Shown here: piece by piece, positions 1-35,731 of the stretch
How the letters are laid out: each line of letters opens with the position of its first letter
Position numbering within the stretch: position 1 is the first letter of the stretch
DNA from: a virus
Lineage: Duplodnaviria; Heunggongvirae; Uroviricota; Caudoviricetes
Length of the DNA stretch: 35,731 nt
Virus record (IMG/VR): IMGVR_UViG_2713896799_000024
Span: 1 to 35,731 of that record
Direction: 5' to 3' (one strand)
The notes under the pieces: generated by a model
What the model saw: the letters and a program-made list of their open reading frames with translations, nothing else
The model's database searches: none
Told to the model about the DNA's origin: nothing
Made by a program: the position numbers and the translations under genes

Positions 1-219
1 TTACATCCACATAATTTGCTGCCCTGATGGCAACGGGTGCGGCCTTACGGCGTGGACTTCTCCCGGCTTCACGATATATCGCTGTACCGACTCATAAGTG
101 ATGAACGTGGCGCTGCAATTCACGTTCTGGCACTGGTGATAACGCTCTTTTGTCGTGTCAGTGATATAGCGGCTTGTACGCGCATGTGCGGCATGCTGGC
201 ATAAAGGACAATGAAACAT
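1..219 (-). CDS. ogr: Late transcription activator Ogr (C4 zinc finger), 72 aa starting MFHCPLCQH
   Basis: Translation MFHCPLCQHAAHARTSRYITDTTKERYHQCQNVNCSATF... with CxxC...CxxxxC zinc-finger spacing; the listed 93-aa ORF has an N-terminal extension that I do not accept. Confidence 0.9.
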   Translation of the reverse strand: MFHCPLCQHAAHARTSRYITDTTKERYHQCQNVNCSATFITYESVQRYIVKPGEVHAVRPHPLPSGQQIMWM

Positions 220-300
220 CGCGAGCACCTCTTCCGGTTTTGTTGATGGTGCCATTTTAGTTAATTTATCCTTATAAAACAAACAGATAAAATAAAAACA

Positions 301-1464
301 TCACTCATCATCTTCTGTTTCGTACTCCACATCAGAAAGCCTGACCTCAAGCTCCAAGGACGTCGTGAAACCGCTATTATTCAGAAAATGTGTCACCTTA
401 GTGATTGTCCAGTCCTGCTCGTCTATGACGCGCTTAAAGCCTGACACTTTGACCGGCGTTTCCGTGTAAATATCTGCCCGACCAATAGCCAGACTGATGG
501 AGAACTCCGCAACGCCCCGTTGCAGCTTATCCCACTTTGCCTGAGCGGCGCGCATGGCCTGCGCTTTTGTGGCATATACCGTAGTCAGGGCAAAAACGTT
601 GTCAGCTTCACCGGCCATGTATTCACCTTCGCGCGCTTCCGGTACTTTTGGCGCTTTCTTCTGCGTGACCGGTTTCGCTTTGGGGTGCTCCAGTGCGCGC
701 AGGTGTTTCTCTTTCTTTTTGCGTTTCAGTTTTACCTTCTGCTTTTGCGGCTTCGGGTCTTTGGTGTGTAACCACTTTGCCGTTACGCCGGTGTAAGCTC
801 CACGGTCAGCAATCGCAAAATGATGACGGTCGCCGTCGCTGCGGGTGATGGTAATCTGCGGGATTTTTTTACCGCTGGCCGTCACCCCCTGCCCCGCTTT
901 GAGAAACAGCAGTTTTCCCATTTTTACCGACACCTCACCGCCGTTGCGTTCAGCAAGGCGGGTCAGGAATTTCGCATCAGACTCCTGCGACTGGTCGATG
1001 TGCGGAATTTTAATTCCGGCCAGTGACGGAGCGACACTGGCTTCCAGCCTGTTACGGGAGGCTATCGCCTCAACAATCGCGCCGAGCGTGGTGTCATGCC
1101 AGGAGCCTTCCCGGCGGGAATTAAGCGTCCCGCGGAAATCTGCACTCCGGGCGCGGATGGTAACCACATCCGGCGCGCCCCGGTGTTCAACCTCATCAAC
1201 GGTAAATTTCCCTTTGCATACCAGGGCAAAACCTTTCCAGCCGATATACACCGTCAGGACAGCGCCACGAATCGGTAGCCCGACCTGCCCGTCGGCGTCG
1301 TTCAGTTCAATATCAAGCTGGTCAGCCTCAAAGCCCCGGTTATCCGTCAGGGTCATGCTCATCAGACGGTCGCTGATATTGCCGGTAATATCCCTGCTGT
1401 CGAGCATCAGCATGTAATCCGGCGTCAGCGTACTGCCTGCATCAAATGTCAGCGCATCCAGCAT
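301..1464 (-). CDS. D: Tail protein D (late control/tail assembly, gpD)
   Basis: 387-aa translation with lysine-rich central linker, position between U and ogr as in P2. Confidence 0.9.
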   Translation of the reverse strand: MLDALTFDAGSTLTPDYMLMLDSRDITGNISDRLMSMTLTDNRGFEADQLDIELNDADGQVGLPIRGAVLTVYIGWKGFALVCKGKFTVDEVEHRGAPDVVTIRARSADFRGTLNSRREGSWHDTTLGAIVEAIASRNRLEASVAPSLAGIKIPHIDQSQESDAKFLTRLAERNGGEVSVKMGKLLFLKAGQGVTASGKKIPQITITRSDGDRHHFAIADRGAYTGVTAKWLHTKDPKPQKQKVKLKRKKKEKHLRALEHPKAKPVTQKKAPKVPEAREGEYMAGEADNVFALTTVYATKAQAMRAAQAKWDKLQRGVAEFSISLAIGRADIYTETPVKVSGFKRVIDEQDWTITKVTHFLNNSGFTTSLELEVRLSDVEYETEDDE

Positions 1465-1943
1465 TATCCCGCCTCCGTCATACCCGTGAATTTAGTCGCT
1501 ATACTGCCAGCCTTACCGATGAGCGATTCCGCCTGTTTACCGATATCGCCATAAAGCGCGGCCAGTGATTCATCAACGCGGGTGAGCGACAGCGTAAAAT
1601 CAATTTTTCGGGGTGTGCCGTCTGCAAAGAAAATACTCCCTGTTTCACTCACCTTACTGATGACATACATGCCGTAAATCATGCCGGTGCCATCCAGCAA
1701 CGGCCACGCCCGACCTTCCTCTGCCATCAGCCTGAGCGTGGTCATCGTCAGCTTTCCGCCGGTCAGTTCGGGATAAAGCACACCGGCCAGCGTGATGTTT
1801 TCCTCACCCACACCGAGAAACTGAAAGGCATCCCGTTTGCCGATACGGGAATTTGACGGCCAGCGATAATCTGATTCACGCTGCATGGTCTGGTGTGGCA
1901 GCGTCTGGCGCATAAAAACAAACATACCTAACGCGAGCATCAT
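1464..1943 (-). CDS. U: Tail protein U
   Basis: 159-aa ORF, stop/start overlap with D, position downstream of T. Confidence 0.88.
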   Translation of the reverse strand: MMLALGMFVFMRQTLPHQTMQRESDYRWPSNSRIGKRDAFQFLGVGEENITLAGVLYPELTGGKLTMTTLRLMAEEGRAWPLLDGTGMIYGMYVISKVSETGSIFFADGTPRKIDFTLSLTRVDESLAALYGDIGKQAESLIGKAGSIATKFTGMTEAG

Positions 1944-1957
1944 TTTTCGTCACCTCC

Positions 1958-4405
1958 TTAACCGTCATGCATCATGCTGGCACGGGCGCGCGCACGTTTA
2001 TCCCGCTCGTATTTTTCGAGTGCATCCTGTAACTGGCGGTCGAGCTGTGTCCCCGGCGCAGTACCGCCCGTCAGGTTGATGTGATATTCGTTTTTACTCT
2101 GGTCCACATAAGAGCGGCCAGCCGGTGCCGTGACCGGCTGATAAGCCTGATAACCTGCATAAGAGCTGGCCGCCGGAATATAACCACCGGTGCCATACGT
2201 GGCGGCATGAGTTCTGGCGGCGGTCTGGTCAAGCGTGCCTGACTCTTTGTTGATGACGCCAAGTTTTTCCAGTACCCAGTCAATACCGCCGCGCAGTTTG
2301 TTGAACGCATTAAGCGGCAGCATCAGCGCGTCAGCCAGTGCCTGCCCGAACATGACGCCCGTGTCACGGCAACGGTTCAGGGTGTCCTGGGTGGCTTTGA
2401 CCGGGGCAATCAGGTTTTTAAACCACTGCCACGCGGCCTGTAACTTTTCGCCCAGCCAGTCGAACACCGGCTTAAGTGGCGTGAACAGTTCCCCCACCGG
2501 CGCAAATGCCGCTTTCAGCCCTTCCACCACACCGCCAAAGAATGCGCTGACAGGCTCCCAGTATTTACGGATAAGCAACGCCCCGGCGACAATGGCGGCC
2601 ACCACGGCCACAACCGGCCAGCTAATCGCCCCGATGGCGGTCATAACAGCACTGCCAACCGTCGTGAAGACTGCCCCCATTGCGCCTGCTGCCGCGATGA
2701 TGGCATTGATGCCAGTGATAACCGGCCAGGCTACAAGACCAATGGCACCGATGATGCCAGTAAGCGCCAGCGCGCCACCGACAATGAGGCCGATGGTTGA
2801 CGCCAGTGATTTGTTTTTCTGGATCCAGCCGTCGAGTTTTAACACATACTTTGTGGCCGTCTGCGTGAGCTTACGCAGTGCGCCTTCCTGCTGGTCAAAC
2901 AGGTCTGTCCCCACCGCCTCATAAGCGGACTGAAACTCCTTAAAGTCACCGCCGAGGTTGTCCTGCATGATATTTACCAGCTCGGCAGTCTTCCCGTCTG
3001 AGGCTTTAAACGCAGCGGTCAGTTTGTCCAGCTTTCCGGTTGAGGCGGCAGTCATCAGCACGGCGGCGGCTGAGCTGGCCTCCTCCCCGAAAATAGTTTT
3101 CATGTATTCAGCCTGCTGGGCAGTACCGAGCCGGTTTTTCTCAAAACTGGCCTGCATTTCTTTCAGAATGGTAAATACTGGCCGGGTGTTTCCCTTGCTG
3201 TCTGAGGTTTTCACACCAAGCTCTTTGAGTGCATCCCATGCTTTTCCCGTCGGTGCCTGCAGGCGGCTTAACACGGCACGGCTTCCCGTCCCCGCCATTG
3301 AGCCTGTGATTTTTGCATCATGCAGCGCCCCGACCATTGCGGCGGTTTCTTCAATGCTGACACCGGCATTTTTTGCCACAGGTGCGGCATAGGTCAGCGC
3401 ATCGCTCATGCCGTCAAAATCGGCGGCGGTTTTGTTCATCGTCATGGAGAGAACATCCCCGATATGAGCGACCTTATCGTTTGAAAGCTGAAAGGCGGAT
3501 TTCATCCCCATCAGCAGGGCGGCGTTTTCTTCCATCGTGCGGCGGTTCGCCAGCGCCATGTTCAGCGTGACCGGCGTTGCCGCCTGAATGGCATCAACAT
3601 CCCCACCGGCTTTCGCAATAATAATCTGCGCACCGGCCGCATCATCCGCCGAGGCGGCGGTATTGTCGCCGAGCTGGCGCGCCTGTTTGCGTAGCGCGGC
3701 CATTTCGGCGGAATCTTTTGCCACACCGAGCACGGCCTGCAATTCTGAGTTTTTCTGCGCAAACTCATAACCGGGCATCAGCAGCTTAACTCCGGCCATC
3801 GTTCCCGCCGCCGCAATCCCCACACCGGCAGCGCCCACCGAGGCCATATTTCCGGCCAGTTCCTTGCCTGCCTGATAACGCTGTTTGACTGCGTTAAGTT
3901 TTGCCTGTTGCGCACTGACACGCGCCAGCGCGTCGCGCTGACGGTTAAGCTGTGCGGTGGTTTCACTGATACGGTTTTTCAGTCCCTGCTCATCATGTGC
4001 AAGATTGCGGGTATTAATTCCCACAGCGGCCAGTTCCCGTTGCTGGCGTTTAACGGAATCCGTCAGGCGGTTATATTTCGCCTGTAAGTCCTCCGCCGCA
4101 CGCTTTGCGGATTCCAGCACTTTCGCCTGAGCACGGGTCGGACGTTCGGTGTTTTTAAACTGTGTGGCAAGGGCTTCGGCTTCCTGCCGAGCCTTTTCAA
4201 GTGCATGACCAGTCACGGCGAGCTGTGCACTGGTCTTGCGAAATCCCTCAATACGGGATGCCTGACCGTTCAGCTCGCGCAGTGATTTTTGTGTTTCCCG
4301 GATATCCCCCGACAGCGATTTGCTCGCTGTGCGGATGGATTTAAACGGGCGGGATGCCTGGTCAACAGCCCTGAGCAATACCTGTAATTTTACATTGTTA
4401 CTCAT
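1958..4405 (-). CDS. T: Tail tape measure protein T
   Basis: 815-aa ORF, coiled-coil N-terminal region (Q/A/R/E-rich) and hydrophobic G/A-rich central segment typical of tape measure proteins; starts MSNNVKLQ overlapping the E' stop. Confidence 0.92.
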   Translation of the reverse strand: MSNNVKLQVLLRAVDQASRPFKSIRTASKSLSGDIRETQKSLRELNGQASRIEGFRKTSAQLAVTGHALEKARQEAEALATQFKNTERPTRAQAKVLESAKRAAEDLQAKYNRLTDSVKRQQRELAAVGINTRNLAHDEQGLKNRISETTAQLNRQRDALARVSAQQAKLNAVKQRYQAGKELAGNMASVGAAGVGIAAAGTMAGVKLLMPGYEFAQKNSELQAVLGVAKDSAEMAALRKQARQLGDNTAASADDAAGAQIIIAKAGGDVDAIQAATPVTLNMALANRRTMEENAALLMGMKSAFQLSNDKVAHIGDVLSMTMNKTAADFDGMSDALTYAAPVAKNAGVSIEETAAMVGALHDAKITGSMAGTGSRAVLSRLQAPTGKAWDALKELGVKTSDSKGNTRPVFTILKEMQASFEKNRLGTAQQAEYMKTIFGEEASSAAAVLMTAASTGKLDKLTAAFKASDGKTAELVNIMQDNLGGDFKEFQSAYEAVGTDLFDQQEGALRKLTQTATKYVLKLDGWIQKNKSLASTIGLIVGGALALTGIIGAIGLVAWPVITGINAIIAAAGAMGAVFTTVGSAVMTAIGAISWPVVAVVAAIVAGALLIRKYWEPVSAFFGGVVEGLKAAFAPVGELFTPLKPVFDWLGEKLQAAWQWFKNLIAPVKATQDTLNRCRDTGVMFGQALADALMLPLNAFNKLRGGIDWVLEKLGVINKESGTLDQTAARTHAATYGTGGYIPAASSYAGYQAYQPVTAPAGRSYVDQSKNEYHINLTGGTAPGTQLDRQLQDALEKYERDKRARARASMMHDG

Positions 4406-4825
4406 TCGTGTTTCCGCTTCGCCGGAGCGCCTTTTCGCGCCATGTGATGAGTTCGGTCAGGCTCATGGGATACAGTTCTGATGGCGGCCAGTGAAATATC
4501 ACTGCCACATCCGCCATCAGGTCATCGACCGAGAGATTTTTTGGAAACGTCACTGCACCGAGTTCGGCGACAAAAAACCGACCACCTTACCGGCCAGCGC
4601 CACAAGGTCAGGCAGTTCCAGCGCGGCGACTTCCTGCTCGGTCAGCATCGGTGCCGTCATGCGCGGCAGCACCTTAATCAGTGCATCGACTTCGGAGTTC
4701 GCGACCGCTGCCAGACTGACACCGCGCAGCGTCCCGGCATTGGGTTTCATCAGCGTGACCTGTTCAATAACCTGCTCACCACGTTTGACCGGATTGTCCA
4801 GGGTAATGACATTTTCTTTGTTCAT
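4398..4825 (-). CDS. E+E': Tail assembly chaperone E+E' produced by programmed -1 ribosomal frameshift at TTTTTTG (plus-strand 4571-4577)
   Basis: On the minus strand the E frame contains GGT TTT TTG; slipping -1 there gives an open frame (VAELGAVTFPKNLSVDDLMADVAVIFHWPPSELYPMSLTELITWREKALRRSGNTNE) ending at TAA 4398-4400, which overlaps the T start codon (ATGAGTAA). Same architecture as P2 E/E+E' and lambda G/GT. Confidence 0.8.
4550..4825 (-). CDS. E: Tail assembly chaperone E (short product)
   Basis: 91-aa ORF MNKENVITLDNPVKRGEQ... directly upstream of T, as for P2 gpE. Confidence 0.9.
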   Translation of the reverse strand: MNKENVITLDNPVKRGEQVIEQVTLMKPNAGTLRGVSLAAVANSEVDALIKVLPRMTAPMLTEQEVAALELPDLVALAGKVVGFLSPNSVQ

Positions 4826-4880
4826 GGTTTTCTCACTTCTGAATCGGGGTTACCGGTCAGCCTGGCTGACCGGATGAAAA

Positions 4881-5399
4881 TCACAGGCCGATATTGCGGC
4901 GGTGTTGCTCCAGCCGGTCGACGCCGTTCACCTTCTCAATCATGTTGATGGTGTCAATTTCGACCAGCTCCTTACCGTCCATCGTCAGCCGGAAATAGGT
5001 GCAGACCACGGAGATTTTCGACTCGGTGTCTTCTCCCTGTTTGCCCTCGCCGGTGTCGATTTCTTTCTGACGTCCACGCATGACCACCTCGACGGCCACC
5101 GTTTCGCCGGTATCGTCGCGCTGGTAAGAGCCTGCAAAACGAATCGGTACGGCATCCACACCGGTTGCGGCGTAAAGCTCCCAGATAACCGAATCCGGGA
5201 AGCCACCGAGCGACCACTCCATTGACAGCGCATCGTCATCAAGGCCGAGGTCTACCGGTGCGCTGCCGTTCATTCCCGCACCGCGATAGTTTTCGAGCTT
5301 ACGGGTCAGTTTTGGTAGCGTGACGGACTTCGCGACGCCCTGATAGCTGTAGCCGTTCAGAAAGACGTTCATTAACTTGAGTTTGCGCGGCATTGCCAT
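4881..5399 (-). CDS. FII: Tail tube protein FII
   Basis: 172-aa ORF between E and FI; matches P2 gpFII by sequence and position. Confidence 0.9.
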   Translation of the reverse strand: MAMPRKLKLMNVFLNGYSYQGVAKSVTLPKLTRKLENYRGAGMNGSAPVDLGLDDDALSMEWSLGGFPDSVIWELYAATGVDAVPIRFAGSYQRDDTGETVAVEVVMRGRQKEIDTGEGKQGEDTESKISVVCTYFRLTMDGKELVEIDTINMIEKVNGVDRLEQHRRNIGL

Positions 5400-5411
5400 C
5401 GGTCAGGCTCC

Positions 5412-6602
5412 TTAATTGCTGTTAACCGAAGTGACCAGATTTGCCAGGTATTTATCGGTAATACGCTGGCGCAGGGTCAGGTTTTCAAGAGGAGGCACCG
5501 GGGTATAGTCATAGTCGATATACAGTTTTCCGGCCTTGAGGGTTTCCGCATCGTTGGATTCTTCGCTGAACCAGCAGGTCGCATCCACGATATAGCCGTT
5601 TGTTTTCAGCTCACGGAATTTGGCATTGATGCCGTCAACGATGTCGCGAATCAGCGTTGCGGTGATGGGCTTGTCCACCGCCCACATGTGCGCCTCAGCC
5701 ATCGTGTCGGCCAGCACCTGCGCGGTGCGGGTGTAGTTTTCAAAGAGGAACAGCGGGTCATCAGAGCAGGTACGGTTACCCCAGAAGCGGAAACCGTCGC
5801 GGCGAATCAGCGTAGTGACACCTGACTCGTTAAGCAGGTCAGCATCGGTGCCGGACTCCTGCAAATCCCAGAATACAGATGCGCTGATGCCGGTAACACC
5901 TTTTACCCCGACGTTGGACAGCGTTTTATGCCAGCCCTGCTCCTGGTCGATTTTAGCGCGCAGACCCAGCGCACGGGCGGTGGCATACGCGGTGGCGGTG
6001 GTACTGGTGACCGTATCCCATGCGAGGAAATCCGGCCAGATGACCATCAGCTCACGCTGGCTGAAATTCTGGCGGTAGGCTTTCACCTCGGAAATGGTTT
6101 TACAGCCCCATGCGCTGATATATCCGAAAGCGCGCAGCTTCTGACAGACTGATGCCAGTGCAACAGCCACCTCTTTGGTATCCAGTCCCGGTACGCCGAG
6201 AATACGCGGTTTAACACCAGTTACCGACTCCGCCGCCAGCAGGGCTTTCAGTCCGGTGTACTGACCGTTTTCGTCGGTGGTGCCAATGATATTGGAAACG
6301 GTCTGCGCGAGTTTTGTTTCCTCGTCGTCGCCGGTGCCGTCTTCCACACGCACGACAACGGTGACCGGTTTTGACTGGTCGGCGATAGCCTGCAACGATG
6401 CCGCCAGCGTGCCTTTTTTACCGGCCTTTGCAATTGCACTCTGCACATTGGTAATCAGCACCGGTTTATTGAGGGGGAAGGTTTCCGCATCCGCATCGCT
6501 GGCCGTGCAGACCATGCCGACAATGGCAGTGGATACAGTGGAAATGACACGGGTGCCGTCGTTAATCTCCAGCACCTGCACGCCGTGATGATAGTCACTC
6601 AT
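5412..6602 (-). CDS. FI: Tail sheath protein FI
   Basis: 396-aa ORF MSDYHHGVQVLEINDGTRVIS..., contractile sheath family, first gene of the F operon. Confidence 0.92.
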   Translation of the reverse strand: MSDYHHGVQVLEINDGTRVISTVSTAIVGMVCTASDADAETFPLNKPVLITNVQSAIAKAGKKGTLAASLQAIADQSKPVTVVVRVEDGTGDDEETKLAQTVSNIIGTTDENGQYTGLKALLAAESVTGVKPRILGVPGLDTKEVAVALASVCQKLRAFGYISAWGCKTISEVKAYRQNFSQRELMVIWPDFLAWDTVTSTTATAYATARALGLRAKIDQEQGWHKTLSNVGVKGVTGISASVFWDLQESGTDADLLNESGVTTLIRRDGFRFWGNRTCSDDPLFLFENYTRTAQVLADTMAEAHMWAVDKPITATLIRDIVDGINAKFRELKTNGYIVDATCWFSEESNDAETLKAGKLYIDYDYTPVPPLENLTLRQRITDKYLANLVTSVNSN

Positions 6603-6674
6603 CCGTTTAACTCCGTGGTTAATGGGTGCAACTATTTTCTGTTGGGCAGTGCATGAGACGCTATTTGACCTGAC

Positions 6675-6692
6675 TGGTCAGTGGATGAAACA
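6675..6692 (-). promoter_or_regulatory. Candidate Ogr-dependent late promoter dyad (P_F) upstream of FI
   Basis: TGG-N12-ACA followed by ACAG (tggtcagtggatgaaacaACAG); shares the ACAACAG core with the elements at 16318 and 24279; centre about 81 bp upstream of the FI ATG. Confidence 0.5.
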
Positions 6693-6697
6693 ACAGA

Positions 6698-6726
6698 TTA
6701 AAGAAAAGGCGGGCAATTCGCCCGCC
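6698..6726 (-). terminator. Rho-independent terminator (minus strand) between the Z/fun-position cargo and P_F
   Basis: GC-rich 7-bp stem ggcgggc/gcccgcc with 5-nt loop; on the minus strand it is followed by a U-run (plus-strand aaagaaaa at 6700-6707). Confidence 0.6.
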
Positions 6727-7116
6727 TGTCCTGATTTGAACTCACTCATTTTCCGACTGACAATTTACATAGCCCAAAAGTTATCAAATCTGACAGTCTG
6801 CTTTGAGTGAGAAGCAGACATTTACTTAACCGGATAGCAAGAGACTTCATACTACAGCTCATACATCATGGTTGATCCCGGAGTTTTCAGCAATGGAAAT
6901 TGCCCACATGATCGTACCGTAACCACATTAGAAGCAGGTTCACTTTGTGAATTTTGATTGTGTCACCCTATCAGTTTTGAATTTTTATAAAAAATATTCG
7001 CAAATTTGTGAATTATGAGAGACATACGAGCATGGACAACCAATGTTACTTTCATACACAATGAAGCAACATGATAAAAATACACTGACTTTAGTAAGTA
7101 AATTTAGGAGATTGCG

Positions 7117-8451
7117 ATGTTTAGCTTAATCATGGCCGGAGAACCGGACGTTTTTGACCGCTGGCCGTGTATGGACCCTGAGCTTAAAGAAGGCAAGGAA
7201 AGCTTCTCGATGTCCCGCATGCTGGAAGGCACCCCAAGCAATATTTACAGAAAATTAACACCAATAAGACCCGATACCTTAAGAGTACTCGCCAAGCTAC
7301 CGGTGTTGTTCATGACCGAAATTTATACAAAAGATGATGAATATGATACAAACAAGTACATCAGGATCAGGCTTGGGGAAATAAGAAATTTACGTAAAGA
7401 TGGTGGCGATATTTTATTTTCTTTCAAGATTAATCATGATTTTGGAGAAATAACAAATCCCCAAACGACATTATATAAAGAAACCCTAGGACTAGGATCT
7501 TTCGGGTTAAGTCGTACACATTGGGCAGTAAAAAATAAGGATTTGAATATTGTTCTGGAATTACTTGGTTTAAACAAAAAAAATAGCCATCTGAAAGGTA
7601 CAATCAAATTAAAAAAACAAACATACCCAGTAGTCGAGAATATTATAGATTATCTTAATTTCATTAAGAAAAACTTTCGTGATGGTCTCATTACCTTCTA
7701 TCGTGGACACTCTAAAAGCTCATATGAGCTTGTCCCCTCTCTTTACAGAAAAAATCAAAACGGGACGTACAGGCATCTTGCTTCAGAATCTGATTTAGTA
7801 CGTGAAATACTCAGCGCAAGACCAAATGAATTTAAGGAGGATAAATTTACGATTGATAAACTTGTCCGCATGCAGCATTATGGCTTGCCTACAAGACTCT
7901 TAGACATTACATCTAACCCACTGATAGCATTATATTTTGCTTGCTGTTCGAACCCCGATGAAAACGGACAGGTGATTTCGTTTTCAACAAACAGAAAGAA
8001 AATTAAATATTTCGACTCAGACACAGTGAGCTGTATAGCAAACTTATCACTTTTATCTTACGAAGAGTTGGAAAAATTGTCTTCCATTGATGCCAGAAAA
8101 GGTAGTATGGAGTTACCTGAACTCACTGATAAACTTGCAGACCTTATACAGAATGAAAAATCATATTTCAGAAACAGAATAATCCCTGATGACTTAAAGA
8201 AAGTTGTTTTCCTTAAGGCAAAAATAAATAATGAACGCATACAATCTCAGGCAGGAGCTTTTCTTCTGTTCGGACTTGATCCCATTTTACCGGAAACAGA
8301 TGCTGAGTTTCCTCTTAACAGAGTGGAGATAGCGAACAAAAATAAAATTCTGGAAGAGCTGGCACAGCTTAATATATCCGAAAGCACTGTATATCCCAGC
8401 ATGGAGAAAACGGCAGCAGAAATTACAAAAAAGTTTTTATCGGTATCATAA
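7117..8451 (+). CDS. Cargo gene at the P2 Z/fun position: FRG-domain protein (444 aa), function unknown, candidate anti-phage/abortive-infection protein
   Basis: AGGAG RBS 6 nt upstream of ATG; translation contains ITFYRGHSKSSYELVPSLYR and RMQHYGLPTRLLDITSNPLIALYFAC, matching the FRG-domain signature (FYRG motif, QHYGLPTRLLD block); visibly AT-rich and on the opposite strand to the flanking late genes. Confidence 0.75.
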   Translation: MFSLIMAGEPDVFDRWPCMDPELKEGKESFSMSRMLEGTPSNIYRKLTPIRPDTLRVLAKLPVLFMTEIYTKDDEYDTNKYIRIRLGEIRNLRKDGGDILFSFKINHDFGEITNPQTTLYKETLGLGSFGLSRTHWAVKNKDLNIVLELLGLNKKNSHLKGTIKLKKQTYPVVENIIDYLNFIKKNFRDGLITFYRGHSKSSYELVPSLYRKNQNGTYRHLASESDLVREILSARPNEFKEDKFTIDKLVRMQHYGLPTRLLDITSNPLIALYFACCSNPDENGQVISFSTNRKKIKYFDSDTVSCIANLSLLSYEELEKLSSIDARKGSMELPELTDKLADLIQNEKSYFRNRIIPDDLKKVVFLKAKINNERIQSQAGAFLLFGLDPILPETDAEFPLNRVEIANKNKILEELAQLNISESTVYPSMEKTAAEITKKFLSVS

Positions 8452-8681
8452 AGGGATAAACTAAAGGAAACGAAAACTAAGACTGCGCAGTCTTCAGGTG
8501 GAAGTACTCATCGGGAACGGTTTCAGGGGCAAAAACTGGAAGCTCCAATGGCCTTGAGCTGCTCCCTATAAATTAACATATCTCAATGTTATCAATGTCT
8601 GCTTTTGGCACAGAGCGGACTGTCAGATTAGGCTTTACTCTGTGCCATAGATATGTAAGCTCACACCAGAGCTCATGCAAC

Positions 8682-9209
8682 TTATTGCGGCATTTCCGGC
8701 CATTCAGGATTTGCAGGATCCACACGGCTGACCAGAACGCTGTAGCGTTCCCATGACTCCAGTCGTGCGCGCTCCTCATCCGTCGCCATATTCAGCCTGA
8801 CGGCGCGTTCCAGCGGCTGGATAACTGATTCAGCTTCGGAAAGTAACGCGGCCTTTTGTGATTCGGCCTGTTGTTGCTGTTCGTCTGCCGTATAAATCCG
8901 CTTAATCACGGCACCATCCTTAAACATCCATTTACCTGAGTCATCAGCACGTCGGTTGGAGGTAATATCAGGAACCTCGACAACGCTGAAACCTTCAGGG
9001 TTAAGCGTTGAAGCATCTCTGGTGATGCCGACAATTATATTATTCTCGTCGTAAACAATCTTTATCGTGTCTTCCTGAAAATTACTTACTTCCTCATACC
9101 AGTTTTTTCCCTCTTCGGACCATAACCAGATAACATCAAAATTTTTTGTCAGTTGATATTGGGCAACAGTTTTTGGATTACCCGCAGTAATATTTTTTAA
9201 ATGCTGCAT
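8682..9209 (-). CDS. G: Tail fibre assembly protein G
   Basis: 175-aa [33 protein letters not shown]..., directly downstream of the tail fibre gene, as P2 gpG. Confidence 0.88.
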
Positions 9210-9212
9210 AAA

Positions 9213-9827
9213 TTACACCTGTGCGACGTTATACCATGTGCCATTGATGTATTTTTGTATTGGCCTGAATACTGCGGGGTCATCACCATCGACTTCACCG
9301 ACAATACCAAGCCCGGTAATTACGTGCCCTGCTTTCTCATACATCACCCCTTTCTGCATGGTCTGGACAACACGTGTGCCAAGTCTGATATCTCTCACAT
9401 AGCGGGAATCAAAGTTACCGTAATCCGAGGGATTAACACGCCCCGTAATATTTATGGTCTTATTACTTTGAATGCTTCCGGAAACAAAGCGCATAACATG
9501 GACGTTATTAGCATAAACATCCAGATTACCATCGCCATTTTGTTTAAATCCGGTGTCGTTATCACCAAGAACAATAGAGTTCCCACCCAACGCGTTATTC
9601 GTGCCAAGTGCCAGCCCGCCATCAATCCTGGCACCATTACCAACAGACACAACTCCTGTTCTTAAGTTGATGCCGAATGGCCTTAATGGCCCAATATCTC
9701 CATTTTCACCCTCATTTTCTCGTGTAGGAATGATATACAGGTTTTCTTCAGAACGGCGAAAAATAGCCCCAAAAGATGAATTAAATATCCTCAGTGCATT
9801 GACTGTAGATATTTTGCGTATTTTCAT
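9213..9827 (-). pseudogene. H: Tail fibre H, 3' fragment separated from the 5' part by an IS21-family insertion
   Basis: 204-aa ORF with G/N-rich beta-strand-like tail-fibre C-terminal sequence; its apparent ATG lies within the IS terminal repeat region and has no RBS; lengths of the two fragments (487+204) approximate intact P2 H. Confidence 0.75.
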
Positions 9828-10007
9828 GAAAGGAGATCACTCAATAACTTCCATCGAGATCGGGTAATAACATTTGAACAGATCGCTGAATAACATCGAT
9901 GGAGATCACTTTTGACTCATTTTGTTATTCAGTGATCTCCATCAATGTTATTGGAACTTCACAGGTGTGTTGATCTGTATCTTTTGCCATTCCGGTAAAG
10001 GATACCT

Positions 10008-11549
10008 ATGCCAACAGTTCCAATTTCTATGAGAAAACTTAAAGAAATTCTTAGGCTTAAATACGGTGTTGGACTCAGCCATCGACAAATTGGTCGTAGT
10101 CTTGCAATCTCCCCTTCCGTTGTATCCAGATATGCTAATCGGGCGGCTCAACTTGGCATAAAGCAGTGGCCCTTACCTACAGGATGGGATGATACAAAAC
10201 TAAAACATGCGTTCCTTCAGACCCAGGTTAAGATGAAGAAGCACTCTCTGCCTGACTGGGCTACAGTACACCGGGAACTGCGTAATAAATGCGTGACGCT
10301 GCAGCTACTCTGGGAAGAATACTGTGAGCGTAATCCAGGCGGTTTTTACAGCTATAACCATTACTGCCGGATGTACCGTGAATGGCTCAAAACCACTTCA
10401 CCATCAATGCGTCAGGTACATAAAGCTGGCGAAAAACTTTTCGTTGATTACTGTGGACCTACCGTTGGCGTTACCGACCCTGAGACCGGAGAAATAAGAA
10501 CTGCTCAGGTCATCGTAGCTGTTCTCGGGGCATCAAGTTACACATGGGCAGAGGCCACCTGGTCTCAGCAGCTTGAAGACTGGGTGATGAGTCATGTTCG
10601 CTGCTTCCAGTGGTTGGGTGGCGTTCCTGAACTTGTTGTTCCGGACAATCTGAAAAGCGCCACATCCAGGGCATGTAAGTATGATCCTGACGTTAACCCT
10701 ACCTACCAGCAGATGCTTGAGCATTATAATGTCGCAGTTTTGCCTGCGCGGCCACGTAAACCGAAAGATAAAGCCAAAGCTGAAGTTGGCGTTCAGGTTG
10801 TTGAACGCTGGATCATGGCCCGAATCAGGCATGAGATCTTCTACAGCCTTGCATCGCTTAATCAGCGCATTCGGGAGTTGCTGGAAAGACTGAATAACAA
10901 AATAATGCAGAAGTTGGGTTATTCACGTGCAGAACTCTTCATCCAGCTTGATAAACCCGCACTGAAGCCTCTTCCTGAAGCCAGTTACAGTTACACCCTG
11001 GTGAAGAAAGTCAGAGTTCATGCCGATTACCACGTGGAAATCGACAAACATTACTACTCGGTTCCATGTTCGCTGTTAGGCCAGCAACTGGAAGCATGGA
11101 TCTCCGGAGAACTGGTAAGACTCTTCAATCAGGGGCAGGAGGTTGCTGTGCACCCGCGCAAGCGTACTTATGGCTACAGTACCCGCAACGAGCACATGCC
11201 TGAAGCTCATCGACAGCATGCCACCTGGACGCCAGAGCGTCTTCTGGAATGGGCGGGGCACATAGGCAGTGAAACTCATAGTTATGTGCTTCATATACTG
11301 AACTCTCGTCCACATCCGGAACAAAGCTATCGCTTCTGCCTTGGACTCCTGAACCTTCATAAAAAATACAGTAAAGCCAGACTTAATGCAGCATGTGCAA
11401 GAGCTCTGAAAACAAAGGTATGGCGTCTGTCAGGTATTAAATCGATCCTGGAAAAAGGTCTGGATAAACAACCTGTTCAGGATCCAAAACCAGATCTGTT
11501 ATCCACGATGGAACACGAAAACGTACGCGGCAGTGAGTATTACCACTGA
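10008..11549 (+). CDS. istA: IS21-family transposase IstA
   Basis: 513-aa ORF with N-terminal HTH region (LSHRQIGRSLAISPSVVSRY) and central DDE integrase-like region characteristic of IstA. Confidence 0.85.
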   Translation: MPTVPISMRKLKEILRLKYGVGLSHRQIGRSLAISPSVVSRYANRAAQLGIKQWPLPTGWDDTKLKHAFLQTQVKMKKHSLPDWATVHRELRNKCVTLQLLWEEYCERNPGGFYSYNHYCRMYREWLKTTSPSMRQVHKAGEKLFVDYCGPTVGVTDPETGEIRTAQVIVAVLGASSYTWAEATWSQQLEDWVMSHVRCFQWLGGVPELVVPDNLKSATSRACKYDPDVNPTYQQMLEHYNVAVLPARPRKPKDKAKAEVGVQVVERWIMARIRHEIFYSLASLNQRIRELLERLNNKIMQKLGYSRAELFIQLDKPALKPLPEASYSYTLVKKVRVHADYHVEIDKHYYSVPCSLLGQQLEAWISGELVRLFNQGQEVAVHPRKRTYGYSTRNEHMPEAHRQHATWTPERLLEWAGHIGSETHSYVLHILNSRPHPEQSYRFCLGLLNLHKKYSKARLNAACARALKTKVWRLSGIKSILEKGLDKQPVQDPKPDLLSTMEHENVRGSEYYH

Positions 11550-11560
11550 TACGGGATCCA

Positions 11561-12310
11561 ATGATGAATCATCTTTACGAACAACTGACCGCACTTAAAC
11601 TCACCGGCTTCCGTGATGCGCTTAAAAAGCAACTTGCTCAGCCGGGCACATACCAGGAGCTGGGCTTCGAAGAACGCCTGTCATTACTGACAGCAGAAGA
11701 ACTAACCTGCCGTGAAAACAGGAAGGCAGAGCGTCTGATCAAACATGCACGGTTCAGACTTAATGCTGAGTTATCAAAGCTGGATTATCGTAACAATAGA
11801 GGGCTGGACAGGGCCCTCATCCGTTCACTCAGTCAGGGAAACTGGTTAACCCTGAAACAAAATATTTTACTGACCGGGGCCACCGGCAGCGGTAAAACGT
11901 TCCTGGCATGTGCACTTGGTCATAATGCCTGCCGACAGGGATACAAGGTCTACTATTATCGCCTTAAAGCGCTGATGGAACAGTGCTATCAGGGGCATGC
12001 TGATGGAAGATACAGCAAACTTTTGACCAGGCTGAATAATAGCGATCTGCTGCTTCTGGATGACTGGGGGCTGGAACCTCTCTCATCAGAACAGCGTAGC
12101 GACCTGCTGGAAATAGTGGATCTGATGTACCAACGAGGCTCAATCATCGTAGTGAGCCAGTTGCCGGTGGAAAACTGGTACAAAATGATCGGAGACTCCA
12201 CACATGCGGATGCCATCCTAGATCGACTGGTTCATGGCAGTATCAAGATCGAACTTAAAGGAGAATCAATGCGGAAAATACAATCTCCGTTGACCGAAGG
12301 AGATCAGTGA
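11561..12310 (+). CDS. istB: IS21-family helper ATPase IstB
   Basis: 249-aa ORF with Walker A LLTGATGSGKTFLA and Walker B LLLLDDWG; immediately downstream of istA. Confidence 0.88.
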   Translation: MMNHLYEQLTALKLTGFRDALKKQLAQPGTYQELGFEERLSLLTAEELTCRENRKAERLIKHARFRLNAELSKLDYRNNRGLDRALIRSLSQGNWLTLKQNILLTGATGSGKTFLACALGHNACRQGYKVYYYRLKALMEQCYQGHADGRYSKLLTRLNNSDLLLLDDWGLEPLSSEQRSDLLEIVDLMYQRGSIIVVSQLPVENWYKMIGDSTHADAILDRLVHGSIKIELKGESMRKIQSPLTEGDQ

Positions 12311-12380
12311 AGGTAATTTAAAAACGGTTCTGTGAAAGTGACACGAACCGATCTCCATCGATGTTACTCACCGATCTCCT

Positions 12381-13844
12381 TCACGGTAATACGCATATTT
12401 TTACTTCACTGCTGAAAAGGGCTTTAACAAGAACATACAGAGCATCCCATTTAAGATTCATCAGGTCTTTTGTTGTGGTGCTCTGGCGACTTCTCCATTT
12501 GAAATATTCATTGCCGTTGTCACCTGTTTCAAACCACATATATGAATCAGTATCGCTGTCGGCATCATTTTTAAATCCAATCTTTGCCCAGTCAGTATTT
12601 CGAATCCAGGCAAGGATTGAGTCGTTTTCAAAAGTAAGCCCACCGGACAAGGTATCGCCATTCTTTTGCACCGCGTTCCTGGCCCTGTTTACCGTTTCCT
12701 GCAAACCGAGGTATTCGATAACGGCAGTAACGGTCGCTTTGGCAAGAATATCCCGTCCGACTTTTGTCAGGGTTGCCAGGCTGGCAACATCATTCCCCGT
12801 AAAATACGGAAACCTGTCTGCCGCAGTAGCAAGCCCCGCCAGCGCCGTCAGGGTAGCATCTTTCGGTTGCTTACCCGCAAGCGCATTAGTCATGGTGGTA
12901 GCAAAATTCGGGTCATTGCCCAGCGCCGCCGCCAGCTCGTTCAGCGTATTCAGTGCGTCAGGCGACGAGTCTACAAGGGCGGCAATCGCGGCCATAACGA
13001 AAGCCGTGTTTGCGATCTGAGTATTATTCGTTCCCTGTCGCGCAGTTGGCGTCGTTGGCGTTCCGGTCAGTGCAGGGCTGTTTAATGGCGCTTTTTTGTT
13101 CGTTTCATCCATTACCGTCTTAACGGCTTTTGGTGTTGCGGCGAGCGTTTCAGACGTGCTGTTGGTGGCACTACTGAGCTGGACAAGGCCTTTTCGCGCT
13201 GTGGTGGCGTCCTGTGCGGTATATTTCCCGTTAGCCAGGTCATACGCGGCCTTTACCGCTTTCGGCGTTGCGGCCAGTGTTTCAGACGTGCTGTTGGTCG
13301 CACTGCTTAACTGAGTAAAACCTTTTGCGGTCAGCGAGGCGTCCGGGTGACGTCGTGACTGTTCGTGCTCTGCAATTTTGTCATCAACGTAATCTTGCGT
13401 CGCCATCACCGTTGTGGTGTCAATGGTCAGCTCCACTGAGGCCACACTGCTGACGATGATGACCATGCGGCAGGTCTGCGAACGCCCTGAGCCTTCGGCA
13501 AGGGCAGGTTTATAACTTTCGGCCATGTTCGCCACGGCAATTAACGTTCCCGCATCATCGTACAGGCCAAGCTCCCGCATCCAGAAACCGCCCACCTCCG
13601 GCGGAATAATCAGCTCTGCGATAATATAATTACTGTTTCGTTTGTCCTGGCTGATTTTATTCAGCGCATGTCGCCAGACTTCATGGATAAGCCCGGTCTG
13701 TCCGGCATCCGGGACAGGCAATTTACCACCGCCATCCCCGACGGCCATCGTGGTAATGTTGACCTTTCGCCCTCCCGGCGCGGTTGCCGCTGCCAGCTTT
13801 GCTGCACCGGCAGTGGTGATAACGGTTTTGAATTTTGTGCTCAT
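12381..13844 (-). pseudogene. H: Tail fibre H, 5' fragment; reading frame runs into the IS21-family element and terminates
   Basis: 487-aa ORF starting MSTKFKTVITTAGAAKLAAA (P2 gpH N-terminus); last residues (KICVLP-stop) are encoded by the IS terminal repeat. Confidence 0.85.
13119..13330 (-). repeat. Tandem duplication inside H (two ~80-bp homologous units, period 132 bp), encoding repeated QLSSATNSTSETLAATPKAVK
   Basis: Near-identical nucleotide blocks at ~13119-13198 and ~13251-13330; the repeat is visible in the protein and in the antisense ORF 13096-13314. Confidence 0.8.
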
Positions 13845-13854
13845 TATTCCTCAC

Positions 13855-14385
13855 TTATCCGGGGTAAACCGTAATTACATCGCCGTCATAAGCCACACCA
13901 CCGGCGAACAGATAGCCGGGAATATCCCGGGTAATGTTCAGGCCAATAAGGTGGCGGCTTGCAGGTTTGGCATCGGCAATCAGCCGTTCCATTTCCTGAT
14001 ACATTGCCTCTGTGATGCCGCTTTCCAGTACACCAATATCAAGCCGGAAGGTGCCGGGCGGGTCACTGTTTTCCCACCACTCTGTCACGTTGATGAGATA
14101 GCCGAGCGGCTCCACCACACGCCGGATTGCACCTATTGTGCCTTTATGACAGTGGATGAAATACGCATCGCGGATAATGGCGCGTTTTGTCGCTTCCGGC
14201 CACTTTTCATCCCACCTGTCGACCGAAAACGCCCACGCCAGCCACGGCAGCAGATTTGCCGGACAGGTGTCTGGGTTCCACAGCTCACGAATACTGACCG
14301 GCGTTTTTTCAATTTCCGCACAGGCTTTTGCGGCGGCGACCTCAAGCGGTGATGAGCCGGTCGGCAGCAGTCGCGAATCACTCAT
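13855..14385 (-). CDS. I: Baseplate/tail protein I
   Basis: 176-aa ORF, overlaps J stop, position between J and H. Confidence 0.88.
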   Translation of the reverse strand: MSDSRLLPTGSSPLEVAAAKACAEIEKTPVSIRELWNPDTCPANLLPWLAWAFSVDRWDEKWPEATKRAIIRDAYFIHCHKGTIGAIRRVVEPLGYLINVTEWWENSDPPGTFRLDIGVLESGITEAMYQEMERLIADAKPASRHLIGLNITRDIPGYLFAGGVAYDGDVITVYPG

Positions 14386-15286
14386 CCGAGCCTCCGGTCA
14401 CGACGCGGTATTCGGTACAGAAAGACGCCTGCGTACTGTTGAGCACGATGTCGGCCAGTGGTGCAGCCAGTTCGACACGCTGCACACCTTCCACATGCAA
14501 AGCGGCATAAATGGCAGACAGACGGATGTCACGCCCCAGCCGGTGCTGTGCCGTGATATACGCTTCCAGTTTTTTCACGGCGGCAGCGCGAATGGGTTCG
14601 CTTTCGGGACCAGGGTAAAGATACAGCGTGGCGTTTATCTGGTATTCAACGATGGCGGCAGACTGCACGGTCACGCGGTCGGCCACCGGCCTGACGTCCT
14701 CGCCATTAAGGGCGTTACGCACCACGGCCAGCAGGTCTTCGGATGCGACACCGTTATTTTCACGTGACAGCACAGAGATGGTGACGCAGGCCGGAGACGG
14801 ACTGGTGACAGAGATATCCGCGACACGCCCGTCGGCACTGCGACCATGATACTGATAGGCACCCACCGACCCGGCGACGCTTAAGCCCTCAAACGCCTGC
14901 TGAATACGCAGACGATAATCGGTGTCAGACTCCATCACTGCCGGTGTCGGCGGAATGGTCGAATCATCTGCCGGGGTGATAGTCAGGCGCGTGGTGTTGT
15001 AATTGGCACCAATCACATCAAGGTCATTACCGGCTGCACAGGCCAGCATCACCGCCCGTGCAGCCTCATTCACACGCTGACGCCAGATAAGCTCACGATA
15101 AGCATTTTCCTCCAGCAGTTTGACGAGAGGCTCAGATTCCAGTGTCAGGGTACGGGCGACCGCCTCCTGCTGGTCTTCCGGGTAAAGGGAAATCAGTGTC
15201 GCCTTGCGTTCGGCAAGAATGGTTTCAAAGTCCAGCTCCTCGACCACATCCGGTGCGGGTAGCTGGTTCAGGTCGATAATCGGCAT
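14378..15286 (-). CDS. J: Baseplate assembly protein J
   Basis: 302-aa ORF, baseplate J family, P2 order W-J-I. Confidence 0.9.
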   Translation of the reverse strand: MPIIDLNQLPAPDVVEELDFETILAERKATLISLYPEDQQEAVARTLTLESEPLVKLLEENAYRELIWRQRVNEAARAVMLACAAGNDLDVIGANYNTTRLTITPADDSTIPPTPAVMESDTDYRLRIQQAFEGLSVAGSVGAYQYHGRSADGRVADISVTSPSPACVTISVLSRENNGVASEDLLAVVRNALNGEDVRPVADRVTVQSAAIVEYQINATLYLYPGPESEPIRAAAVKKLEAYITAQHRLGRDIRLSAIYAALHVEGVQRVELAAPLADIVLNSTQASFCTEYRVVTGGSDE

Positions 15287-15290
15287 GGTT

Positions 15291-15638
15291 TCAACTCACA
15301 GGGATGGTTAACGAAAGTGGCTGGCCGGTGTCGTTGTGCTGGCCGGTTAACGTGACCGTCATTCGCCCGTCAAAGCTGCGCGCCGTGGTGACGGATGACA
15401 GGGTGACGCGGGGTTCCCATTTCAGCACCGCCATGTAACAGGCGACCTTAATCTGCAACTCAAGCGCCGGGGTCTGCGGCTGGTCAATCATTGATGCCAG
15501 CAACGAGCCGTAATCACGACGCATCACCCGTGAGCCGACCGGTGTACGCAGGATATCGCCGATACTCTGGCTGATATGCTCAAGGTCAGTGACAGTCAGG
15601 CCATCACTGCGATTCATTCCGAGATAACGCGCTGTCAT
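15291..15638 (-). CDS. W: Baseplate protein W (gp25-like)
   Basis: 115-aa ORF between V and J. Confidence 0.88.
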   Translation of the reverse strand: MTARYLGMNRSDGLTVTDLEHISQSIGDILRTPVGSRVMRRDYGSLLASMIDQPQTPALELQIKVACYMAVLKWEPRVTLSSVTTARSFDGRMTVTLTGQHNDTGQPLSLTIPVS

Positions 15639-16270
15639 AAAGGACTCCCGGTTGTGCCACCGCTGTCGCCGGGGTGTTTATGGGTATGCAGTACCTTACC
15701 GTTTGATGAGAGTTCACCGCCGGTATGTTCAATGTTGCCGCGCATCGTCCCGCCCTTCTGCACTTCCAGCGTGCCGATAATCAGCCTGTTGGTGCAGACC
15801 ACCTCCGGGGTGTCCAGGGTGACGCGGGTTGATGCTTTCACCATGACCACCGGCACCGTGGCAGTAACAGAATCAGAGGCCGTCACGCTGGCCGTTTTAA
15901 TTCCGCTTACCGTAAGTGCACTGGTTTCGGGTTCATATTCAATCACCGCCCCGTCAGGGAAACGGATATGCAGGGCATCCGCCGACGCAGACGGCGCGGG
16001 GTTATCGCCGGAATAAATCCCCGGCAGAACGAACGCCGTGTCGAGTTCACCGCCCACGGCCAGAATCAGCACCTGTTCCCCCACGGAAGGTGCCCACCAT
16101 GTGCGCGAACGCCCGGCGCGATGGGTCAGCCACTGAAGCCAGTCGGTGCACATGCCGCCGGTCTGCACACGGCAGCGACCGGCGTTAAGGTCGGTTTCGA
16201 CGACAAGGCCGGTACGAATCATGTTGCGCAGTGCGCGCGCGAGTTCCTGAATATTTGCGAGAGTGTTCAT
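15635..16270 (-). CDS. V: Baseplate spike/assembly protein V
   Basis: Translation from MNTLANIQELARALRNMIRTGLVVETD... (211 aa); the upstream in-frame extension to 16315 is rejected because it abuts the late-promoter dyad. No clear SD before either candidate start. Confidence 0.85.
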   Translation of the reverse strand: MNTLANIQELARALRNMIRTGLVVETDLNAGRCRVQTGGMCTDWLQWLTHRAGRSRTWWAPSVGEQVLILAVGGELDTAFVLPGIYSGDNPAPSASADALHIRFPDGAVIEYEPETSALTVSGIKTASVTASDSVTATVPVVMVKASTRVTLDTPEVVCTNRLIIGTLEVQKGGTMRGNIEHTGGELSSNGKVLHTHKHPGDSGGTTGSPL

Positions 16271-16317
16271 AACGGGAAGGATGCCGCCAAGAAAGCAGCA
16301 CGGCAAACCTCCCATTA

Positions 16318-16335
16318 TGTACTATAGCTGACACA
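16318..16335 (-). promoter_or_regulatory. Candidate Ogr-dependent late promoter dyad (P_V), TGT-N12-ACA
   Basis: tgtactatagctgacacaACAG: perfect TGT-N12-ACA with the ACAACAG core shared with 6675 and 24279; located between the S-V cargo gene and V. Confidence 0.6.
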
Positions 16336-16352
16336 ACAGCATATTTTGTGTG

Positions 16353-17879
16353 TTATTCCTCATTCTCTTTTCCATTTAAGAGCATTCTTTTTTCACATAT
16401 TTTTTCAACAAGCAAGTTTGCAAATGTATCTAGCTGTGCGTATATATCCTCACTAGGATTTATGGTAAAACCTCCAATGCCATTGGCAGTATCAAACATG
16501 CCAACAGGTGCATCACTATATCTTAAAGGAATAACACACCCATCACCAAATCTATCCCTAAATGTATCACCTTCAAATTTGCACCATATTCTAGTTGGAT
16601 AATCCCTACTCAAAAACGGAATTACAAAAACAGACTCACTCCTATAAATTGGAGCAAGATATTGTTCTACATCTTCAGAAAGTATTCTGGCCTGCTCATT
16701 GAAATCATAAAAAACAGATAACTCATTCTCAATCAGCTTTTGATTTAAATATTCCGCATGATTTCTATTAGCTCCAGCAAATGATAAAGCAAAGTCATAT
16801 TTCGACTTAAACTCAAATGATGTGAACCCTATCTTCTCCGCAAGCTTGCTCCATAACAAATTCTTTATATAATAATAAAACTTGGGATCTTCGATTGAAA
16901 TCTCCGTAGTTTCATCATTATAATGAATAACATCCGAAAAATCAGGATTGCTCTCATAATGCGTTTTTAAATGGCCTCGCGTCAGAATTTGCCCAACGCT
17001 ATTACGATGATTAGGATTGTTAATTAAATAACTTGTCAAATTTAAAGAACGCTCATCTTCTTTAGATAACCAATATAAAACGTGGAGATATGGAGCTCTA
17101 CTACCCTTTTTAACCCGCTGGCCTTTCACAAAGCGAACGACTATATCATTGAATCTATAGCTAAGATCCTGAATCACTGTTTCTTTAAGTGATTCATAGC
17201 TAATATTTGTTTCCCGAGGAGATTCTAACTCTTCTGTGATATCAGCCTGTAAACAAGCATTATAAGCCAACATTTGCGCCAGATGAAATGCCCCATCCGA
17301 GTCCTTTACAATATCTTCTTTTACATTTAGTTTGAAATTAAGCGCATTCTCACCTTTTTCTAGCAACTCCCTGACCTTATATTCCGGATTGGACTCAAAT
17401 TTAACAATGGAGATTCGATTTAGTAAATCCGGTGATAAATCAATCAGTGATTTGCCTGTTTTATTTATACCTATAATAATCAACTTAGAATCTAAGGGTT
17501 GTTCATCCGCTAAATTTTTCAGCAAGTCAGATATTTTATGCTTCAACTCATCATCTAACTTATGAAAATCATCAATAATCACCCCACCGAAACCACTCGT
17601 TGTTATTATATTTTCAATCTGGGCTTTATCTTCCTTTTTCCTTCCAGACAATACTTTAAACTCTTTAATTATCCGACTACTGGTCTCGAATTTTAACTTT
17701 TCAATAACCTGTCTTACGCAAGTCGTCTTCCCTATACCTGATGGCCCTTCAATAATTACCCCTCTTCCCGCTGTTCTTATCGACACATAGAGGTGTTTAT
17801 ACTCGTTAGGTTCAACAAAAGTAATTGTCGGGATACCCGAAAGTTTAAAGACATCTTCTAAATACACTGGTTCGCGCAT
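16353..17879 (-). CDS. Cargo gene between S and V: P-loop NTPase (N-terminal) fused to TIR domain (C-terminal), 508 aa; candidate single-gene anti-phage defence protein
   Basis: Walker A GPSGIGKTT, Walker B GGVIIDDFHKLD; C-terminal YDFALSFAGANRNHAEYL...SVFYD...SVFVIPFLSRDYPTRIWCKFEG matches the TIR fold signature, including the WC..E glutamate that is catalytic in TIR NADases. AAGGGA RBS before ATG; visibly AT-rich. Confidence 0.8.
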   Translation of the reverse strand: MREPVYLEDVFKLSGIPTITFVEPNEYKHLYVSIRTAGRGVIIEGPSGIGKTTCVRQVIEKLKFETSSRIIKEFKVLSGRKKEDKAQIENIITTSGFGGVIIDDFHKLDDELKHKISDLLKNLADEQPLDSKLIIIGINKTGKSLIDLSPDLLNRISIVKFESNPEYKVRELLEKGENALNFKLNVKEDIVKDSDGAFHLAQMLAYNACLQADITEELESPRETNISYESLKETVIQDLSYRFNDIVVRFVKGQRVKKGSRAPYLHVLYWLSKEDERSLNLTSYLINNPNHRNSVGQILTRGHLKTHYESNPDFSDVIHYNDETTEISIEDPKFYYYIKNLLWSKLAEKIGFTSFEFKSKYDFALSFAGANRNHAEYLNQKLIENELSVFYDFNEQARILSEDVEQYLAPIYRSESVFVIPFLSRDYPTRIWCKFEGDTFRDRFGDGCVIPLRYSDAPVGMFDTANGIGGFTINPSEDIYAQLDTFANLLVEKICEKRMLLNGKENEE

Positions 17880-17909
17880 ATATTCCCTTTAAGATTAGTG
17901 TAAAAAGAT

Positions 17910-17945
17910 GATCTATAATATTTTTTTTCGCTATTTTCAAGTCAA
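17910..17945 (-). promoter_or_regulatory. Candidate sigma70-like promoter for the ATPase-TIR gene
   Basis: Minus strand reads TTGACT (plus 17940-17945), 16-19 bp spacer, AATATT/TATTAT (plus ~17915-17923), about 35 bp upstream of the ATG; AT-rich context. Confidence 0.4.
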
Positions 17946-17994
17946 CAAGCGATTGCCCCCCTAATGATTTCACCAATGATGATTAACTATGTTT

Positions 17995-18444
17995 TTATTC
18001 TAGATGGTTAGAGATAATCCCTTCAATCATCTGCACATCCTCACCGGTAAAGCCGAGCAGAGGACGCGCCGGATAATCAATTTTCTTACCGTCTTTCCGG
18101 TTTTCTTCCGACAGACCGAACTGATGCACACTGGCGATTTTCGGTGACTTTCCGCCGTAAAACTCCATTGATGCCTGTTCCGGGCTGGCGCGGATATGCA
18201 AAAAACGACTGGTGATAAGTTTCGCAAACATTTTTCGTTTAACGCGACCGGTCTTTTTTCTGGCGCTCTGCTGCTGGCGTGGTGCGTAGGGTGTGCCGTC
18301 CGGGGCTTTCTGTGCCATCACCCGACGCTGCTGACTCTGACGCAGACGTTTCGCCAGTTCGGCACTCAGTCGCCGACGCCCTGACGGTGACAGCGACTCA
18401 ATCAGTCCGGTCAGCCGGTCTTCAAAACGCTTAAACTCATTCAT
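17995..18444 (-). CDS. S: Tail completion protein S
   Basis: 149-aa ORF MNEFKRFEDRLTGLIESL..., overlaps R stop. Confidence 0.88.
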   Translation of the reverse strand: MNEFKRFEDRLTGLIESLSPSGRRRLSAELAKRLRQSQQRRVMAQKAPDGTPYAPRQQQSARKKTGRVKRKMFAKLITSRFLHIRASPEQASMEFYGGKSPKIASVHQFGLSEENRKDGKKIDYPARPLLGFTGEDVQMIEGIISNHLE

Positions 18445-18904
18445 CCCACTTGCTCACCAGTTCGCCATTGATATAAAGCTCCATCGGGCGGGTGACCGGC
18501 TCCGGCGGCGGGGGTTCCGGGATATTCTTCACATGCAGTGCGCCGTCCACCTCACTGACCAGCGTGCGCTCGGTCAGCATCAGGCTGATGCTGATATCAA
18601 AGCTGCTGTCATTGTTGATGTCTGCATAAAACGTGAAGCCCTTTTTCTGGCCTTCGTCGGTGGTCATGATGTCGGGCTGATTTTCCCGCAGCCACGCCAG
18701 CACCGGCACGATGAGCAGGTCAAAATCACCGGTAAAGTCGGTCACAATGACATTGAGCGTGTAACGCTTTTCGAATGACAACGACGTCGCCAGTGTGGAG
18801 GCAATACTCCCGTTATCCACGAATATCCGCAGCATCTCGGGACTGGTTTTCAGCACCGTGACGGCATCAGTCAGCGCCCTGCGCAGGCTGTCGGGTTTGA
18901 GCAT
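18437..18904 (-). CDS. R: Tail completion protein R
   Basis: 155-aa ORF downstream of the lysis cassette. Confidence 0.88.
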   Translation of the reverse strand: MLKPDSLRRALTDAVTVLKTSPEMLRIFVDNGSIASTLATSLSFEKRYTLNVIVTDFTGDFDLLIVPVLAWLRENQPDIMTTDEGQKKGFTFYADINNDSSFDISISLMLTERTLVSEVDGALHVKNIPEPPPPEPVTRPMELYINGELVSKWDE

Positions 18905-19157
18905 CGTTTTCGTCCTGACAGTGTTTAATCATTTTTACCTGGCTGGCACAGCGTGCCAGCGCGTTCTCAAGCTGCCGGATATCGGCACTTAAATCGCCGT
19001 TCGTCTCCGGGTCACTGCCCGGCATCGGGCAAAGACTCACTTTCGGGCAGGCGTTGTGGACAATCACTGGCGTCAGTGCAGGCCGGGCGCTGGTGCAACC
19101 GGCGCACAGCATCAGGTAGGTCAGCACCGTACCAGCGGCGAAAATCTTCGTTTTCAT
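18867..19157 (-). CDS. lysC: Outer-membrane spanin LysC (Rz1-like lipoprotein), overlapping the lysB 3' end and R 5' end
   Basis: 96-aa ORF with signal peptide plus lipobox-like LCAGC and proline-rich body; embedded/overlapping arrangement typical of o-spanins. Confidence 0.75.
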   Translation of the reverse strand: MKTKIFAAGTVLTYLMLCAGCTSARPALTPVIVHNACPKVSLCPMPGSDPETNGDLSADIRQLENALARCASQVKMIKHCQDENDAQTRQPAQGAD

Positions 19158-19437
19158 TAAGTAACCTCATGATGGTTTTCTCGCGCTGTGCTTCACGCTT
19201 CGCGGCGTTCTCCAGCTCCTGACGCAGTGCCACCTGCGCCAGCTCGTTTTTGTCTGCCCTGGTGAGTGCAACATGAAGCTGGTTTTTCAGCATGGTGATG
19301 GTCGTCTGCTGTTCACTGGCGACGTTGTTCGCCCTGTCCAGCGAGGCGCGCAGGCTGGCATTTTTGTGTTTCACCAGAAACAGCCCCGCTACCGCCAGCG
19401 ATAACAACACGACCAGCACAATCATCAGCTTTGACAT
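19012..19437 (-). CDS. lysB: Inner-membrane spanin LysB (Rz-like)
   Basis: 141-aa ORF, N-terminal TM helix followed by coiled-coil. Confidence 0.85.
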   Translation of the reverse strand: MSKLMIVLVVLLSLAVAGLFLVKHKNASLRASLDRANNVASEQQTTITMLKNQLHVALTRADKNELAQVALRQELENAAKREAQREKTIMRLLNENEDFRRWYGADLPDAVRRLHQRPACTDASDCPQRLPESESLPDAGQ

Positions 19438-19850
19438 AATTCCCGCCCCTCAAGACGCTGACGACAGGCTTTACGTATCAGCCGGAAAAACAGCGACGCC
19501 ACAAGATAAATCAGCGCGGTAAAAATCCACCCGGCAGCGACCAGCGAGATAAACGTCGCCACCATCACCACCAGAGCCGCTGCCCGTCTGCGCCACGGCA
19601 CCGGCTGCAAAAACAGCGACGTGACAATCTTCACGGCCAGCGATTCCGGCGACAGCTCCCGCCCGTAGCGTTCCAGCACATACTCAGTGGCATACACGCC
19701 GACACCAACGGCAACCACACAGATAACCGTCGCCAGAATCGCCCAGGCAGCGACAAAATTGACGGCCACGCTCTGCGGGTAAATCAGGGACAGTGCCAGC
19801 ATCAGCGCCAGCGACACATTCAGCATCAGTGAAAGGGATAATTTCTTCAT
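19425..19850 (-). CDS. lysA: Lysis regulatory membrane protein LysA
   Basis: 141-aa multi-TM ORF between K and lysB. Confidence 0.8.
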   Translation of the reverse strand: MKKLSLSLMLNVSLALMLALSLIYPQSVAVNFVAAWAILATVICVVAVGVGVYATEYVLERYGRELSPESLAVKIVTSLFLQPVPWRRRAAALVVMVATFISLVAAGWIFTALIYLVASLFFRLIRKACRQRLEGRELCQS

Positions 19851-19864
19851 GGTGTTTACTCCGT

Positions 19865-20362
19865 TTAAGCCGGTACGCCGCCAGCGGTACGCCAGACGGT
19901 GACCAGTTTTTCCAGTGAATGCTCACGCTGACCGTAACCGGCACCCGGCAGGGACGCCCAGATATTGCGACAGCGTGAAATGGCGCGCTCAATGCGTCCC
20001 GCCCGGATGTCATCCAGTGCACCGCGTTCGCGGATCAACTGAATGGCGAGCCTGTCCTGTGACAACGGACTGAAATCCGGCAGGGCAAGCTGTTTGCGGT
20101 AGTGCGGCCAGAACAGGTAAAGCTGCTGATAGCGACCGGAGGCCGTGGATTTTTCACCGCGACGGTTAAACACCTTCGCCGGTCGGCCATGCGCGAACGG
20201 GTGGTCACTGTAGTCAGTGAAAATTTCCGGCTTCCCGTCCAGTCCGGTGACTATCACGTCATAGCCCCGGTTTTTCGTCAGCGGATGATTCGCCGTCCCT
20301 TCGGACACGGCCAGCATGTCGAGAAAGGCCGCGATATTCTGATGCGTGTTAATTACCGGCAT
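19865..20362 (-). CDS. K: Endolysin K (lysozyme)
   Basis: 165-aa ORF MPVINTHQNIAAFLDMLAVSEGT..., phage lysozyme family, after holin Y. Confidence 0.9.
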   Translation of the reverse strand: MPVINTHQNIAAFLDMLAVSEGTANHPLTKNRGYDVIVTGLDGKPEIFTDYSDHPFAHGRPAKVFNRRGEKSTASGRYQQLYLFWPHYRKQLALPDFSPLSQDRLAIQLIRERGALDDIRAGRIERAISRCRNIWASLPGAGYGQREHSLEKLVTVWRTAGGVPA

Positions 20363-20643
20363 TACTGTTTCCCCCTGCCCTTAAAACGGCGCTGAATGGC
20401 AATCTCAATCACCTGATAACCGGCGATACCCAGCATGGAGCCGATACCGCACACCGCAGGCAGTGACAGGTCAGGAAACTGCACCAGAACAACACCGGCA
20501 ACCATCGAGACAAAACCACCGAGCAACATGCGCCCGATAAACAGACGCGGGGTGATGGGTTCACCACCGGCAAGCACCTTGCCGACAACAATCAGCACCC
20601 CAATCATGAAAAGCGACAGGACGCTTTTTTCTTCTGCTGTCAT
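20362..20643 (-). CDS. Y: Holin Y
   Basis: 93-aa ORF with hydrophobic TM segments, overlaps K start. Confidence 0.88.
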   Translation of the reverse strand: MTAEEKSVLSLFMIGVLIVVGKVLAGGEPITPRLFIGRMLLGGFVSMVAGVVLVQFPDLSLPAVCGIGSMLGIAGYQVIEIAIQRRFKGRGKQ

Positions 20644-20646
20644 GCG

Positions 20647-20850
20647 TTACTCCCACAGATTGACAGTTTCAGCCACGGGCGCGGTCTGAACGTCGGGCAG
20701 TTCGACGGCGGTGCCATGCGGCAGCACCGCACCCAGTTCAGCCAGTCCCGGATTTGCGGCGAGCACGGTCTCAACCACGCCCTCAGTGCGCCCGTAATAC
20801 CGGACACAGATGGCGTCGAGCGTGTCGCCCTGTAGCGCAAAGGTCTTCAT
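20647..20850 (-). CDS. X: Tail protein X (LysM-like)
   Basis: 67 aa from MKTFALQGDTLDAICVRYYGRTEG...; ATGA start/stop overlap with L. Confidence 0.85.
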   Translation of the reverse strand: MKTFALQGDTLDAICVRYYGRTEGVVETVLAANPGLAELGAVLPHGTAVELPDVQTAPVAETVNLWE

Positions 20851-21359
20851 CAGATTTGACTCACGATGCAGCGCGGCTTGTCCTGGATACGCGCCACCGC
20901 CCAGCGCATATCCCGCCACAGTTCATCAATGGTGCTGTCAATGCTGTCAGCCTTCTTGTCGCCTTTCGAACTGGCATCCACGCCGCGGTAACGCTCATAA
21001 AGCGACGCGGTCGCCATCGCACACACGGCGCGCTCGTAGTAAAAAACTTTGATGCTTTCACCGTCGATATCGTCTGCCGGAACGTCCGCCAGACGCGTAA
21101 AACCGGCGGCAATTTTCTGTTCGCGGTACTCGTACAGCTCCGCATTTGTTTCCGCCATGCCTGACTTGATGGCCTCACGCAGACGGGCGGGGGCGACGGT
21201 CTGCTCAAGGCGCATACGTTCCCGGACGCGCTTCGGGTCGATATCGGGAAAAAAGAACGTGTTTTTAATCACCGGCTCGTCGCCTGCCGGTTGCGGGATG
21301 ACCACCGTACCCTCACCGGATACAGGAGCCTCCTTTCGCGGAATAATCAGCGTCATCAT
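20850..21359 (-). CDS. L: Head completion/stabilisation protein L
   Basis: Translation from MMTLIIPRKEAPVSG...; listed ORF extends further 5' to 21419. Confidence 0.85.
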   Translation of the reverse strand: MMTLIIPRKEAPVSGEGTVVIPQPAGDEPVIKNTFFFPDIDPKRVRERMRLEQTVAPARLREAIKSGMAETNAELYEYREQKIAAGFTRLADVPADDIDGESIKVFYYERAVCAMATASLYERYRGVDASSKGDKKADSIDSTIDELWRDMRWAVARIQDKPRCIVSQI

Positions 21360-21458
21360 GACTACCTCTGAAAAGTCGGGCGGTGGACGCCGGTGCAGTG
21401 TCAGGTGATTCACCCTCACTGACCGGCGTGCCGCCCTGGCGCGGGGCGCATTCGGTTG

Positions 21459-22202
21459 TTAACTGGCTTTCTTTTTCGGGCGTCCACGTTTTGCCGGTGT
21501 CGCACTCCGGGTCTTACGCGGGGCGCGGGTGGCCGCTTTTGGCTGCGGCTCCGGCTTCGGTTTCAGCTCCCGCTCCAGTCGTTCAATCTCTTTTTTGACG
21601 CCTGCCTGACAGTCGAGCTGTGTCGCACGTTGCAGGTGAGCCAGCGCACCGGCGGCATCACCACCATCACGCAGAAACAGACCGGTGATTTTGTGCAGCT
21701 TTGCGCGCACTTCATCAGGCATGTCTGCCGTGGCGGTCAGTTCAAGGGTTTCCGTCAGCAGGCGGGTATCCACAGATTCACCGGCAGCGTGGGCGCGCAT
21801 GGCCGCGAGCGCGACCTCCTCGGTGAACATGTACGGCGGGGTGCGGCGGTGTTTACCCGGCATGGTCAGACCGTACTTCAGGGCATAACGGGCAATCTCC
21901 AGCGCACCGGCAATATCTCCGGTATCCAGACGCCACAGCATGACCGTCATCAGAATGTCATCCTGTGCGCCTTTGCCCTGCTCCAGCACGCCGTTCACCC
22001 ACGGCAACCAGAACGGCAGCAGTTCGCGTTTTTTCGCGGCCTTCAGCTCTTTTGAATAAATCGCTTTCAGTGTGCGCTGGTCTGCGGCCAGCTTGACCAG
22101 CATCTGCTCATAGACAGTTGCATGTCGCAGCGGGGCGGCTTCCCGCTGCGCGGTCATCGCTGCCGAGACCCGCATCATGTGGCGCTGTGCGGGACTCGTC
22201 AT
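21459..22202 (-). CDS. M: Terminase small (endonuclease) subunit M
   Basis: 247-aa ORF with basic K/R/P-rich C-terminus, between N and L. Confidence 0.88.
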   Translation of the reverse strand: MTSPAQRHMMRVSAAMTAQREAAPLRHATVYEQMLVKLAADQRTLKAIYSKELKAAKKRELLPFWLPWVNGVLEQGKGAQDDILMTVMLWRLDTGDIAGALEIARYALKYGLTMPGKHRRTPPYMFTEEVALAAMRAHAAGESVDTRLLTETLELTATADMPDEVRAKLHKITGLFLRDGGDAAGALAHLQRATQLDCQAGVKKEIERLERELKPKPEPQPKAATRAPRKTRSATPAKRGRPKKKAS

Positions 22203-22205
22203 CGG

Positions 22206-23279
22206 TTACGCTCCCGGCTCTGCGGTCGCCTTAGCCGGTGTGGAGAAGTCACCGACCTTGATTTTTTCCACCAGACAACCGGCGGCGTAGTCTTCCACCA
22301 CGTAATCAATGTTCATTGACTCGTAGTTCTCCACGCGGTCGAGTTTCGGGTTTTCCTCAATCACGCGGCGATGGCTGTCATCCATGTAGTAGATGGACAG
22401 GTTTTCCAGCTTCGTGATGAGCATCGCATCCGCCGGGAAGTACGGGACGCGTACCGCTGGCAGGTTACCGATGCGTTTCTGGCTGATGATGACGTCAGCG
22501 GCCAGCATTTCGCTGTTGTCCTGCTCCTTGTTAACGATGGGGAAATACTTGTCCGCCAGTAACTGACGTCCCACTATCACCACAAGGTCAGGGTCTTCCT
22601 GATACCACGGTTCGATCAGGTTGTTGGTCGCATCCATCACCAGTGCATCAAGGCTGGCATAATCACCGCCCTTACCCACGCGGATGACCTCAGAGGTCGT
22701 GTGACCTTCCTCGTCAGTGACCTTGCTCATCACGCGCGCCGGTGCTTCATTGCGGTATTTCTGCAGCCAGCCGACCGCCACATCCTGCAGCATCGGATTA
22801 CTGTTGCGGTCAGAGGTTTCGGCACGCTTCACGCCGTTAAAACCGGCCATGATGAAATCAAGGGACTGGCGTTTGATAATGGCGTTACGGATACGGAGCT
22901 GGAAATCCTGATAACGCGCCCACAGGTCAAGCGTTTTATAGCGGATATAAAAATCGAAGTTGATCTGGTCGCATTCGTACTTGTTGGACTCCAGCTTCGA
23001 GAAGTCCTTCGGCTGACGCTCGGTGCCACCGGCGGTGTCGGTGGTGCTGGCAATGGAGCCGGTGACACCGACGCCAATTTTTTCCCCTTTCATTTCGCTG
23101 ACCGGCACAATATTGATGCGGGTCAGAAAGTCGGAAGACTCCTGCATGGTGTCCATCAGGGTCTGGGTGACCGAAGGTTCAACGGTGAATTTTTTCGACA
23201 CATCACCGGCGTCGATGCCGTTCAGTTCGGCAACACGGGACAGGTAGGCATTAAATTTAAAGCGGGTTTCCTGGCGCAT
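22206..23279 (-). CDS. N: Major capsid protein N
   Basis: 357-aa ORF MRQETRFKFNAYLSRVAELNGIDAG... Confidence 0.92.
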   Translation of the reverse strand: MRQETRFKFNAYLSRVAELNGIDAGDVSKKFTVEPSVTQTLMDTMQESSDFLTRINIVPVSEMKGEKIGVGVTGSIASTTDTAGGTERQPKDFSKLESNKYECDQINFDFYIRYKTLDLWARYQDFQLRIRNAIIKRQSLDFIMAGFNGVKRAETSDRNSNPMLQDVAVGWLQKYRNEAPARVMSKVTDEEGHTTSEVIRVGKGGDYASLDALVMDATNNLIEPWYQEDPDLVVIVGRQLLADKYFPIVNKEQDNSEMLAADVIISQKRIGNLPAVRVPYFPADAMLITKLENLSIYYMDDSHRRVIEENPKLDRVENYESMNIDYVVEDYAAGCLVEKIKVGDFSTPAKATAEPGA

Positions 23280-23337
23280 ATTTTTTCCTGAAATTAAGGG
23301 TTAATCGTGAAGGTTTGCCCGGACTGGCTGACGCCGG

Positions 23338-24192
23338 TCAGCAGTTCGTCATCAGGGCGTCACCACCACCGCCGGTGGCTTTGCTGCGGCGCTGCTGGGT
23401 CAGACTTTCGGTGCTGTCGAGACTGTTTTTCAGGCGGGTGAATGCCTGGCTGGTTTCATCCGCCCTGTCAGTCACATCCTGCTTAAGTGCAGAAAAGGCG
23501 GTTTCCATCTCTGCGAGGCGCTGCTCAGTGGCGCTCAGTTTTTCCTGCACATGTTCAGCGACAGCGGTCACCGCTTCATGCACATCATTCAGACGGGCGT
23601 CATCGCTGGCCTGTTTGCGGCCAAAAATGGATTTCACCTTTTCGGTCAGGGCGGTGAACACGGTTTCAGGCAGGTCTTCAAATTCCAGCTCAACAGGCGT
23701 TGCCACTGAAATCAGATTTTCAGGGCTTAATTTGAAGCGGTTCAGGGGGTTGTGTTTTGCCGTGCGGCAGAATTCCAGGTATTCCGTGCCGAGGCTTGCC
23801 GGGTCATCGGTGACGGCCAGCCCCACCAGATAACATTTGCCGGTGTTGGCAAAGTTCGGCTGAATTTCCATTGAGGTGTAGACCTTCTGCGCGGCCTTGT
23901 TCATCGCGATAAGGTCATCGGTCGGGGTGATTTTCGCAAACAGCGCCCATTTGCCTTTCAGCGCCGAATCATCGTCAATCTTTTCGGCCTTCAGTTCGGT
24001 CACATCGCCATAACGCTTAAAAATACCGTCAGGCAGGATGCCGCGCAGATGTTCCAGGTTAATGCGGCAACCATAGACACGCGGGTCAAAGGTTTCGGCC
24101 ATTTCCTGAATATCCTGCGCACTGATGACACGCCCGTCACAGGTGTCACCCTCAACGCCGATACGAAAGAATTTTGAGACTTTTTTTGCCAT
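23338..24192 (-). CDS. O: Capsid scaffolding protein O
   Basis: Translation from MAKKVSKFFRIGVEGDTCDGR...; listed ORF extends 5' to 24258. Confidence 0.88.
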   Translation of the reverse strand: MAKKVSKFFRIGVEGDTCDGRVISAQDIQEMAETFDPRVYGCRINLEHLRGILPDGIFKRYGDVTELKAEKIDDDSALKGKWALFAKITPTDDLIAMNKAAQKVYTSMEIQPNFANTGKCYLVGLAVTDDPASLGTEYLEFCRTAKHNPLNRFKLSPENLISVATPVELEFEDLPETVFTALTEKVKSIFGRKQASDDARLNDVHEAVTAVAEHVQEKLSATEQRLAEMETAFSALKQDVTDRADETSQAFTRLKNSLDSTESLTQQRRSKATGGGGDALMTNC

Positions 24193-24278
24193 TGTCAGGA
24201 GTCCTGAATAGTGATTAGAGGAGTCACATGTCGGCATCAGTTTCCCGACGATGCGCATCCTCCGCCATCAGTCCCGGA

Positions 24279-24296
24279 TGGCTTATCACTGACACA
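24279..24296. promoter_or_regulatory. Candidate Ogr-type late promoter dyad in the O/P divergent region
   Basis: tggcttatcactgacacaACAG: TGG-N12-ACA + ACAG, same core as the 6675 and 16318 elements; centre about 95 bp from the O ATG and about 78 bp from the P ATG. Which of P_O / P_P it represents is unresolved. Confidence 0.5.
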
Positions 24297-24365
24297 ACAG
24301 CACCTTAGCGAATCGCGGGGCGCGACTCAGTAGCCTTGCCGTGTATTCATCACGGCGAGGTATTC

Positions 24366-26138
24366 ATGACCATCACCACAGACACCACTCTTTTACACGA
24401 CCCGCGTCGTCAGGCGGCGCTGCTGTACTGGCAGGGATTTTCCGTGCCGCAGATTGCCGCCATGTTGCAGATGAAACGCCCGACGGTGCAGAGCTGGAAA
24501 CAGCGCGACGGCTGGGACAGCGTTGCCCCCATCAGCCGTGTCGAAATGAGCCTGGAAGCGCGGCTGACCCAGCTCATCATCAAACCGCAGAAAACCGGCG
24601 GTGACTTCAAGGAAATTGACCTGCTGGGACGCCAGATTGAACGACTGGCACGGGTAAATCGCTACAGCCAGACCGGCAACGAGGCAGACCTTAATCCGAA
24701 CGTCGCTAACCGCAACAAAGGCGGGCGGCGCAAACCGAAAAAGAATTTTTTCAGTGACGAGGCCATCGAAAAGCTGGAGCAGATTTTCTTTGAGCAGTCT
24801 TTCGAATATCAGTTGCACTGGTATCGCGCCGGGCTTGAGCACCGCATCCGCGATATTCTGAAATCCCGCCAGATTGGCGCGACGTTTTATTTTTCCCGCG
24901 AGGCGCTGCTGCGTGCCCTGAAAACCGGTCATAACCAGATTTTTCTGTCGGCCAGTAAAACGCAGGCGTATGTGTTCCGCGAATACATCATCGCCTTTGC
25001 CCGTCTGGTTGACGTTGACCTTACCGGTGACCCGATTGTCCTGGGCAATAACGGCGCAAAACTGATTTTTCTCGGCACCAACTCCAACACCGCACAGAGC
25101 CATAACGGCGACCTGTACGTCGACGAGATTTTCTGGATCCCGAATTTTCAGGTACTGCGTAAGGTGGCATCAGGTATGGCCTCACAGAGTCACCTGCGCT
25201 CGACCTATTTCTCCACCCCGTCCACGCTGGCGCACGACGCCTATCCGTTCTGGTCCGGTGAACTGTTCAACCGGGGACGCGCCAGCGCCGCTGAACGCGT
25301 GGAAATCGACGTCAGTCATAACGCCCTTGCCGGTGGGCTTCTCTGTGCGGACGGCCAGTGGCGGCAGATTGTCACCATTGAAGACGCCCTGAAAGGCGGC
25401 TGCACATTGTTCGACATTGAGCAGCTCAAACGCGAAAACAGCGCCGACGATTTTAAAAACCTGTTCATGTGTGAATTTGTTGACGACAAGGCATCGGTGT
25501 TCCCGTTCGAGGAGTTGCAACGCTGCATGGTCGACACGCTGGAAGAATGGGAAGACTACGCGCCGTTTGCCGCAAATCCGTTCGGCCCCCGCCCGGTATG
25601 GATTGGTTACGACCCGTCACACCGTGGCGACAGCGCCGGATGCGTGGTGCTGGCACCGCCGGTGGTGGCCGGAGGTAAATTCAGAATACTTGAGCGTCAC
25701 CAGTGGAAAGGCATGGACTTTGCCACCCAGGCGGAGTCCATCCGCAAACTCACCGAAAAATACAACGTCGAATACATCGGTATTGATGCCACCGGCCTCG
25801 GTGTCGGCGTGTTCCAGCTCGTGCGCTCGTTCTATCCCGCCGCGCGCGATATCCGCTACACACCGGAAATGAAAACCGCAATGGTGCTCAAGGCAAAAGA
25901 CGTCATCCGCCGTGGCTGTCTGGAATATGACGTCAGCGCCACCGACATCACCAGCTCGTTTATGGCTATCCGCAAGACCATGACCAGCAGCGGACGCAGC
26001 GCCACCTATGAGGCCAGCCGCAGCGAGGAAGCCAGCCACGCCGACCTCGCCTGGGCGACCATGCACGCCCTGTTAAATGAGCCACTCACCGCCGGTATCA
26101 GCACCCCGCTGACATCCACCATTCTGGAGTTTTACTGA
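24366..26138 (+). CDS. P: Terminase large (ATPase) subunit P
   Basis: Translation from MTITTDTTLLHDPRRQAALLYW... with GAGG SD 6-9 nt upstream; divergent from O. Confidence 0.92.
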   Translation: MTITTDTTLLHDPRRQAALLYWQGFSVPQIAAMLQMKRPTVQSWKQRDGWDSVAPISRVEMSLEARLTQLIIKPQKTGGDFKEIDLLGRQIERLARVNRYSQTGNEADLNPNVANRNKGGRRKPKKNFFSDEAIEKLEQIFFEQSFEYQLHWYRAGLEHRIRDILKSRQIGATFYFSREALLRALKTGHNQIFLSASKTQAYVFREYIIAFARLVDVDLTGDPIVLGNNGAKLIFLGTNSNTAQSHNGDLYVDEIFWIPNFQVLRKVASGMASQSHLRSTYFSTPSTLAHDAYPFWSGELFNRGRASAAERVEIDVSHNALAGGLLCADGQWRQIVTIEDALKGGCTLFDIEQLKRENSADDFKNLFMCEFVDDKASVFPFEELQRCMVDTLEEWEDYAPFAANPFGPRPVWIGYDPSHRGDSAGCVVLAPPVVAGGKFRILERHQWKGMDFATQAESIRKLTEKYNVEYIGIDATGLGVGVFQLVRSFYPAARDIRYTPEMKTAMVLKAKDVIRRGCLEYDVSATDITSSFMAIRKTMTSSGRSATYEASRSEEASHADLAWATMHALLNEPLTAGISTPLTSTILEFY

Positions 26139-27172
26139 TGAGCAAGAAAAAAGGGAAAACACCGCAACCTGCGGCAAAAAAAATGACCGCCAGCGCCCCG
26201 AAAATGGAGGCATTCACCTTTGGTGAGCCGGTGCCGGTACTCGACCGCCGTGACATTCTGGATTACGTCGAGTGCATCAGTAACGGCAGATGGTATGAGC
26301 CACCGGTCAGCTTTACCGGTCTGGCAAAAAGCCTGCGTGCTGCCGTGCATCACAGCTCACCGATTTACGTCAAACGTAATATTCTGGCCTCGACATTTAT
26401 CCCGCATCCGTGGCTTTCCCAGCAGGATTTCAGCCGCTTTGTGCTGGATTTTCTGGTGTTCGGTAATGCGTTTCTGGAAAAGCGTTACAGCACCACCGGT
26501 AAGGTCATCAGACTGGAAACCTCACCGGCAAAATATACCCGCCGTGGCGTGGAAGAGGATGTTTACTGGTGGGTGCCGTCCTTCCATGAGCCGACACCTT
26601 TCGCGCCCGGCTCCGTGTTTCACCTGCTGGAGCCGGATATTAATCAGGAGCTGTACGGCCTGCCGGAATATCTCAGCGCCCTTAACTCTGCCTGGCTGAA
26701 TGAGTCGGCCACGCTGTTCCGCCGCAAGTATTACGAAAACGGCGCACATGCCGGATACATCATGTACGTCACCGATGCCGTGCAGGATCGCAACGATATC
26801 GAAATGCTCCGCGAAAACATGGTGAAGTCGAAAGGCCGCAACAACTTTAAAAATCTGTTTCTCTATGCCCCGCAGGGGAAAGCCGACGGCATTAAAATTA
26901 TCCCGCTCAGTGAAGTGGCGACGAAGGACGATTTTTTTAATATCAAAAAAGCCAGCGCCGCTGACCTGCTGGACGCACACCGCATCCCCTTTCAGTTGAT
27001 GGGCGGCAAGCCGGAGAACGTCGGGTCACTGGGAGATATTGAGAAAGTGGCAAAGGTCTTTGTCCGCAATGAGCTTATCCCGTTACAGGACAGGATCCGC
27101 GAGATAAACGGCTGGCTCGGTCAGGAGGTCATCCGCTTTAAAAACTACTCACTGGCCACTGACAACGGCTGA
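26138..27172 (+). CDS. Q: Portal protein Q
   Basis: 344-aa ORF, ATGA overlap with the P stop. Confidence 0.92.
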   Translation: MSKKKGKTPQPAAKKMTASAPKMEAFTFGEPVPVLDRRDILDYVECISNGRWYEPPVSFTGLAKSLRAAVHHSSPIYVKRNILASTFIPHPWLSQQDFSRFVLDFLVFGNAFLEKRYSTTGKVIRLETSPAKYTRRGVEEDVYWWVPSFHEPTPFAPGSVFHLLEPDINQELYGLPEYLSALNSAWLNESATLFRRKYYENGAHAGYIMYVTDAVQDRNDIEMLRENMVKSKGRNNFKNLFLYAPQGKADGIKIIPLSEVATKDDFFNIKKASAADLLDAHRIPFQLMGGKPENVGSLGDIEKVAKVFVRNELIPLQDRIREINGWLGQEVIRFKNYSLATDNG

Positions 27173-27177
27173 ACATC

Positions 27178-27199
27178 GCCGCCTGCGGGCGGCTTTTTT
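27178..27199 (+). terminator. Rho-independent terminator after Q
   Basis: gccgcc-tgcg-ggcggc hairpin followed by TTTTTT, 6 bp after the Q stop codon. Confidence 0.8.
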
Positions 27200-27341
27200 A
27201 CAACCCGCCATCACGCCCTCACACGCTCACCACCGCACAAAACAGCCCGCATACACACCAACGCCCCGGCGAACAATCTAAACGCCATCACGACGCGCTC
27301 AGACGCTGAAAAAATAAAATCAGCACCACCGCCAGCGCGCA

Positions 27342-27360
27342 GTGCTTTCCCCGCCTCGCC
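27342..27360. other. cos: P2-type cos site (19-nt cohesive end, reverse complement of GGCGAGGCGGGGAAAGCAC)
   Basis: Exact 19-mer gtgctttccccgcctcgcc present between Q and the A-side region, where P2 cos lies in prophage orientation; the cos sequence is recalled from memory. Confidence 0.7.
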
Positions 27361-27575
27361 TGCCCGCTTTATGGGTCGGTTTTAATGCAGGTGCACGAAT
27401 ACACCGGAGGCGCGCCGGCACTGGTGGCGCTCAGACGCAACAGGGGAGGAAAACGCATGCAATTGAATGCATTTCTAGGCACACCTAAAAATGAAAAAAT
27501 GTTATGACAATTAATCATTTTAAACACACTGATTAAGGGTAGAATTCTCCTAGTAAAATCATAGAAAAACCGCTA

Positions 27576-28505
27576 TCAAACCAGGCTTTTGCCTTGCTTC
27601 ATTTTTTTAGATGAGTCTAAAAATTTGAAATTACCATTAGATGAAAATATTCTTTCTGCGGTATGCCGAATGACTGAAGTATTGAAGACCGCAGCCTGCT
27701 CCTCATTACAACTGAATACACCCTCATGACCATCAAACTCGCCCGCCAAAAGAAGGTTTTTTGATACTGGGAACAAAACTAAAGTGTCTTTTACACCAAA
27801 CCCGGGGGAATAAGGGCCTCGTGCTAATTCAGGATTAGTCCACATTAAGCAAACTGGGTTATCTGAAGTTATAAATGACCCTTGCCCATCAGATATGGTC
27901 ATAAGTGACCAGTTGCGTTGATGCAACAACTTGGTGATAACAGGTACACATTTCATTTCCATATCTATCATGAACTCTCTGATTACATTGATTTCGAAAT
28001 TATCCCCATCCACAAAATTTTTAATTTTTTCGTAAGCGAGATCATATGGCAAAGACTCACCCATTTCTTTCTCATAAGCTAATTTGCAATCGTCCCAACG
28101 CTCAGCCGAACTAACTGAGGATTTCATGATAAACTTTGCTATTTGTTTCAATGGAGATGATAAATGTTCTCGCTGAGCAGGCGTACGTATTGCCAATAAG
28201 GAAATAAACTCCAGAATAACATCTTTGGTTTCGCCTGAAAACTCGCCCCCCTCCTCAAGTTTTCTTAAATGAGTAGCGACACTGCCTTCAAACTCTGCAA
28301 GAGAACTCTCGAGATAGTTTGGGTCAACTCCATCCAATTCTAATCGGTTGAAATCTCTAACCCCCCCGACATTGCGAGTATTACTCTCAAAGGTTTTGCG
28401 CTCCTTTAAATCTATTACAGTTAATTTTGATTTTTTCCCCCCATTACTTGTAAACCCTTTCAAATAACATTGGGATAAAAAATGATGATGCCTTGCAACA
28501 CTCAT
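27576..28505 (-). CDS. Cargo gene at the P2 tin/old position: DUF4238-like protein (309 aa), candidate single-gene anti-phage protein
   Basis: Translation from MSVARHHHFLSQCYLKGFTSNGG... (HH-x-P/S-Q-x-YL-x-GF N-terminal signature of DUF4238); GGAG SD 7 nt upstream; visibly AT-rich; downstream of A on the same strand, where P2 carries tin/old. Confidence 0.7.
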   Translation of the reverse strand: MSVARHHHFLSQCYLKGFTSNGGKKSKLTVIDLKERKTFESNTRNVGGVRDFNRLELDGVDPNYLESSLAEFEGSVATHLRKLEEGGEFSGETKDVILEFISLLAIRTPAQREHLSSPLKQIAKFIMKSSVSSAERWDDCKLAYEKEMGESLPYDLAYEKIKNFVDGDNFEINVIREFMIDMEMKCVPVITKLLHQRNWSLMTISDGQGSFITSDNPVCLMWTNPELARGPYSPGFGVKDTLVLFPVSKNLLLAGEFDGHEGVFSCNEEQAAVFNTSVIRHTAERIFSSNGNFKFLDSSKKMKQGKSLV

Positions 28506-28608
28506 ACTCAGCTCCGTTATGGCTATAATCGCATAAATAATAAGCACTTATATTGCAATCATCTAGTTAAATACACAATATTTATGACTCCGAAATTTCA
28601 TTAAATCA

Positions 28609-30822
28609 CTATTGATAGGTTTTACCAATTAGTGCCAGCTCGAAATGGATGCGTGGAATCTGCGAACGTTCAGCCTTTGTCATCCGCCCTGATGGCGCTA
28701 TCTGGTACGGTTTTAATGGTTCGCAGTTTCTTTGTTGCCAATTCGGTCTCGGTGCACCATGTTTTAATGCACTCCTGAGCACCGTCACAACTTCCGGGTC
28801 ATCCCATCCGATAACACCACTATCAACCAGATTTAACACCGCTGCGGCATGCTCAGACGGTGTAGGGTGCATAACCGGAACGTCACCGCCGGTGAACTTT
28901 CCACAGTTATTGACAGGACTCCGAGGCGCTGCGATGCCGCTTTTTAAAGTCAAAGGCTCAACGACCGGAACTTTCGGCACAATGCGCCAGTTCGTCGTTC
29001 TGGTGATATGAATATGACGCGCGCCGAGATGCGGCGCGTAAATGCCGACCACTCTCTCGACCTCTTCCTCGTACTCGTTAACATCATCCGACGGGCTACG
29101 GGCAACCCTGACAGTCTGACAATCGCGCGGGACATTTGCCCCACCCTGCGCGCTGATATACAACGCAAAATCACCACTGTCTGCGGCAGCGCGAGCAGCC
29201 TCGACGCGTTCGTCAAACTCATCAGCAATACTGACGCCGCGAGGCAATTTGCGTAGTTCACGGTAAGCCCCCATTGTCGGCAGTCCAACCGTTTTAAATT
29301 GCGGGATGCGCCACGTTGACGCCCATGCGGTAACAGCCGCGGCAGTATCTTTAAGCGGCTTACCGGTATCGTTATCGAGCTGACCATCCAGTGCATAGCC
29401 GTCGATATTTTTTGAAATGTATTTCGCGATATATCCCGCAGCACCGCCCCGATTAAGGTGTTTTGCCTGAAAACGGTTTCGCGCGGCTCCTCTTTCGTCG
29501 CCATCCTCTTTGAGCGCATAGCGACGCATGATTTCGATAATCTGGTTACGCTGGCGCGGATTACAAAAAAGCATCATATGCCAGTGCGGCGTTCCGTCGT
29601 GGTGTGGCTCGACGACACGCAAACCGTAGACCTGTAAATCATTATCCTTGAATGCCGTGCGCATCAGGCTCCAGATACGGCAGAGATAACGCTGCGCATC
29701 CTTTGGATTGAATGCCTCATCATTCCAGCCGTGATTAAGCTGGACGGTTTTACTTTCGCCTTTTCCGACCTGACGTGTCGGGTGATACTTTGACGGCGCG
29801 GTCAGCGTGATAAACATCCCCACATCACCCTCTGCGGCGGCGTAACGCTCAATACCGGCAATGGTGTTCATCAGCTCCATCCGGCGAATTTCAGGATTAG
29901 AAATACTGCCCATCACCTTACTGATAAGGTCGATGCGCTCGCCGGTTTCCCTGTTTTCAAGGTCACACGATTTAAGAAATTCCAGATTTGCCTGGCGGCG
30001 CGCACGCACATCACGAATGGCGTGTTTACTGGCATAAGGAGAACGGTCTTTATTGACCTCCCCGACAGCTATCAGTAACGCTTCATGCCAGCGCATACGC
30101 TGGCCTTTAAGCTGATGAGTCCACCACTCATCGTTAAACAGACGGGCAATGGCAGAATATGCCTGCCTCGTGGTCATCAGCCCTTTACGGTATTTTTTCC
30201 AGTAGAGAGGGGAAATATTGAAAGCACGTGCAGCGCCAGCAACATGACCATAGAGGTGAGCCTGCGCCTCATCCGTAAACAGCGATTCTTTTTCGCCATG
30301 CGCATCCACCCAGGCATCGCTGAGTTCCTCATACATCATGAAAAGCTGCGATGAGATACGGGCAGCAAACTTTTTCAGCTCCTTGTCATTCATTCCCGGC
30401 AGGCGCGCATAGTGGTCACGCTCTGCCAGAAACAGTAACGACGCGTCGGTGTTCATTTCATGGCGCTGATTCACACGCTCAATGCGCGGCCATAAACGAC
30501 GCTGAAAAGTGGATGTGAGGAAATAAAACCCGTGCACCGGGCTTTTATTGCGCCGGATGTAGTCATAGCGTGAAGTAAACAGCGAGCGCAAAAAGTAAGG
30601 CAGGCGGTTAATCGTGGATAAAACACCTTGCACCTGACGCATCTCGTCACGTGTAAGGGGTCTTTCGCGCCCGACGGCCTCGCGTGGCGCGTTCCATGCA
30701 TAAGCACCGGTAAACGCCTTACCGGTGCCTGCAGCAAATGCTGACGGAGGGACAAAACGCCCGGAGGCTTTAACGGCCATATGAGCCAAAAGCCTCTGAA
30801 CAACGCCTGCTGAGTTGCTCAA
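28609..30822 (-). CDS. A: Replication initiation protein A (rolling-circle HUH endonuclease); start codon uncertain (30822 or 30780)
   Basis: 737-aa ORF containing HUH-like motif PHWHMMLF and a YxxK-type region; P2 gpA-like throughout. Confidence 0.88.
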   Translation of the reverse strand: MSNSAGVVQRLLAHMAVKASGRFVPPSAFAAGTGKAFTGAYAWNAPREAVGRERPLTRDEMRQVQGVLSTINRLPYFLRSLFTSRYDYIRRNKSPVHGFYFLTSTFQRRLWPRIERVNQRHEMNTDASLLFLAERDHYARLPGMNDKELKKFAARISSQLFMMYEELSDAWVDAHGEKESLFTDEAQAHLYGHVAGAARAFNISPLYWKKYRKGLMTTRQAYSAIARLFNDEWWTHQLKGQRMRWHEALLIAVGEVNKDRSPYASKHAIRDVRARRQANLEFLKSCDLENRETGERIDLISKVMGSISNPEIRRMELMNTIAGIERYAAAEGDVGMFITLTAPSKYHPTRQVGKGESKTVQLNHGWNDEAFNPKDAQRYLCRIWSLMRTAFKDNDLQVYGLRVVEPHHDGTPHWHMMLFCNPRQRNQIIEIMRRYALKEDGDERGAARNRFQAKHLNRGGAAGYIAKYISKNIDGYALDGQLDNDTGKPLKDTAAAVTAWASTWRIPQFKTVGLPTMGAYRELRKLPRGVSIADEFDERVEAARAAADSGDFALYISAQGGANVPRDCQTVRVARSPSDDVNEYEEEVERVVGIYAPHLGARHIHITRTTNWRIVPKVPVVEPLTLKSGIAAPRSPVNNCGKFTGGDVPVMHPTPSEHAAAVLNLVDSGVIGWDDPEVVTVLRSALKHGAPRPNWQQRNCEPLKPYQIAPSGRMTKAERSQIPRIHFELALIGKTYQ

Positions 30823-31045
30823 CCTGCGCGTTTAAATCAGCAAAAGACTTTGCGCTTCCGATCAGAATATCGTGATGCATCAGGCCGGAAACGAGCTGGC
30901 TTAATTTCGGGTAATAACCAACCACCGCCAGCCATTCCTGACCGGCGTTTTTACCGCTTTCCGCTCTCTTTTTCTCGTGGAGAATAAACTGAAAGCTGTC
31001 ACTGGTAACGACATAACGTTCGCCAATTTCAATACGAATGCTCAT
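30770..31045 (-). CDS. Small early-operon protein (P2 orf83-like), function unknown
   Basis: 91-aa ORF in the B-A intergenic cluster; ends overlap neighbouring genes as in P2. Confidence 0.55.
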   Translation of the reverse strand: MSIRIEIGERYVVTSDSFQFILHEKKRAESGKNAGQEWLAVVGYYPKLSQLVSGLMHHDILIGSAKSFADLNAQVEQLSRRCSEAFGSYGR

Positions 31046-31266
31046 GCCATTCTCCGGTAATGTTTGTTTTTTGCTTCAAAGACTGACTGACAGGAAACAC
31101 AACGCGTGGCTGACGGATAAGCCGCACGACGGGCAGCAGGTATTGGCGCGTCACACTCTTCGCAAACCAGCGCAGAAGCACCGCAATGTTTTACTCTTGC
31201 CGCGTTAATCTGGCGCTCCAGTAATTCAGCCTGTTGTTCCTGAATAAAATCTACGTTGTCCGGCAT
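31042..31266 (-). CDS. TraR/DksA-type C4 zinc-finger protein (P2 orf82-like)
   Basis: 74-aa ORF with CEECDAPIP...CVSCQ (CxxC-N17-CxxC) motif. Confidence 0.65.
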   Translation of the reverse strand: MPDNVDFIQEQQAELLERQINAARVKHCGASALVCEECDAPIPAARRAAYPSATRCVSCQSVFEAKNKHYRRMA

Positions 31267-31571
31267 TACCAGCTCCTTTTGTCGTTAAGTTTTTTAAATT
31301 CATCAGCGCAATAGCTGGCAATTTCTGTCGTTAATTTCGTCAGTTCATCCACGGAGGAGATTTGCTTGTGAAATACAGCGCGTTTAACAAGTAAATTGAC
31401 CACATCAGACAGGAGATTTAATTCGTTCTGATAAATCGCGATAACAGACTCAGTTATTTCGCGTTTTTCTTTATCAAGACCAAGTTGAATAAGAGATAAA
31501 TCGCCATTTTTCATAACAGCGATTTTTAAGGCGTTATTCAGTAATACAACTGAATGAGAACAGGACATCAA
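31266..31571 (-). CDS. Small early-operon protein (P2 orf81-like), function unknown
   Basis: 101-aa ORF, ATGA-type coupling with neighbours. Confidence 0.5.
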
Positions 31572-31792
31572 AGCACCTCCCCGCGAGATAATCCGATATT
31601 GTGAAATTTTTCCGACTCCTGACTGAGCAGCTCGACTATCTCCACGCGGGATAACTCCGCCTTTGTGATGTGGCGAATCATGGCGTCAAGATGAGAAGAA
31701 AAGCGCGTCGCTGCGTCGGCCTGTGCTTCGGTTCTGGCCTGTTGCAGCAGTAATGCGTATTTACCGCACTGATTTTCAGAAACTGTATGCAT
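31568..31792 (-). CDS. Small early-operon protein (P2 orf80-like), function unknown
   Basis: 74-aa ORF immediately downstream of B. Confidence 0.5.
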
Positions 31793-31855
31793 GACTTTCT
31801 CCAGGCAAAAAGAAGCCCCGCACGATTAAGTGCGTTAAAAACTCTGGTTAATTAC

Positions 31856-32356
31856 TTAATGCAGATATTGCTCTGGTTTTACCGACGTCAGAATTGTCGG
31901 TGCATACTCAAACAGACTGAATAATTCACGTAACGCACGGAATAAAGCATCACGCCAGTAACATGACTCTTCATTAATTCGCCAGTATGGCTGGTTAAAT
32001 TCTTTTTCAGTCAATCCGGCATGCATAAATAAAGTACGGCGCTGACTGACTGTTAAAAAACTAATATATGCATACTCACTTGCGCCAACCTGACGGCGTT
32101 TTGAGAATGCCCCACGCAATTCATCAATTGCACATACCAGTCGTTCACGTTCGACGTCGTTCATTTCTTCAAAACGCATCGTTGCGTGACGCTGTTTTAA
32201 CTGCGCATGGAAGCAAACCGTTAGCCGTTCACGTTCCATCATCTGATTATAATAATCGCATGTATCCTGCCAGCGAGGGACGGCCAGATGCTTACCAATT
32301 ATCCGGCGCATAGCTGCTGGCTGTTTTTCAACAAGATTGAGCGTCATCACTGTCAT
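31856..32356 (-). CDS. B: Replication protein B (helicase-loader-like)
   Basis: 166-aa ORF MTVMTLNLVEKQPAAMRRIIGKHLAVPRW..., same length as P2 gpB. Confidence 0.88.
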   Translation of the reverse strand: MTVMTLNLVEKQPAAMRRIIGKHLAVPRWQDTCDYYNQMMERERLTVCFHAQLKQRHATMRFEEMNDVERERLVCAIDELRGAFSKRRQVGASEYAYISFLTVSQRRTLFMHAGLTEKEFNQPYWRINEESCYWRDALFRALRELFSLFEYAPTILTSVKPEQYLH

Positions 32357-32613
32357 TTCCAGACCCTCCGGCTTTTCAGAAAGGTCAGAGCCTTCTTTAA
32401 CGGACTCTGTTTTTTGGTGCGGATAATGATTCCCTTACGCCCCTTACCGTGGGTAATGGTGAAGTCAATCGCCCTTGGGCTTTCGTTACGCAATAACTGA
32501 GCAATACAACGAGGCTCGTTCATCCTTTCCACCTTAAGCCGCACGGCCATGTCTTGATTTGCTGTAACTAATGCGATTTTTCCAGTCATGCCATTCTGTC
32601 GGAGCTTCATCAA
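32353..32613 (-). CDS. Small ORF between cox and B (P2 orf78 position); start uncertain
   Basis: 86-aa ORF with several candidate starts and no clear SD; kept only because of position. Confidence 0.35.
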   Translation of the reverse strand: MMKLRQNGMTGKIALVTANQDMAVRLKVERMNEPRCIAQLLRNESPRAIDFTITHGKGRKGIIIRTKKQSPLKKALTFLKSRRVWK

Positions 32614-32920
32614 CTAGCTGGGCTGCGTACTTGTCCCACTCACGGCGATTAATCCATAACTCAGCATGACCGCCCGGCTTTAATGGGTCCGTCATATAAA
32701 AGGCTGGTAACTTGCCTGCTTTCGCCATTTCAGCAACAGCGCGAGGCGTCTTACCGATGTAAAGAGCAAAACCCTCTTTCGAGAGCAAATCCGACGGTGC
32801 GGCTGCAAGTTTGATGTCACATTTTTTACTTTTTGTGAGATCAGATACTTTTTCTCCAACATCGTTATTCATTTCTGATCCAATACTCATTTTGATATCC
32901 TCAACTTTGGTGCCATTCAA
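32534..32920 (-). CDS. cox: Cox-like excisionase/transcriptional regulator; start codon uncertain
   Basis: C-terminal two thirds (FALYIGKTPRAVAEMAKAGKLPAFYMTDP...) are P2 Cox-like HTH; first gene of the early operon, divergent from C. The N-terminal ~35 codons are AT-rich and may not be translated. Confidence 0.7.
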   Translation of the reverse strand: MNGTKVEDIKMSIGSEMNNDVGEKVSDLTKSKKCDIKLAAAPSDLLSKEGFALYIGKTPRAVAEMAKAGKLPAFYMTDPLKPGGHAELWINRREWDKYAAQLVDEAPTEWHDWKNRISYSKSRHGRAA

Positions 32921-32994
32921 CCAGAGCTATTTGAAGCCGCTCTGCGTTGTTCTGGTGTGTCGCATACAACATAAATTACGAGATACGACAATTC

Positions 32995-33306
32995 ATGTCA
33001 AATACACAAATCACATCTCAAGCAGAGAAACTCGCACTTATTCGGGAATCAGAAAGAATGACAAGGAAGCAAGTTGCTGAATTAACTGGAATTAACTACA
33101 ACACCTATGCTGGATATGAGCAGGGAAAAGTAAAGATGTCTTTTGACGCAGGTATGAAATTTTTCAAGCCAGAAAGATTTCGCAAGTACCGTGACTGGTT
33201 CATGTTTGATGAAACTGATCCCGCTGGCGGACAAATAGCCCCGGCGCTCGCGCACATTGGGCAAGACTCAACAACCTTGCACCACTCAGACCAAAAGACT
33301 GGCTGA
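32995..33306 (+). CDS. C: Immunity repressor C (HTH)
   Basis: Translation from MSNTQITSQAEKLALIRESERMTRKQVAELTGINYNTYAGYEQGK...; C-terminus ...GQIAPALAHIGQDSTTLHHSDQKTG is P2 C-like; divergent from cox. Confidence 0.88.
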   Translation: MSNTQITSQAEKLALIRESERMTRKQVAELTGINYNTYAGYEQGKVKMSFDAGMKFFKPERFRKYRDWFMFDETDPAGGQIAPALAHIGQDSTTLHHSDQKTG

Positions 33307-33399
33307 CGATTTATTCAGCATATGTGTGCAGTAAATGTACGAAAGAAAATTGCATTAATTTTCAAGTAGTAGAAGTAAACAGCGTCATCGGAGGGCTTT

Positions 33400-33537
33400 A
33401 TGTCTATTAAAAAGCTCGATGATGGTCGTTATGAAGTGGACGTCAGACCGCAGGGTGCAGATGGAAAACGTATCAGGCGGAAATTTAAAACTAAAGGTGA
33501 AGCTCAAGCATTCGAACGTCATGTGCTGGTTAACTAC
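33400..33537 (+). pseudogene. int: Integrase, 5' fragment (46 codons) truncated by IS2 insertion
   Basis: GGAGGG RBS then MSIKKLDDGRYEVDVRPQGADGKRIRRKFKTKGEAQAFERHVLVNY, terminated by the TAG that forms the first 3 nt of IS2. Confidence 0.9.
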
Positions 33538-33628
33538 TAGACTGGCCCCCTGAATCTCCAGACAACCAGTATCACTTAAATAAGTGATAGTCTTAATACT
33601 AGTTTTTAGACTAGTCATTGGAGAACAG

Positions 33629-33994
33629 ATGATTGATGTCTTAGGGCCGGAGAAACGCAGACGGCGTACCACACAGGAAAAGATCGCAATTGTTCAGCAG
33701 AGCTTTGAACCGGGGATGACGGTCTCCCTCGTTGCCCGGCAACATGGTGTAGCAGCCAGCCAGTTATTTCTCTGGCGTAAGCAATACCAGGAAGGAAGTC
33801 TTACTGCTGTCGCCGCCGGAGAACAGGTTGTTCCTGCCTCTGAACTTGCTGCCGCCATGAAGCAGATTAAAGAACTCCAGCGCCTGCTCGGCAAGAAAAC
33901 GATGGAAAATGAACTCCTCAAAGAAGCCGTTGAATATGGACGGGCAAAAAAGTGGATAGCGCACGCGCCCTTATTGCCCGGGGATGGGGAGTAA
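33629..33994 (+). CDS. insC: IS2 transposase OrfA (InsC)
   Basis: Translation [41 protein letters not shown]... (121 aa). Confidence 0.92.
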
Positions 33995-34857
33995 GCTTAG
34001 TCAGCCGTTGTCTCCGGGTGTCGCGTGCGCAGTTGCACGTCATTCTCAGACGAACCGATGACTGGATGGATGGCCGCCGCAGTCGTCACACTGATGATAC
34101 GGATGTGCTTCTCCGTATACACCATGTTATCGGAGAGCTGCCCACGTATGGTTATCGTCGGGTATGGGCGCTGCTTCGCAGACAGGCAGAACTTGATGGT
34201 ATGCCTGCGATCAATGCCAAACGTGTTTACCGGATCATGCGCCAGAATGCGCTGTTGCTTGAGCGAAAACCTGCTGTACCGCCATCGAAACGGGCACATA
34301 CAGGCAGAGTGGCCGTGAAAGAAAGCAATCAGCGATGGTGCTCTGACGGGTTCGAGTTCTGCTGTGATAACGGAGAGAGACTGCGTGTCACGTTCGCGCT
34401 GGACTGCTGTGATCGTGAGGCACTGCACTGGGCGGTCACTACCGGCGGCTTCAACAGTGAAACAGTACAGGACGTCATGCTGGGAGCGGTGGAACGCCGC
34501 TTCGGCAACGATCTTCCGTCGTCTCCAGTGGAGTGGCTGACGGATAATGGTTCATGCTACCGGGCTAATGAAACACGCCAGTTCGCCCGGATGTTGGGAC
34601 TTGAACCGAAGAACACGGCGGTGCGGAGTCCGGAGAGTAACGGAATAGCAGAGAGCTTCGTGAAAACGATAAAGCGTGACTACATCAGTATCATGCCCAA
34701 ACCAGACGGGTTAACGGCAGCAAAGAACCTTGCAGAGGCGTTCGAGCATTATAACGAATGGCATCCGCATAGTGCGCTGGGTTATCGCTCGCCACGGGAA
34801 TATCTGCGGCAGCGGGCTTGTAATGGGTTAAGTGATAACAGATGTCTGGAAATATAG
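33952..34857 (+). CDS. insD: IS2 transposase OrfB (InsD), expressed as an OrfAB fusion by -1 frameshift at AAAAAAG (33946-33952)
   Basis: 301-aa DDE-transposase ORF overlapping insC; slippery heptamer A6G sits at the overlap. Confidence 0.9.
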
Positions 34858-34868
34858 GGGCAAATCCA

Positions 34869-35731
34869 ACTACCACAACAAAGAGTGGCTGGAGAAGCCA
34901 GCCGACCGCCGAACTCTTACAGAGTTGTTAGGCAGATGGTGGATATATCACGGAAAATCACATGAGCGTGGAAATATTGAACGGGGGCGTTTGACGACAA
35001 TAATCGCCAAATTTGCAGAAATGGGAGTGTCCAGAGCTGACCAGTTAACAAAGAAAACGATAACTGATTATCGAGTTGTAATGATGAACGATGGTCTAAA
35101 ACCAGCCAGCGTAAATCGGCATCTGGCAATAATGAGCGGGATGTTCACCAAGTTAATTGACGCCGGTGAATACCACTCTCACAACCCGTTCCGTGAGGTT
35201 AAGCGGTTACGTGAAGCTGTTACAGAAATGGCTTTTTTGTCCAGTGAAGAGATTACGCGGCTGTTATCCATGCTTGATGGTGATGAGTTAAATGCAACTC
35301 TGGTCTGCCTTTCTACTGGTGGACGCTGGAGTGAAGTGTCTAATTTGAAAGCTGAACACATCATTAACCAGATGGTTACGTTTATGAAAACTAAAAACGG
35401 AAAGCGCAGGACAATTCCCGTTTCGCAGGACCTGATTAAAAGGATCAAGACCAAAAATTCAGGCAGGCTTTTTAATGCCAGTTACTACAAAGTGCGTAAC
35501 GCTCTCAGGGAAGTAAAACCCGATTTACCTGACGGACAAGCAGTACATGTTTTGAGGCATACATTTGCCACACATTTTATAATGAATGGAGGTAACATAA
35601 TCACATTGCAGCGCATCCTGGGTCATTCTAACATTCAGCAAACTATGACCTACGCACACTTTGCACCGGATTTCTTACAAGATGCTGTGACTCTTAACCC
35701 GGTGTCAGGAATGTCCATAATGCGTCCATAA
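34869..35731 (+). pseudogene. int: Integrase, 3' fragment (tyrosine recombinase catalytic domain), separated from its 5' end by IS2
   Basis: In-frame continuation YHNKEWLEKPADRR... through HxxR and the catalytic-Tyr region (LGHSNIQQTMTYAHF); stop at the last base of the window. Confidence 0.9.

Follow-up and report, generated by a model that had tools for sequence, protein, structure and literature searches.

The inverted repeat that lies between gene G and an FRG-domain gene in this P2-like phage DNA is most probably a stem-loop in the G-proximal, ~86-nt end of a non-autonomous, transposon-like cassette, which sits between G and an ancestral terminator and forms the hotspot known in P2 as Z/fun. 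The window is the whole 35,731-nt stretch of DNA analysed (positions 1 to 35,731 of IMG/VR virus record IMGVR_UViG_2713896799_000024), and all coordinates below are positions in it. The gap that holds the repeat is 230 bp long (8452-8681) and separates two convergent genes, as the first-pass annotation of this DNA stated, and the names given there to these genes are upheld by Pfam. The genes and the cargo of the locus are as follows:

5412-6602, tail sheath gene (Pfam)
6823-8593, plus strand, the cargo, with one FRG-domain gene
7117-8451, plus strand, the FRG gene (Pfam FRG)
8682-9209, minus strand, gene G (Pfam Caudo_TAP)

The FRG gene matches PADLOC PDC-S15 (E 1.6e-98) and is a candidate defence gene. 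A cassette identical to the FRG cassette of the window is present in 41 E. coli genomes. The V-S site of this window carries an AAA-TIR gene, without the cassette ends that are described below.

The repeat itself, called stem B here, has the following parts:

8606-8615, left arm of stem B, TGGCACAGAG, in a perfect 10-bp inverted repeat
8616-8637, loop of 22 nt, which contains the motif CTGTCAGATT at 8620-8629
8638-8647, right arm of stem B, CTCTGTGCCA, 10 bp, whose pairs covary among 36 diverse ends (below)

A repeat of 9 bp with a 22-nt spacer had been reported previously; the repeat exists and the spacer has the length given, while the arms are displaced by one base (GGCACAGAG is at 8607-8615 and not 8608-8616, CTCTGTGCC at 8638-8646 and not 8639-8647) and the perfect repeat is 10 bp long owing to an extra T-A pair. 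Six of the ten pairs are G-C. Only 0.6% of simulated 230-bp gaps hold a perfect 10-bp repeat with a spacer of 3-40 nt, and in the whole window such repeats give 8 hits at 4 loci against ~1.5 expected. Folding of 8590-8660 as RNA, a check proposed with the original observation, gave -24.2 kcal/mol for the plus strand (z -3.0) and -18.9 kcal/mol for the minus strand (z -2.3), and the same interval folded as DNA gave about -9.9 kcal/mol. The stem-loop is not a chance feature, because it is kept in more than 100 related phages; in 73 distinct P2-like sequences the left arm (8606-8615) is 88-100% conserved. The loop motif CTGTCAGATT occurs in the window only twice, at 8620-8629 on the plus strand and at 6787-6796 on the minus strand. 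An Rfam search of 6600-8800 with E values up to 1 returned no family, only a single chance lncRNA hit.

Two roles had been suggested for this repeat, a bidirectional terminator and a recombination boundary of the cargo. The first of these found no support. An intrinsic terminator needs a loop of ~3-8 nt and a run of U, and stem B has a 22-nt loop and, as had been noticed at the outset, no U-tract on either strand (downstream of the stem the plus strand reads AUAGAUAUGUAAG and the minus strand AAAAGCAGAC); a terminator consensus scan found no site at 8452-8681. Action of the stem-loop as an intrinsic terminator is thus not supported. The scan did return a site on the other side of the cargo:

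6707-6727, minus strand, canonical intrinsic terminator, AGGCGGGCGAATTGCCCGCCT followed by TTTCTTT (terminator scan)

This terminator is directly upstream of the FI late promoter, is conserved in 76 of 76 distinct P2-like sequences, and can be aligned both with SEN1 and with t45, a terminator annotated in phage 186. In neither 186 nor SEN1 does any cargo separate the sheath gene from the tail-fibre assembly gene (the G homologue); the order in 186 is assembly gene, annotated terminator t45, B-protein site and late promoter. In the alignment both phages are without everything from about 6728 to 8681 of the window, both repeats included, and their empty sites have a CCTGAAT / ATTCAGG-like sequence just before the terminator. 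This alignment places the ancestral end of the V-G operon beyond the cargo, and the repeat in a block inserted between G and the terminator. The P2 genome record annotates a putative V-operon terminator inside P2's cargo, elsewhere than this repeat. The repeat under study shares with t45 its place in the operon, directly behind the tail-fibre assembly gene and ahead of the sheath gene's late promoter, but the window's homologue of t45 is 6707-6727, and the repeat is without a U-tract.

The repeat is already known as the border of the Z/fun hotspot, both in GenBank and in the literature (Nilsson, Karlsson and Haggard-Ljungquist 2004). BLAST against phage records matched it to the Z-region entries of P2-EC30, P2-EC31 and P2-EC46 (Nilsson et al. 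2004), with identities of 84% (AJ512677), 89% (AJ512680) and 94% (AJ512676), and all three matches fall under a feature named 'left inverted repeat'. That feature, a repeat_region directly downstream of G (3-115 in AJ512676, AJ512677 and AJ512680), corresponds to 8597-8709 of the window, and the 'right inverted repeat' near FI corresponds to 6729-6819. The window thus has the arrangement of the P2 Z-region entries (AJ512676-AJ512680): a site between G and FI, 84-94% identical sequence, a partner repeat near FI, and variable cargo in between, for lysogenic conversion or defence. It differs from them in no feature and is a further copy, with FRG cargo. The two 36-nt cores of the window (6787-6822 and 8594-8629) are 83% complementary, and outside these cores its two ends resemble each other weakly. 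A 2022 review, in its passage on the 2004 work, describes fun as flanked by inverted repeats found in phages and bacteria that enable site-specific recombination. What may be new here are the 7-bp duplications, the empty site in 186, the presence of the ends at other hotspots and in other replicons, and the crossover zone, all of which are set out below.

A comparison of the cargo boundary among P2-like phages had also been proposed, and it bore out the second suggested role. It used 123 related loci, namely 119 IMG/VR contigs anchored on the 3'-end of G and 4 P2-type phage records; the anchor was an exact 27-mer in G, so the sample is biased towards close relatives. In these loci column conservation on the G side rises from ~0.3-0.5 to above 0.9 at 8594-8598, and on the FI side it drops likewise at 6822/6823. 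Between these edges, 100 loci contain 47 unrelated cargo clusters of 0.8 to 5.8 kb; none of the cargos in these 100 loci was found in both orientations, as inversion between the inverted repeats would give, and an internal partial end is present in only two loci. The conserved block starts exactly where the cargos end, and the repeat occupies the part of it 10-50 nt from that edge. Nucleotide diversity (pi) is 0.07-0.10 in the non-coding interval 8606-8681, compared with 0.19-0.35 at third codon positions of G, and the loop (0.079) is as conserved as the arms (0.07-0.10).

Overlay of the window on complete copies of the element found elsewhere (below) gives its extent as 6737-8679, with these parts at its two borders:

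6730-6736, flanking 7-mer CCTGATT, one presumed copy of the target duplication
6737-6822, plus strand, F-type end (FI-proximal terminal repeat), Nilsson's 'right inverted repeat'
8594-8679, plus strand, G-type end (G-proximal terminal repeat), most of Nilsson's 'left inverted repeat'
8680-8686, flanking 7-mer ACTTATT, the other presumed copy of the target-site duplication, which contains the G stop codon (TTA at 8682-8684, TAA on the minus strand)

From its inner to its outer side the G-type end consists of AATGTCTGC, stem B around CTGTCAGATT, TGTAAG at 8654-8659, which is the second TGTMAG repeat, and the tip GAGCTCATGCA at 8669-8679. The F-type end has the tip TGAACTCACTCA at 6737-6748 (the P2-like consensus of this tip is TGTACTCACTCA), CTGACA at 6757-6762, AATCTGACAG at 6787-6796, and a hairpin, GTCTGCTT/AAGCAGAC, within 6796-6819. 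Both ends therefore carry CTGTCAGATT and a second TGTMAG ~33 nt further out, and the inner motif of the ends is AAYGTCYGC. Plasmids, chromosomes and other phages carry homologues of the G-type end with ...GAGCTAATACA at the tip, and those of the F-type end were seen in Erwinia, Xenorhabdus, E. coli and plasmids. Between the two flanking 7-mers of the window 5 of 7 positions agree, and the window's tips have diverged from the TGT...ACA type (the G-side tip reads ...TGCA here), so the boundaries of the window's element are good to about 5 nt.

The complete copies elsewhere are bounded by terminal inverted repeats with tips TGTATTAGCTCAGA... and ...TCTGAGCTAATACA and ends of ~90 nt, and perfect 7-bp direct repeats flank them at eight unrelated sites. 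The sequence of the direct repeat varies by site, as follows:

L248, Salmonella plasmid, ACTGAAT
L249, Citrobacter plasmid, ACTTAAT
L252, E. coli ETEC1739 chromosome, ATTAATA
L242, Xenorhabdus, TCTCAGG
L260, viral contig, AATAATT
L263 and L279, viral contigs, CATAAAT
L278, viral contig, GATTAAG
L285, viral contig, ATTAAAT

How widely are these ends spread? For the G-side block there are matches in 98 plasmids, most of them from Klebsiella, Salmonella and Pantoea, with 73-83% identity along about 90 nt, and for the FI-side block there are matches in 24. Among 5426 E. coli genomes, 1287 contain a match to a plasmid-type end, at a median of 1 and a maximum of 3 places per matching genome. Copies are thus present at unrelated sites in plasmids (Salmonella, Citrobacter, Klebsiella), chromosomes (E. 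coli, Xenorhabdus, Erwinia) and other phages, together with the empty site in 186 and SEN1; in an Erwinia prophage the copy has a lambdoid Q gene as its neighbour. Ends of this family also occupy two sites in Peduoviridae that are more distant, V-S (orf30) and one near U/D, and they are present in contigs without P2-like genes. A scan of genome contigs with a 15-mer pattern gave 120 loci, of which 3 were real and 117 were chance matches, the pattern being too short. An ERIC/REP-type high-copy repeat was considered on account of ATGTAAGCTC, which matches the first 10 nt of the ERIC1R primer. It was rejected: similarity to ERIC goes no further, the window has two copies, and a median of one place per matching E. 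coli genome is not that of a high-copy repeat. A text search of the literature for the end sequences returned only unrelated primers.

These copies carry only cargo of the defence type, among it an HTH-2TM protein, a small hypothetical protein, a HEPN-like protein paired with a GNAT-like one, another FRG protein, STAND NTPases, SMODS-associated effectors and a retron-type reverse transcriptase. The FRG cargo is in the plus orientation relative to the ends in the window and is reversed in the Xenorhabdus copy (L242). A transposase is not a consistent part of the cargo of complete copies, and no transposase or recombinase specific to the ends was found in cis or in trans: the 57 ORFs on the inner side of G-type ends gave one DDE_Tnp_1 hit, one copy adjoins an IS91-type gene and one a resolvase (neither association is consistent), and serine recombinase genes lie near three copies. 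The IS21-family element of the window was considered as a mobilising partner and rejected, its ends having no sequence similarity to those of the cassette. A search of viral contigs for a cargo-less (MITE) form gave one match, which is a chance match.

The place where cargos are exchanged in P2-like phages can be read from linkage of polymorphisms as follows: pairs of loci that have the same cargo and G genes differing by at least 4% show ~0-4% differing sites from the cargo to 8653 and then 21% at 8654-8663, and pairs that have different cargo and the same G show 31% differing sites at 8594-8603, falling to 5% by 8614-8623. The switch from cargo-linked to backbone-linked polymorphism is thus at 8614-8653, that is, in the loop and the right arm. 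In agreement with this, eight outer haplotypes (8654-8678) each occur with 2-8 cargo clusters, and one cargo cluster occurs with five outer haplotypes that are several bases apart. By these polymorphisms the exchange point is inside the G-type end, within 8614-8653 and away from the tip, which argues that cargo turnover in P2-like phages is not re-insertion of the whole element. On the FI side cargo-linked variation ends around 6793-6802, next to AATCTGACAG; the linkage analysis is weak there because that flank varies little. In E. coli CREC-591 the same FRG cassette is in a non-P2 locus, and homology to the window ends at ~6804 and ~8611, inside the inner palindromes.

We propose that the whole element came by a transposition-like event that left the 7-bp duplication, and that the stem-loop and its motif would be a cis element of the end, for a transposase or recombinase that acts in trans. 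In P2-like phages the element would no longer move whole and would have become a fixed slot with exchangeable cargo, in which the nearly invariant ~40-nt core may serve as portable homology, or as a recombinase site, for swaps with sister cassettes. Each swap would need one crossover per end. We lean towards general homologous recombination on the short shared block, rather than a dedicated enzyme, as the source of these crossovers. Conservative cassette exchange by a dedicated site-specific recombinase at the CTGTCAGATT region of each end is, in our estimate, an unlikely but serious alternative. The title of the 2004 article by Nilsson et al. implies such an enzyme at the repeat, and several of the above findings fit one: the G-side switch coincides with the motif (the FI-side switch, at ~6787-6800, less clearly), the crossovers fall within ~40 nt despite hundreds of bases of adjacent G that is 90-95% identical, the non-P2 locus of E. 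coli keeps only the inner halves of both repeats, and three copies have serine recombinase genes nearby. No recombinase is consistently linked to the ends, however, and since no cargo is found in both orientations there is no sign of the inversion expected between inverted sites. The spacers of the two inner palindromes also differ (8 and 10 nt), 7-bp duplications of variable sequence suggest that the whole element moves by DDE-type transposition, and an invariant 40-nt block would in any case be the best substrate for homologous recombination.

A second question is whether the pairing of stem B matters in its own right, or whether protein binding to the end sequence, or homogenisation by recombination, keeps its arms conserved, their complementarity being incidental. 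Within P2-like phages all ten pairs are kept in 33 of 67 distinct sequences and the others have 7-9 Watson-Crick pairs; 94% of cells pair, no more than in shuffled alignments, and most changes in the arms break pairs. This lack of covariation, and a loop conserved as strongly as the stem, suggest that primary sequence rather than pairing may be selected in these phages. The result for 36 distinct ends from different sites and replicons is otherwise: 91.2% of cells are paired, against 88.7 ± 0.5% in shuffles (0 of 500 as high), four pairs have changed on both sides against 1.3 (1 of 500) and there are 13 further pair types against 8.7 (0 of 500), although this covariation rests on few sub-lineages and related sequences inflate such scores. 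Slid controls of the same 36 ends gave only 26-51% pairing. In one sub-lineage, present at three or more sites, GGCACAGAG/CTCTGTGCC is replaced by GGCACAGACCT/AGGTCTGTGCC (GAG/CTC to GACC/GGTC), which is compensatory, and in L184, a distant copy, the motif CTGTCAGATT is enclosed by a different stem. Judged from these alignments, compensatory changes have kept the stem paired in the wider family; chance, moreover, would seldom give a perfect 10-bp repeat in this gap (above), and we regard pairing without a function of its own as rather improbable. An alternative hairpin in the G-type end, GTCYGC/GCRGAC, was paired in 63% of cells and had no support. Maintained pairing would also suit a hairpin that acts in RNA, as a non-canonical or Rho-assisted terminator or as a stem-loop that protects the 3'-end of the G transcript, the cargo transcript or both. 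The stem is predicted to be stable on both strands, it lies 35-76 nt beyond the G stop codon where the two transcription units converge, and in the relative L117 the core has been replaced by a different GC-rich hairpin. Beyond the 22-nt loop, the lack of a U-tract and the empty terminator scan, what makes this role very unlikely in our view is the setting: the operon has a canonical t45 homologue at 6707-6727 and P2's putative V-operon terminator is annotated elsewhere, the hairpin is kept in plasmid and chromosome copies that have arbitrary neighbours, and relative to the ends the FRG cargo can point either way. The G-U wobbles of the core stem are spread over the two strands without bias (9 against 13), so an RNA from one particular strand is not favoured. 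A stem-loop that belongs to the end of a transposon-like cassette remains our preferred reading.

Several known mobile systems share features with this cassette. Mobile insertion cassettes, of which MIC231 of the Bacillus cereus group is one, are MITE-like elements that carry passenger genes. Like them, the element here has terminal inverted repeats, a target duplication, one or more passenger genes and no transposase, and is presumed to be mobilised in trans; unlike them, its ends are long (~86-90 nt) and dissimilar, it forms a fixed slot in which cargo is exchanged, and no parent IS or transposase is known. Tn7, Mu, Tn552 and IS21 encode rve-family DDE transposases, and Tn7 and Mu make 5-bp duplications. 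Features in common with the ends found here are TG...CA termini, lengths of ~90-120 nt, repeated internal motifs (here TGTCAG, at a distance of ~33 nt), a left end unlike the right one, and a short duplication of fixed length; the duplication here is 7 bp, however, no rve-type gene is associated with the ends, and this is a resemblance only. Integron cassettes and their attC sites have in common with the present case single-gene cassettes, imperfect inverted repeats that can form hairpins, and a fixed slot with changing cargo. Here, in contrast, there is no integron integrase, GTTRRRY core or tandem array, repeats are on both sides of the cargo, and copies of the whole element have target duplications. 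An attC site was rejected for stem B since the locus has no tyrosine recombinase and the flanking 7-mers (ACTTATT, ACTGAAT, ATTAATA and others) are unlike GTTRRRY.

P2-like prophages are a major reservoir of anti-phage systems, and two recent studies of their hotspots call the mechanism behind the fast turnover of cargo unknown and make no mention of the border repeat. One hotspot study doubts homologous recombination with plasmids for want of common flanks, and one reports that transposable elements are almost absent from P2-like hotspots. The border repeat supplies common flanks, in that plasmids, chromosomes and other phages have the same ends too and exchange maps to the inside of the end. 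If the cassette reading is true, it would give a testable mechanism for the shuffling of defence genes, and the ends together with the 7-bp duplication would be a signature with which to find cargo slots and new defence genes outside P2-like phages. A broader version of it, for and against which we would divide our belief about equally, is that the Z/fun, V-S 'orf30' and U/D hotspots are all domesticated insertions of one cassette family, with the ~90-nt ends as universal docking sequences and crossovers confined to the invariant ~40-nt core, of which stem B is a part. Such docking ends would contradict the near absence of transposable elements claimed for these hotspots, and would supply the exchange mechanism, between otherwise unrelated replicons, that the hotspot papers call unknown. 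For annotation of the window itself, the most likely end of the V-G operon is at 6707-6727 rather than at the repeat, with transcription running antisense through the cargo.

The cassette element that carries the FRG gene in the window is also found outside P2-like phages. In E. coli CREC-591 (NZ_CP024821.1, locus L124) a 94% identical FRG cassette lies at 5957-7890 in a non-P2 locus, with pinE and an AAA ATPase/HNH pair as its neighbours; both of its end repeats are degenerate in their outer parts and recognisable only in their inner halves. In some more distant Peduoviridae the same family of ends is present at a second location, and the window features needed in this and the following paragraphs are these:

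16353-17879, minus strand: second cargo site, between V and S at the P2 orf30 position
6707-6727, minus strand: canonical intrinsic terminator, directly upstream of the FI late promoter
9870-12395: IS21-family element, with istA at 10008-11549 and istB at 11561-12310

The V-S cargo of the window encodes a 508-aa protein with AAA and TIR domains (PADLOC PDC-S59-like), and no cassette ends were found around it (16353-17879). Members of the cassette-end family do occur at the V-S site in 13 more distant Peduoviridae contigs, and in seven V-S copies (L254, L264, L273, L275, L282, L283 and L287) a near-perfect tip-to-tip palindrome, GCTAATA-AG-TATTAGC, comes after the G-type tip, giving the appearance of a degenerate second tip set against the first. 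Two long cargo regions contain an internal partial G-type end (AACGTCCGCTCCTGGCACAAAGCGAAC...), which lies upstream of the G anchor by ~2.7 kb in L056 and by ~1.4 kb in L089, an arrangement that suggests two cassettes in tandem.

In one P2-like contig (L117, 8641-8723) another GC-rich stem-loop, GGGCTGC TGTT GCAGCCC, stands in place of the loop and the inner part of the hairpin, with TTGGCACAG and GTGCTATAGATA retained. A Cellvibrionaceae MAG (L184, 1017-2826) has a G-type end that is diverged and carries another stem around CTGTCAGATT. An IS91-family (Y2 HUH) transposase gene, reading inward, lies 208 nt from this end; it is the sole cassette copy seen adjoining a transposase, and its other end is beyond the reach of the short contig. 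Serine recombinase genes were found near two other copies: in E. coli ETEC1739 (L252) a complete cassette element has such a gene (Resolvase domain, 4154-4714) ending 27 bp beyond its F-type tip, and the copy on the Citrobacter plasmid has another (L249, 1342-1926) at a distance of ~2 kb. These placements may be coincidence, or may reflect an insertion preference near such genes.

The terminator at 6707-6727 is kept in all P2-like relatives and has phage 186 terminator t45 as its homologue; its position implies that V-G late transcripts run antisense across the cargo and then stop there. A perfect 16-nt palindrome, AAGACTGCGCAGTCTT, lies at 8479-8494, 28 nt past the FRG stop codon, and is followed on the minus strand by AGTTTTCGTTT. 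With a predicted folding energy of -6.9 kcal/mol (z -0.3), it would be a weak terminator at most. The window holds two more perfect 10-bp inverted repeats, at 4478-4520 (23-nt spacer) and 30704-30728 (5-nt spacer).

The IS21-family element has GATCTCCATCGATGTTA repeats at its ends, which show no relation to the cassette ends; its IstA contains rve and Mu-transposase C domains and is partnered by IstB. The element interrupts tail-fibre gene H, separating an N-terminal part (12381-13844) from a C-terminal part (9213-9827), and the prophage is therefore probably defective in its tail fibres.

Follow-up and report, generated by a model that had tools for sequence, protein, structure and literature searches.

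The closest described relatives of the locus analysed here are the IS21-family element IS5376, the insertion of ISEc12 into the Escherichia coli gene tssM, and the P2-like (Peduovirus) phages P2 and pro147. In the IS21 family, end repeats recur with a 23-bp spacing, and IS5376 generates a 5-bp target duplication in vitro (PMC10122671), with the mechanism of the two proteins IstB and IstA described for the family (PMC11208146; PMC10122671). The ISEc12 copy in tssM is flanked by a 5-bp duplication, ACTGC, and its junction has served as a marker of ST131 (PMC10711316). RefSeq annotates ISEc12, at ≥99% identity, in over 2000 genomes of E. coli, where its genes bear the name "IS21-like element ISEc12 family", and it is a multi-copy element, occupying a median of three and up to 17 places per carrier genome. 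We discuss below a 35,731-nt stretch of viral DNA (hereafter the window, to which all coordinates refer) in which the tail-fibre gene (H) of an E. coli prophage of the P2-like type (Peduovirus) has, almost certainly, received a full-length ISEc12 by transposition.

The ISEc12 element, its ends and its genes

The insertion sequence (IS) in the window comprises the following features:

9815..12395, + strand: complete ISEc12 (IS21 family), 2581 bp, with termini 5'-TGCGTATT...AATACGCA-3'
9815..9952, + strand: left terminal inverted repeat region, a terminal TG followed by GGAGATC-type cores
10008..11549, + strand: istA, intact, encoding a 513-aa DDE transposase (NF033546; Pfam rve and Mu-transpos_C_2)
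11561..12310, + strand: istB, intact, encoding an AAA+ helper ATPase of 249 aa from the first ATG
12339..12395, + strand: right terminal inverted repeat region, with cores R2 (GATCTCC at 12350) and R1 (12373), 23 bp apart

An initial annotation, made from the letters of the window, had located the element at 9803-12408; it does lie there, those limits overshooting its true ends by 12 nt on the left and 13 nt on the right. Neither the termini nor the target duplication could be resolved by eye at that stage; both are now set by comparison with nine copies at other sites, all of them 2581 bp long, and similarity with six copies in other contexts ends exactly at 9815 and 12395. The 2581-bp IS used alone as query is matched with 100% coverage and 99.8-100% identity in the sampled full-length copies, and the copy in the window shows no difference from the consensus of ten copies. 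The element is ISEc12, a common and already catalogued E. coli IS, and by its sequence it is intact. Because it is identical to the multi-copy consensus and retains intact reading frames, this copy is presumably capable of transposition.

The inverted multi-copy GGAGATC repeats that had been described at the ends are indeed there: all seven exact copies in the 35.7-kb window (about three would be expected for the whole window) fall inside the element, six of them within ~130 bp of one of its ends, and if one CGAGATC variant is counted in, each end carries an array of them with 23-bp spacing. At the left end, cores L1 (9832) and L2 (CGAGATC, 9855) are 23 bp apart and L3 (9901) follows 46 bp after L2, while an inverted core copy at 9934 pairs with L3 in an inverted repeat of 22 nt (95%; its arms at 9889-9910 and 9931-9952). 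The right end closes with CA at 12394-12395, and an extra core of opposite orientation occurs at 12299, in the 3' end of istB. The element, whose ends read 5'-TG...CA-3', thus has at least two direct repeats ~23 bp apart at each end, an arrangement taken from PMC10122671 as a criterion for IS21-family membership.

Its coding content is likewise that of the family, with istA followed by istB on one strand, 11 nt apart, a DDE triad in IstA and Walker A and B motifs in IstB. IstA scores 310.5 bits against NF033546 (IS21 family transposase; cut-off 160), its catalytic residues D147/D213/E259 align with D124/D187/E233 of IS5376 IstA, and it does not differ from the consensus translation common to eight of nine other copies (RefSeq WP_001298859.1). 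IstB scores 270 bits against NF038214 (cut-off 200) and 227 bits against PF01695, contains the Walker motifs A (GATGSGKT, residue 106) and B (LLLLDD, residue 163), and is identical to the protein of most copies (RefSeq WP_001016257.1, where the start is placed at 11564, giving 248 aa). A length of 513 aa, which had been thought unusual for the family, is in fact normal for a large branch of it: among the best 150 representatives of 50%-identity clusters, nearly all relatives are ~500-530 aa long and align end to end, and IstA is longer only than the IS5376 protein of the solved structures (chains of 373-406 aa).

The split tail-fibre gene and its junctions

The gene into which ISEc12 is inserted, in the opposite orientation, and its surroundings are as follows:

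12396..13844, - strand: H 5' part, codons 1-483 (from Pfam domains, reconstruction and comparison with intact genes)
9213..9814, - strand: H 3' part, codons 482-681 and stop (from reconstruction and comparison with intact genes)
9810..9814, no strand: left copy of the target duplication TATTT (flanks identical at n=5 only)
12396..12400, no strand: right copy of the target duplication, matching the left
8682..9209, - strand: tail-fibre assembly gene (P2 G type), intact (Caudo_TAP, 1.8e-36)

The exact IS/H junctions are 9814/9815 and 12395/12396, which puts the insertion point at codons 482/483; both codons are present in the two H parts because of the target duplication. Deleting the IS and one duplication copy yields an in-frame 2046-nt gene for a 681-aa P2-type H, whose restored junction agrees at every position, over 648 nt, with the uninterrupted genes of six E. 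coli genomes; over its full length it differs from the intact gene in one E. coli genome (L010) by 8 nt and 1 aa. Since the restored gene matches uninterrupted genes, the two H fragments are contiguous parts of one gene. Its assignment to the P2 type rests on the N-terminal domain, the fibre repeats, the I and G neighbours (Tail_P2_I and Caudo_TAP ORFs) and full-length similarity to gpH, the 5' part having Pfam Phage_tail_fib N-terminal, Phage_fiber_2 and Gp34_trimer domains (PF12571, 2.5e-58; PF03406, 2.1e-41). Gene G follows the split H as part of one late operon, and its 175-aa product equals in length the assembly protein beside the intact gene in L010, from which it differs at 6 aa.

The reading of the initial annotation, that an IS21-family istA/istB element splits H, is therefore upheld by the termini, the 5-bp duplication and the in-frame restoration of 681 aa; non-contiguous H fragments and missing IS termini, either of which would have spoken against it, were both looked for and neither was found, and no other observation spoke against it. 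The fragments of 487 and 204 aa reported then do exist as ORFs, but their ends are chimeric, each including four IS-encoded residues. The 487-aa ORF (12381-13844, - strand) consists of 483 H residues followed by CVLP, with its stop at 12381-12383, and the 204-aa ORF (9213-9827, - strand) has its ATG (9825-9827) and first four residues (MKIR) inside the IS.

As expected for the IS21 family, a short direct target duplication, TATTT, flanks the element on both sides, and other ISEc12 copies have duplications of 5-7 bp. This bears on the idea that the H pieces stem from different genes brought together by an IS-mediated rearrangement, that is, by recombination or deletion between two ISEc12 copies. 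Such events have a precedent at another locus (L003), where the flanks of ISEc12 show no target duplication and belong to two unrelated genes, a lysozyme fragment on one side and a tail-fibre-assembly fragment on the other. Here, in contrast, a perfect 5-bp duplication flanks the IS, the joined flanks are in frame and across their junction agree with uninterrupted genes at 100% identity, and they match a single intact allele from which they differ at only 8 of 2046 nt. On account of the duplication, the restored junction and the single-allele match, we reject a rearrangement, whose likelihood is very small.

The matching 5-bp duplication at both junctions also argues against an error of assembly, with a multi-copy repeat collapsed or wrongly joined and H in reality intact. 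ISEc12 is multi-copy, and short-read contigs do break at it (L015-L017). Yet the exact chimeric 487-aa product recurs, by exact-protein look-up, in at least four other public assemblies from different sources, one of which, a 5.16-Mb contig, contains the complete IS at this position and shows 100% identity over 12.8 kb. An insertion common to at least four other assemblies is not an artefact; given these different sources and the duplication, the assembly explanation is rejected as very improbable. Among the 5426 complete E. coli genomes searched, the exact insertion site was not found, the best matches having the IS 77 bp away.

Predicted course of the insertion and choice of target

Transposition of ISEc12 into an intact H would have proceeded by the established IS21 mechanism. 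IstB-ATP decamers would bind and bend the target DNA, and an IstA tetramer, having synapsed both repeat-bearing ends, would join these ends by their 3'-CA to the target strands with a 5-bp stagger, and gap repair would produce the duplication. In the disrupted gene, translation is expected to stop after 483 H and 4 IS-encoded residues, leaving a truncated H that would keep the N-terminal, baseplate-attachment part and lack the C-terminal, receptor-binding part. The 3' fragment would have neither a start codon nor a promoter of its own. Its expression from the IS end seems unlikely: the left end of the IS showed no sigma-70-like promoter directed outward and, on direct reading of the sequence, no Shine-Dalgarno-like sequence lies ahead of the ATG at 9825-9827. 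Inside the IS, terminator-like sites on the H-sense strand number six, against 2.2 expected, and expression of the 3' H fragment and of downstream G is probably reduced by polarity. With H split by the IS, no full-length fibre can be made, just as had been proposed at the outset, and any particles from the prophage would be without working tail fibres.

Whether the position within H has a significance of its own is a separate matter, for the proposal of a target preference adds to a simple ISEc12 insertion and does not replace it. It holds that ISEc12 prefers the AT-rich start of the variable C-terminal part of H, and that hosts keep the immobilised prophages for their defence-type cargo, free of the risk of lysis. 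Independent ISEc12 insertions do occur in the same 100-nt stretch of H: there are at least three within 80 bp, two of which (L006, ATATA, and L008, ATATG) are in different alleles but at the same homologous position, which lies 77 bp away from the site in the window. ISEc12 has also entered a further H allele (L007) and, at L009, a tail-fibre assembly gene. No other part of H is as low in GC as this stretch (34%; the first 1200 nt have 52-58%), the IstB mechanism has been proposed to favour deformable DNA (PMC11208146), and the cargo of the prophage includes three defence-type genes. An even sample of ISEc12 copies tells otherwise, its targets being very broad, with no P2-type H among ~45 full-length copies; they include portal, lambda-type J, sheath, lom and tssM (ImcF) as well as xylH, ypfH, adhesins and plasmid tra/rep genes, and on this basis the tail fibre is rejected as a dominant ISEc12 target. 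Moreover, H matches ranked high in the complete-genome search because the query included 35-nt H flanks, and surviving IS insertions are expected anyway in non-essential, AT-rich accessory DNA. A preference of this kind seems unlikely, and a shade less likely still is its fuller version, an ISEc12 hotspot in the low-GC stretch of H that repeatedly immobilises defence-carrying P2-like prophages and so aids their domestication by the host.

State of the prophage and comparison with known systems

In the same window, IS2 splits the integrase gene, so that with IS2 in int and ISEc12 in H the prophage is doubly crippled, decaying and immobilised. Most of its other identified P2-type genes (replication gene A, terminase, portal, sheath, tape measure, baseplate) are full-length ORFs, for which reason prophage predictors would call it intact, whereas it should score as defective because H and int are both interrupted. 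In annotation, the 487-aa and 204-aa ORFs become one IS-disrupted pseudogene, and the junctions 9814/9815 and 12395/12396 are usable as a lineage marker. The split of H by ISEc12 is ordinary prophage decay, a well-understood and already known kind of event; the insertion reveals no new biology, and its value lies mainly in annotation.

Among phages, pro147 (Escherichia phage, Peduovirus) has a tail fibre that shares 99.4% identity with the restored 681-aa H along the full length of the latter, and it matches the window between 12401 and 35731 over 80% of that interval at 97.6% identity. With P2 gpH the restored H is 83.5% identical over 90% of its length, and the gene order I-H-G is the same as in P2. 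Unlike P2 and pro147, the prophage in the window has H split at codons 482/483, IS2 in int, and other cargo at the variable P2 loci. As to the element, IS21 and IS5376 (PMC10122671; PMC11208146) have the same istA-istB order on one strand, aligned DDE residues and an AAA+ IstB. Their ends are built alike, with two or more direct repeats at a spacing of 23 bp and a terminal 3'-CA, and the target duplication is again 5 bp long. In sequence, IstA here bears little similarity to IS5376 IstA (E 3e-13, residues 107-391), and at the C-terminus it extends ~110 residues beyond the solved chains (513 against 373-406 aa). The left end has three repeats and an inverted internal copy where the prototype is drawn with two repeats. 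The tssM insertion in E. coli ST131 clade C (PMC10711316) involves the same element, a 5-bp duplication and gene inactivation by simple insertion; the target alone differs, being there tssM with ACTGC and here a P2-type tail-fibre gene with TATTT.

A tail-fibre gene interrupted by ISEc12

The P2-type tail-fibre gene H is, as the initial annotation had proposed, split by an IS21-family element, and the four open reading frames (ORFs) named there were all found, the 513-aa and 249-aa products also passing the NCBIfam equivalogs "IS21 family transposase" and "IS21-like helper ATPase IstB", with 310.5 bits (cut-off 160) and 270 bits (cut-off 200), respectively. Together with the neighbouring assembly gene, they are arranged as follows:

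8682-9209, minus strand: tail-fibre assembly protein (Pfam), downstream of the 204-aa ORF
9213-9827, minus strand: 204-aa ORF, the 3' fragment of H plus an IS-derived start
10008-11549, plus strand: istA, 513-aa ORF (Pfam rve integrase core and Mu-transposase C-terminal barrel)
11561-12310, plus strand: istB, 249-aa ORF (Pfam IstB_IS21)
12381-13844, minus strand: 487-aa ORF (Pfam phage tail-fibre N-terminal and fibre-repeat families)

A megablast search with 9780-12430 as query against 5426 complete E. coli genomes found matches in 2108 of them, mostly at 99% identity or more, with annotation of the matching genes as "IS21-like element ISEc12 family". In six comparison copies, situated in a plasmid trbJ, an Ag43-type adhesin, a lysozyme/tail-fibre-assembly junction, a dehydrogenase, a UvrD-type helicase and another P2-like prophage, likeness to the window ends at identical bases (left TGCGTATTTTCATG..., right ...CGGTAATACGCA), and this common end of similarity across different contexts defines the element as 9815-12395 (2581 bp). 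The istA/istB pair is therefore bounded by IS termini, 5'-TG...CA-3', and by a direct repeat, TATTT (9810-9814 and 12396-12400), whose 5 bp are all that matches on both sides; with these, the termini and target duplication that had at first escaped resolution are fixed. Target duplications at other ISEc12 copies span 5-7 bp (ATATA, CATGGT, ATATT, AGTATTT, ATATG, TATTG, GATTTTT), and 5-bp duplications have been published for ISEc12 in tssM of ST131 (PMC10711316) and for IS5376 in vitro (PMC10122671). All ten ISEc12 copies compared are 2581 bp long, and that in the window, with istA and istB both intact, has no differences from their consensus. The copy at the lysozyme/tail-fibre-assembly junction (in NZ_CP196264.1, 1532908-1535800) has no target duplication and lies between a truncated lysozyme gene on its left and a truncated tail-fibre assembly gene on its right, which implies an IS-associated deletion or recombination with loss of most of a prophage late region.

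Removal of 9815-12395 and one TATTT leaves one open frame of 2046 nt, made up of 681 codons and a stop. Six E. coli genomes have uninterrupted "phage tail protein" genes that match the 648 nt across the restored junction at 100% identity, and the restored H differs by 8 nt and 1 aa from the intact gene of strain CFSAN051542 (681 aa), sharing 99.4% identity over its full length with the tail fibre of Escherichia phage pro147 and 83.5% over 90% of its length with P2 gpH. The single frame and the intact alleles exclude the alternative that the two fragments are not contiguous parts of one gene. Within H, the duplicated bases are nt 1445-1449 (codons K482 and I483). The fragment sizes first given, 487 and 204 aa, hold as ORF lengths but not as pure H content, since the former comprises 483 H residues and CVLP from the IS end, while the latter starts within the IS, from which its ATG and initial four residues (MKIR) come, its H-derived part proper being 9213-9814.

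Consequences for the fibre and the prophage

That the prophage can make no full-length fibre, as already suggested, follows straight from the sequence, nor was another gene of the H type noticed among the ORFs of the window. The truncated H would be expected to keep its N-terminal attachment part and to lose its C-terminal receptor-binding part. Because the 3' piece lacks its own start codon, the IS end showed no outward sigma-70-like promoter, and terminator-like sites on the H-sense strand within the IS are in excess (6 versus 2.2 ± 1.5 expected), expression of this piece and of the adjoining assembly gene G is probably lowered. By the mechanism described for IS21 (PMC11208146; PMC10122671), the target DNA would have been bent by ATP-bound IstB decamers, an IstA tetramer would have synapsed both repeat-bearing ends, the 3'-CA ends would have been joined to the target strands with a 5-bp stagger, and gap repair would have produced the TATTT duplication. 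At 34%, GC content around the insertion site (H nt 1401-1500) is the lowest in H, the initial 1200 nt having 52-58%, in keeping with the proposed selection of deformable DNA by IstB.

The window is a P2-like prophage, with recognisable P2-type genes (D, sheath, terminase, portal, replication gene A) and a match to phage pro147 across 12401-35731, over 80% of length at 97.6% identity. It carries a second IS and three cargo genes:

7117-8451, plus strand: FRG-domain protein, 444 aa (PADLOC candidate defence family PDC-S15, E 1.6e-98)
16353-17879, minus strand: AAA+/TIR protein, 508 aa (AAA+ ATPase N-terminal and TIR-like C-terminal domain)
27576-28547, minus strand: DUF4238 protein, 323 aa (PADLOC "DUF4238-Pers", near-perfect, E 2.7e-219)
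33538-34868, plus strand: IS2 (IS3 family), 1331 bp, with duplication ACTAC at 33533-33537 and 34869-34873

The cargo genes occupy variable loci of the P2 map: the FRG-domain gene, of low GC content (about 34-39%), lies between the tail-fibre assembly and sheath genes, at the counterpart of the P2 Z/fun locus; the AAA+/TIR gene, whose product has a TIR_2 score just under the Pfam cut-off and a weak PADLOC PDC-S59 match (1.5e-19), is flanked by tail genes S and V, the place of the non-essential orf30 in P2; and the DUF4238 gene has the portal gene on one side and replication gene A on the other, at the counterpart of the P2 tin/old locus. IS2 breaks the reading frame of the P2-type integrase some 42 codons in, and taking it out with one ACTAC gives back a full-length ORF of about 333 aa that stops at the window's final base; with ISEc12 in H, the prophage has thus lost both integrase and tail fibre. 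In a related P2-like prophage (NZ_CM168008.1, 3043149-3048049), a different IS3-family element (at about 1731-3064 of that locus), 95.7% identical to the window's IS2, separates the repressor gene from int, some 105 bp upstream of where IS2 sits in the window; the C-int region, too, may be hit repeatedly by IS elements.

The insertion in other genomes

The chimeric 487-aa product is possible only with this insertion. It is recorded on at least six contigs, with four places shown: the 5.16-Mb contig JAQJCX010000001.1 of GCA_036679865.1, where the layout H'-istB-istA-'H-G-FRG (H' and 'H, 5' and 3' parts of H) is as in the window and identity to window 7007-19850 is 100% across 12,844 bp, and three shorter contigs whose ends lie at the IS, of which two come from ENA metagenome assemblies and the third from an NCBI genome assembly. 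The genome with the 5.16-Mb contig, or one closely akin to it, is probably where the window comes from. Strains bearing the insertion have therefore been sampled more than once. An assembly artefact is ruled out by the target duplication and by this product on other contigs.

Independent ISEc12 entries into P2-type tail-fibre or assembly genes were seen in other E. coli strains (L006-L009, comparison loci):

L006, 3007-5587: same H allele as the window, 77 bp from the window's site, duplication ATATA
L007, 2508-5088: another H allele, IS oppositely oriented relative to H, duplication GATTTTT
L008, 2507-5087: H allele with a different C-terminal part, duplication ATATG
L009, 2507-5087: tail-fibre assembly gene, duplication TATTG

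The L006 and L008 sites occupy exactly homologous positions in two different H alleles, and both, like that of the window, fall within the lowest-GC stretch of H (34% GC). ISEc12 may have a true local hotspot there, but a target that is AT-rich and dispensable is enough to account for the recurrence. Among about 45 full-length copies in an even sample of all ISEc12 matches, targets were broad and none was a P2-type H, making H a recurrent rather than dominant target.

ISEc12 among IS21-family elements

The insertion is a textbook case of a catalogued IS entering a catalogued phage gene rather than a novel one, and serves annotation and as a strain marker. The multi-copy inverted GGAGATC end repeats initially described are borne out: all seven exact sites in the window fall inside ISEc12 (about three expected for the whole window). 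Left-end cores (plus strand) lie at 9832, 9855 and 9901, one being a CGAGATC variant, with spacings of 23 and 46 bp; right-end cores (minus strand) lie at 12350 and 12373, 23 bp apart, with an extra, oppositely oriented core at 12299, the 3' end of istB; and the two arrays are mutually inverted (I1, 53 nt, 72%; I2, 28 nt, 93%; I18, terminal 16 nt, 81%). An inverted core at 9934 pairs with the third left-end repeat, the two forming a 22-nt, 95% complementary inverted repeat with a 20-nt gap (9889-9952) just upstream of istA, which could be an IstA-binding site or regulatory hairpin.

This layout agrees with published descriptions of IS21-family ends, each of which has a terminal 3'-CA and at least two direct repeats at a spacing of 23 bp (PMC10122671). 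With the IS5376 IstA catalytic residues D124, D187 and E233 aligning to D147, D213 and E259 of ISEc12 IstA, and with Walker A (GATGSGKT) and Walker B (LLLLDD) motifs in IstB, all the family's defining features that can be judged from sequence are present. The initial observation is confirmed and its interpretation supported, save the remark that IstA, at 513 aa, is unusually long. In a profile-free HMMER scan of 1.84 billion cluster representatives, 3203 clusters matched IstA at E <= 1e-30, and the best 150 of these, 38-52% identical, were nearly all about 500-530 aa long and aligned from about residue 1-8 to 512-513, the few shorter ones being fragments; judged by these representatives, the length is normal in a large branch of the family. 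The IS5376 IstA chains with solved structures (373-406 aa) align only to residues 107-391 of ISEc12 IstA, which thus has a C-terminal extension relative to the IS5376 prototype.

Follow-up and report, generated by a model that had tools for sequence, protein, structure and literature searches.

The analysed window is a stretch of 35,731 nucleotides in which the late genes of a P2-like prophage lie on the minus strand, within a backbone of 57% G+C. Between the stop codon of S (17995-17997) and the start of V (16270) an interval of 1,724 nt was found (16271-17994), across which the G+C content falls to 0.34-0.36 (about 35%), as compared with 0.55-0.62 in the flanks. This S–V interval carries a single intact open reading frame of 508 amino acids (16353-17879, minus strand). 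The initial annotation had described about 1.7 kb of foreign DNA between the two genes, and its coordinates, the low G+C content and the intact reading frame were all confirmed. The other two hotspots of the prophage are also occupied, with a DUF4238 gene at tin/old and an FRG-domain protein at Z/fun.

The flanking genes were assigned from the list of open reading frames. The upstream gene encodes gpS, a tail completion or virion morphogenesis protein of 149 aa (17995-18444, minus strand), which is of the P2 type except for its last six codons. It is 97-100% identical to the gpS of 80 P2-like contigs in IMG/VR, and in near-identical prophages it is labelled by PGAP as 'phage virion morphogenesis protein'. 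The downstream gene encodes the baseplate spike gpV (211 aa; 15635-16270, minus strand) and is the first gene of the P_V operon, as supported by comparison with P2 and Wphi. The protein starts at the ATG at 16270 (MNTLANIQ..., MNTLANIQELARAL...), the same start as in the V genes of P2 and Wphi, and no Shine-Dalgarno sequence precedes it.

The extent of the exchanged DNA was determined from the G+C trough and from the junctions with Wphi (empty site), P2 (orf30) and six orthologous loci. The cassette covers 16289-18012 (minus strand, about 35% G+C) and contains a new S tail, promoter-like elements, a gene for a protein with an AAA+ ATPase and a TIR domain, an Ogr box and the left arm of a hairpin that precedes V. 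The left breakpoint lies at about 18012/18013, six codons before the S stop, where the identity to Wphi-like empty sites ends after '...cagatgattgaagRgattatc'. The right breakpoint (about 16288/16289) precedes the V ATG by 18 nt, and identity resumes at GGCGGCATCCTTCCCGTT (16288-16271), directly followed by the ATG.

The stem-loop located directly 5' of the V ATG (16271-16315, minus strand) was compared with the corresponding sequences of Wphi and the loci L007, L011, L100 and L103. Its outer stem pairs GGGAGG with CCTTCCC, and the predicted fold has an energy of -27.4 kcal/mol (z -2.5). The inner arms are hybrid: GCCGTG (16299-16304) is of the donor type, as found in the Serratia-type loci L011 and L100, and GGCGGC (16283-16288) is of the recipient type, as found in P2-like phages of E. 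coli. This hybrid nature locates the right crossover in the hairpin itself. A GC-rich hairpin at this place is also present in Wphi, in L007 and in four of the cargo-bearing loci (L010, L011, L014 and L100), and is absent from P2, L004-L006 and L099. The mapping of the insertion boundaries, which the initial annotation had suggested, places one of them within the final codons of S and the other in the pre-V hairpin. Insertion by a transposon or site-specific element was considered and rejected, as the flanking direct or inverted repeats are only chance-level 10-15-mers and the boundaries fall in sequence homologous to P2-like phages.

Just upstream of V, an Ogr-type activator box is predicted for the late promoter P_V (GCTGTTGTGTCAGCTATAGTACA, 16318-16340, minus strand). 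The perfect TGT-N12-ACA dyad reported previously is present within it at 16318-16335, and its centre precedes the V ATG by 56 nt. The pattern count alone is not informative, since seven TGT-N12-ACA matches occur in the window and 8.3 are expected, so that the dyad is no rarer than chance; positional and 13-mer evidence was used in its place. The P2 record annotates a pV activator site at the same distance from V (centre 56 nt upstream of the ATG) and places the start of the V operon at the V ATG. The left half of the box is held by the 13-mer GCTGTTGTGTCAG, which has exactly two copies in the window, one at the P_V box and the other in the intergenic region with the P/O late promoters. Only 0.04 copies are expected by chance, and two copies were obtained in 0 of 100 shuffles. 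In nearly all the S–V variants examined, a TTGT...ACA box was seen whose centre precedes V by 53-58 nt. The Ogr-box consensus and the operons driven by P_O (ONMLKRS) and P_V (VWJIHG) have been described (PMC3931495).

It had been proposed that the insertion left P_V preserved downstream. The activator box is indeed just upstream of V, but it was not merely spared: with breakpoints at about 18012/18013 and 16288/16289 it is part of the exchanged segment. The box is of the donor type, TGTTGTGT......TAGTACA, as in the orthologous locus L103, and the recipient-type box has been replaced (the complete box reads TGTTGTGTCAGCTATAGTACA in the window and TGTTGTGTTCTGGTTAGTACA in L103).

Two promoter-like regions were found upstream of the cargo gene by a consensus scan. 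The first, TTGAAG-18-TAGAAT (17997-18026, minus strand), runs across the end of S and is a putative promoter that owes its -10-like hexamer to the replaced S tail. At the equivalent place at the 3' end of S, the loci L011, L010 and L100 carry TTGATA-17-TATAAT, TATAGA or TATACT, and P2 and Wphi lack a -10 hexamer. The second region (17912-17945, minus strand), about 35 nt upstream of the cargo ATG, consists of TTGACT-17-AATATT overlapping TTGAAA-17-TATAGA. The corresponding place in L103 holds TTGAAT-17-TATAGA, a pair recognized by eye that scores 8 of 12; the scan itself gave no match in L103. Such sites are not enriched in the AT-rich stretch (eight were found and 6.1 are expected from shuffles) and represent consensus matches only. 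No intrinsic terminator was predicted after S or after the cargo gene. Regarding the features of a moron, the locus has promoter-like elements that are positionally conserved and unenriched over shuffles, and no predicted downstream intrinsic terminator.

The initial annotation regarded the S–V junction as a non-canonical site and a third variable locus, on the view that nothing separates S from P_V and V in P2. This view is contradicted by the reference record of P2 (NC_001895), whose order is S, a putative terminator, Orf30 on the opposite strand, the pV activator site and V. Since P2 itself carries Orf30 (786 bp, 261 aa, non-essential) between S and V, the site is not non-canonical, and the orf30 region is already listed together with TO and Z in the literature. 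In the passage of Lynch et al. (2010; PMC3091744) that cites Nilsson and Haggard-Ljungquist, non-P2 genes are said to be very common in three regions, the TO-region, the Z-region and orf30, and are presumed to be horizontally acquired. A 741-bp open reading frame in place of orf30 was also reported for R18C (PMC6823313). The locus in the window agrees with the orf30 region of P2 in its place between S and V, its AT-rich, deviant base composition, its non-essential content, which is present, absent or replaced among close relatives, and the P_V activator site immediately downstream. It differs in that the window carries a 508-aa AAA+-TIR gene on the late-gene strand, whereas the 261-aa Orf30 of P2 is encoded on the opposite strand, and in that the terminator annotated after S in P2 has no predicted counterpart in the window.

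The site was found to be recurrently variable when the S–V interval was compared across P2-like prophages. Wphi and most relatives have an empty site of 66 nt. The S–V region is present in 1,618 of 5,426 complete E. coli genomes, and among 60 loci, sampled at even spacing from the region matches, about 36 were empty (66 nt), about 12 carried an orf30-sized insert and about eight another insert. The 80 IMG/VR loci, taken from contigs with a gpS at least 97% identical, comprised 46 empty sites, 29 orf30-sized inserts, two AAA+-TIR cargos, two inserts of 1,042 nt and one of 1,308 nt. Overall, about 60% of the E. coli P2-like prophages have an empty site and about 20-35% carry orf30, the rest carrying other genes, and at least six alternative states exist among relatives with gpS at least 97% identical. 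A conserved structural gene was considered as the identity of the cargo and rejected, as 58-60% of the close relatives have only 66 nt at this place; most relatives thus hold nothing there and the 508-aa protein is not structural.

The other occupants of the site include a 359-aa RelA/SpoT-domain protein (PADLOC candidate PDC-S33), a 414-aa ATPase in E. coli 258E that matches the candidate PDC-S59 (2.8e-31) and proteins of 347, 246 and 261 aa of unknown function, the last one being Orf30. The polymorphism and these occupants indicate that the site behaves like the other P2 hotspots and that part of its cargo is defence-like.

The cargo protein (508 aa; 16353-17879, minus strand) consists of a Cdc6/ORC-like AAA+ ATPase, a lid and winged-helix region and a C-terminal TIR domain. 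The AAA+ core (residues ~36-160; 17400-17774, minus strand) has the Walker A motif GPSGIGKTT (K51), a Walker B DD (D103, D104) and a sensor-1-like N139, and is followed by an alpha-helical lid and a winged helix, as in ATPases of the Cdc6/ORC or STAND-like type. Pfam matches were obtained to AAA (1.1e-6), AAA_14, AAA_22 and AAA_16, with weaker matches to nSTAND families. The C-terminal domain (residues ~358-475; 16455-16808, minus strand) has the flavodoxin-like fold of TIR domains, and TIR_2 matched residues 363-456 with 4.4e-6 and 27.6 bits, just below the cut-off of 28. The AlphaFold model is confident (pLDDT 87.3, pTM 0.85). An alignment of 40 homologues showed a mean column identity of 60% and 90 invariant columns, which include all the catalytic motifs: Walker A (G45-K51, T53), Walker B (D103, D104), N139 and, in the TIR domain, W432, K434, F435 and E436. 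In the alignment with 7uxr and AbTIR, E436 corresponds to the Glu of WTEYE and WTNYE. We take this Glu to be the catalytic residue of AbTIR and, judging from the alignment, the TIR domain of the cargo keeps it.

A single-protein sequence search of the PDB gave no match, so profile and fold searches were needed. Neither Pfam nor the model revealed a repeat or dedicated sensor domain, and the protein ends with the TIR domain. NCBIfam has no family-level model for the protein, which falls in the PHROG family phrog_6841, of unknown function. No homologue was found by tblastn in 50,697 GenBank phage records, the family being visible only in prophages and metagenomes. The PADLOC candidate PDC-S59 matched part of the protein (residues 53-337, profile positions 110-399 of 428; 1.5e-19, 68 bits). 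The 258E cargo matched the same profile at positions 37-292 (107 bits); it lacks a TIR domain and is homologous to residues 100-339 of the cargo (E 9e-12).

The family is large, with 1,957 homologues at E <= 1e-3 among 8,000 candidates scored. All the homologues with 65-84% identity and a readable context occupy the S–V site of a P2-like prophage and are encoded on the late-gene strand. The orthologous S–V lineages are L103, L010, L100, Serratia marcescens, Rahnella and Erwinia tasmaniensis, three of them being metagenomic contigs. Counting the window, all eight lineages have the cargo on the late-gene strand, and in the seven others it is intact. In a simple neighbour-joining tree, built without bootstrap, the orthologues group as one clade. 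When compared with the window cargo, their identity (65-84%) tracks that of the backbone proteins R, V, W and J (54-86%); gpS is only 42-50% identical. The G+C content of the cargo is 0.35-0.36 in all lineages, versus 0.49-0.65 in the neighbouring genes. The dN values are 0.11-0.27; since dS is saturated, only dN can be reported and not the dN/dS ratio. These sequence comparisons show that the cargo is under purifying selection.

At about 60% identity, the homologues lie outside P2 prophages and are stand-alone genes; two adjoin AbiJ-like, HNH or ADP-ribosylglycohydrolase genes, and the others are found in unremarkable chromosomal contexts. The exact cargo is rare in E. coli (2 of 5,426 complete genomes), at least about 95% of the close E. 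coli relatives being devoid of it, and an identical protein occurs in two independent genomes (WP_047644722.1). The E. coli carriers have otherwise ordinary backbones, and their other two hotspots differ and hold defence-type cargo: a PDC-S06 ATPase and an invertase with a tail-fibre shufflon in L003, and an ATPase and an HNH endonuclease in L018. We read this distribution as a single old capture into the S–V site of an enterobacterial P2 lineage, followed by homologous exchange of the cassette into E. coli P2 backbones.

In order to place the protein among the known defence systems, it was compared with the closest architectures. Rst_TIR-NLR, a TIR-STAND-TPR system that consists of one gene, was validated from a P4 hotspot (Rousset et al. 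2022, PMC9122126). Like the cargo, it combines a TIR effector and an ORC/STAND-class NTPase in a single polypeptide in a hotspot of the P2/P4 family, and the logic proposed is the same, namely NTP-dependent oligomerisation that would activate the TIR domain. In contrast, the order is reversed in the cargo, which has the NTPase at the N-terminus and the TIR domain at the C-terminus, lacks TPR or other sensor repeats and is much smaller (508 aa). No family match between the two was found at the sequence level. The arrangement typical of NLR-like, Avs and Rst_TIR-NLR proteins, with a C-terminal TPR, LRR or WD40 sensor and an N-terminal effector, is not that of the cargo.

PDC-S59 is a stand-alone ATPase of about 420 aa whose profile covers the ATPase and helical region of the cargo. 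Its relative in 258E occupies the same S–V site and aligns with the cargo up to a conserved 'I-E/R-D-P...Y' end motif. Unlike the cargo, PDC-S59 proteins lack a TIR domain, and PDC families are computational candidates, not validated systems. AbTIR, PdTIR, TIR-STING and TIR-SAVED are stand-alone virulence factors or effectors activated by cyclic nucleotides, whereas the TIR domain of the cargo is fused to an AAA+ ATPase. The Thoeris arrangement, in which a ThsB TIR protein stands beside a ThsA-type effector, was not found: the cassette has a single gene, and no neighbour is conserved in the 12 contexts inspected. No paper characterising the AAA+-TIR family or architecture, or PDC-S59, was found in the literature search, and the study of Vassallo (2022) contains no TIR system.

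Based on these data, the S–V interval of the window is the known orf30 locus with a rare cassette, and its AAA+-TIR cargo is most likely a single-gene abortive-infection defence of the lysogen, a reading that we consider well favoured. A typical E. coli P2 backbone probably received the cassette from a different P2-like phage of enterobacteria, by recombination that would have occurred in the last S codons and in the hairpin just upstream of V. The cassette supplies its own Ogr-dependent P_V box, so that the VWJIHG operon stays under late control. Probably it also adds promoters of the sigma-70 type, including one that forms part of the 3' end of S, from which the cargo could be expressed in the prophage. 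An infection cue would trigger ATP-dependent oligomerisation of the AAA+ and winged-helix module, bringing the TIR domains together into active NADase sites that would hydrolyse NAD+. The resulting depletion would stop the growth of the infected cell and abort the infection, thereby defending the lysogen against other phages. This sequence of events, including NAD+ depletion by the TIR domain, is modelled on the TIR-STAND, TIR-SAVED and TIR-STING effectors. A nucleic-acid cue is plausible but unproven, and is suggested by the winged helix and the likeness to Cdc6/ORC. The defence reading draws on the domain, fold and motif data, the purifying selection, the defence-like occupants of the S–V site in other prophages, the neighbours of two stand-alone homologues and the defence-type cargo at the other hotspots of the carriers. 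Weighing against it are the partial match to PDC-S59, itself a candidate family, the TIR_2 score just under the cut-off, the lack of predicted terminators, the late-gene orientation, the unenriched promoter-like sites and the lack of a sensor-repeat domain.

The main rival to a defence of the lysogen is a late-expressed role that serves the phage. Transcribed together with the late O operon, the AAA+-TIR gene would act late in the lytic cycle, possibly by excluding superinfecting phages or P4-type satellites or by remodelling the NAD+ metabolism of the host. The strand of the cargo in all eight lineages points in this direction, as do the lack of a predicted terminator after S and the short distance from the S stop to the cargo ATG in L010, L011 and L100 (13-38 nt). 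The strand and the gap of L010, only 13 nt long, suggest that the cargo may be mainly late-transcribed. The single clade formed by the P2-linked orthologues, with a divergence that follows the backbone, is also consistent with such a role. Nevertheless, the gene is dispensable, given its absence in nearly all close E. coli relatives, it is preceded by conserved sigma-70-like elements, one of which is created in the S tail, and its relatives include solitary genes of bacterial chromosomes that are not part of phages. Moreover, an NADase active late in infection would harm the burst of the phage itself unless tightly gated. This role was accordingly judged rather unlikely, at clearly lower probability than defence of the lysogen.

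The cargo could also be a functionless passenger, that is, recently acquired AT-rich foreign DNA that is silenced or decaying, as its 35% G+C in a 57% backbone and its rarity in E. coli might suggest. This is largely refuted by conservation: the reading frame is intact and encodes an identical protein in two independent genomes, orthologues are intact in seven other P2-like lineages, all the catalytic motifs are among the 90 columns invariant over 40 homologues, and dN is far below the saturated dS. These comparisons make a passenger highly improbable. Equally slight is the probability that the TIR domain, instead of depleting NAD+, produces a Thoeris-like signalling nucleotide for a partner effector encoded elsewhere: some bacterial and plant TIR domains make cyclic ADPR isomers, and both kinds are among the sequence and fold matches of the cargo TIR, but no partner gene is present in the cassette or conserved beside the homologues in the 12 contexts, and the TIR domain is fused to its own NTPase, as in self-contained NLR-like effectors.

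A further proposal can be made, which is put forward tentatively and is more doubtful than not. The cargo might be the founder of a new class of single-protein anti-phage sensor-effectors, in which a minimal Cdc6/ORC-like AAA+ module with a winged helix would respond to a nucleic-acid or replication-type cue and control a C-terminal TIR NADase. One clade of this class would be a long-term, co-diverging S–V passenger of Enterobacterales P2-like phages, with 35% G+C throughout and a promoter in the 3' end of the gpS gene, and the hairpin and the leaderless start of V may insulate the late operon from cargo transcription.

A third cargo site is textbook P2 biology and not new; the locus is already known, and what is new and uncharacterised is its cargo. 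The recent hotspot papers centre on tin/old and Z/fun, and the S–V (orf30) site has been largely overlooked by such surveys of defence hotspots. It carries defence-type cargo, including a RelA/SpoT-type gene, PDC-S59-like ATPases and the AAA+-TIR gene. The exchange at this site illustrates how cargo in a late operon can be swapped with late-gene control being kept, because the cassette brings the activator site of the downstream operon and probably a promoter of its own. The AAA+-TIR family is large and strongly conserved, and its members offer a compact, easily cloned candidate for studying how a minimal AAA+ module may gate a TIR NADase.

The gpS protein encoded at 17995-18444 (minus strand) shared only 42-50% amino acid identity with its counterparts in L010, L011, L014, L099, L100 and L103, six P2-like loci that carry an orthologous AAA+-TIR gene at the S-V site. 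In the same lineages, the proteins of the adjacent genes R, V, W and J were far less diverged (54-86%). The 3' end of the gpS gene is AT-rich in several of these lineages, as if it had been remodelled along with the cargo. The G+C content of the AAA+-TIR gene was 0.35-0.36 in the window and in the six loci alike, while its neighbours ranged from 0.49 to 0.65. The gene has apparently resided for a long time beside G+C-richer neighbours, yet without amelioration.

The 13-mer GCTGTTGTGTCAG occurs twice in the window, against an expected 0.04 copies: in the P/O intergenic region (24289-24301, minus strand) and upstream of V (16328-16340, minus strand). It was found at no other window position. It appears to represent an extended form of the left half-site in the box for this phage's Ogr-type activator. 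Immediately 5' of the V ATG, at which the pV start is placed in the P2 record, lies a GC-rich hairpin (16271-16315). This element is found in P2-like phages of several genera, namely at L002 1540-1562 and upstream of V in L011, L014, L100 and L103. V has no Shine-Dalgarno sequence. Speculatively, the hairpin might block V expression from read-through transcripts.

An IS21-family element apparently splits the tail-fibre gene H (9216-13844). Residues 1-437 are encoded at 13844-12402 and the C-terminal part at 9806-9216, both on the minus strand, with IstA (10008-11549) and IstB (11561-12310) between them on the plus strand. The prophage is probably defective in its tail fibre.

Further S-V cargos in E. 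coli prophages (L004 1090-2169, L005 1107-2351, L006 1112-2155 and L007 1027-1767) comprised a protein with a RelA/SpoT domain (PDC-S33), an ATPase resembling PDC-S59, and phrog_9373 and phrog_10503 proteins, both of unknown function. At the tin/old hotspot, the window encodes a DUF4238 protein (27576-28547, minus strand) with a full-length PADLOC match to DUF4238-Pers (725 bits). A 444-aa protein with an FRG domain (7117-8451, plus strand), which matches the PADLOC candidate PDC-S15 (328 bits), is encoded in the Z/fun region. The sister prophage L003 (E. coli 28A18CPO003A) has the same S-V cargo as the window; its tin/old site is occupied by a 735-aa PDC-S06 ATPase (9147-11354) whose C-terminal region resembles PrrC, and the three hotspots therefore assort independently.

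Follow-up and report, generated by a model that had tools for sequence, protein, structure and literature searches.

A P2-type cohesive-end sequence between Q and a DUF4238 gene orients an insertion-disrupted P2-like prophage

Introduction

Where would the linear genome of this P2-like prophage begin and end, and on which side of its packaging site does its DUF4238 gene lie? The window, by which we mean the whole 35,731-base stretch of DNA analysed here, carries the standard P2 map in reverse-complement orientation and runs from the ogr stop codon (base 1) to the int stop codon (35731). Its gene order is the prophage order, permuted at att. The cos-proximal region of such elements, between gpA and gpQ, is a defence hotspot for which 1,650 gene arrangements have been described in 18,150 E. 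coli loci (Rousset et al. 2022, PMC9122126), and a single DUF4238 protein from the gpA-gpQ locus was reported to give strong resistance to T7 (PMC9122126). The cos sequence, the cos position, the gpA-gpQ hotspot and the DUF4238 system are thus already known from published work. Here, we show that a 19-mer between Q and the DUF4238 gene of the window is identical to the P2 cohesive end, and we conclude with strong confidence that it is the cos of a P2-like (Peduovirus) prophage and that the DUF4238 gene is cos-proximal gpA-gpQ cargo.

Results

A single exact copy of the P2 cohesive-end sequence lies between Q and the DUF4238 gene

The 19 bases at 27342..27360 read GTGCTTTCCCCGCCTCGCC on the (+) strand. 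Their reverse complement, GGCGAGGCGGGGAAAGCAC, is present on the (-) strand as a single exact copy (0 mismatches) in the window, where no second site with three or fewer mismatches was found. The initial annotation, which had described the 19-mer as complementary to the P2 cohesive end, had set alignment with the published P2 cos region beforehand as the test of that claim, and the proposed and published sequences proved to be the same: GGCGAGGCGGGGAAAGCAC corresponds exactly to positions 1..19 of the P2 record NC_001895, annotated as "cosL; left cohesive end", and to positions 33575..33593, annotated as "cosR". The records of fiAA91-ss, in which cosL is also annotated, and of P24A7b start at the base equivalent to window base 27360. 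In addition, the 19-mer fits the pattern GGCG(A/T)GGCGGGGAAAGCA(C/T) of the P2, 186 and P4 cos sites, with identities of 19/19 to P2, 19/19 to P4 and 17/19 to 186, the two differing bases of the latter giving GGCGTGGCGGGGAAAGCAT.

The location of the 19-mer also agrees with that in P2. It was said to lie 170 bp downstream of Q, and indeed its start is 170 bases past the last base of Q, with 169 nt between the two (the equivalent distance in P2 is 167 nt). The order in the window is Q, tQ, cos, DUF4238 and A, and the P2 cos likewise lies behind tQ, between the portal gene and the replication and cargo end of the genome. The P-Q operon terminator tQ of the window aligns with the annotated P2 tQ at 160..181. 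The coordinates of these and the other features discussed below are collected in Table 1.

Table 1. Features of the prophage in the window, with their coordinates and the basis of each assignment
Feature	Position	Strand	Basis or context
444-aa FRG-domain protein	7117..8451	+	PADLOC candidate PDC-S15, 1.6e-98
ISEc12 (PGAP name), IS21-family	9816..12394		In tail-fibre gene H; 7-bp duplication ATATTTT
istA of ISEc12	10008..11549		
istB of ISEc12	11561..12310		
508-aa AAA+TIR protein	16353..17879	-	N-terminal AAA ATPase, C-terminal TIR_2
M, terminase small subunit, 247 aa	21459..22202	-	P2 M identity
P, terminase large subunit, 590 aa	24366..26138	+	Terminase_6N, Terminase_6C, Terminase_5
Q, portal protein, 344 aa, left-most gene of predicted linear genome	26138..27172	+	Phage_portal 1e-13
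tQ, rho-independent terminator of P-Q operon, between Q and cos	27178..27199	+	Hairpin GCCGCCTGCGGGCGGC and T run
55-bp cos core common to P2, 186 and P4	27335..27389	-	Alignment identity
19-nt cohesive-end sequence, predicted site of staggered terminase nicks	27342..27360	-	Exact unique match, identical to P2 cosL/cosR
TGCA -29	27386..27389		Inside 55-bp core
Extended right-end cos flank	27390..27475	-	TGCA motifs at fixed offsets
TGCA -35	27392..27395		Right-end flank
TGCA -101	27458..27461		Right-end flank
TGCA -111	27468..27471		Right-end flank
DUF4238 gene, predicted anti-phage, 309 aa, right-most gene of predicted linear genome	27576..28505	-	PF14022, PADLOC
AT-rich A/DUF4238 spacer, 103 nt, 29% GC	28506..28608	-	Composition
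A, replication initiator and nickase, 723 aa from ATG	28609..30780	-	Phage_GPA 3.3e-123
IS2, 1331 bp	33538..34868		In int, 137 nt into CDS (compared with pro147); 5-bp duplication ACTAC

Gene order and terminase identity set the orientation and predicted ends of the genome

In P2, Q and P adjoin cosL, while A, orf91, tin and old adjoin cosR (NC_001895). In the window, the coordinates of Q are lower than those of the 19-mer, and the coordinates of DUF4238 and A are higher. This gene order relative to cosL and cosR bears out the earlier assignment of DUF4238 and A to the right-end side of the genome, in the segment that holds tin and old in P2. The phage 186 record describes staggered cuts, of the top strand at the 5′ terminus of the 19-mer and of the bottom strand at the 3′ terminus. 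For the window, the (-) strand is predicted to be nicked 5′ of base 27360 and the (+) strand 5′ of base 27342; these nicks would produce 5′ overhangs and place Q at the left end of the genome and DUF4238 at the right end.

The proteins expected to act at this site are those of P2 in nearly every residue. P, with its length counted from the ATG that matches the P2 start, is identical to P2 P at 588/590 positions (99.7%), and M is identical to P2 M at 245/247 (99.2%), the P2 and pro147 records both annotating the latter as the terminase small subunit. Because the P and M of the prophage itself are near-identical to those of P2, the same cos specificity is expected. The portal protein Q is identical to P2 Q at 338/344 positions (98.3%). 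A is 93.6% identical to P2 A over 723 aa, the P2 protein being 761 aa long.

The right-most gene is a close homologue of a tested single-gene anti-T7 system

The DUF4238 gene shares the transcription direction of A, which is towards cos. The listed open reading frame (27576..28547) begins at a GTG. We took the CDS to be the shorter one in Table 1 because the PADLOC profile aligns only from residue 15, an ATG at 28505 follows a GGAG 8 nt upstream, and the corresponding pro483 product is 309 aa. The protein matches Pfam PF14022 at 8.4e-39 (134.1 bits, with the cut-off at 27; profile positions 2-279 of 281) and the PADLOC profile DUF4238-Pers at 2.7e-219 (724.7 bits, profile positions 1-309 of 309). 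The DUF4238 clone tested previously, pFR101, comes from E. coli TA007 (PMC9122126, Table S2A), and its protein is 92% identical and 98% similar to that of the window over all 309 aa. The two systems share the locus, the single-gene content and a similar start context; they differ in that the DUF4238 alleles are distinct and the A-proximal spacers are partly different. Thus, the window DUF4238 protein is a close homologue of a single-gene anti-T7 system; expression of this allele and, by homology, its activity against phage are predicted.

The GC content is 39% for the DUF4238 CDS, 29% for the cargo flanks and 51% for the window. The spacer between A and DUF4238 is the presumed site of the cargo gene's own promoter, and the fragment that was cloned "under native promoter" in earlier work included a related upstream region (PMC9122126). 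A scan for consensus sigma-70 promoters found no site in the 103-nt spacer, and the total for the region was not above that of shuffled sequence. No PDB sequence match to the DUF4238 protein was obtained, and our literature search found no molecular function for it. An AlphaFold model from a 65-sequence alignment (pLDDT 91.6, pTM 0.88) predicts, with confidence, a mixed alpha/beta fold with a central helical segment; the single-sequence model was unusable (pLDDT 41). Residues H7, H8, D32, R50, D51 and E183 are invariant in the family.

A variable cargo segment (27476..28608) lies between cos and A, which places the locus in the gpA-gpQ hotspot. Homology with most P2-like phages ends at about 27395..27423, and that with pro147 ends at 27090; because pro147 homology is regained only at 28679, a position ~70 nt into A from its 3′ terminus, the variable module is taken to extend into A on that side. 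In the pro147 record (13241..18003), the segment over which homology to the window is lost, from inside the 3′ end of Q to inside the 3′ end of A, holds a retron Ec48-type module and a second reverse transcriptase, and no cos-like region of that record aligned.

The content and orientation of the locus differ from those of P2. There, the gpA-gpQ locus holds orf91, tin and old, and old/tin starts ~150 bp from cosR and is transcribed towards A, whereas the window carries DUF4238 in the opposite orientation and orf91 is absent from it. A close counterpart is pro483 (NC_028943), which has the same Q-cos-DUF4238-A order and orientation, 98.2% identity over window positions 27101..27600 and the same CDS lengths for DUF4238 (309 aa) and A (723 aa), but is without the IS insertions of the window prophage. 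The pro483 19-mer, GGCGAGGCGGGGATAGCAC, carries one substitution relative to the canonical P2 form present in the window, which means that this lineage does not always keep the 19-mer unchanged; either natural variation or an error in sequencing could account for the substitution. Among 5426 complete E. coli genomes, 14 have the same layout, with up to 99.3% identity, when matches are required to cover at least 80% of window positions 27100..28700. The 12 of these 14 matches that were listed are annotated with a phage portal protein, a DUF4238 domain-containing protein and a replication endonuclease. IS-free relatives of the prophage with the Q-cos-DUF4238-A segment occur, for example, in E. 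coli Res13-Lact-ER01-35 and GPEC1209. A further 1670 complete E. coli genomes match only part of the 27100..28700 query. At the locus of phage vB_EcoM-12474III, no 19-mer was found within 4 mismatches.

Two insertion sequences disrupt the prophage that carries cos

Comparison with pro147 reveals two insertion sequences in the window. ISEc12 interrupts the tail-fibre gene H, leaving its N-terminal portion at 12381..13844 and its C-terminal portion at 9213..9827. GTEN_24, 23CRST046 and 23AR1183 are among the 3-5 complete E. coli genomes that share this insertion in H. IS2 splits int, such that the 299-aa "int" open reading frame takes its GTG start from inside the IS2 end; the same configuration was not found in the complete E. 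coli genomes searched. With the 207 bp that separate the ogr and int stop codons in P2, the excised genome would be ~35.9 kb with both IS elements (107% of P2) and ~32.0 kb without them. The present copy can probably neither excise nor form infectious particles alone. What was called the virion genome is therefore probably that of an ancestral or complemented element and is notional for the present, IS-broken copy.

These disruptions raise the possibility that the site is a true P2-type cos by descent that is now unused, in a cryptic prophage retained for its defence cargo. We regard this reading as evenly balanced between true and false. It is favoured by the breaks in H and int and by the presence of three low-GC cargo genes with defence-type domains. 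However, the cos core, its flanks, the terminase, the portal and the other late genes that were checked are intact; these late genes are of P2-like length, with 98-99.7% identity to P2 among the ones that were aligned. In addition, because the target duplications of both elements are intact, the insertions look recent, and the site would become usable again if a co-resident P2-like phage provided Int and H in trans. P4 DNA is packaged preferentially from closed circles (PMC2231350). If this preference holds for P2 too, cos would be unused unless excision were supplied in trans. The question of disuse concerns only the current use of the site, not its identity, and the assignment of the 19-mer as a P2-type cos is the same under either answer. 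The combination of an intact cos, terminase and defence cargo in a prophage freshly disabled by two IS elements is mildly new.

Two further cargo genes accompany DUF4238. A 1.72-kb insert (16289..18009) sits between the baseplate gene V and the tail-completion genes, at the P2 orf30 position, and encodes the AAA+TIR protein. The TIR_2 match of this protein, at 27.6 bits, is just under the Pfam cut-off of 28, its match to PADLOC PDC-S59 is weak, and tblastn returned no match to it in 50,697 phage records. Of 1560 E. coli genomes that share the flanks, only 2 also contain the insert between them; it is rare, probably defensive cargo at a third variable site. The FRG-domain gene sits between the tail sheath gene FI and the tail-fibre assembly gene G, at what we take to be the P2 Z/fun position. 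Hypothetical proteins of Escherichia phage Tritos and of Peduovirus P22H1 match its product with 97.7% and 44% identity, respectively.

The cos flanks are mosaic and contain TGCA motifs at fixed offsets

To compare the surroundings of the 19-mer, the cos region, oriented as in P2, was aligned with the circularised genome ends of P2, 186, P4 and fiAA91-ss. The 19-mer is embedded in the 55-bp conserved cos sequence of Ziermann & Calendar 1990, as cited in passages of PMC9594776 and PMC2231350. P2 has this block in common with P4, a satellite to which it is otherwise unrelated. The core is made up of the 7 bp TGCGCGC nearest Q, the 19-mer itself and a 29-bp right-end part (TGCATTAAAACCGACCCATAAAGCGGGCA), and the window core is identical to that of P2 at 51/55 positions, to that of 186 at 52/55 and to that of P4 at 50/55. 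All four differences from P2 are within the 29-bp part, where the window has the bases of 186.

Beyond the core, the two sides of the site have different affinities. The Q-side (left) flank, which includes the tQ terminator, is P2-type, with 54/60 identity to P2 and 60/60 to fiAA91-ss, while those of 186 and P4 show no relationship to the window past the 7 bp (20/60 and 25/60, respectively). In contrast, the right-end flank (-130..-30) is 186/P4-like, with identities of 61/101 to 186, 53/101 to P4 and only 32/101 to P2, and the string GCATGCGTTTTCCT is common to the window and the P4 right-end flank. Of the elements compared, 186 and P4 are thus the closest to the window in this flank, although the 19-mer and the left flank are P2-like.

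The affinity of the right-end flank, together with the string shared with P4, could be read as the sign that the site is the cos of a P4-like satellite, or of a hybrid, inserted beside the prophage. We consider this very unlikely. The left flank is P2-type, and P4 has only the 7 bp in common with it beyond the 19-mer; the neighbours of the site are P2 Q and P2 A; and the P4 genes psu, sid, delta, alpha and gop are absent among the open reading frames examined. The mosaic flanks are better explained by recombination at the common 55-bp core of a P2-like prophage than by an origin from P4.

The alignment was extended with six further elements (Yersinia GCS667 and YpM50, Klebsiella ST147-VIM1phi7.1, Salmonella STYP1, E. 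coli phage 899 and pro483), giving 11 elements of P2, 186, P4, Klebsiella, Yersinia and Salmonella type. In most of these 11 elements the right-end flank contains TGCA motifs whose offsets, counted from the first base of the 19-mer, are the same, while the sequence between the motifs is divergent. The -111 and -101 motifs are at the same offsets in 10/11 elements. The exception is fiAA91-ss, in which a 1-bp indel displaces the TGCA motifs and the -111 motif is absent. The -35 motif is absent from P2 and phage 899, and the -29 motif from STYP1. The window carries all four, the 186 and P4 sites have all four at the same offsets, and the presence of the -35 motif distinguishes the window from P2. 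Their conservation suggests that the TGCA motifs are putative terminase recognition elements. The mosaic cos flanks and the fixed-offset TGCA motifs are, like the state of the prophage, mildly new.

Finally, a chance or non-cos occurrence of the 19-mer, for example as part of a GC-rich repeat or a terminator, is so improbable that it can be set aside: the core is GC-rich (62%) and weak hairpins were flagged beside the 19-mer, but the expectation for an exact match on either strand of the window is 2.6e-7 (analytic), 100 dinucleotide-preserving shuffles of the window gave 0 matches within 3 mismatches, P2 synteny is present on both sides, the ssDNA fold of 27320..27480 is no better than that of shuffled sequence (z = +1.0), and an Rfam search of the whole window gave no match at the gathering threshold. 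The fold and Rfam results likewise give no sign of a structured element around cos. A hairpin beside the 19-mer was considered separately; it has a perfect 6-bp stem in P2, P4 and fiAA91-ss and two mismatches in the window and in 186, and because these mismatches come without compensatory change it is not a conserved structure.

Discussion

Collectively, these data point to a P2-type cos region of ~140 bp, made up of the 55-bp core and the right-end TGCA elements. In an excised circle, this region would be recognised by the element's own gpM and gpP, which would introduce two nicks 19 bp apart and generate a linear genome with 19-nt 5′ cohesive ends. Such a genome would start at 27360, proceed through Q, P and the late genes down to ogr, pass over attP, which is outside the window, into int, C, cox, B and A, and end at 27342. 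Its right end would comprise A, then the DUF4238 gene and last ~215 bp of sequence flanking cos. Cleavage at cos and binding of terminase to the TGCA elements are predicted here from sequence comparison with P2, 186, P4 and their relatives.

The assignment of the cos and its adjacent cargo adds no new biology to what is published on these elements. It does fix the orientation and the ends of the phage genome in the window, which aids annotation and the reading of the other cargo that the prophage carries.

Follow-up and report, generated by a model that had tools for sequence, protein, structure and literature searches.

The cos-proximal locus between gpA and gpQ of P2-like phages has been described as a defence hotspot in which genes occur in 1,650 arrangements (Rousset et al., 2022, Cell Host Microbe 30:740; PMC9122126). 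In that study, eight further hotspot systems were cloned with their native promoters on a low-copy plasmid in MG1655, and among these the single DUF4238 gene of E. coli TA007 (plasmid pFR101, Table S2) conferred strong resistance to T7, the sole phage reported to be blocked by DUF4238 among eight tested. The 200 bp located 5' of the TA007 gene were enough for activity of the native-promoter clone, and a 'DUF4238 + hypothetical' arrangement also appears in the table of that work (PMC9122126). According to a second report, an E. coli TIR-domain defence system contains a DUF4238 domain and cannot defend without its TIR NADase site (Nat Commun 2024, PMC11350192). A 2024 survey listed Rst_DUF4238 as unclassifiable, and our literature search found neither a mechanistic study of DUF4238 (PF14022) nor published abortive-infection data for it.

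The DNA analyzed here (35,731 nucleotides, referred to as the window) is a P2-like prophage in inverted orientation with respect to the standard P2 map. The region corresponding to the hotspot is composed of the following features:

24336..26138, plus strand: large terminase gene P, located beyond cos together with Q
26138..27172, plus strand: portal gene Q (PF04860), the far hotspot boundary beyond cos
27178..27193, after Q: terminator-like hairpin (terminator scan)
27342..27360, minus strand: P2-type cos cohesive-end sequence GGCGAGGCGGGGAAAGCAC, an exact 19-nt match that aligns to the P2 cosR feature
27390..28646, no strand assigned: variable cargo cassette (blastn against P2 NC_001895), with the DUF4238 gene alone inside and taking the place of orf91-tin-old
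27576..28505, minus strand: DUF4238 gene, 309 aa with the stop codon included in the coordinates (ORF; PF14022; PADLOC DUF4238-Pers; 92% identity to the TA007 protein; dN/dS 0.10)
28609..30822, minus strand: replication initiator gene A (PF05840 Phage_GPA, E = 3e-123; 98.9% identical to pro483 gpA), the upstream hotspot boundary

In a blastn comparison, homology to P2 (NC_001895) ends at position 28647, inside the 3' end of A, and restarts at 27389 at cos, indicating that about 1.26 kb with a single gene replaces the 3.4-kb orf91-tin-old block of P2. The 19-nt cohesive-end sequence of P2 has one exact match in the window and none in 100 shuffles. Within the cassette, the ORF listing of the window places a 309-aa ORF at 27576..28505 (minus strand), which has the same orientation as gene A. 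Its GC content is 0.393 and its GC3 0.359, whereas genes A and Q have a GC content of 0.529 and 0.535, respectively, which marks the ORF as compositionally foreign to its neighbours. The initial annotation had reported an AT-rich ORF of this length and position, downstream of A at the tin/old slot next to cos, and the ORF listing, the GC content, the positions of A and cos and the blastn break all agree with this description. The gene thus lies in the cos-proximal gpA-gpQ hotspot, a location that describes the founding example of the system and is no requirement for membership.

Translation of the DUF4238 ORF from the ATG at 28505 to the stop codon at 27578-27576 yields a protein with the N-terminus MSVARHHHFLSQCYLKGF. 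The longest open frame (27576..28547, minus strand) encodes 323 aa from a GTG, with the ATG at 28505 being internal, and this in-frame GTG at 28547 would add 14 residues to the protein. The ATG is preferred because of a GGAG motif 6 nt upstream, the annotated start in pro483 and the N-termini of 56 homologs, all of which (56/56) begin 3-5 residues ahead of the RHHH motif. The protein has a mass of 34.8 kDa and a pI of 6.1 and is devoid of hydrophobic segments. Two features were noted upstream of the gene:

28512..28515, minus strand: GGAG ribosome-binding site, 6 nt 5' of the ATG, read from the sequence and the same in all four aligned upstream regions
28557..28587, minus strand: 31-nt block TCATAAATATTGTGTATTTAACTAGATGATT from the upstream alignment, unchanged between the window allele and the diverged TA007-type allele

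The 31-nt block is a candidate promoter or operator region. A consensus scan upstream of the gene identified no clean consensus site for a sigma-70 promoter, and the promoter position is one that we infer.

The protein matched the Pfam family PF14022 (DUF4238) with 134.3 bits against a gathering cutoff of 27 (E = 7e-39), residues 7-290 aligning to model positions 2-279 of 281, and the PADLOC model PDLC03000 (DUF4238-Pers) with 724.9 bits over its full length (1-309 of 309). The sole match among the PHROGs was phrog_29785, a family of 'unknown function'. Pfam and PADLOC returned only DUF4238, no second family emerged from these two sources or from the PDB, and a scan against NCBIfam gave no match. 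All motifs of the family are present, namely the N-terminal H-x-x-x-Q-x-Y-L-x-x-F, two Glu residues in the first long helix and the F-I-T-S-D-x-P-V loop; within the N-terminal start motif, which the initial annotation had already recognized, H7, H8, Q12, L15 and F18 are invariant in the 56 homologs. The architecture is that of a single-gene system, as the cassette (27390..28646) contains one gene and no recurrent partner occurs among the neighbour ORFs of its homologs. An identity as P2 Old or Tin was considered and rejected, since only DUF4238 was found in Pfam and PADLOC and the gene lacks nucleotide homology to the tin-old region of P2. The HMM searches that the initial annotation had named, against PF14022 and against defence models (run here on PADLOC), hence both gave strong matches; homology to an unrelated protein of known function was looked for in Pfam, NCBIfam, PADLOC and the PDB and none appeared, and the statement that DUF4238 has been reported as a single-gene anti-phage system of P2 hotspots is confirmed by PMC9122126.

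The window gene is therefore very probably a member of the Rst_DUF4238 defence system. Judged from its sequence, we consider it to be a functional allele of this system, present as exchangeable cargo at the gpA-cos-gpQ hotspot of a P2-like prophage that is now defective, with a probability of roughly 85%. As such, it represents an intact copy of a published single-gene system in the usual variable slot of P2, and the finding is not new: the 2022 publication already covers the system, the fact that it consists of a single gene, the P2 hotspot and the activity against T7, and near-identical copies are annotated in pro483 and in E. coli genomes.

The remainder of the prophage contains further cargo and insertion elements:

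7117..8451, plus strand: FRG-domain gene, 444 aa (PF08867, E = 3e-22; PADLOC candidate system PDC-S15, 328 bits; GC about 0.36)
10008..12310, plus strand: IS21-family element with istA (10008..11549) and istB (11561..12310)
16353..17879, minus strand: AAA+TIR gene, 508 aa, with an N-terminal AAA ATPase and a C-terminal TIR_2 match at E = 4e-6, just under the Pfam cutoff (GC 0.35)
33584..34857, plus strand: IS3-family element with an HTH_Tnp_1 ORF and an rve ORF

The FRG-domain gene occupies the Z/fun cargo position of P2 between the genes for the tail sheath (5412..6602) and tail-fibre assembly (8682..9209). The AAA+TIR gene, which also has a weak PADLOC match to PDC-S59 (68 bits), is located between the baseplate spike gene V (15635..16315) and the tail completion gene S (17995..18444), and its 508-aa product may correspond to the 'TIR + AAA' system class of PMC11350192. 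At the level of candidates, the proposal of the initial annotation that this damaged prophage harbours two more defence genes is therefore upheld. As to the damage, the IS21-family element interrupts the tail-fibre gene H, leaving an N-terminal (12381..13844) and a C-terminal (9213..9827) portion, both on the minus strand, and the prophage is unable to make normal tail fibres. The IS3-family element separates the integrase ORF (34832..35731), which reaches the window edge, from a C-repressor-like HTH gene (32947..33306), and int is probably disrupted at its 5' end or in its expression.

The window protein is identical to the tested TA007 protein at 285 of 309 positions (92%) without gaps. At the nucleotide level, the window gene and the TA007-type allele differ at 87 positions, giving 24 amino-acid differences and a dN/dS of 0.099 at a dS of 0.39. 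Over residues 1-86, 19 changes are synonymous and none alters an amino acid, and the 24 replacements all avoid the columns that are invariant among the 56 homologs. The DUF4238 gene is thus under strong purifying selection.

Genes with 99.7-100% identity were identified in phage pro483, in 14 complete E. coli genomes and in several P2-like contigs of IMG/VR. Among 5,426 complete E. coli genomes, these 14 carry the allele, in every case on the chromosome and as a single copy. The scan of IMG/VR revealed the gene order A-DUF4238-cos-Q-P in nine P2-like contigs, as it is also present in pro483; two contigs (L015 and L016) carry the TA007-type allele. One contig (L008, IMG/VR UViG_2773857934_000012, positions 5534..6460) has a DUF4238 gene identical to the window copy over 927 of 927 nt, and the gpA and gpQ proteins of its backbone are only about 81% identical to those of the window, indicating a recent cassette exchange between diverged P2-like phages. 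At codon 291 (27634..27636), a column that is not conserved, the window and this contig encode Gly and pro483 encodes Asp, a difference of one nucleotide and one amino acid.

These data also bear on the possibility that the defective prophage carries the gene only as a silent or decaying passenger, or that the gene serves a role other than defence, and that its host gains no phage resistance. Such a passenger would be in keeping with a prophage whose tail-fibre gene is interrupted by IS21 and which has an IS3-family element beside int, with the lack of a consensus promoter, and with the occurrence of truncated variants of 245-257 aa in other strains (P0003, P0004). However, the ORF is full-length and has kept all invariant residues at a dN/dS of 0.10, its ribosome-binding site and the 31-nt upstream block are identical to those of the active TA007 construct, and the presence of an identical copy in another P2-like backbone speaks for a working cassette that has spread recently. 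Given the signal of purifying selection in particular, we regard an inactive passenger as very unlikely. The sequence features rather suggest that a probably active defence gene persists in this defective prophage beside the two other candidate defence cargo genes.

Two observations were made on DUF4238 genes elsewhere. In Kluyvera intermedia (NZ_JAKCNS010000008; L032 5001..7942), a DUF4238 gene with 98% identity is followed after about 350 bp by a fused PARIS AriAB gene (PADLOC AriAB, 441 bits), an adjacency that indicates two defence systems stacked at one locus in another genus. A distant relative with 23% identity, 368 aa in length and with a C-terminal extension, occurs on a further IMG/VR contig (UViG_2891108613_000003; L023 1390..7107), with a gpA-like replication gene (41% identity) at a distance of about 4 kb. 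Distant P2-like phages may hence carry divergent DUF4238 genes as well, and the match to phage Smp131 described below agrees with this.

The deep alignment, which adds viral-contig relatives of 20-36% identity, revealed 14 residues that are invariant down to 20% identity (H8, Y14, L15, E66, E73, L194, F211, T213, D215, P217, V218, L220, P246 and N275) and six that are nearly invariant (Q12, F18, R107, P109, R112 and W199). The window protein retains every invariant residue. The helical region of residues ~115-175 is poorly conserved and rich in indels. A confident AlphaFold2 model based on the 56-sequence alignment (pLDDT 89.8, pTM 0.86) consists of an N-terminal beta hairpin, a helix bundle (64-195) and a C-terminal beta-rich domain. 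Foldseek against the PDB identified no solved-structure relative (best E = 0.15), and a profile search of PDB sequences returned nothing below E = 0.4. Against the BFVD, Foldseek matched only an uncharacterized protein of Smp131, a P2-like phage of Stenotrophomonas. When all 56 homologs were scanned permissively against Pfam and PADLOC, no recurrent weak second family appeared.

Several known enzyme classes were compared to this conservation pattern. An assignment as a HEPN RNase, suggested by R107-x6-H114, was ruled out, as H114 is not conserved. The His-Me/HNH, PD-(D/E)xK, 2H phosphoesterase, Pol-beta nucleotidyltransferase and H-Y-E ADP-ribosyltransferase classes were rejected since motif spacing or the order of secondary-structure elements did not fit and there was no supporting fold match.

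At E <= 1e-3, the DUF4238 family comprises 7,425 representative clusters from Proteobacteria and other groups, with members on plasmids and in prophages of several types, and the best 150 of these 7,425 relatives are nearly all single-domain proteins of 300-335 aa. Homologs were found on 23 plasmids, 15 of which are conjugative, in islands of P. aeruginosa and P. yamanorum, and on a contig with phage-plasmid-like genes as judged by gene content (CobT, DNA ligase, integrase). In an integrative element of E. coli the homolog adjoins type I restriction-modification and GmrSD genes, in a Vibrio prophage a KAP NTPase gene, in Citrobacter a putAbiC gene, and in a Bathymodiolus symbiont AbiJ_NTD5 and Abi_C genes. 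For a survey of partners, the closest ORF with a length of 110 aa or more was collected on either side of the gene from 74 species-representative genomes, and the resulting 107 ORFs were scanned against Pfam and PADLOC. Matches among these ORFs included PLD/DrmC-like, AAA_21/AriA, AbiH, ThsA, type ISP and IIG restriction enzymes, reverse transcriptase, PDC-S06/S39 and HEC-08. A defence-gene neighbourhood of DUF4238 homologs is thus recurrent. No conserved partner gene, TIR included, was detected in these 74 genomes, as no family occurred in more than three of the 107 neighbour ORFs, strongly indicating that there is no obligatory partner.

The latter result is relevant to the question of whether DUF4238 is chiefly a phage-sensing or adaptor module, the stand-alone form of which would work through a host effector or pathway. 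The E. coli TIR system with a DUF4238 domain, for which PMC11350192 describes a need for the TIR NADase site, fits a sensor at least as well as an effector, and the structure model has no recognizable catalytic fold. On the other hand, the stand-alone gene was active in E. coli K-12 MG1655 without an added partner, and no conserved neighbour occurred in the 74 genomes from many genera, so that a host effector, if required, would need to be a universal one. A mere sensor or adaptor is therefore quite unlikely in our view.

For the mode of action of the functional allele proposed above, we favour a self-contained latent sensor plus enzyme. That the DUF4238 protein is a self-contained enzyme has, from its sequence features, about an even chance of being correct. 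In this model, the lysogen would produce a soluble cytoplasmic protein of about 35 kDa from the gene's own promoter, which would combine recognition and effector functions as a self-contained latent sensor plus enzyme. The residues kept to 20% identity would form the catalytic centre: His8 in the H-x-x-x-Q-x-Y-L motif, Glu66, Glu73, Arg107/Arg112, Thr213/Asp215 in the F-I-T-S-D-x-P-V loop, and Asn275. This centre would probably be metal-dependent and act on a phosphate-bearing substrate, e.g., nucleic acid or a nucleotide, and the variable helical segment (~115-175) may tune recognition. The enzyme would remain latent until a component or an activity of a T7-like phage triggers it, upon which infection would halt, most likely via arrest of the host. 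Only tentatively, and with the odds somewhat against it, does the context point to abortive infection or growth arrest as the outcome instead of a selective attack on the phage.

The main rival to the self-contained latent enzyme is a direct, non-lethal block of a T7-specific step, in which DUF4238 binds or modifies a T7-specific component and the cell survives. Possible targets would be genome entry driven by the T7 RNA polymerase, replication or packaging. The narrow spectrum, with T7 being the only one of eight phages affected, fits a T7-specific target, and the gene is tolerated from its native promoter without an antitoxin or partner gene. However, 7,425 clusters across Proteobacteria and beyond are hard to square with a target confined to T7-like phages, and a variable middle region beside an invariant polar core is more like a sensor plus enzyme. 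Direct interference thus appears improbable, if less so than the sensor or adaptor.

A further-reaching version of the self-contained enzyme is rather unlikely. The family might be the founding member of a structurally unclassified enzyme class without a solved-structure relative, with a His/Glu/Glu/Arg/Asp/Asn centre catalyzing a reaction new to phage defence and the variable helical segment sensing the phage. If true, diverged alleles such as those of the window and TA007 would recognize different phages. The remaining interest accordingly lies in the biochemical mechanism of DUF4238, for which no structural or sequence relative of known function was found here.

Compared to the systems described previously, the window gene shares with tin and old of P2 the slot between A and cos and the nature of prophage cargo excluding unrelated phages. 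In contrast, Old is an AAA ATPase/Toprim nuclease directed against lambda and Tin acts against T-even phages, and neither is related to DUF4238 in sequence or domains; also, transcription of tin and old starts at a promoter near cos and proceeds towards A, while the DUF4238 gene and A share one direction of transcription. The TIR system, as described in PMC11350192, likewise contains a DUF4238 domain within an experimentally active anti-phage system, but its defence needs the TIR NADase, and the window protein stands alone without a TIR domain. Much closer is ORF11 of pro483 (NC_028943; YP_009211908), annotated as 'DUF4238 domain-containing protein', with 99.9% nucleotide and 99.7% protein identity, the same flanking genes and 99% identical gpA, gpQ and gpP. 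Its sole residue difference is D291 versus G291 in the window protein, and pro483 is an intact inducible phage in contrast to the window prophage with its IS insertions.

The closest experimentally active system is Rst_DUF4238 of TA007 (gene DUF4238_Pers in DefenseFinder/PADLOC), which agrees with the window gene in family, length (309 aa), single-gene organization and position in the gpA-cos/gpQ slot of a P2-like prophage, and has the same ribosome-binding site and the same 31-nt upstream block. It differs by the 24 substitutions, all of which occur after residue 86 and none at invariant positions, and the TA007-type allele resides in a more divergent P2-like backbone (gpQ and gpP about 80% identical in L015 and L016). 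These substitutions could alter or abolish specificity. With all 24 located outside the invariant core, the window allele provides a natural second allele next to that of TA007 for studies on specificity.

Follow-up and report, generated by a model that had tools for sequence, protein, structure and literature searches.

A P2-like prophage with int split by IS2 and with intact repressor and cargo genes

The integrase gene of a P2-like prophage is split by a complete copy of IS2. The account that fits best, with a probability of roughly 0.85, is the early and ordinary inactivation of a prophage by an insertion sequence (IS), in which int::IS2 ends self-excision and leaves the repressor and the cargo genes intact. 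Inactivation of prophage genes by IS elements is a familiar route to cryptic prophages, and the event is of an already known, ordinary kind, with no departure from known classes. As in other cryptic prophages inactivated by IS elements, recombination and structural genes have been hit while immunity and accessory genes have been spared; unlike those, this prophage is at an early stage, with two clean, reversible-looking insertions and no deletions, frameshifts or point-mutation decay. The IS2 event would be recent and one of at least two IS hits, the other being ISEc12 in the tail-fibre gene H. Immunity and any defence benefit would be kept, because the repressor and three cargo genes are intact, and repressor and cargo would continue to be expressed.

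The window (the whole stretch of 35,731 nucleotides that was analysed) comprises an entire P2-like (Peduovirus) prophage, running from the stop codon of ogr at position 1 to that of int at position 35731. Over its first 25 kb it aligns to pro147, P2 and Wphi at 96-97% identity with 74-76% coverage, and over its last 10.7 kb to pro483 at 97.6% identity with 85% coverage. The Peduovirus gene order (ogr-D...FI, G-H...V, S...L, M-N-O / P-Q, A...B, cox / C-int) is preserved. Gene integrity was judged by ORF length against the P2 annotation, and by this measure all P2 genes are full length apart from the two hit by IS elements, H and int; lengths equal to those of P2 were found for D (387), U (159), T (815), FII (172), FI (396), G (175), I (176), J (302), W (115), R (155), K (165), M (247), N (357), Q (344), B (166), and so on. 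A truncation of the replication gene A (723 aa vs 761 aa in P2) was considered and rejected, since the gene has the same length in pro483. The immunity repressor gene C (32995-33306, + strand), first gene of the C-int operon, is intact and corresponds to the 312-nt helix-turn-helix gene of strain ABWA45; int follows it, as in P2. The closest described relatives, pro483 and pro147 of E. coli DE048, share a backbone about 97-98% identical and the same type of int, and pro483 resembles the window further in its DUF4238 gene between A and Q and in its replacement of the pflA 5' end up to the att core. Both differ from it in having an uninterrupted int (996 nt in the pro483 annotation), and the stretch of pro483 compared shows no IS.

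The interrupting element occupies positions 33538-34868 on the + strand, with its transposase genes oriented the same way as int. It is a complete IS2 (IS3 family) of 1331 bp, beginning with TAGACTGGCCCC and ending with GGGGCAAATCCA. With IS2-annotated elements in RefSeq E. coli genomes as the identity reference, it agrees from end to end (100% identity and coverage) with copies that many E. coli genomes label "IS3-like element IS2 family transposase", and copies at least 99% identical to it were found in 2871 records when 5,426 complete E. coli genomes were searched. The original prediction of a complete 1331-bp IS2 is thereby borne out over the whole length, with no substantial difference from the known element. 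The left inverted repeat (IRL, about 42 bp, 33538-33579, + strand) opens with the TAG that serves as the in-frame stop of int, and the right one (IRR, about 41 bp, 34828-34868, + strand) was assigned from the inverted-repeat match and the published length; the imperfect terminal inverted repeats pair over arms at 33547-33579 and 34828-34860. Between them lie orfA (InsC, 121 aa, 33629-33994, + strand; Pfam HTH_Tnp_1) and the orfB frame (InsD, 33952-34857, + strand; HTH_21, rve and rve_3), which holds the DDE catalytic core. An A6G motif at 33946-33952 (+ strand) is the predicted slippery site for a programmed -1 frameshift yielding the OrfAB transposase, and the gene call at locus L006 gives a fused OrfAB product of 409 aa. 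The published description of IS2 has an IRL of 42 bp, an IRR of 41 bp, and orfA and orfB joined by an A6G -1 frameshift (PMC3299598). Every feature tested thus agrees with IS2 of E. coli, from length and terminal repeats through orfA/orfB with A6G and the DDE (rve) transposase to the 5-bp duplication and the identity itself; the insertion site alone differs, being found in none of the 5,426 complete E. coli genomes and on 11 contigs elsewhere.

The element is flanked by two copies of ACTAC, each 5 bp long, at 33533-33537 on the left and 34869-34873 on the right. Counted from the int start at 33400, codon 47 is the TAG at 33538-33540, so that the ORF (33400-33540) encodes 46 aa. Both of these points had been predicted, namely an insertion after codon 46 with the terminal TAG of IS2 acting as the stop codon, and a direct repeat pointing to simple transposition; re-inspection confirmed each, and the empty site strengthens the second. 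Strain ABWA45 carries an uninterrupted int with a single ACTAC at the same position. When IS2 is taken out of the window together with one ACTAC, the result is an int of 996 nt that is identical to the ABWA45 gene at 996 of 996 positions, and the whole non-IS sequence of 33000-35731 (1396 nt) has an exact match in the ABWA45 genome. A 5-bp match at both exact ends would arise by chance at a rate of 1/1024, a consideration made irrelevant by the existence of an empty site with a single ACTAC. Transposition in the IS3 family proceeds by copy-out, paste-in via a minicircle. An active-looking IS2 would have entered int at the boundary of codons 46 and 47, duplicating ACTAC and placing the TAG of its left end in frame with int.

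What would the insertion leave of Int? The 5' fragment (33400-33537, + strand), codons 1-46, encodes the N-terminal arm-binding domain and aligns to residues 1-46 of P2 Int. The 3' fragment (34874-35731, + strand), codons 47-331 and the stop, has lost its own start; its 285 codons cover the core-binding and catalytic domains and have neither a start codon nor a ribosome-binding site. The restored Int is a protein of 331 aa with Pfam domains Int_N (57-159) and Phage_integrase (167-310), and it is 53% identical to the Int of phage P2 over 326 residues, the N-terminal 46 residues being nearly identical, which upholds the identification of the interrupted gene as an integrase. It matches the PDB entries 5C6K (E 4e-88) and 5DOR (E 6e-58), both of whose sequences match P2 Int. 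The first residue of the 5C6K chain aligns to position 46, so IS2 sits where that construct begins, and because of this correspondence the truncated product is the N-terminal domain alone. Like P2 integrase, the restored protein has its domains in the order arm-binding, core-binding, catalytic, and its gene closes the C-int operon, beside att; the protein differs in its core-binding region and attachment site (the 5' end of pflA here, P2's own sites there), and the copy in the window differs again in being split by IS2. The catalytic and core-binding domains of P2-type integrases are present in the restored protein. The arm-binding domain, which such integrases carry on the same polypeptide, is joined to them in the intact allele and not in the window.

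The remnants would thus be a 46-aa arm-binding peptide and a promoterless, start-less downstream fragment. Excision of P2 requires Int, Cox and IHF. A P2-type Int would have to bridge arm and core sites to form the excision complex with Cox and IHF, and the prophage is very probably unable to excise by itself, judging from the integrase family to which Int belongs, because the arm-binding domain has been severed from the core-binding and catalytic domains. In P2-type integrases the N-terminal domain binds the arm sites of att, and point mutants in it are Int-defective (PMC3448106). One further ORF deserves attention here. A chimeric reading frame (34832-35731, + strand) begins with a GTG inside the IRR, continues through 12 IS2-derived codons and then reads Int 46-331; gene callers list it, at 299 aa, on 11 contigs, and it could in principle yield an arm-less Int. 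A simple scan for consensus promoters came up empty in and near the right end of IS2, and the promoter-like sites it did return lie only farther downstream, within the int fragment; a hybrid outward promoter at the right end of IS2 was discarded as a candidate on this result.

How widespread is the allele? A BLAST search with 240 nt spanning the junction found no record covering it among the 5,426 complete E. coli genomes, and the exact left-junction 40-mer was absent from the species-representative genome collection and from IMG/VR. An exact look-up of the right-junction ORF (34832-35731), in turn, returned 11 contigs, among them contigs of two ENA metagenome assemblies and of at least three NCBI assemblies (GCA_025988865.1, GCA_036679865.1 and GCA_005383905.1). 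Two of the 11 match the window at 100% identity across 2832 nt. The ogr and int stops of GCA_025988865.1 lie 35,731 bases apart, a span equal to the window, so the window probably derives from this genome or from one almost identical to it. The int::IS2 allele is real and has been inherited by a small group of strains.

Among the 5,426 complete E. coli genomes the 5' region of int is uninterrupted in about 393 and carries a different IS2 in one, PEC408; none has the insertion of the window. An IS2 hotspot, or recurrent selection, at the 5' end of int was considered and found unsupported, with one other interrupted copy among about 394 carriers. The PEC408 insertion (L002 3366-4698) is independent. 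It resembles that of the window in gene, element, orientation and position beside pflA, and in that the TAG of IS2 provides an immediate in-frame stop; it differs in lying after codon 11 instead of 46 and in its GTTAT duplication, and the 2.7-kb region around it is about 96% identical to the window. Strain 1217KP had appeared to be a second case of IS2 in int and was rejected, its int being intact and the IS2 adjoining ycaN. A classical IS2 insertion mutant of P2, sig5, belongs to the background of the subject; a literature search on it yielded nothing usable, and it is given no weight as evidence.

The second interruption lies in the tail-fibre gene. ISEc12 (IS21 family, 2581 bp, 9815-12395, + strand), 100% identical to ISEc12 and flanked by a TATTT duplication, carries istA (10008-11549) and istB (11561-12310) and splits H into fragments at 12396-13844 and 9213-9814 on the - strand. 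Removing it with one TATTT restores an H ORF of 681 aa, as long as the H genes of intact relatives (loci L014 and L018). The split in H probably blocks the formation of infectious particles independently, even after excision. The original prediction had drawn no connection between ISEc12 and the IS2 insertion. The two occur together in GCA_025988865.1, GCA_036679865.1, GCA_005383905.1 and ERZ27243482, and both are present in every assembly in which both loci could be examined. The pattern is one of IS accumulation in a prophage and not of a single targeted lock.

A third element, IS30, occupies the same site, between B and the small ORF that precedes cox, in GCA_036679865.1 (L007 2342-3493) and in ABWA45 (L001 1174-2325), and is absent from the window at about 32356-32360. 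The first of these genomes has int::IS2 and the second an intact int. The three IS30 states imply that the element inserted repeatedly at a hotspot, that the early module recombined, or that IS30 was lost.

All three variable loci of P2 (Z/fun, orf30 and old/tin) hold genes that match defence models, a predicted function. The Z/fun hotspot encodes an FRG-domain protein (7117-8451, + strand; Pfam FRG; PADLOC candidate PDC-S15, E 1.6e-98). The orf30 hotspot encodes an AAA ATPase with a C-terminal TIR (16353-17879, - strand), a weak match to PADLOC PDC-S59 (E 1.5e-19) whose Pfam TIR_2 score falls marginally under the curated cut-off. The old/tin hotspot, between A and Q, encodes a DUF4238 protein (27576-28547, - strand; PADLOC DUF4238-Pers, E 2.7e-219), and a DUF4238 protein from the old/tin hotspot of P2 confers strong resistance to T7 (PMC9122126). 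Has the prophage, as had been proposed, been domesticated and kept for this cargo? The evidence does not support it. Neither the int flanks nor IS2 carry substitutions, and the lytic genes other than H and int are full length; domestication would entail long vertical retention, decay of lytic functions and purifying selection on the cargo, and the sequence gives no sign of long retention or of selection. The original interpretation is accordingly supported in part. Since int and IS2 are identical to intact copies, the insertion is recent and there is no sign of long retention, and since disruption of int is rare (1 vs about 393) there is no sign of recurrent selection.

The window ends at the ogr and int stops and so excludes, on either side, the att site and roughly 100 bp belonging to the phage; statements about att integrity refer to the probable source genome. 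There the prophage lies between pflB and pflA, and both 13-bp att cores are intact. The core, GTCAGTTATTGGT, corresponds to codons 2-5 of host pflA (L006 6901-7004 on the attR side, L015 2750-2775 on the attL side, L005 9587-9689 in pro483). The phage supplies a new pflA start and 20 codons (MSNLTNCNTTENTATAGATK) fused in frame, giving a PflA of 265 aa in lysogens; the gene then begins 31 bp after int, 35 kb from its native upstream region, which stays at attL. Among P2-like prophages at this same pflA site there is strong mosaicism. In ABWA45, the C-int stretch is 100% identical to window 33000-35731 without IS2, while the cargo differs (an S8 peptidase and an AAA ATPase), the tail-fibre region is another one, with an invertase, and a tail gene is frameshifted.

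Several other readings were weighed against early inactivation by IS2. That the junction is an assembly artefact, a chimeric join at a repeated IS, is scarcely credible: misjoins in draft assemblies are frequently due to IS copies, but the duplication is perfect at both junctions, the empty site is exact, and the identical junction recurs in independent NCBI assemblies and in ENA metagenome assemblies. A far weightier possibility, given somewhat less than even odds, is that the prophage was already dead through H::ISEc12 and that IS2 came later, by chance, under relaxed selection. The joint presence of IS2 and ISEc12 wherever both loci could be examined speaks for it, and the additional IS30 in the early region of GCA_036679865.1 fits ongoing IS accumulation. 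The IS2 hit may then have no phenotypic consequence of its own. However, the chimeric int ORF on 11 contigs against a truncated H ORF on 6 hints, if anything, that IS2 came first, although these counts are unreliable because assemblies break at IS copies. Moreover, a knock-out of int abolishes excision mechanistically, whichever IS came first. Could excision nevertheless be kept, through a partly active chimeric Int or another P2-type integrase acting in trans? The chimeric ORF retains complete core-binding and catalytic domains and may make an arm-less Int with residual or regulatory activity, and neither att core (GTCAGTTATTGGT) is damaged in the probable source genome. Against this, the chimeric product lacks the arm-binding domain that P2-type integrases require, and its ORF starts at a GTG with no evident ribosome-binding site and, by the simple scan, no consensus promoter in or near the right end of IS2; we consider continued excision very unlikely. 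Because both att cores are intact, Int supplied in trans by a related phage could still free the prophage, and the lock-in is to that extent conditional.

A non-neutral hit by IS2, whether through selected immobilisation of a defence prophage or through altered expression of pflA, is on the whole a slender prospect. An adaptive lock-in, in which loss of Int was selected and fixed a prophage with three defence-type genes, is by itself unlikely. In its favour are the position of those genes at known P2 hotspots, with a hotspot DUF4238 protein acting experimentally against T7 (PMC9122126), the presence of int::IS2 in several assemblies and metagenomes, which indicates that it has persisted for some time, and the second, independent IS2 in the same gene in PEC408; domestication of defective elements with defence homologues has also been raised as an open question (PMC13586616). 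It is opposed by the absence of any substitution when IS2 and the disrupted int are compared with intact copies, by the lack of lytic-gene decay beyond the IS hits, and by the uninterrupted int 5' regions in about 393 complete genomes against one with an IS. P2 prophages are, besides, already highly stable without int mutations. Less probable still is a key effect on the host, with IS2 altering expression of a pflA whose 5' end is supplied by the phage. IS2 lies 0.9 kb upstream of pflA in the same orientation and might be polar on read-through into a gene that takes its start and 20 codons from the prophage and has its native upstream region 35 kb off at attL. But this argument is positional alone, and a promoter-like site that follows IS2 within the 3' end of int (L006 6863-6890) would make pflA independent of read-through.

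With early inactivation by IS2 as the preferred reading, the prophage is to be scored as defective, int and the tail-fibre gene H both being interrupted, and the insertion has little importance beyond annotation. Were the lock-in or the pflA reading true, it would be a small case of an IS stabilising defence-carrying prophages or rewiring a phage-controlled host gene. The exact junction is a handy lineage marker for strains that carry the allele. The disrupted gene also sets an annotation trap: gene callers report the 299-aa ORF that starts within IS2 as an integrase although its arm-binding domain is missing, and in PEC408 RefSeq likewise names a 333-aa ORF beginning inside IS2 "phage integrase".
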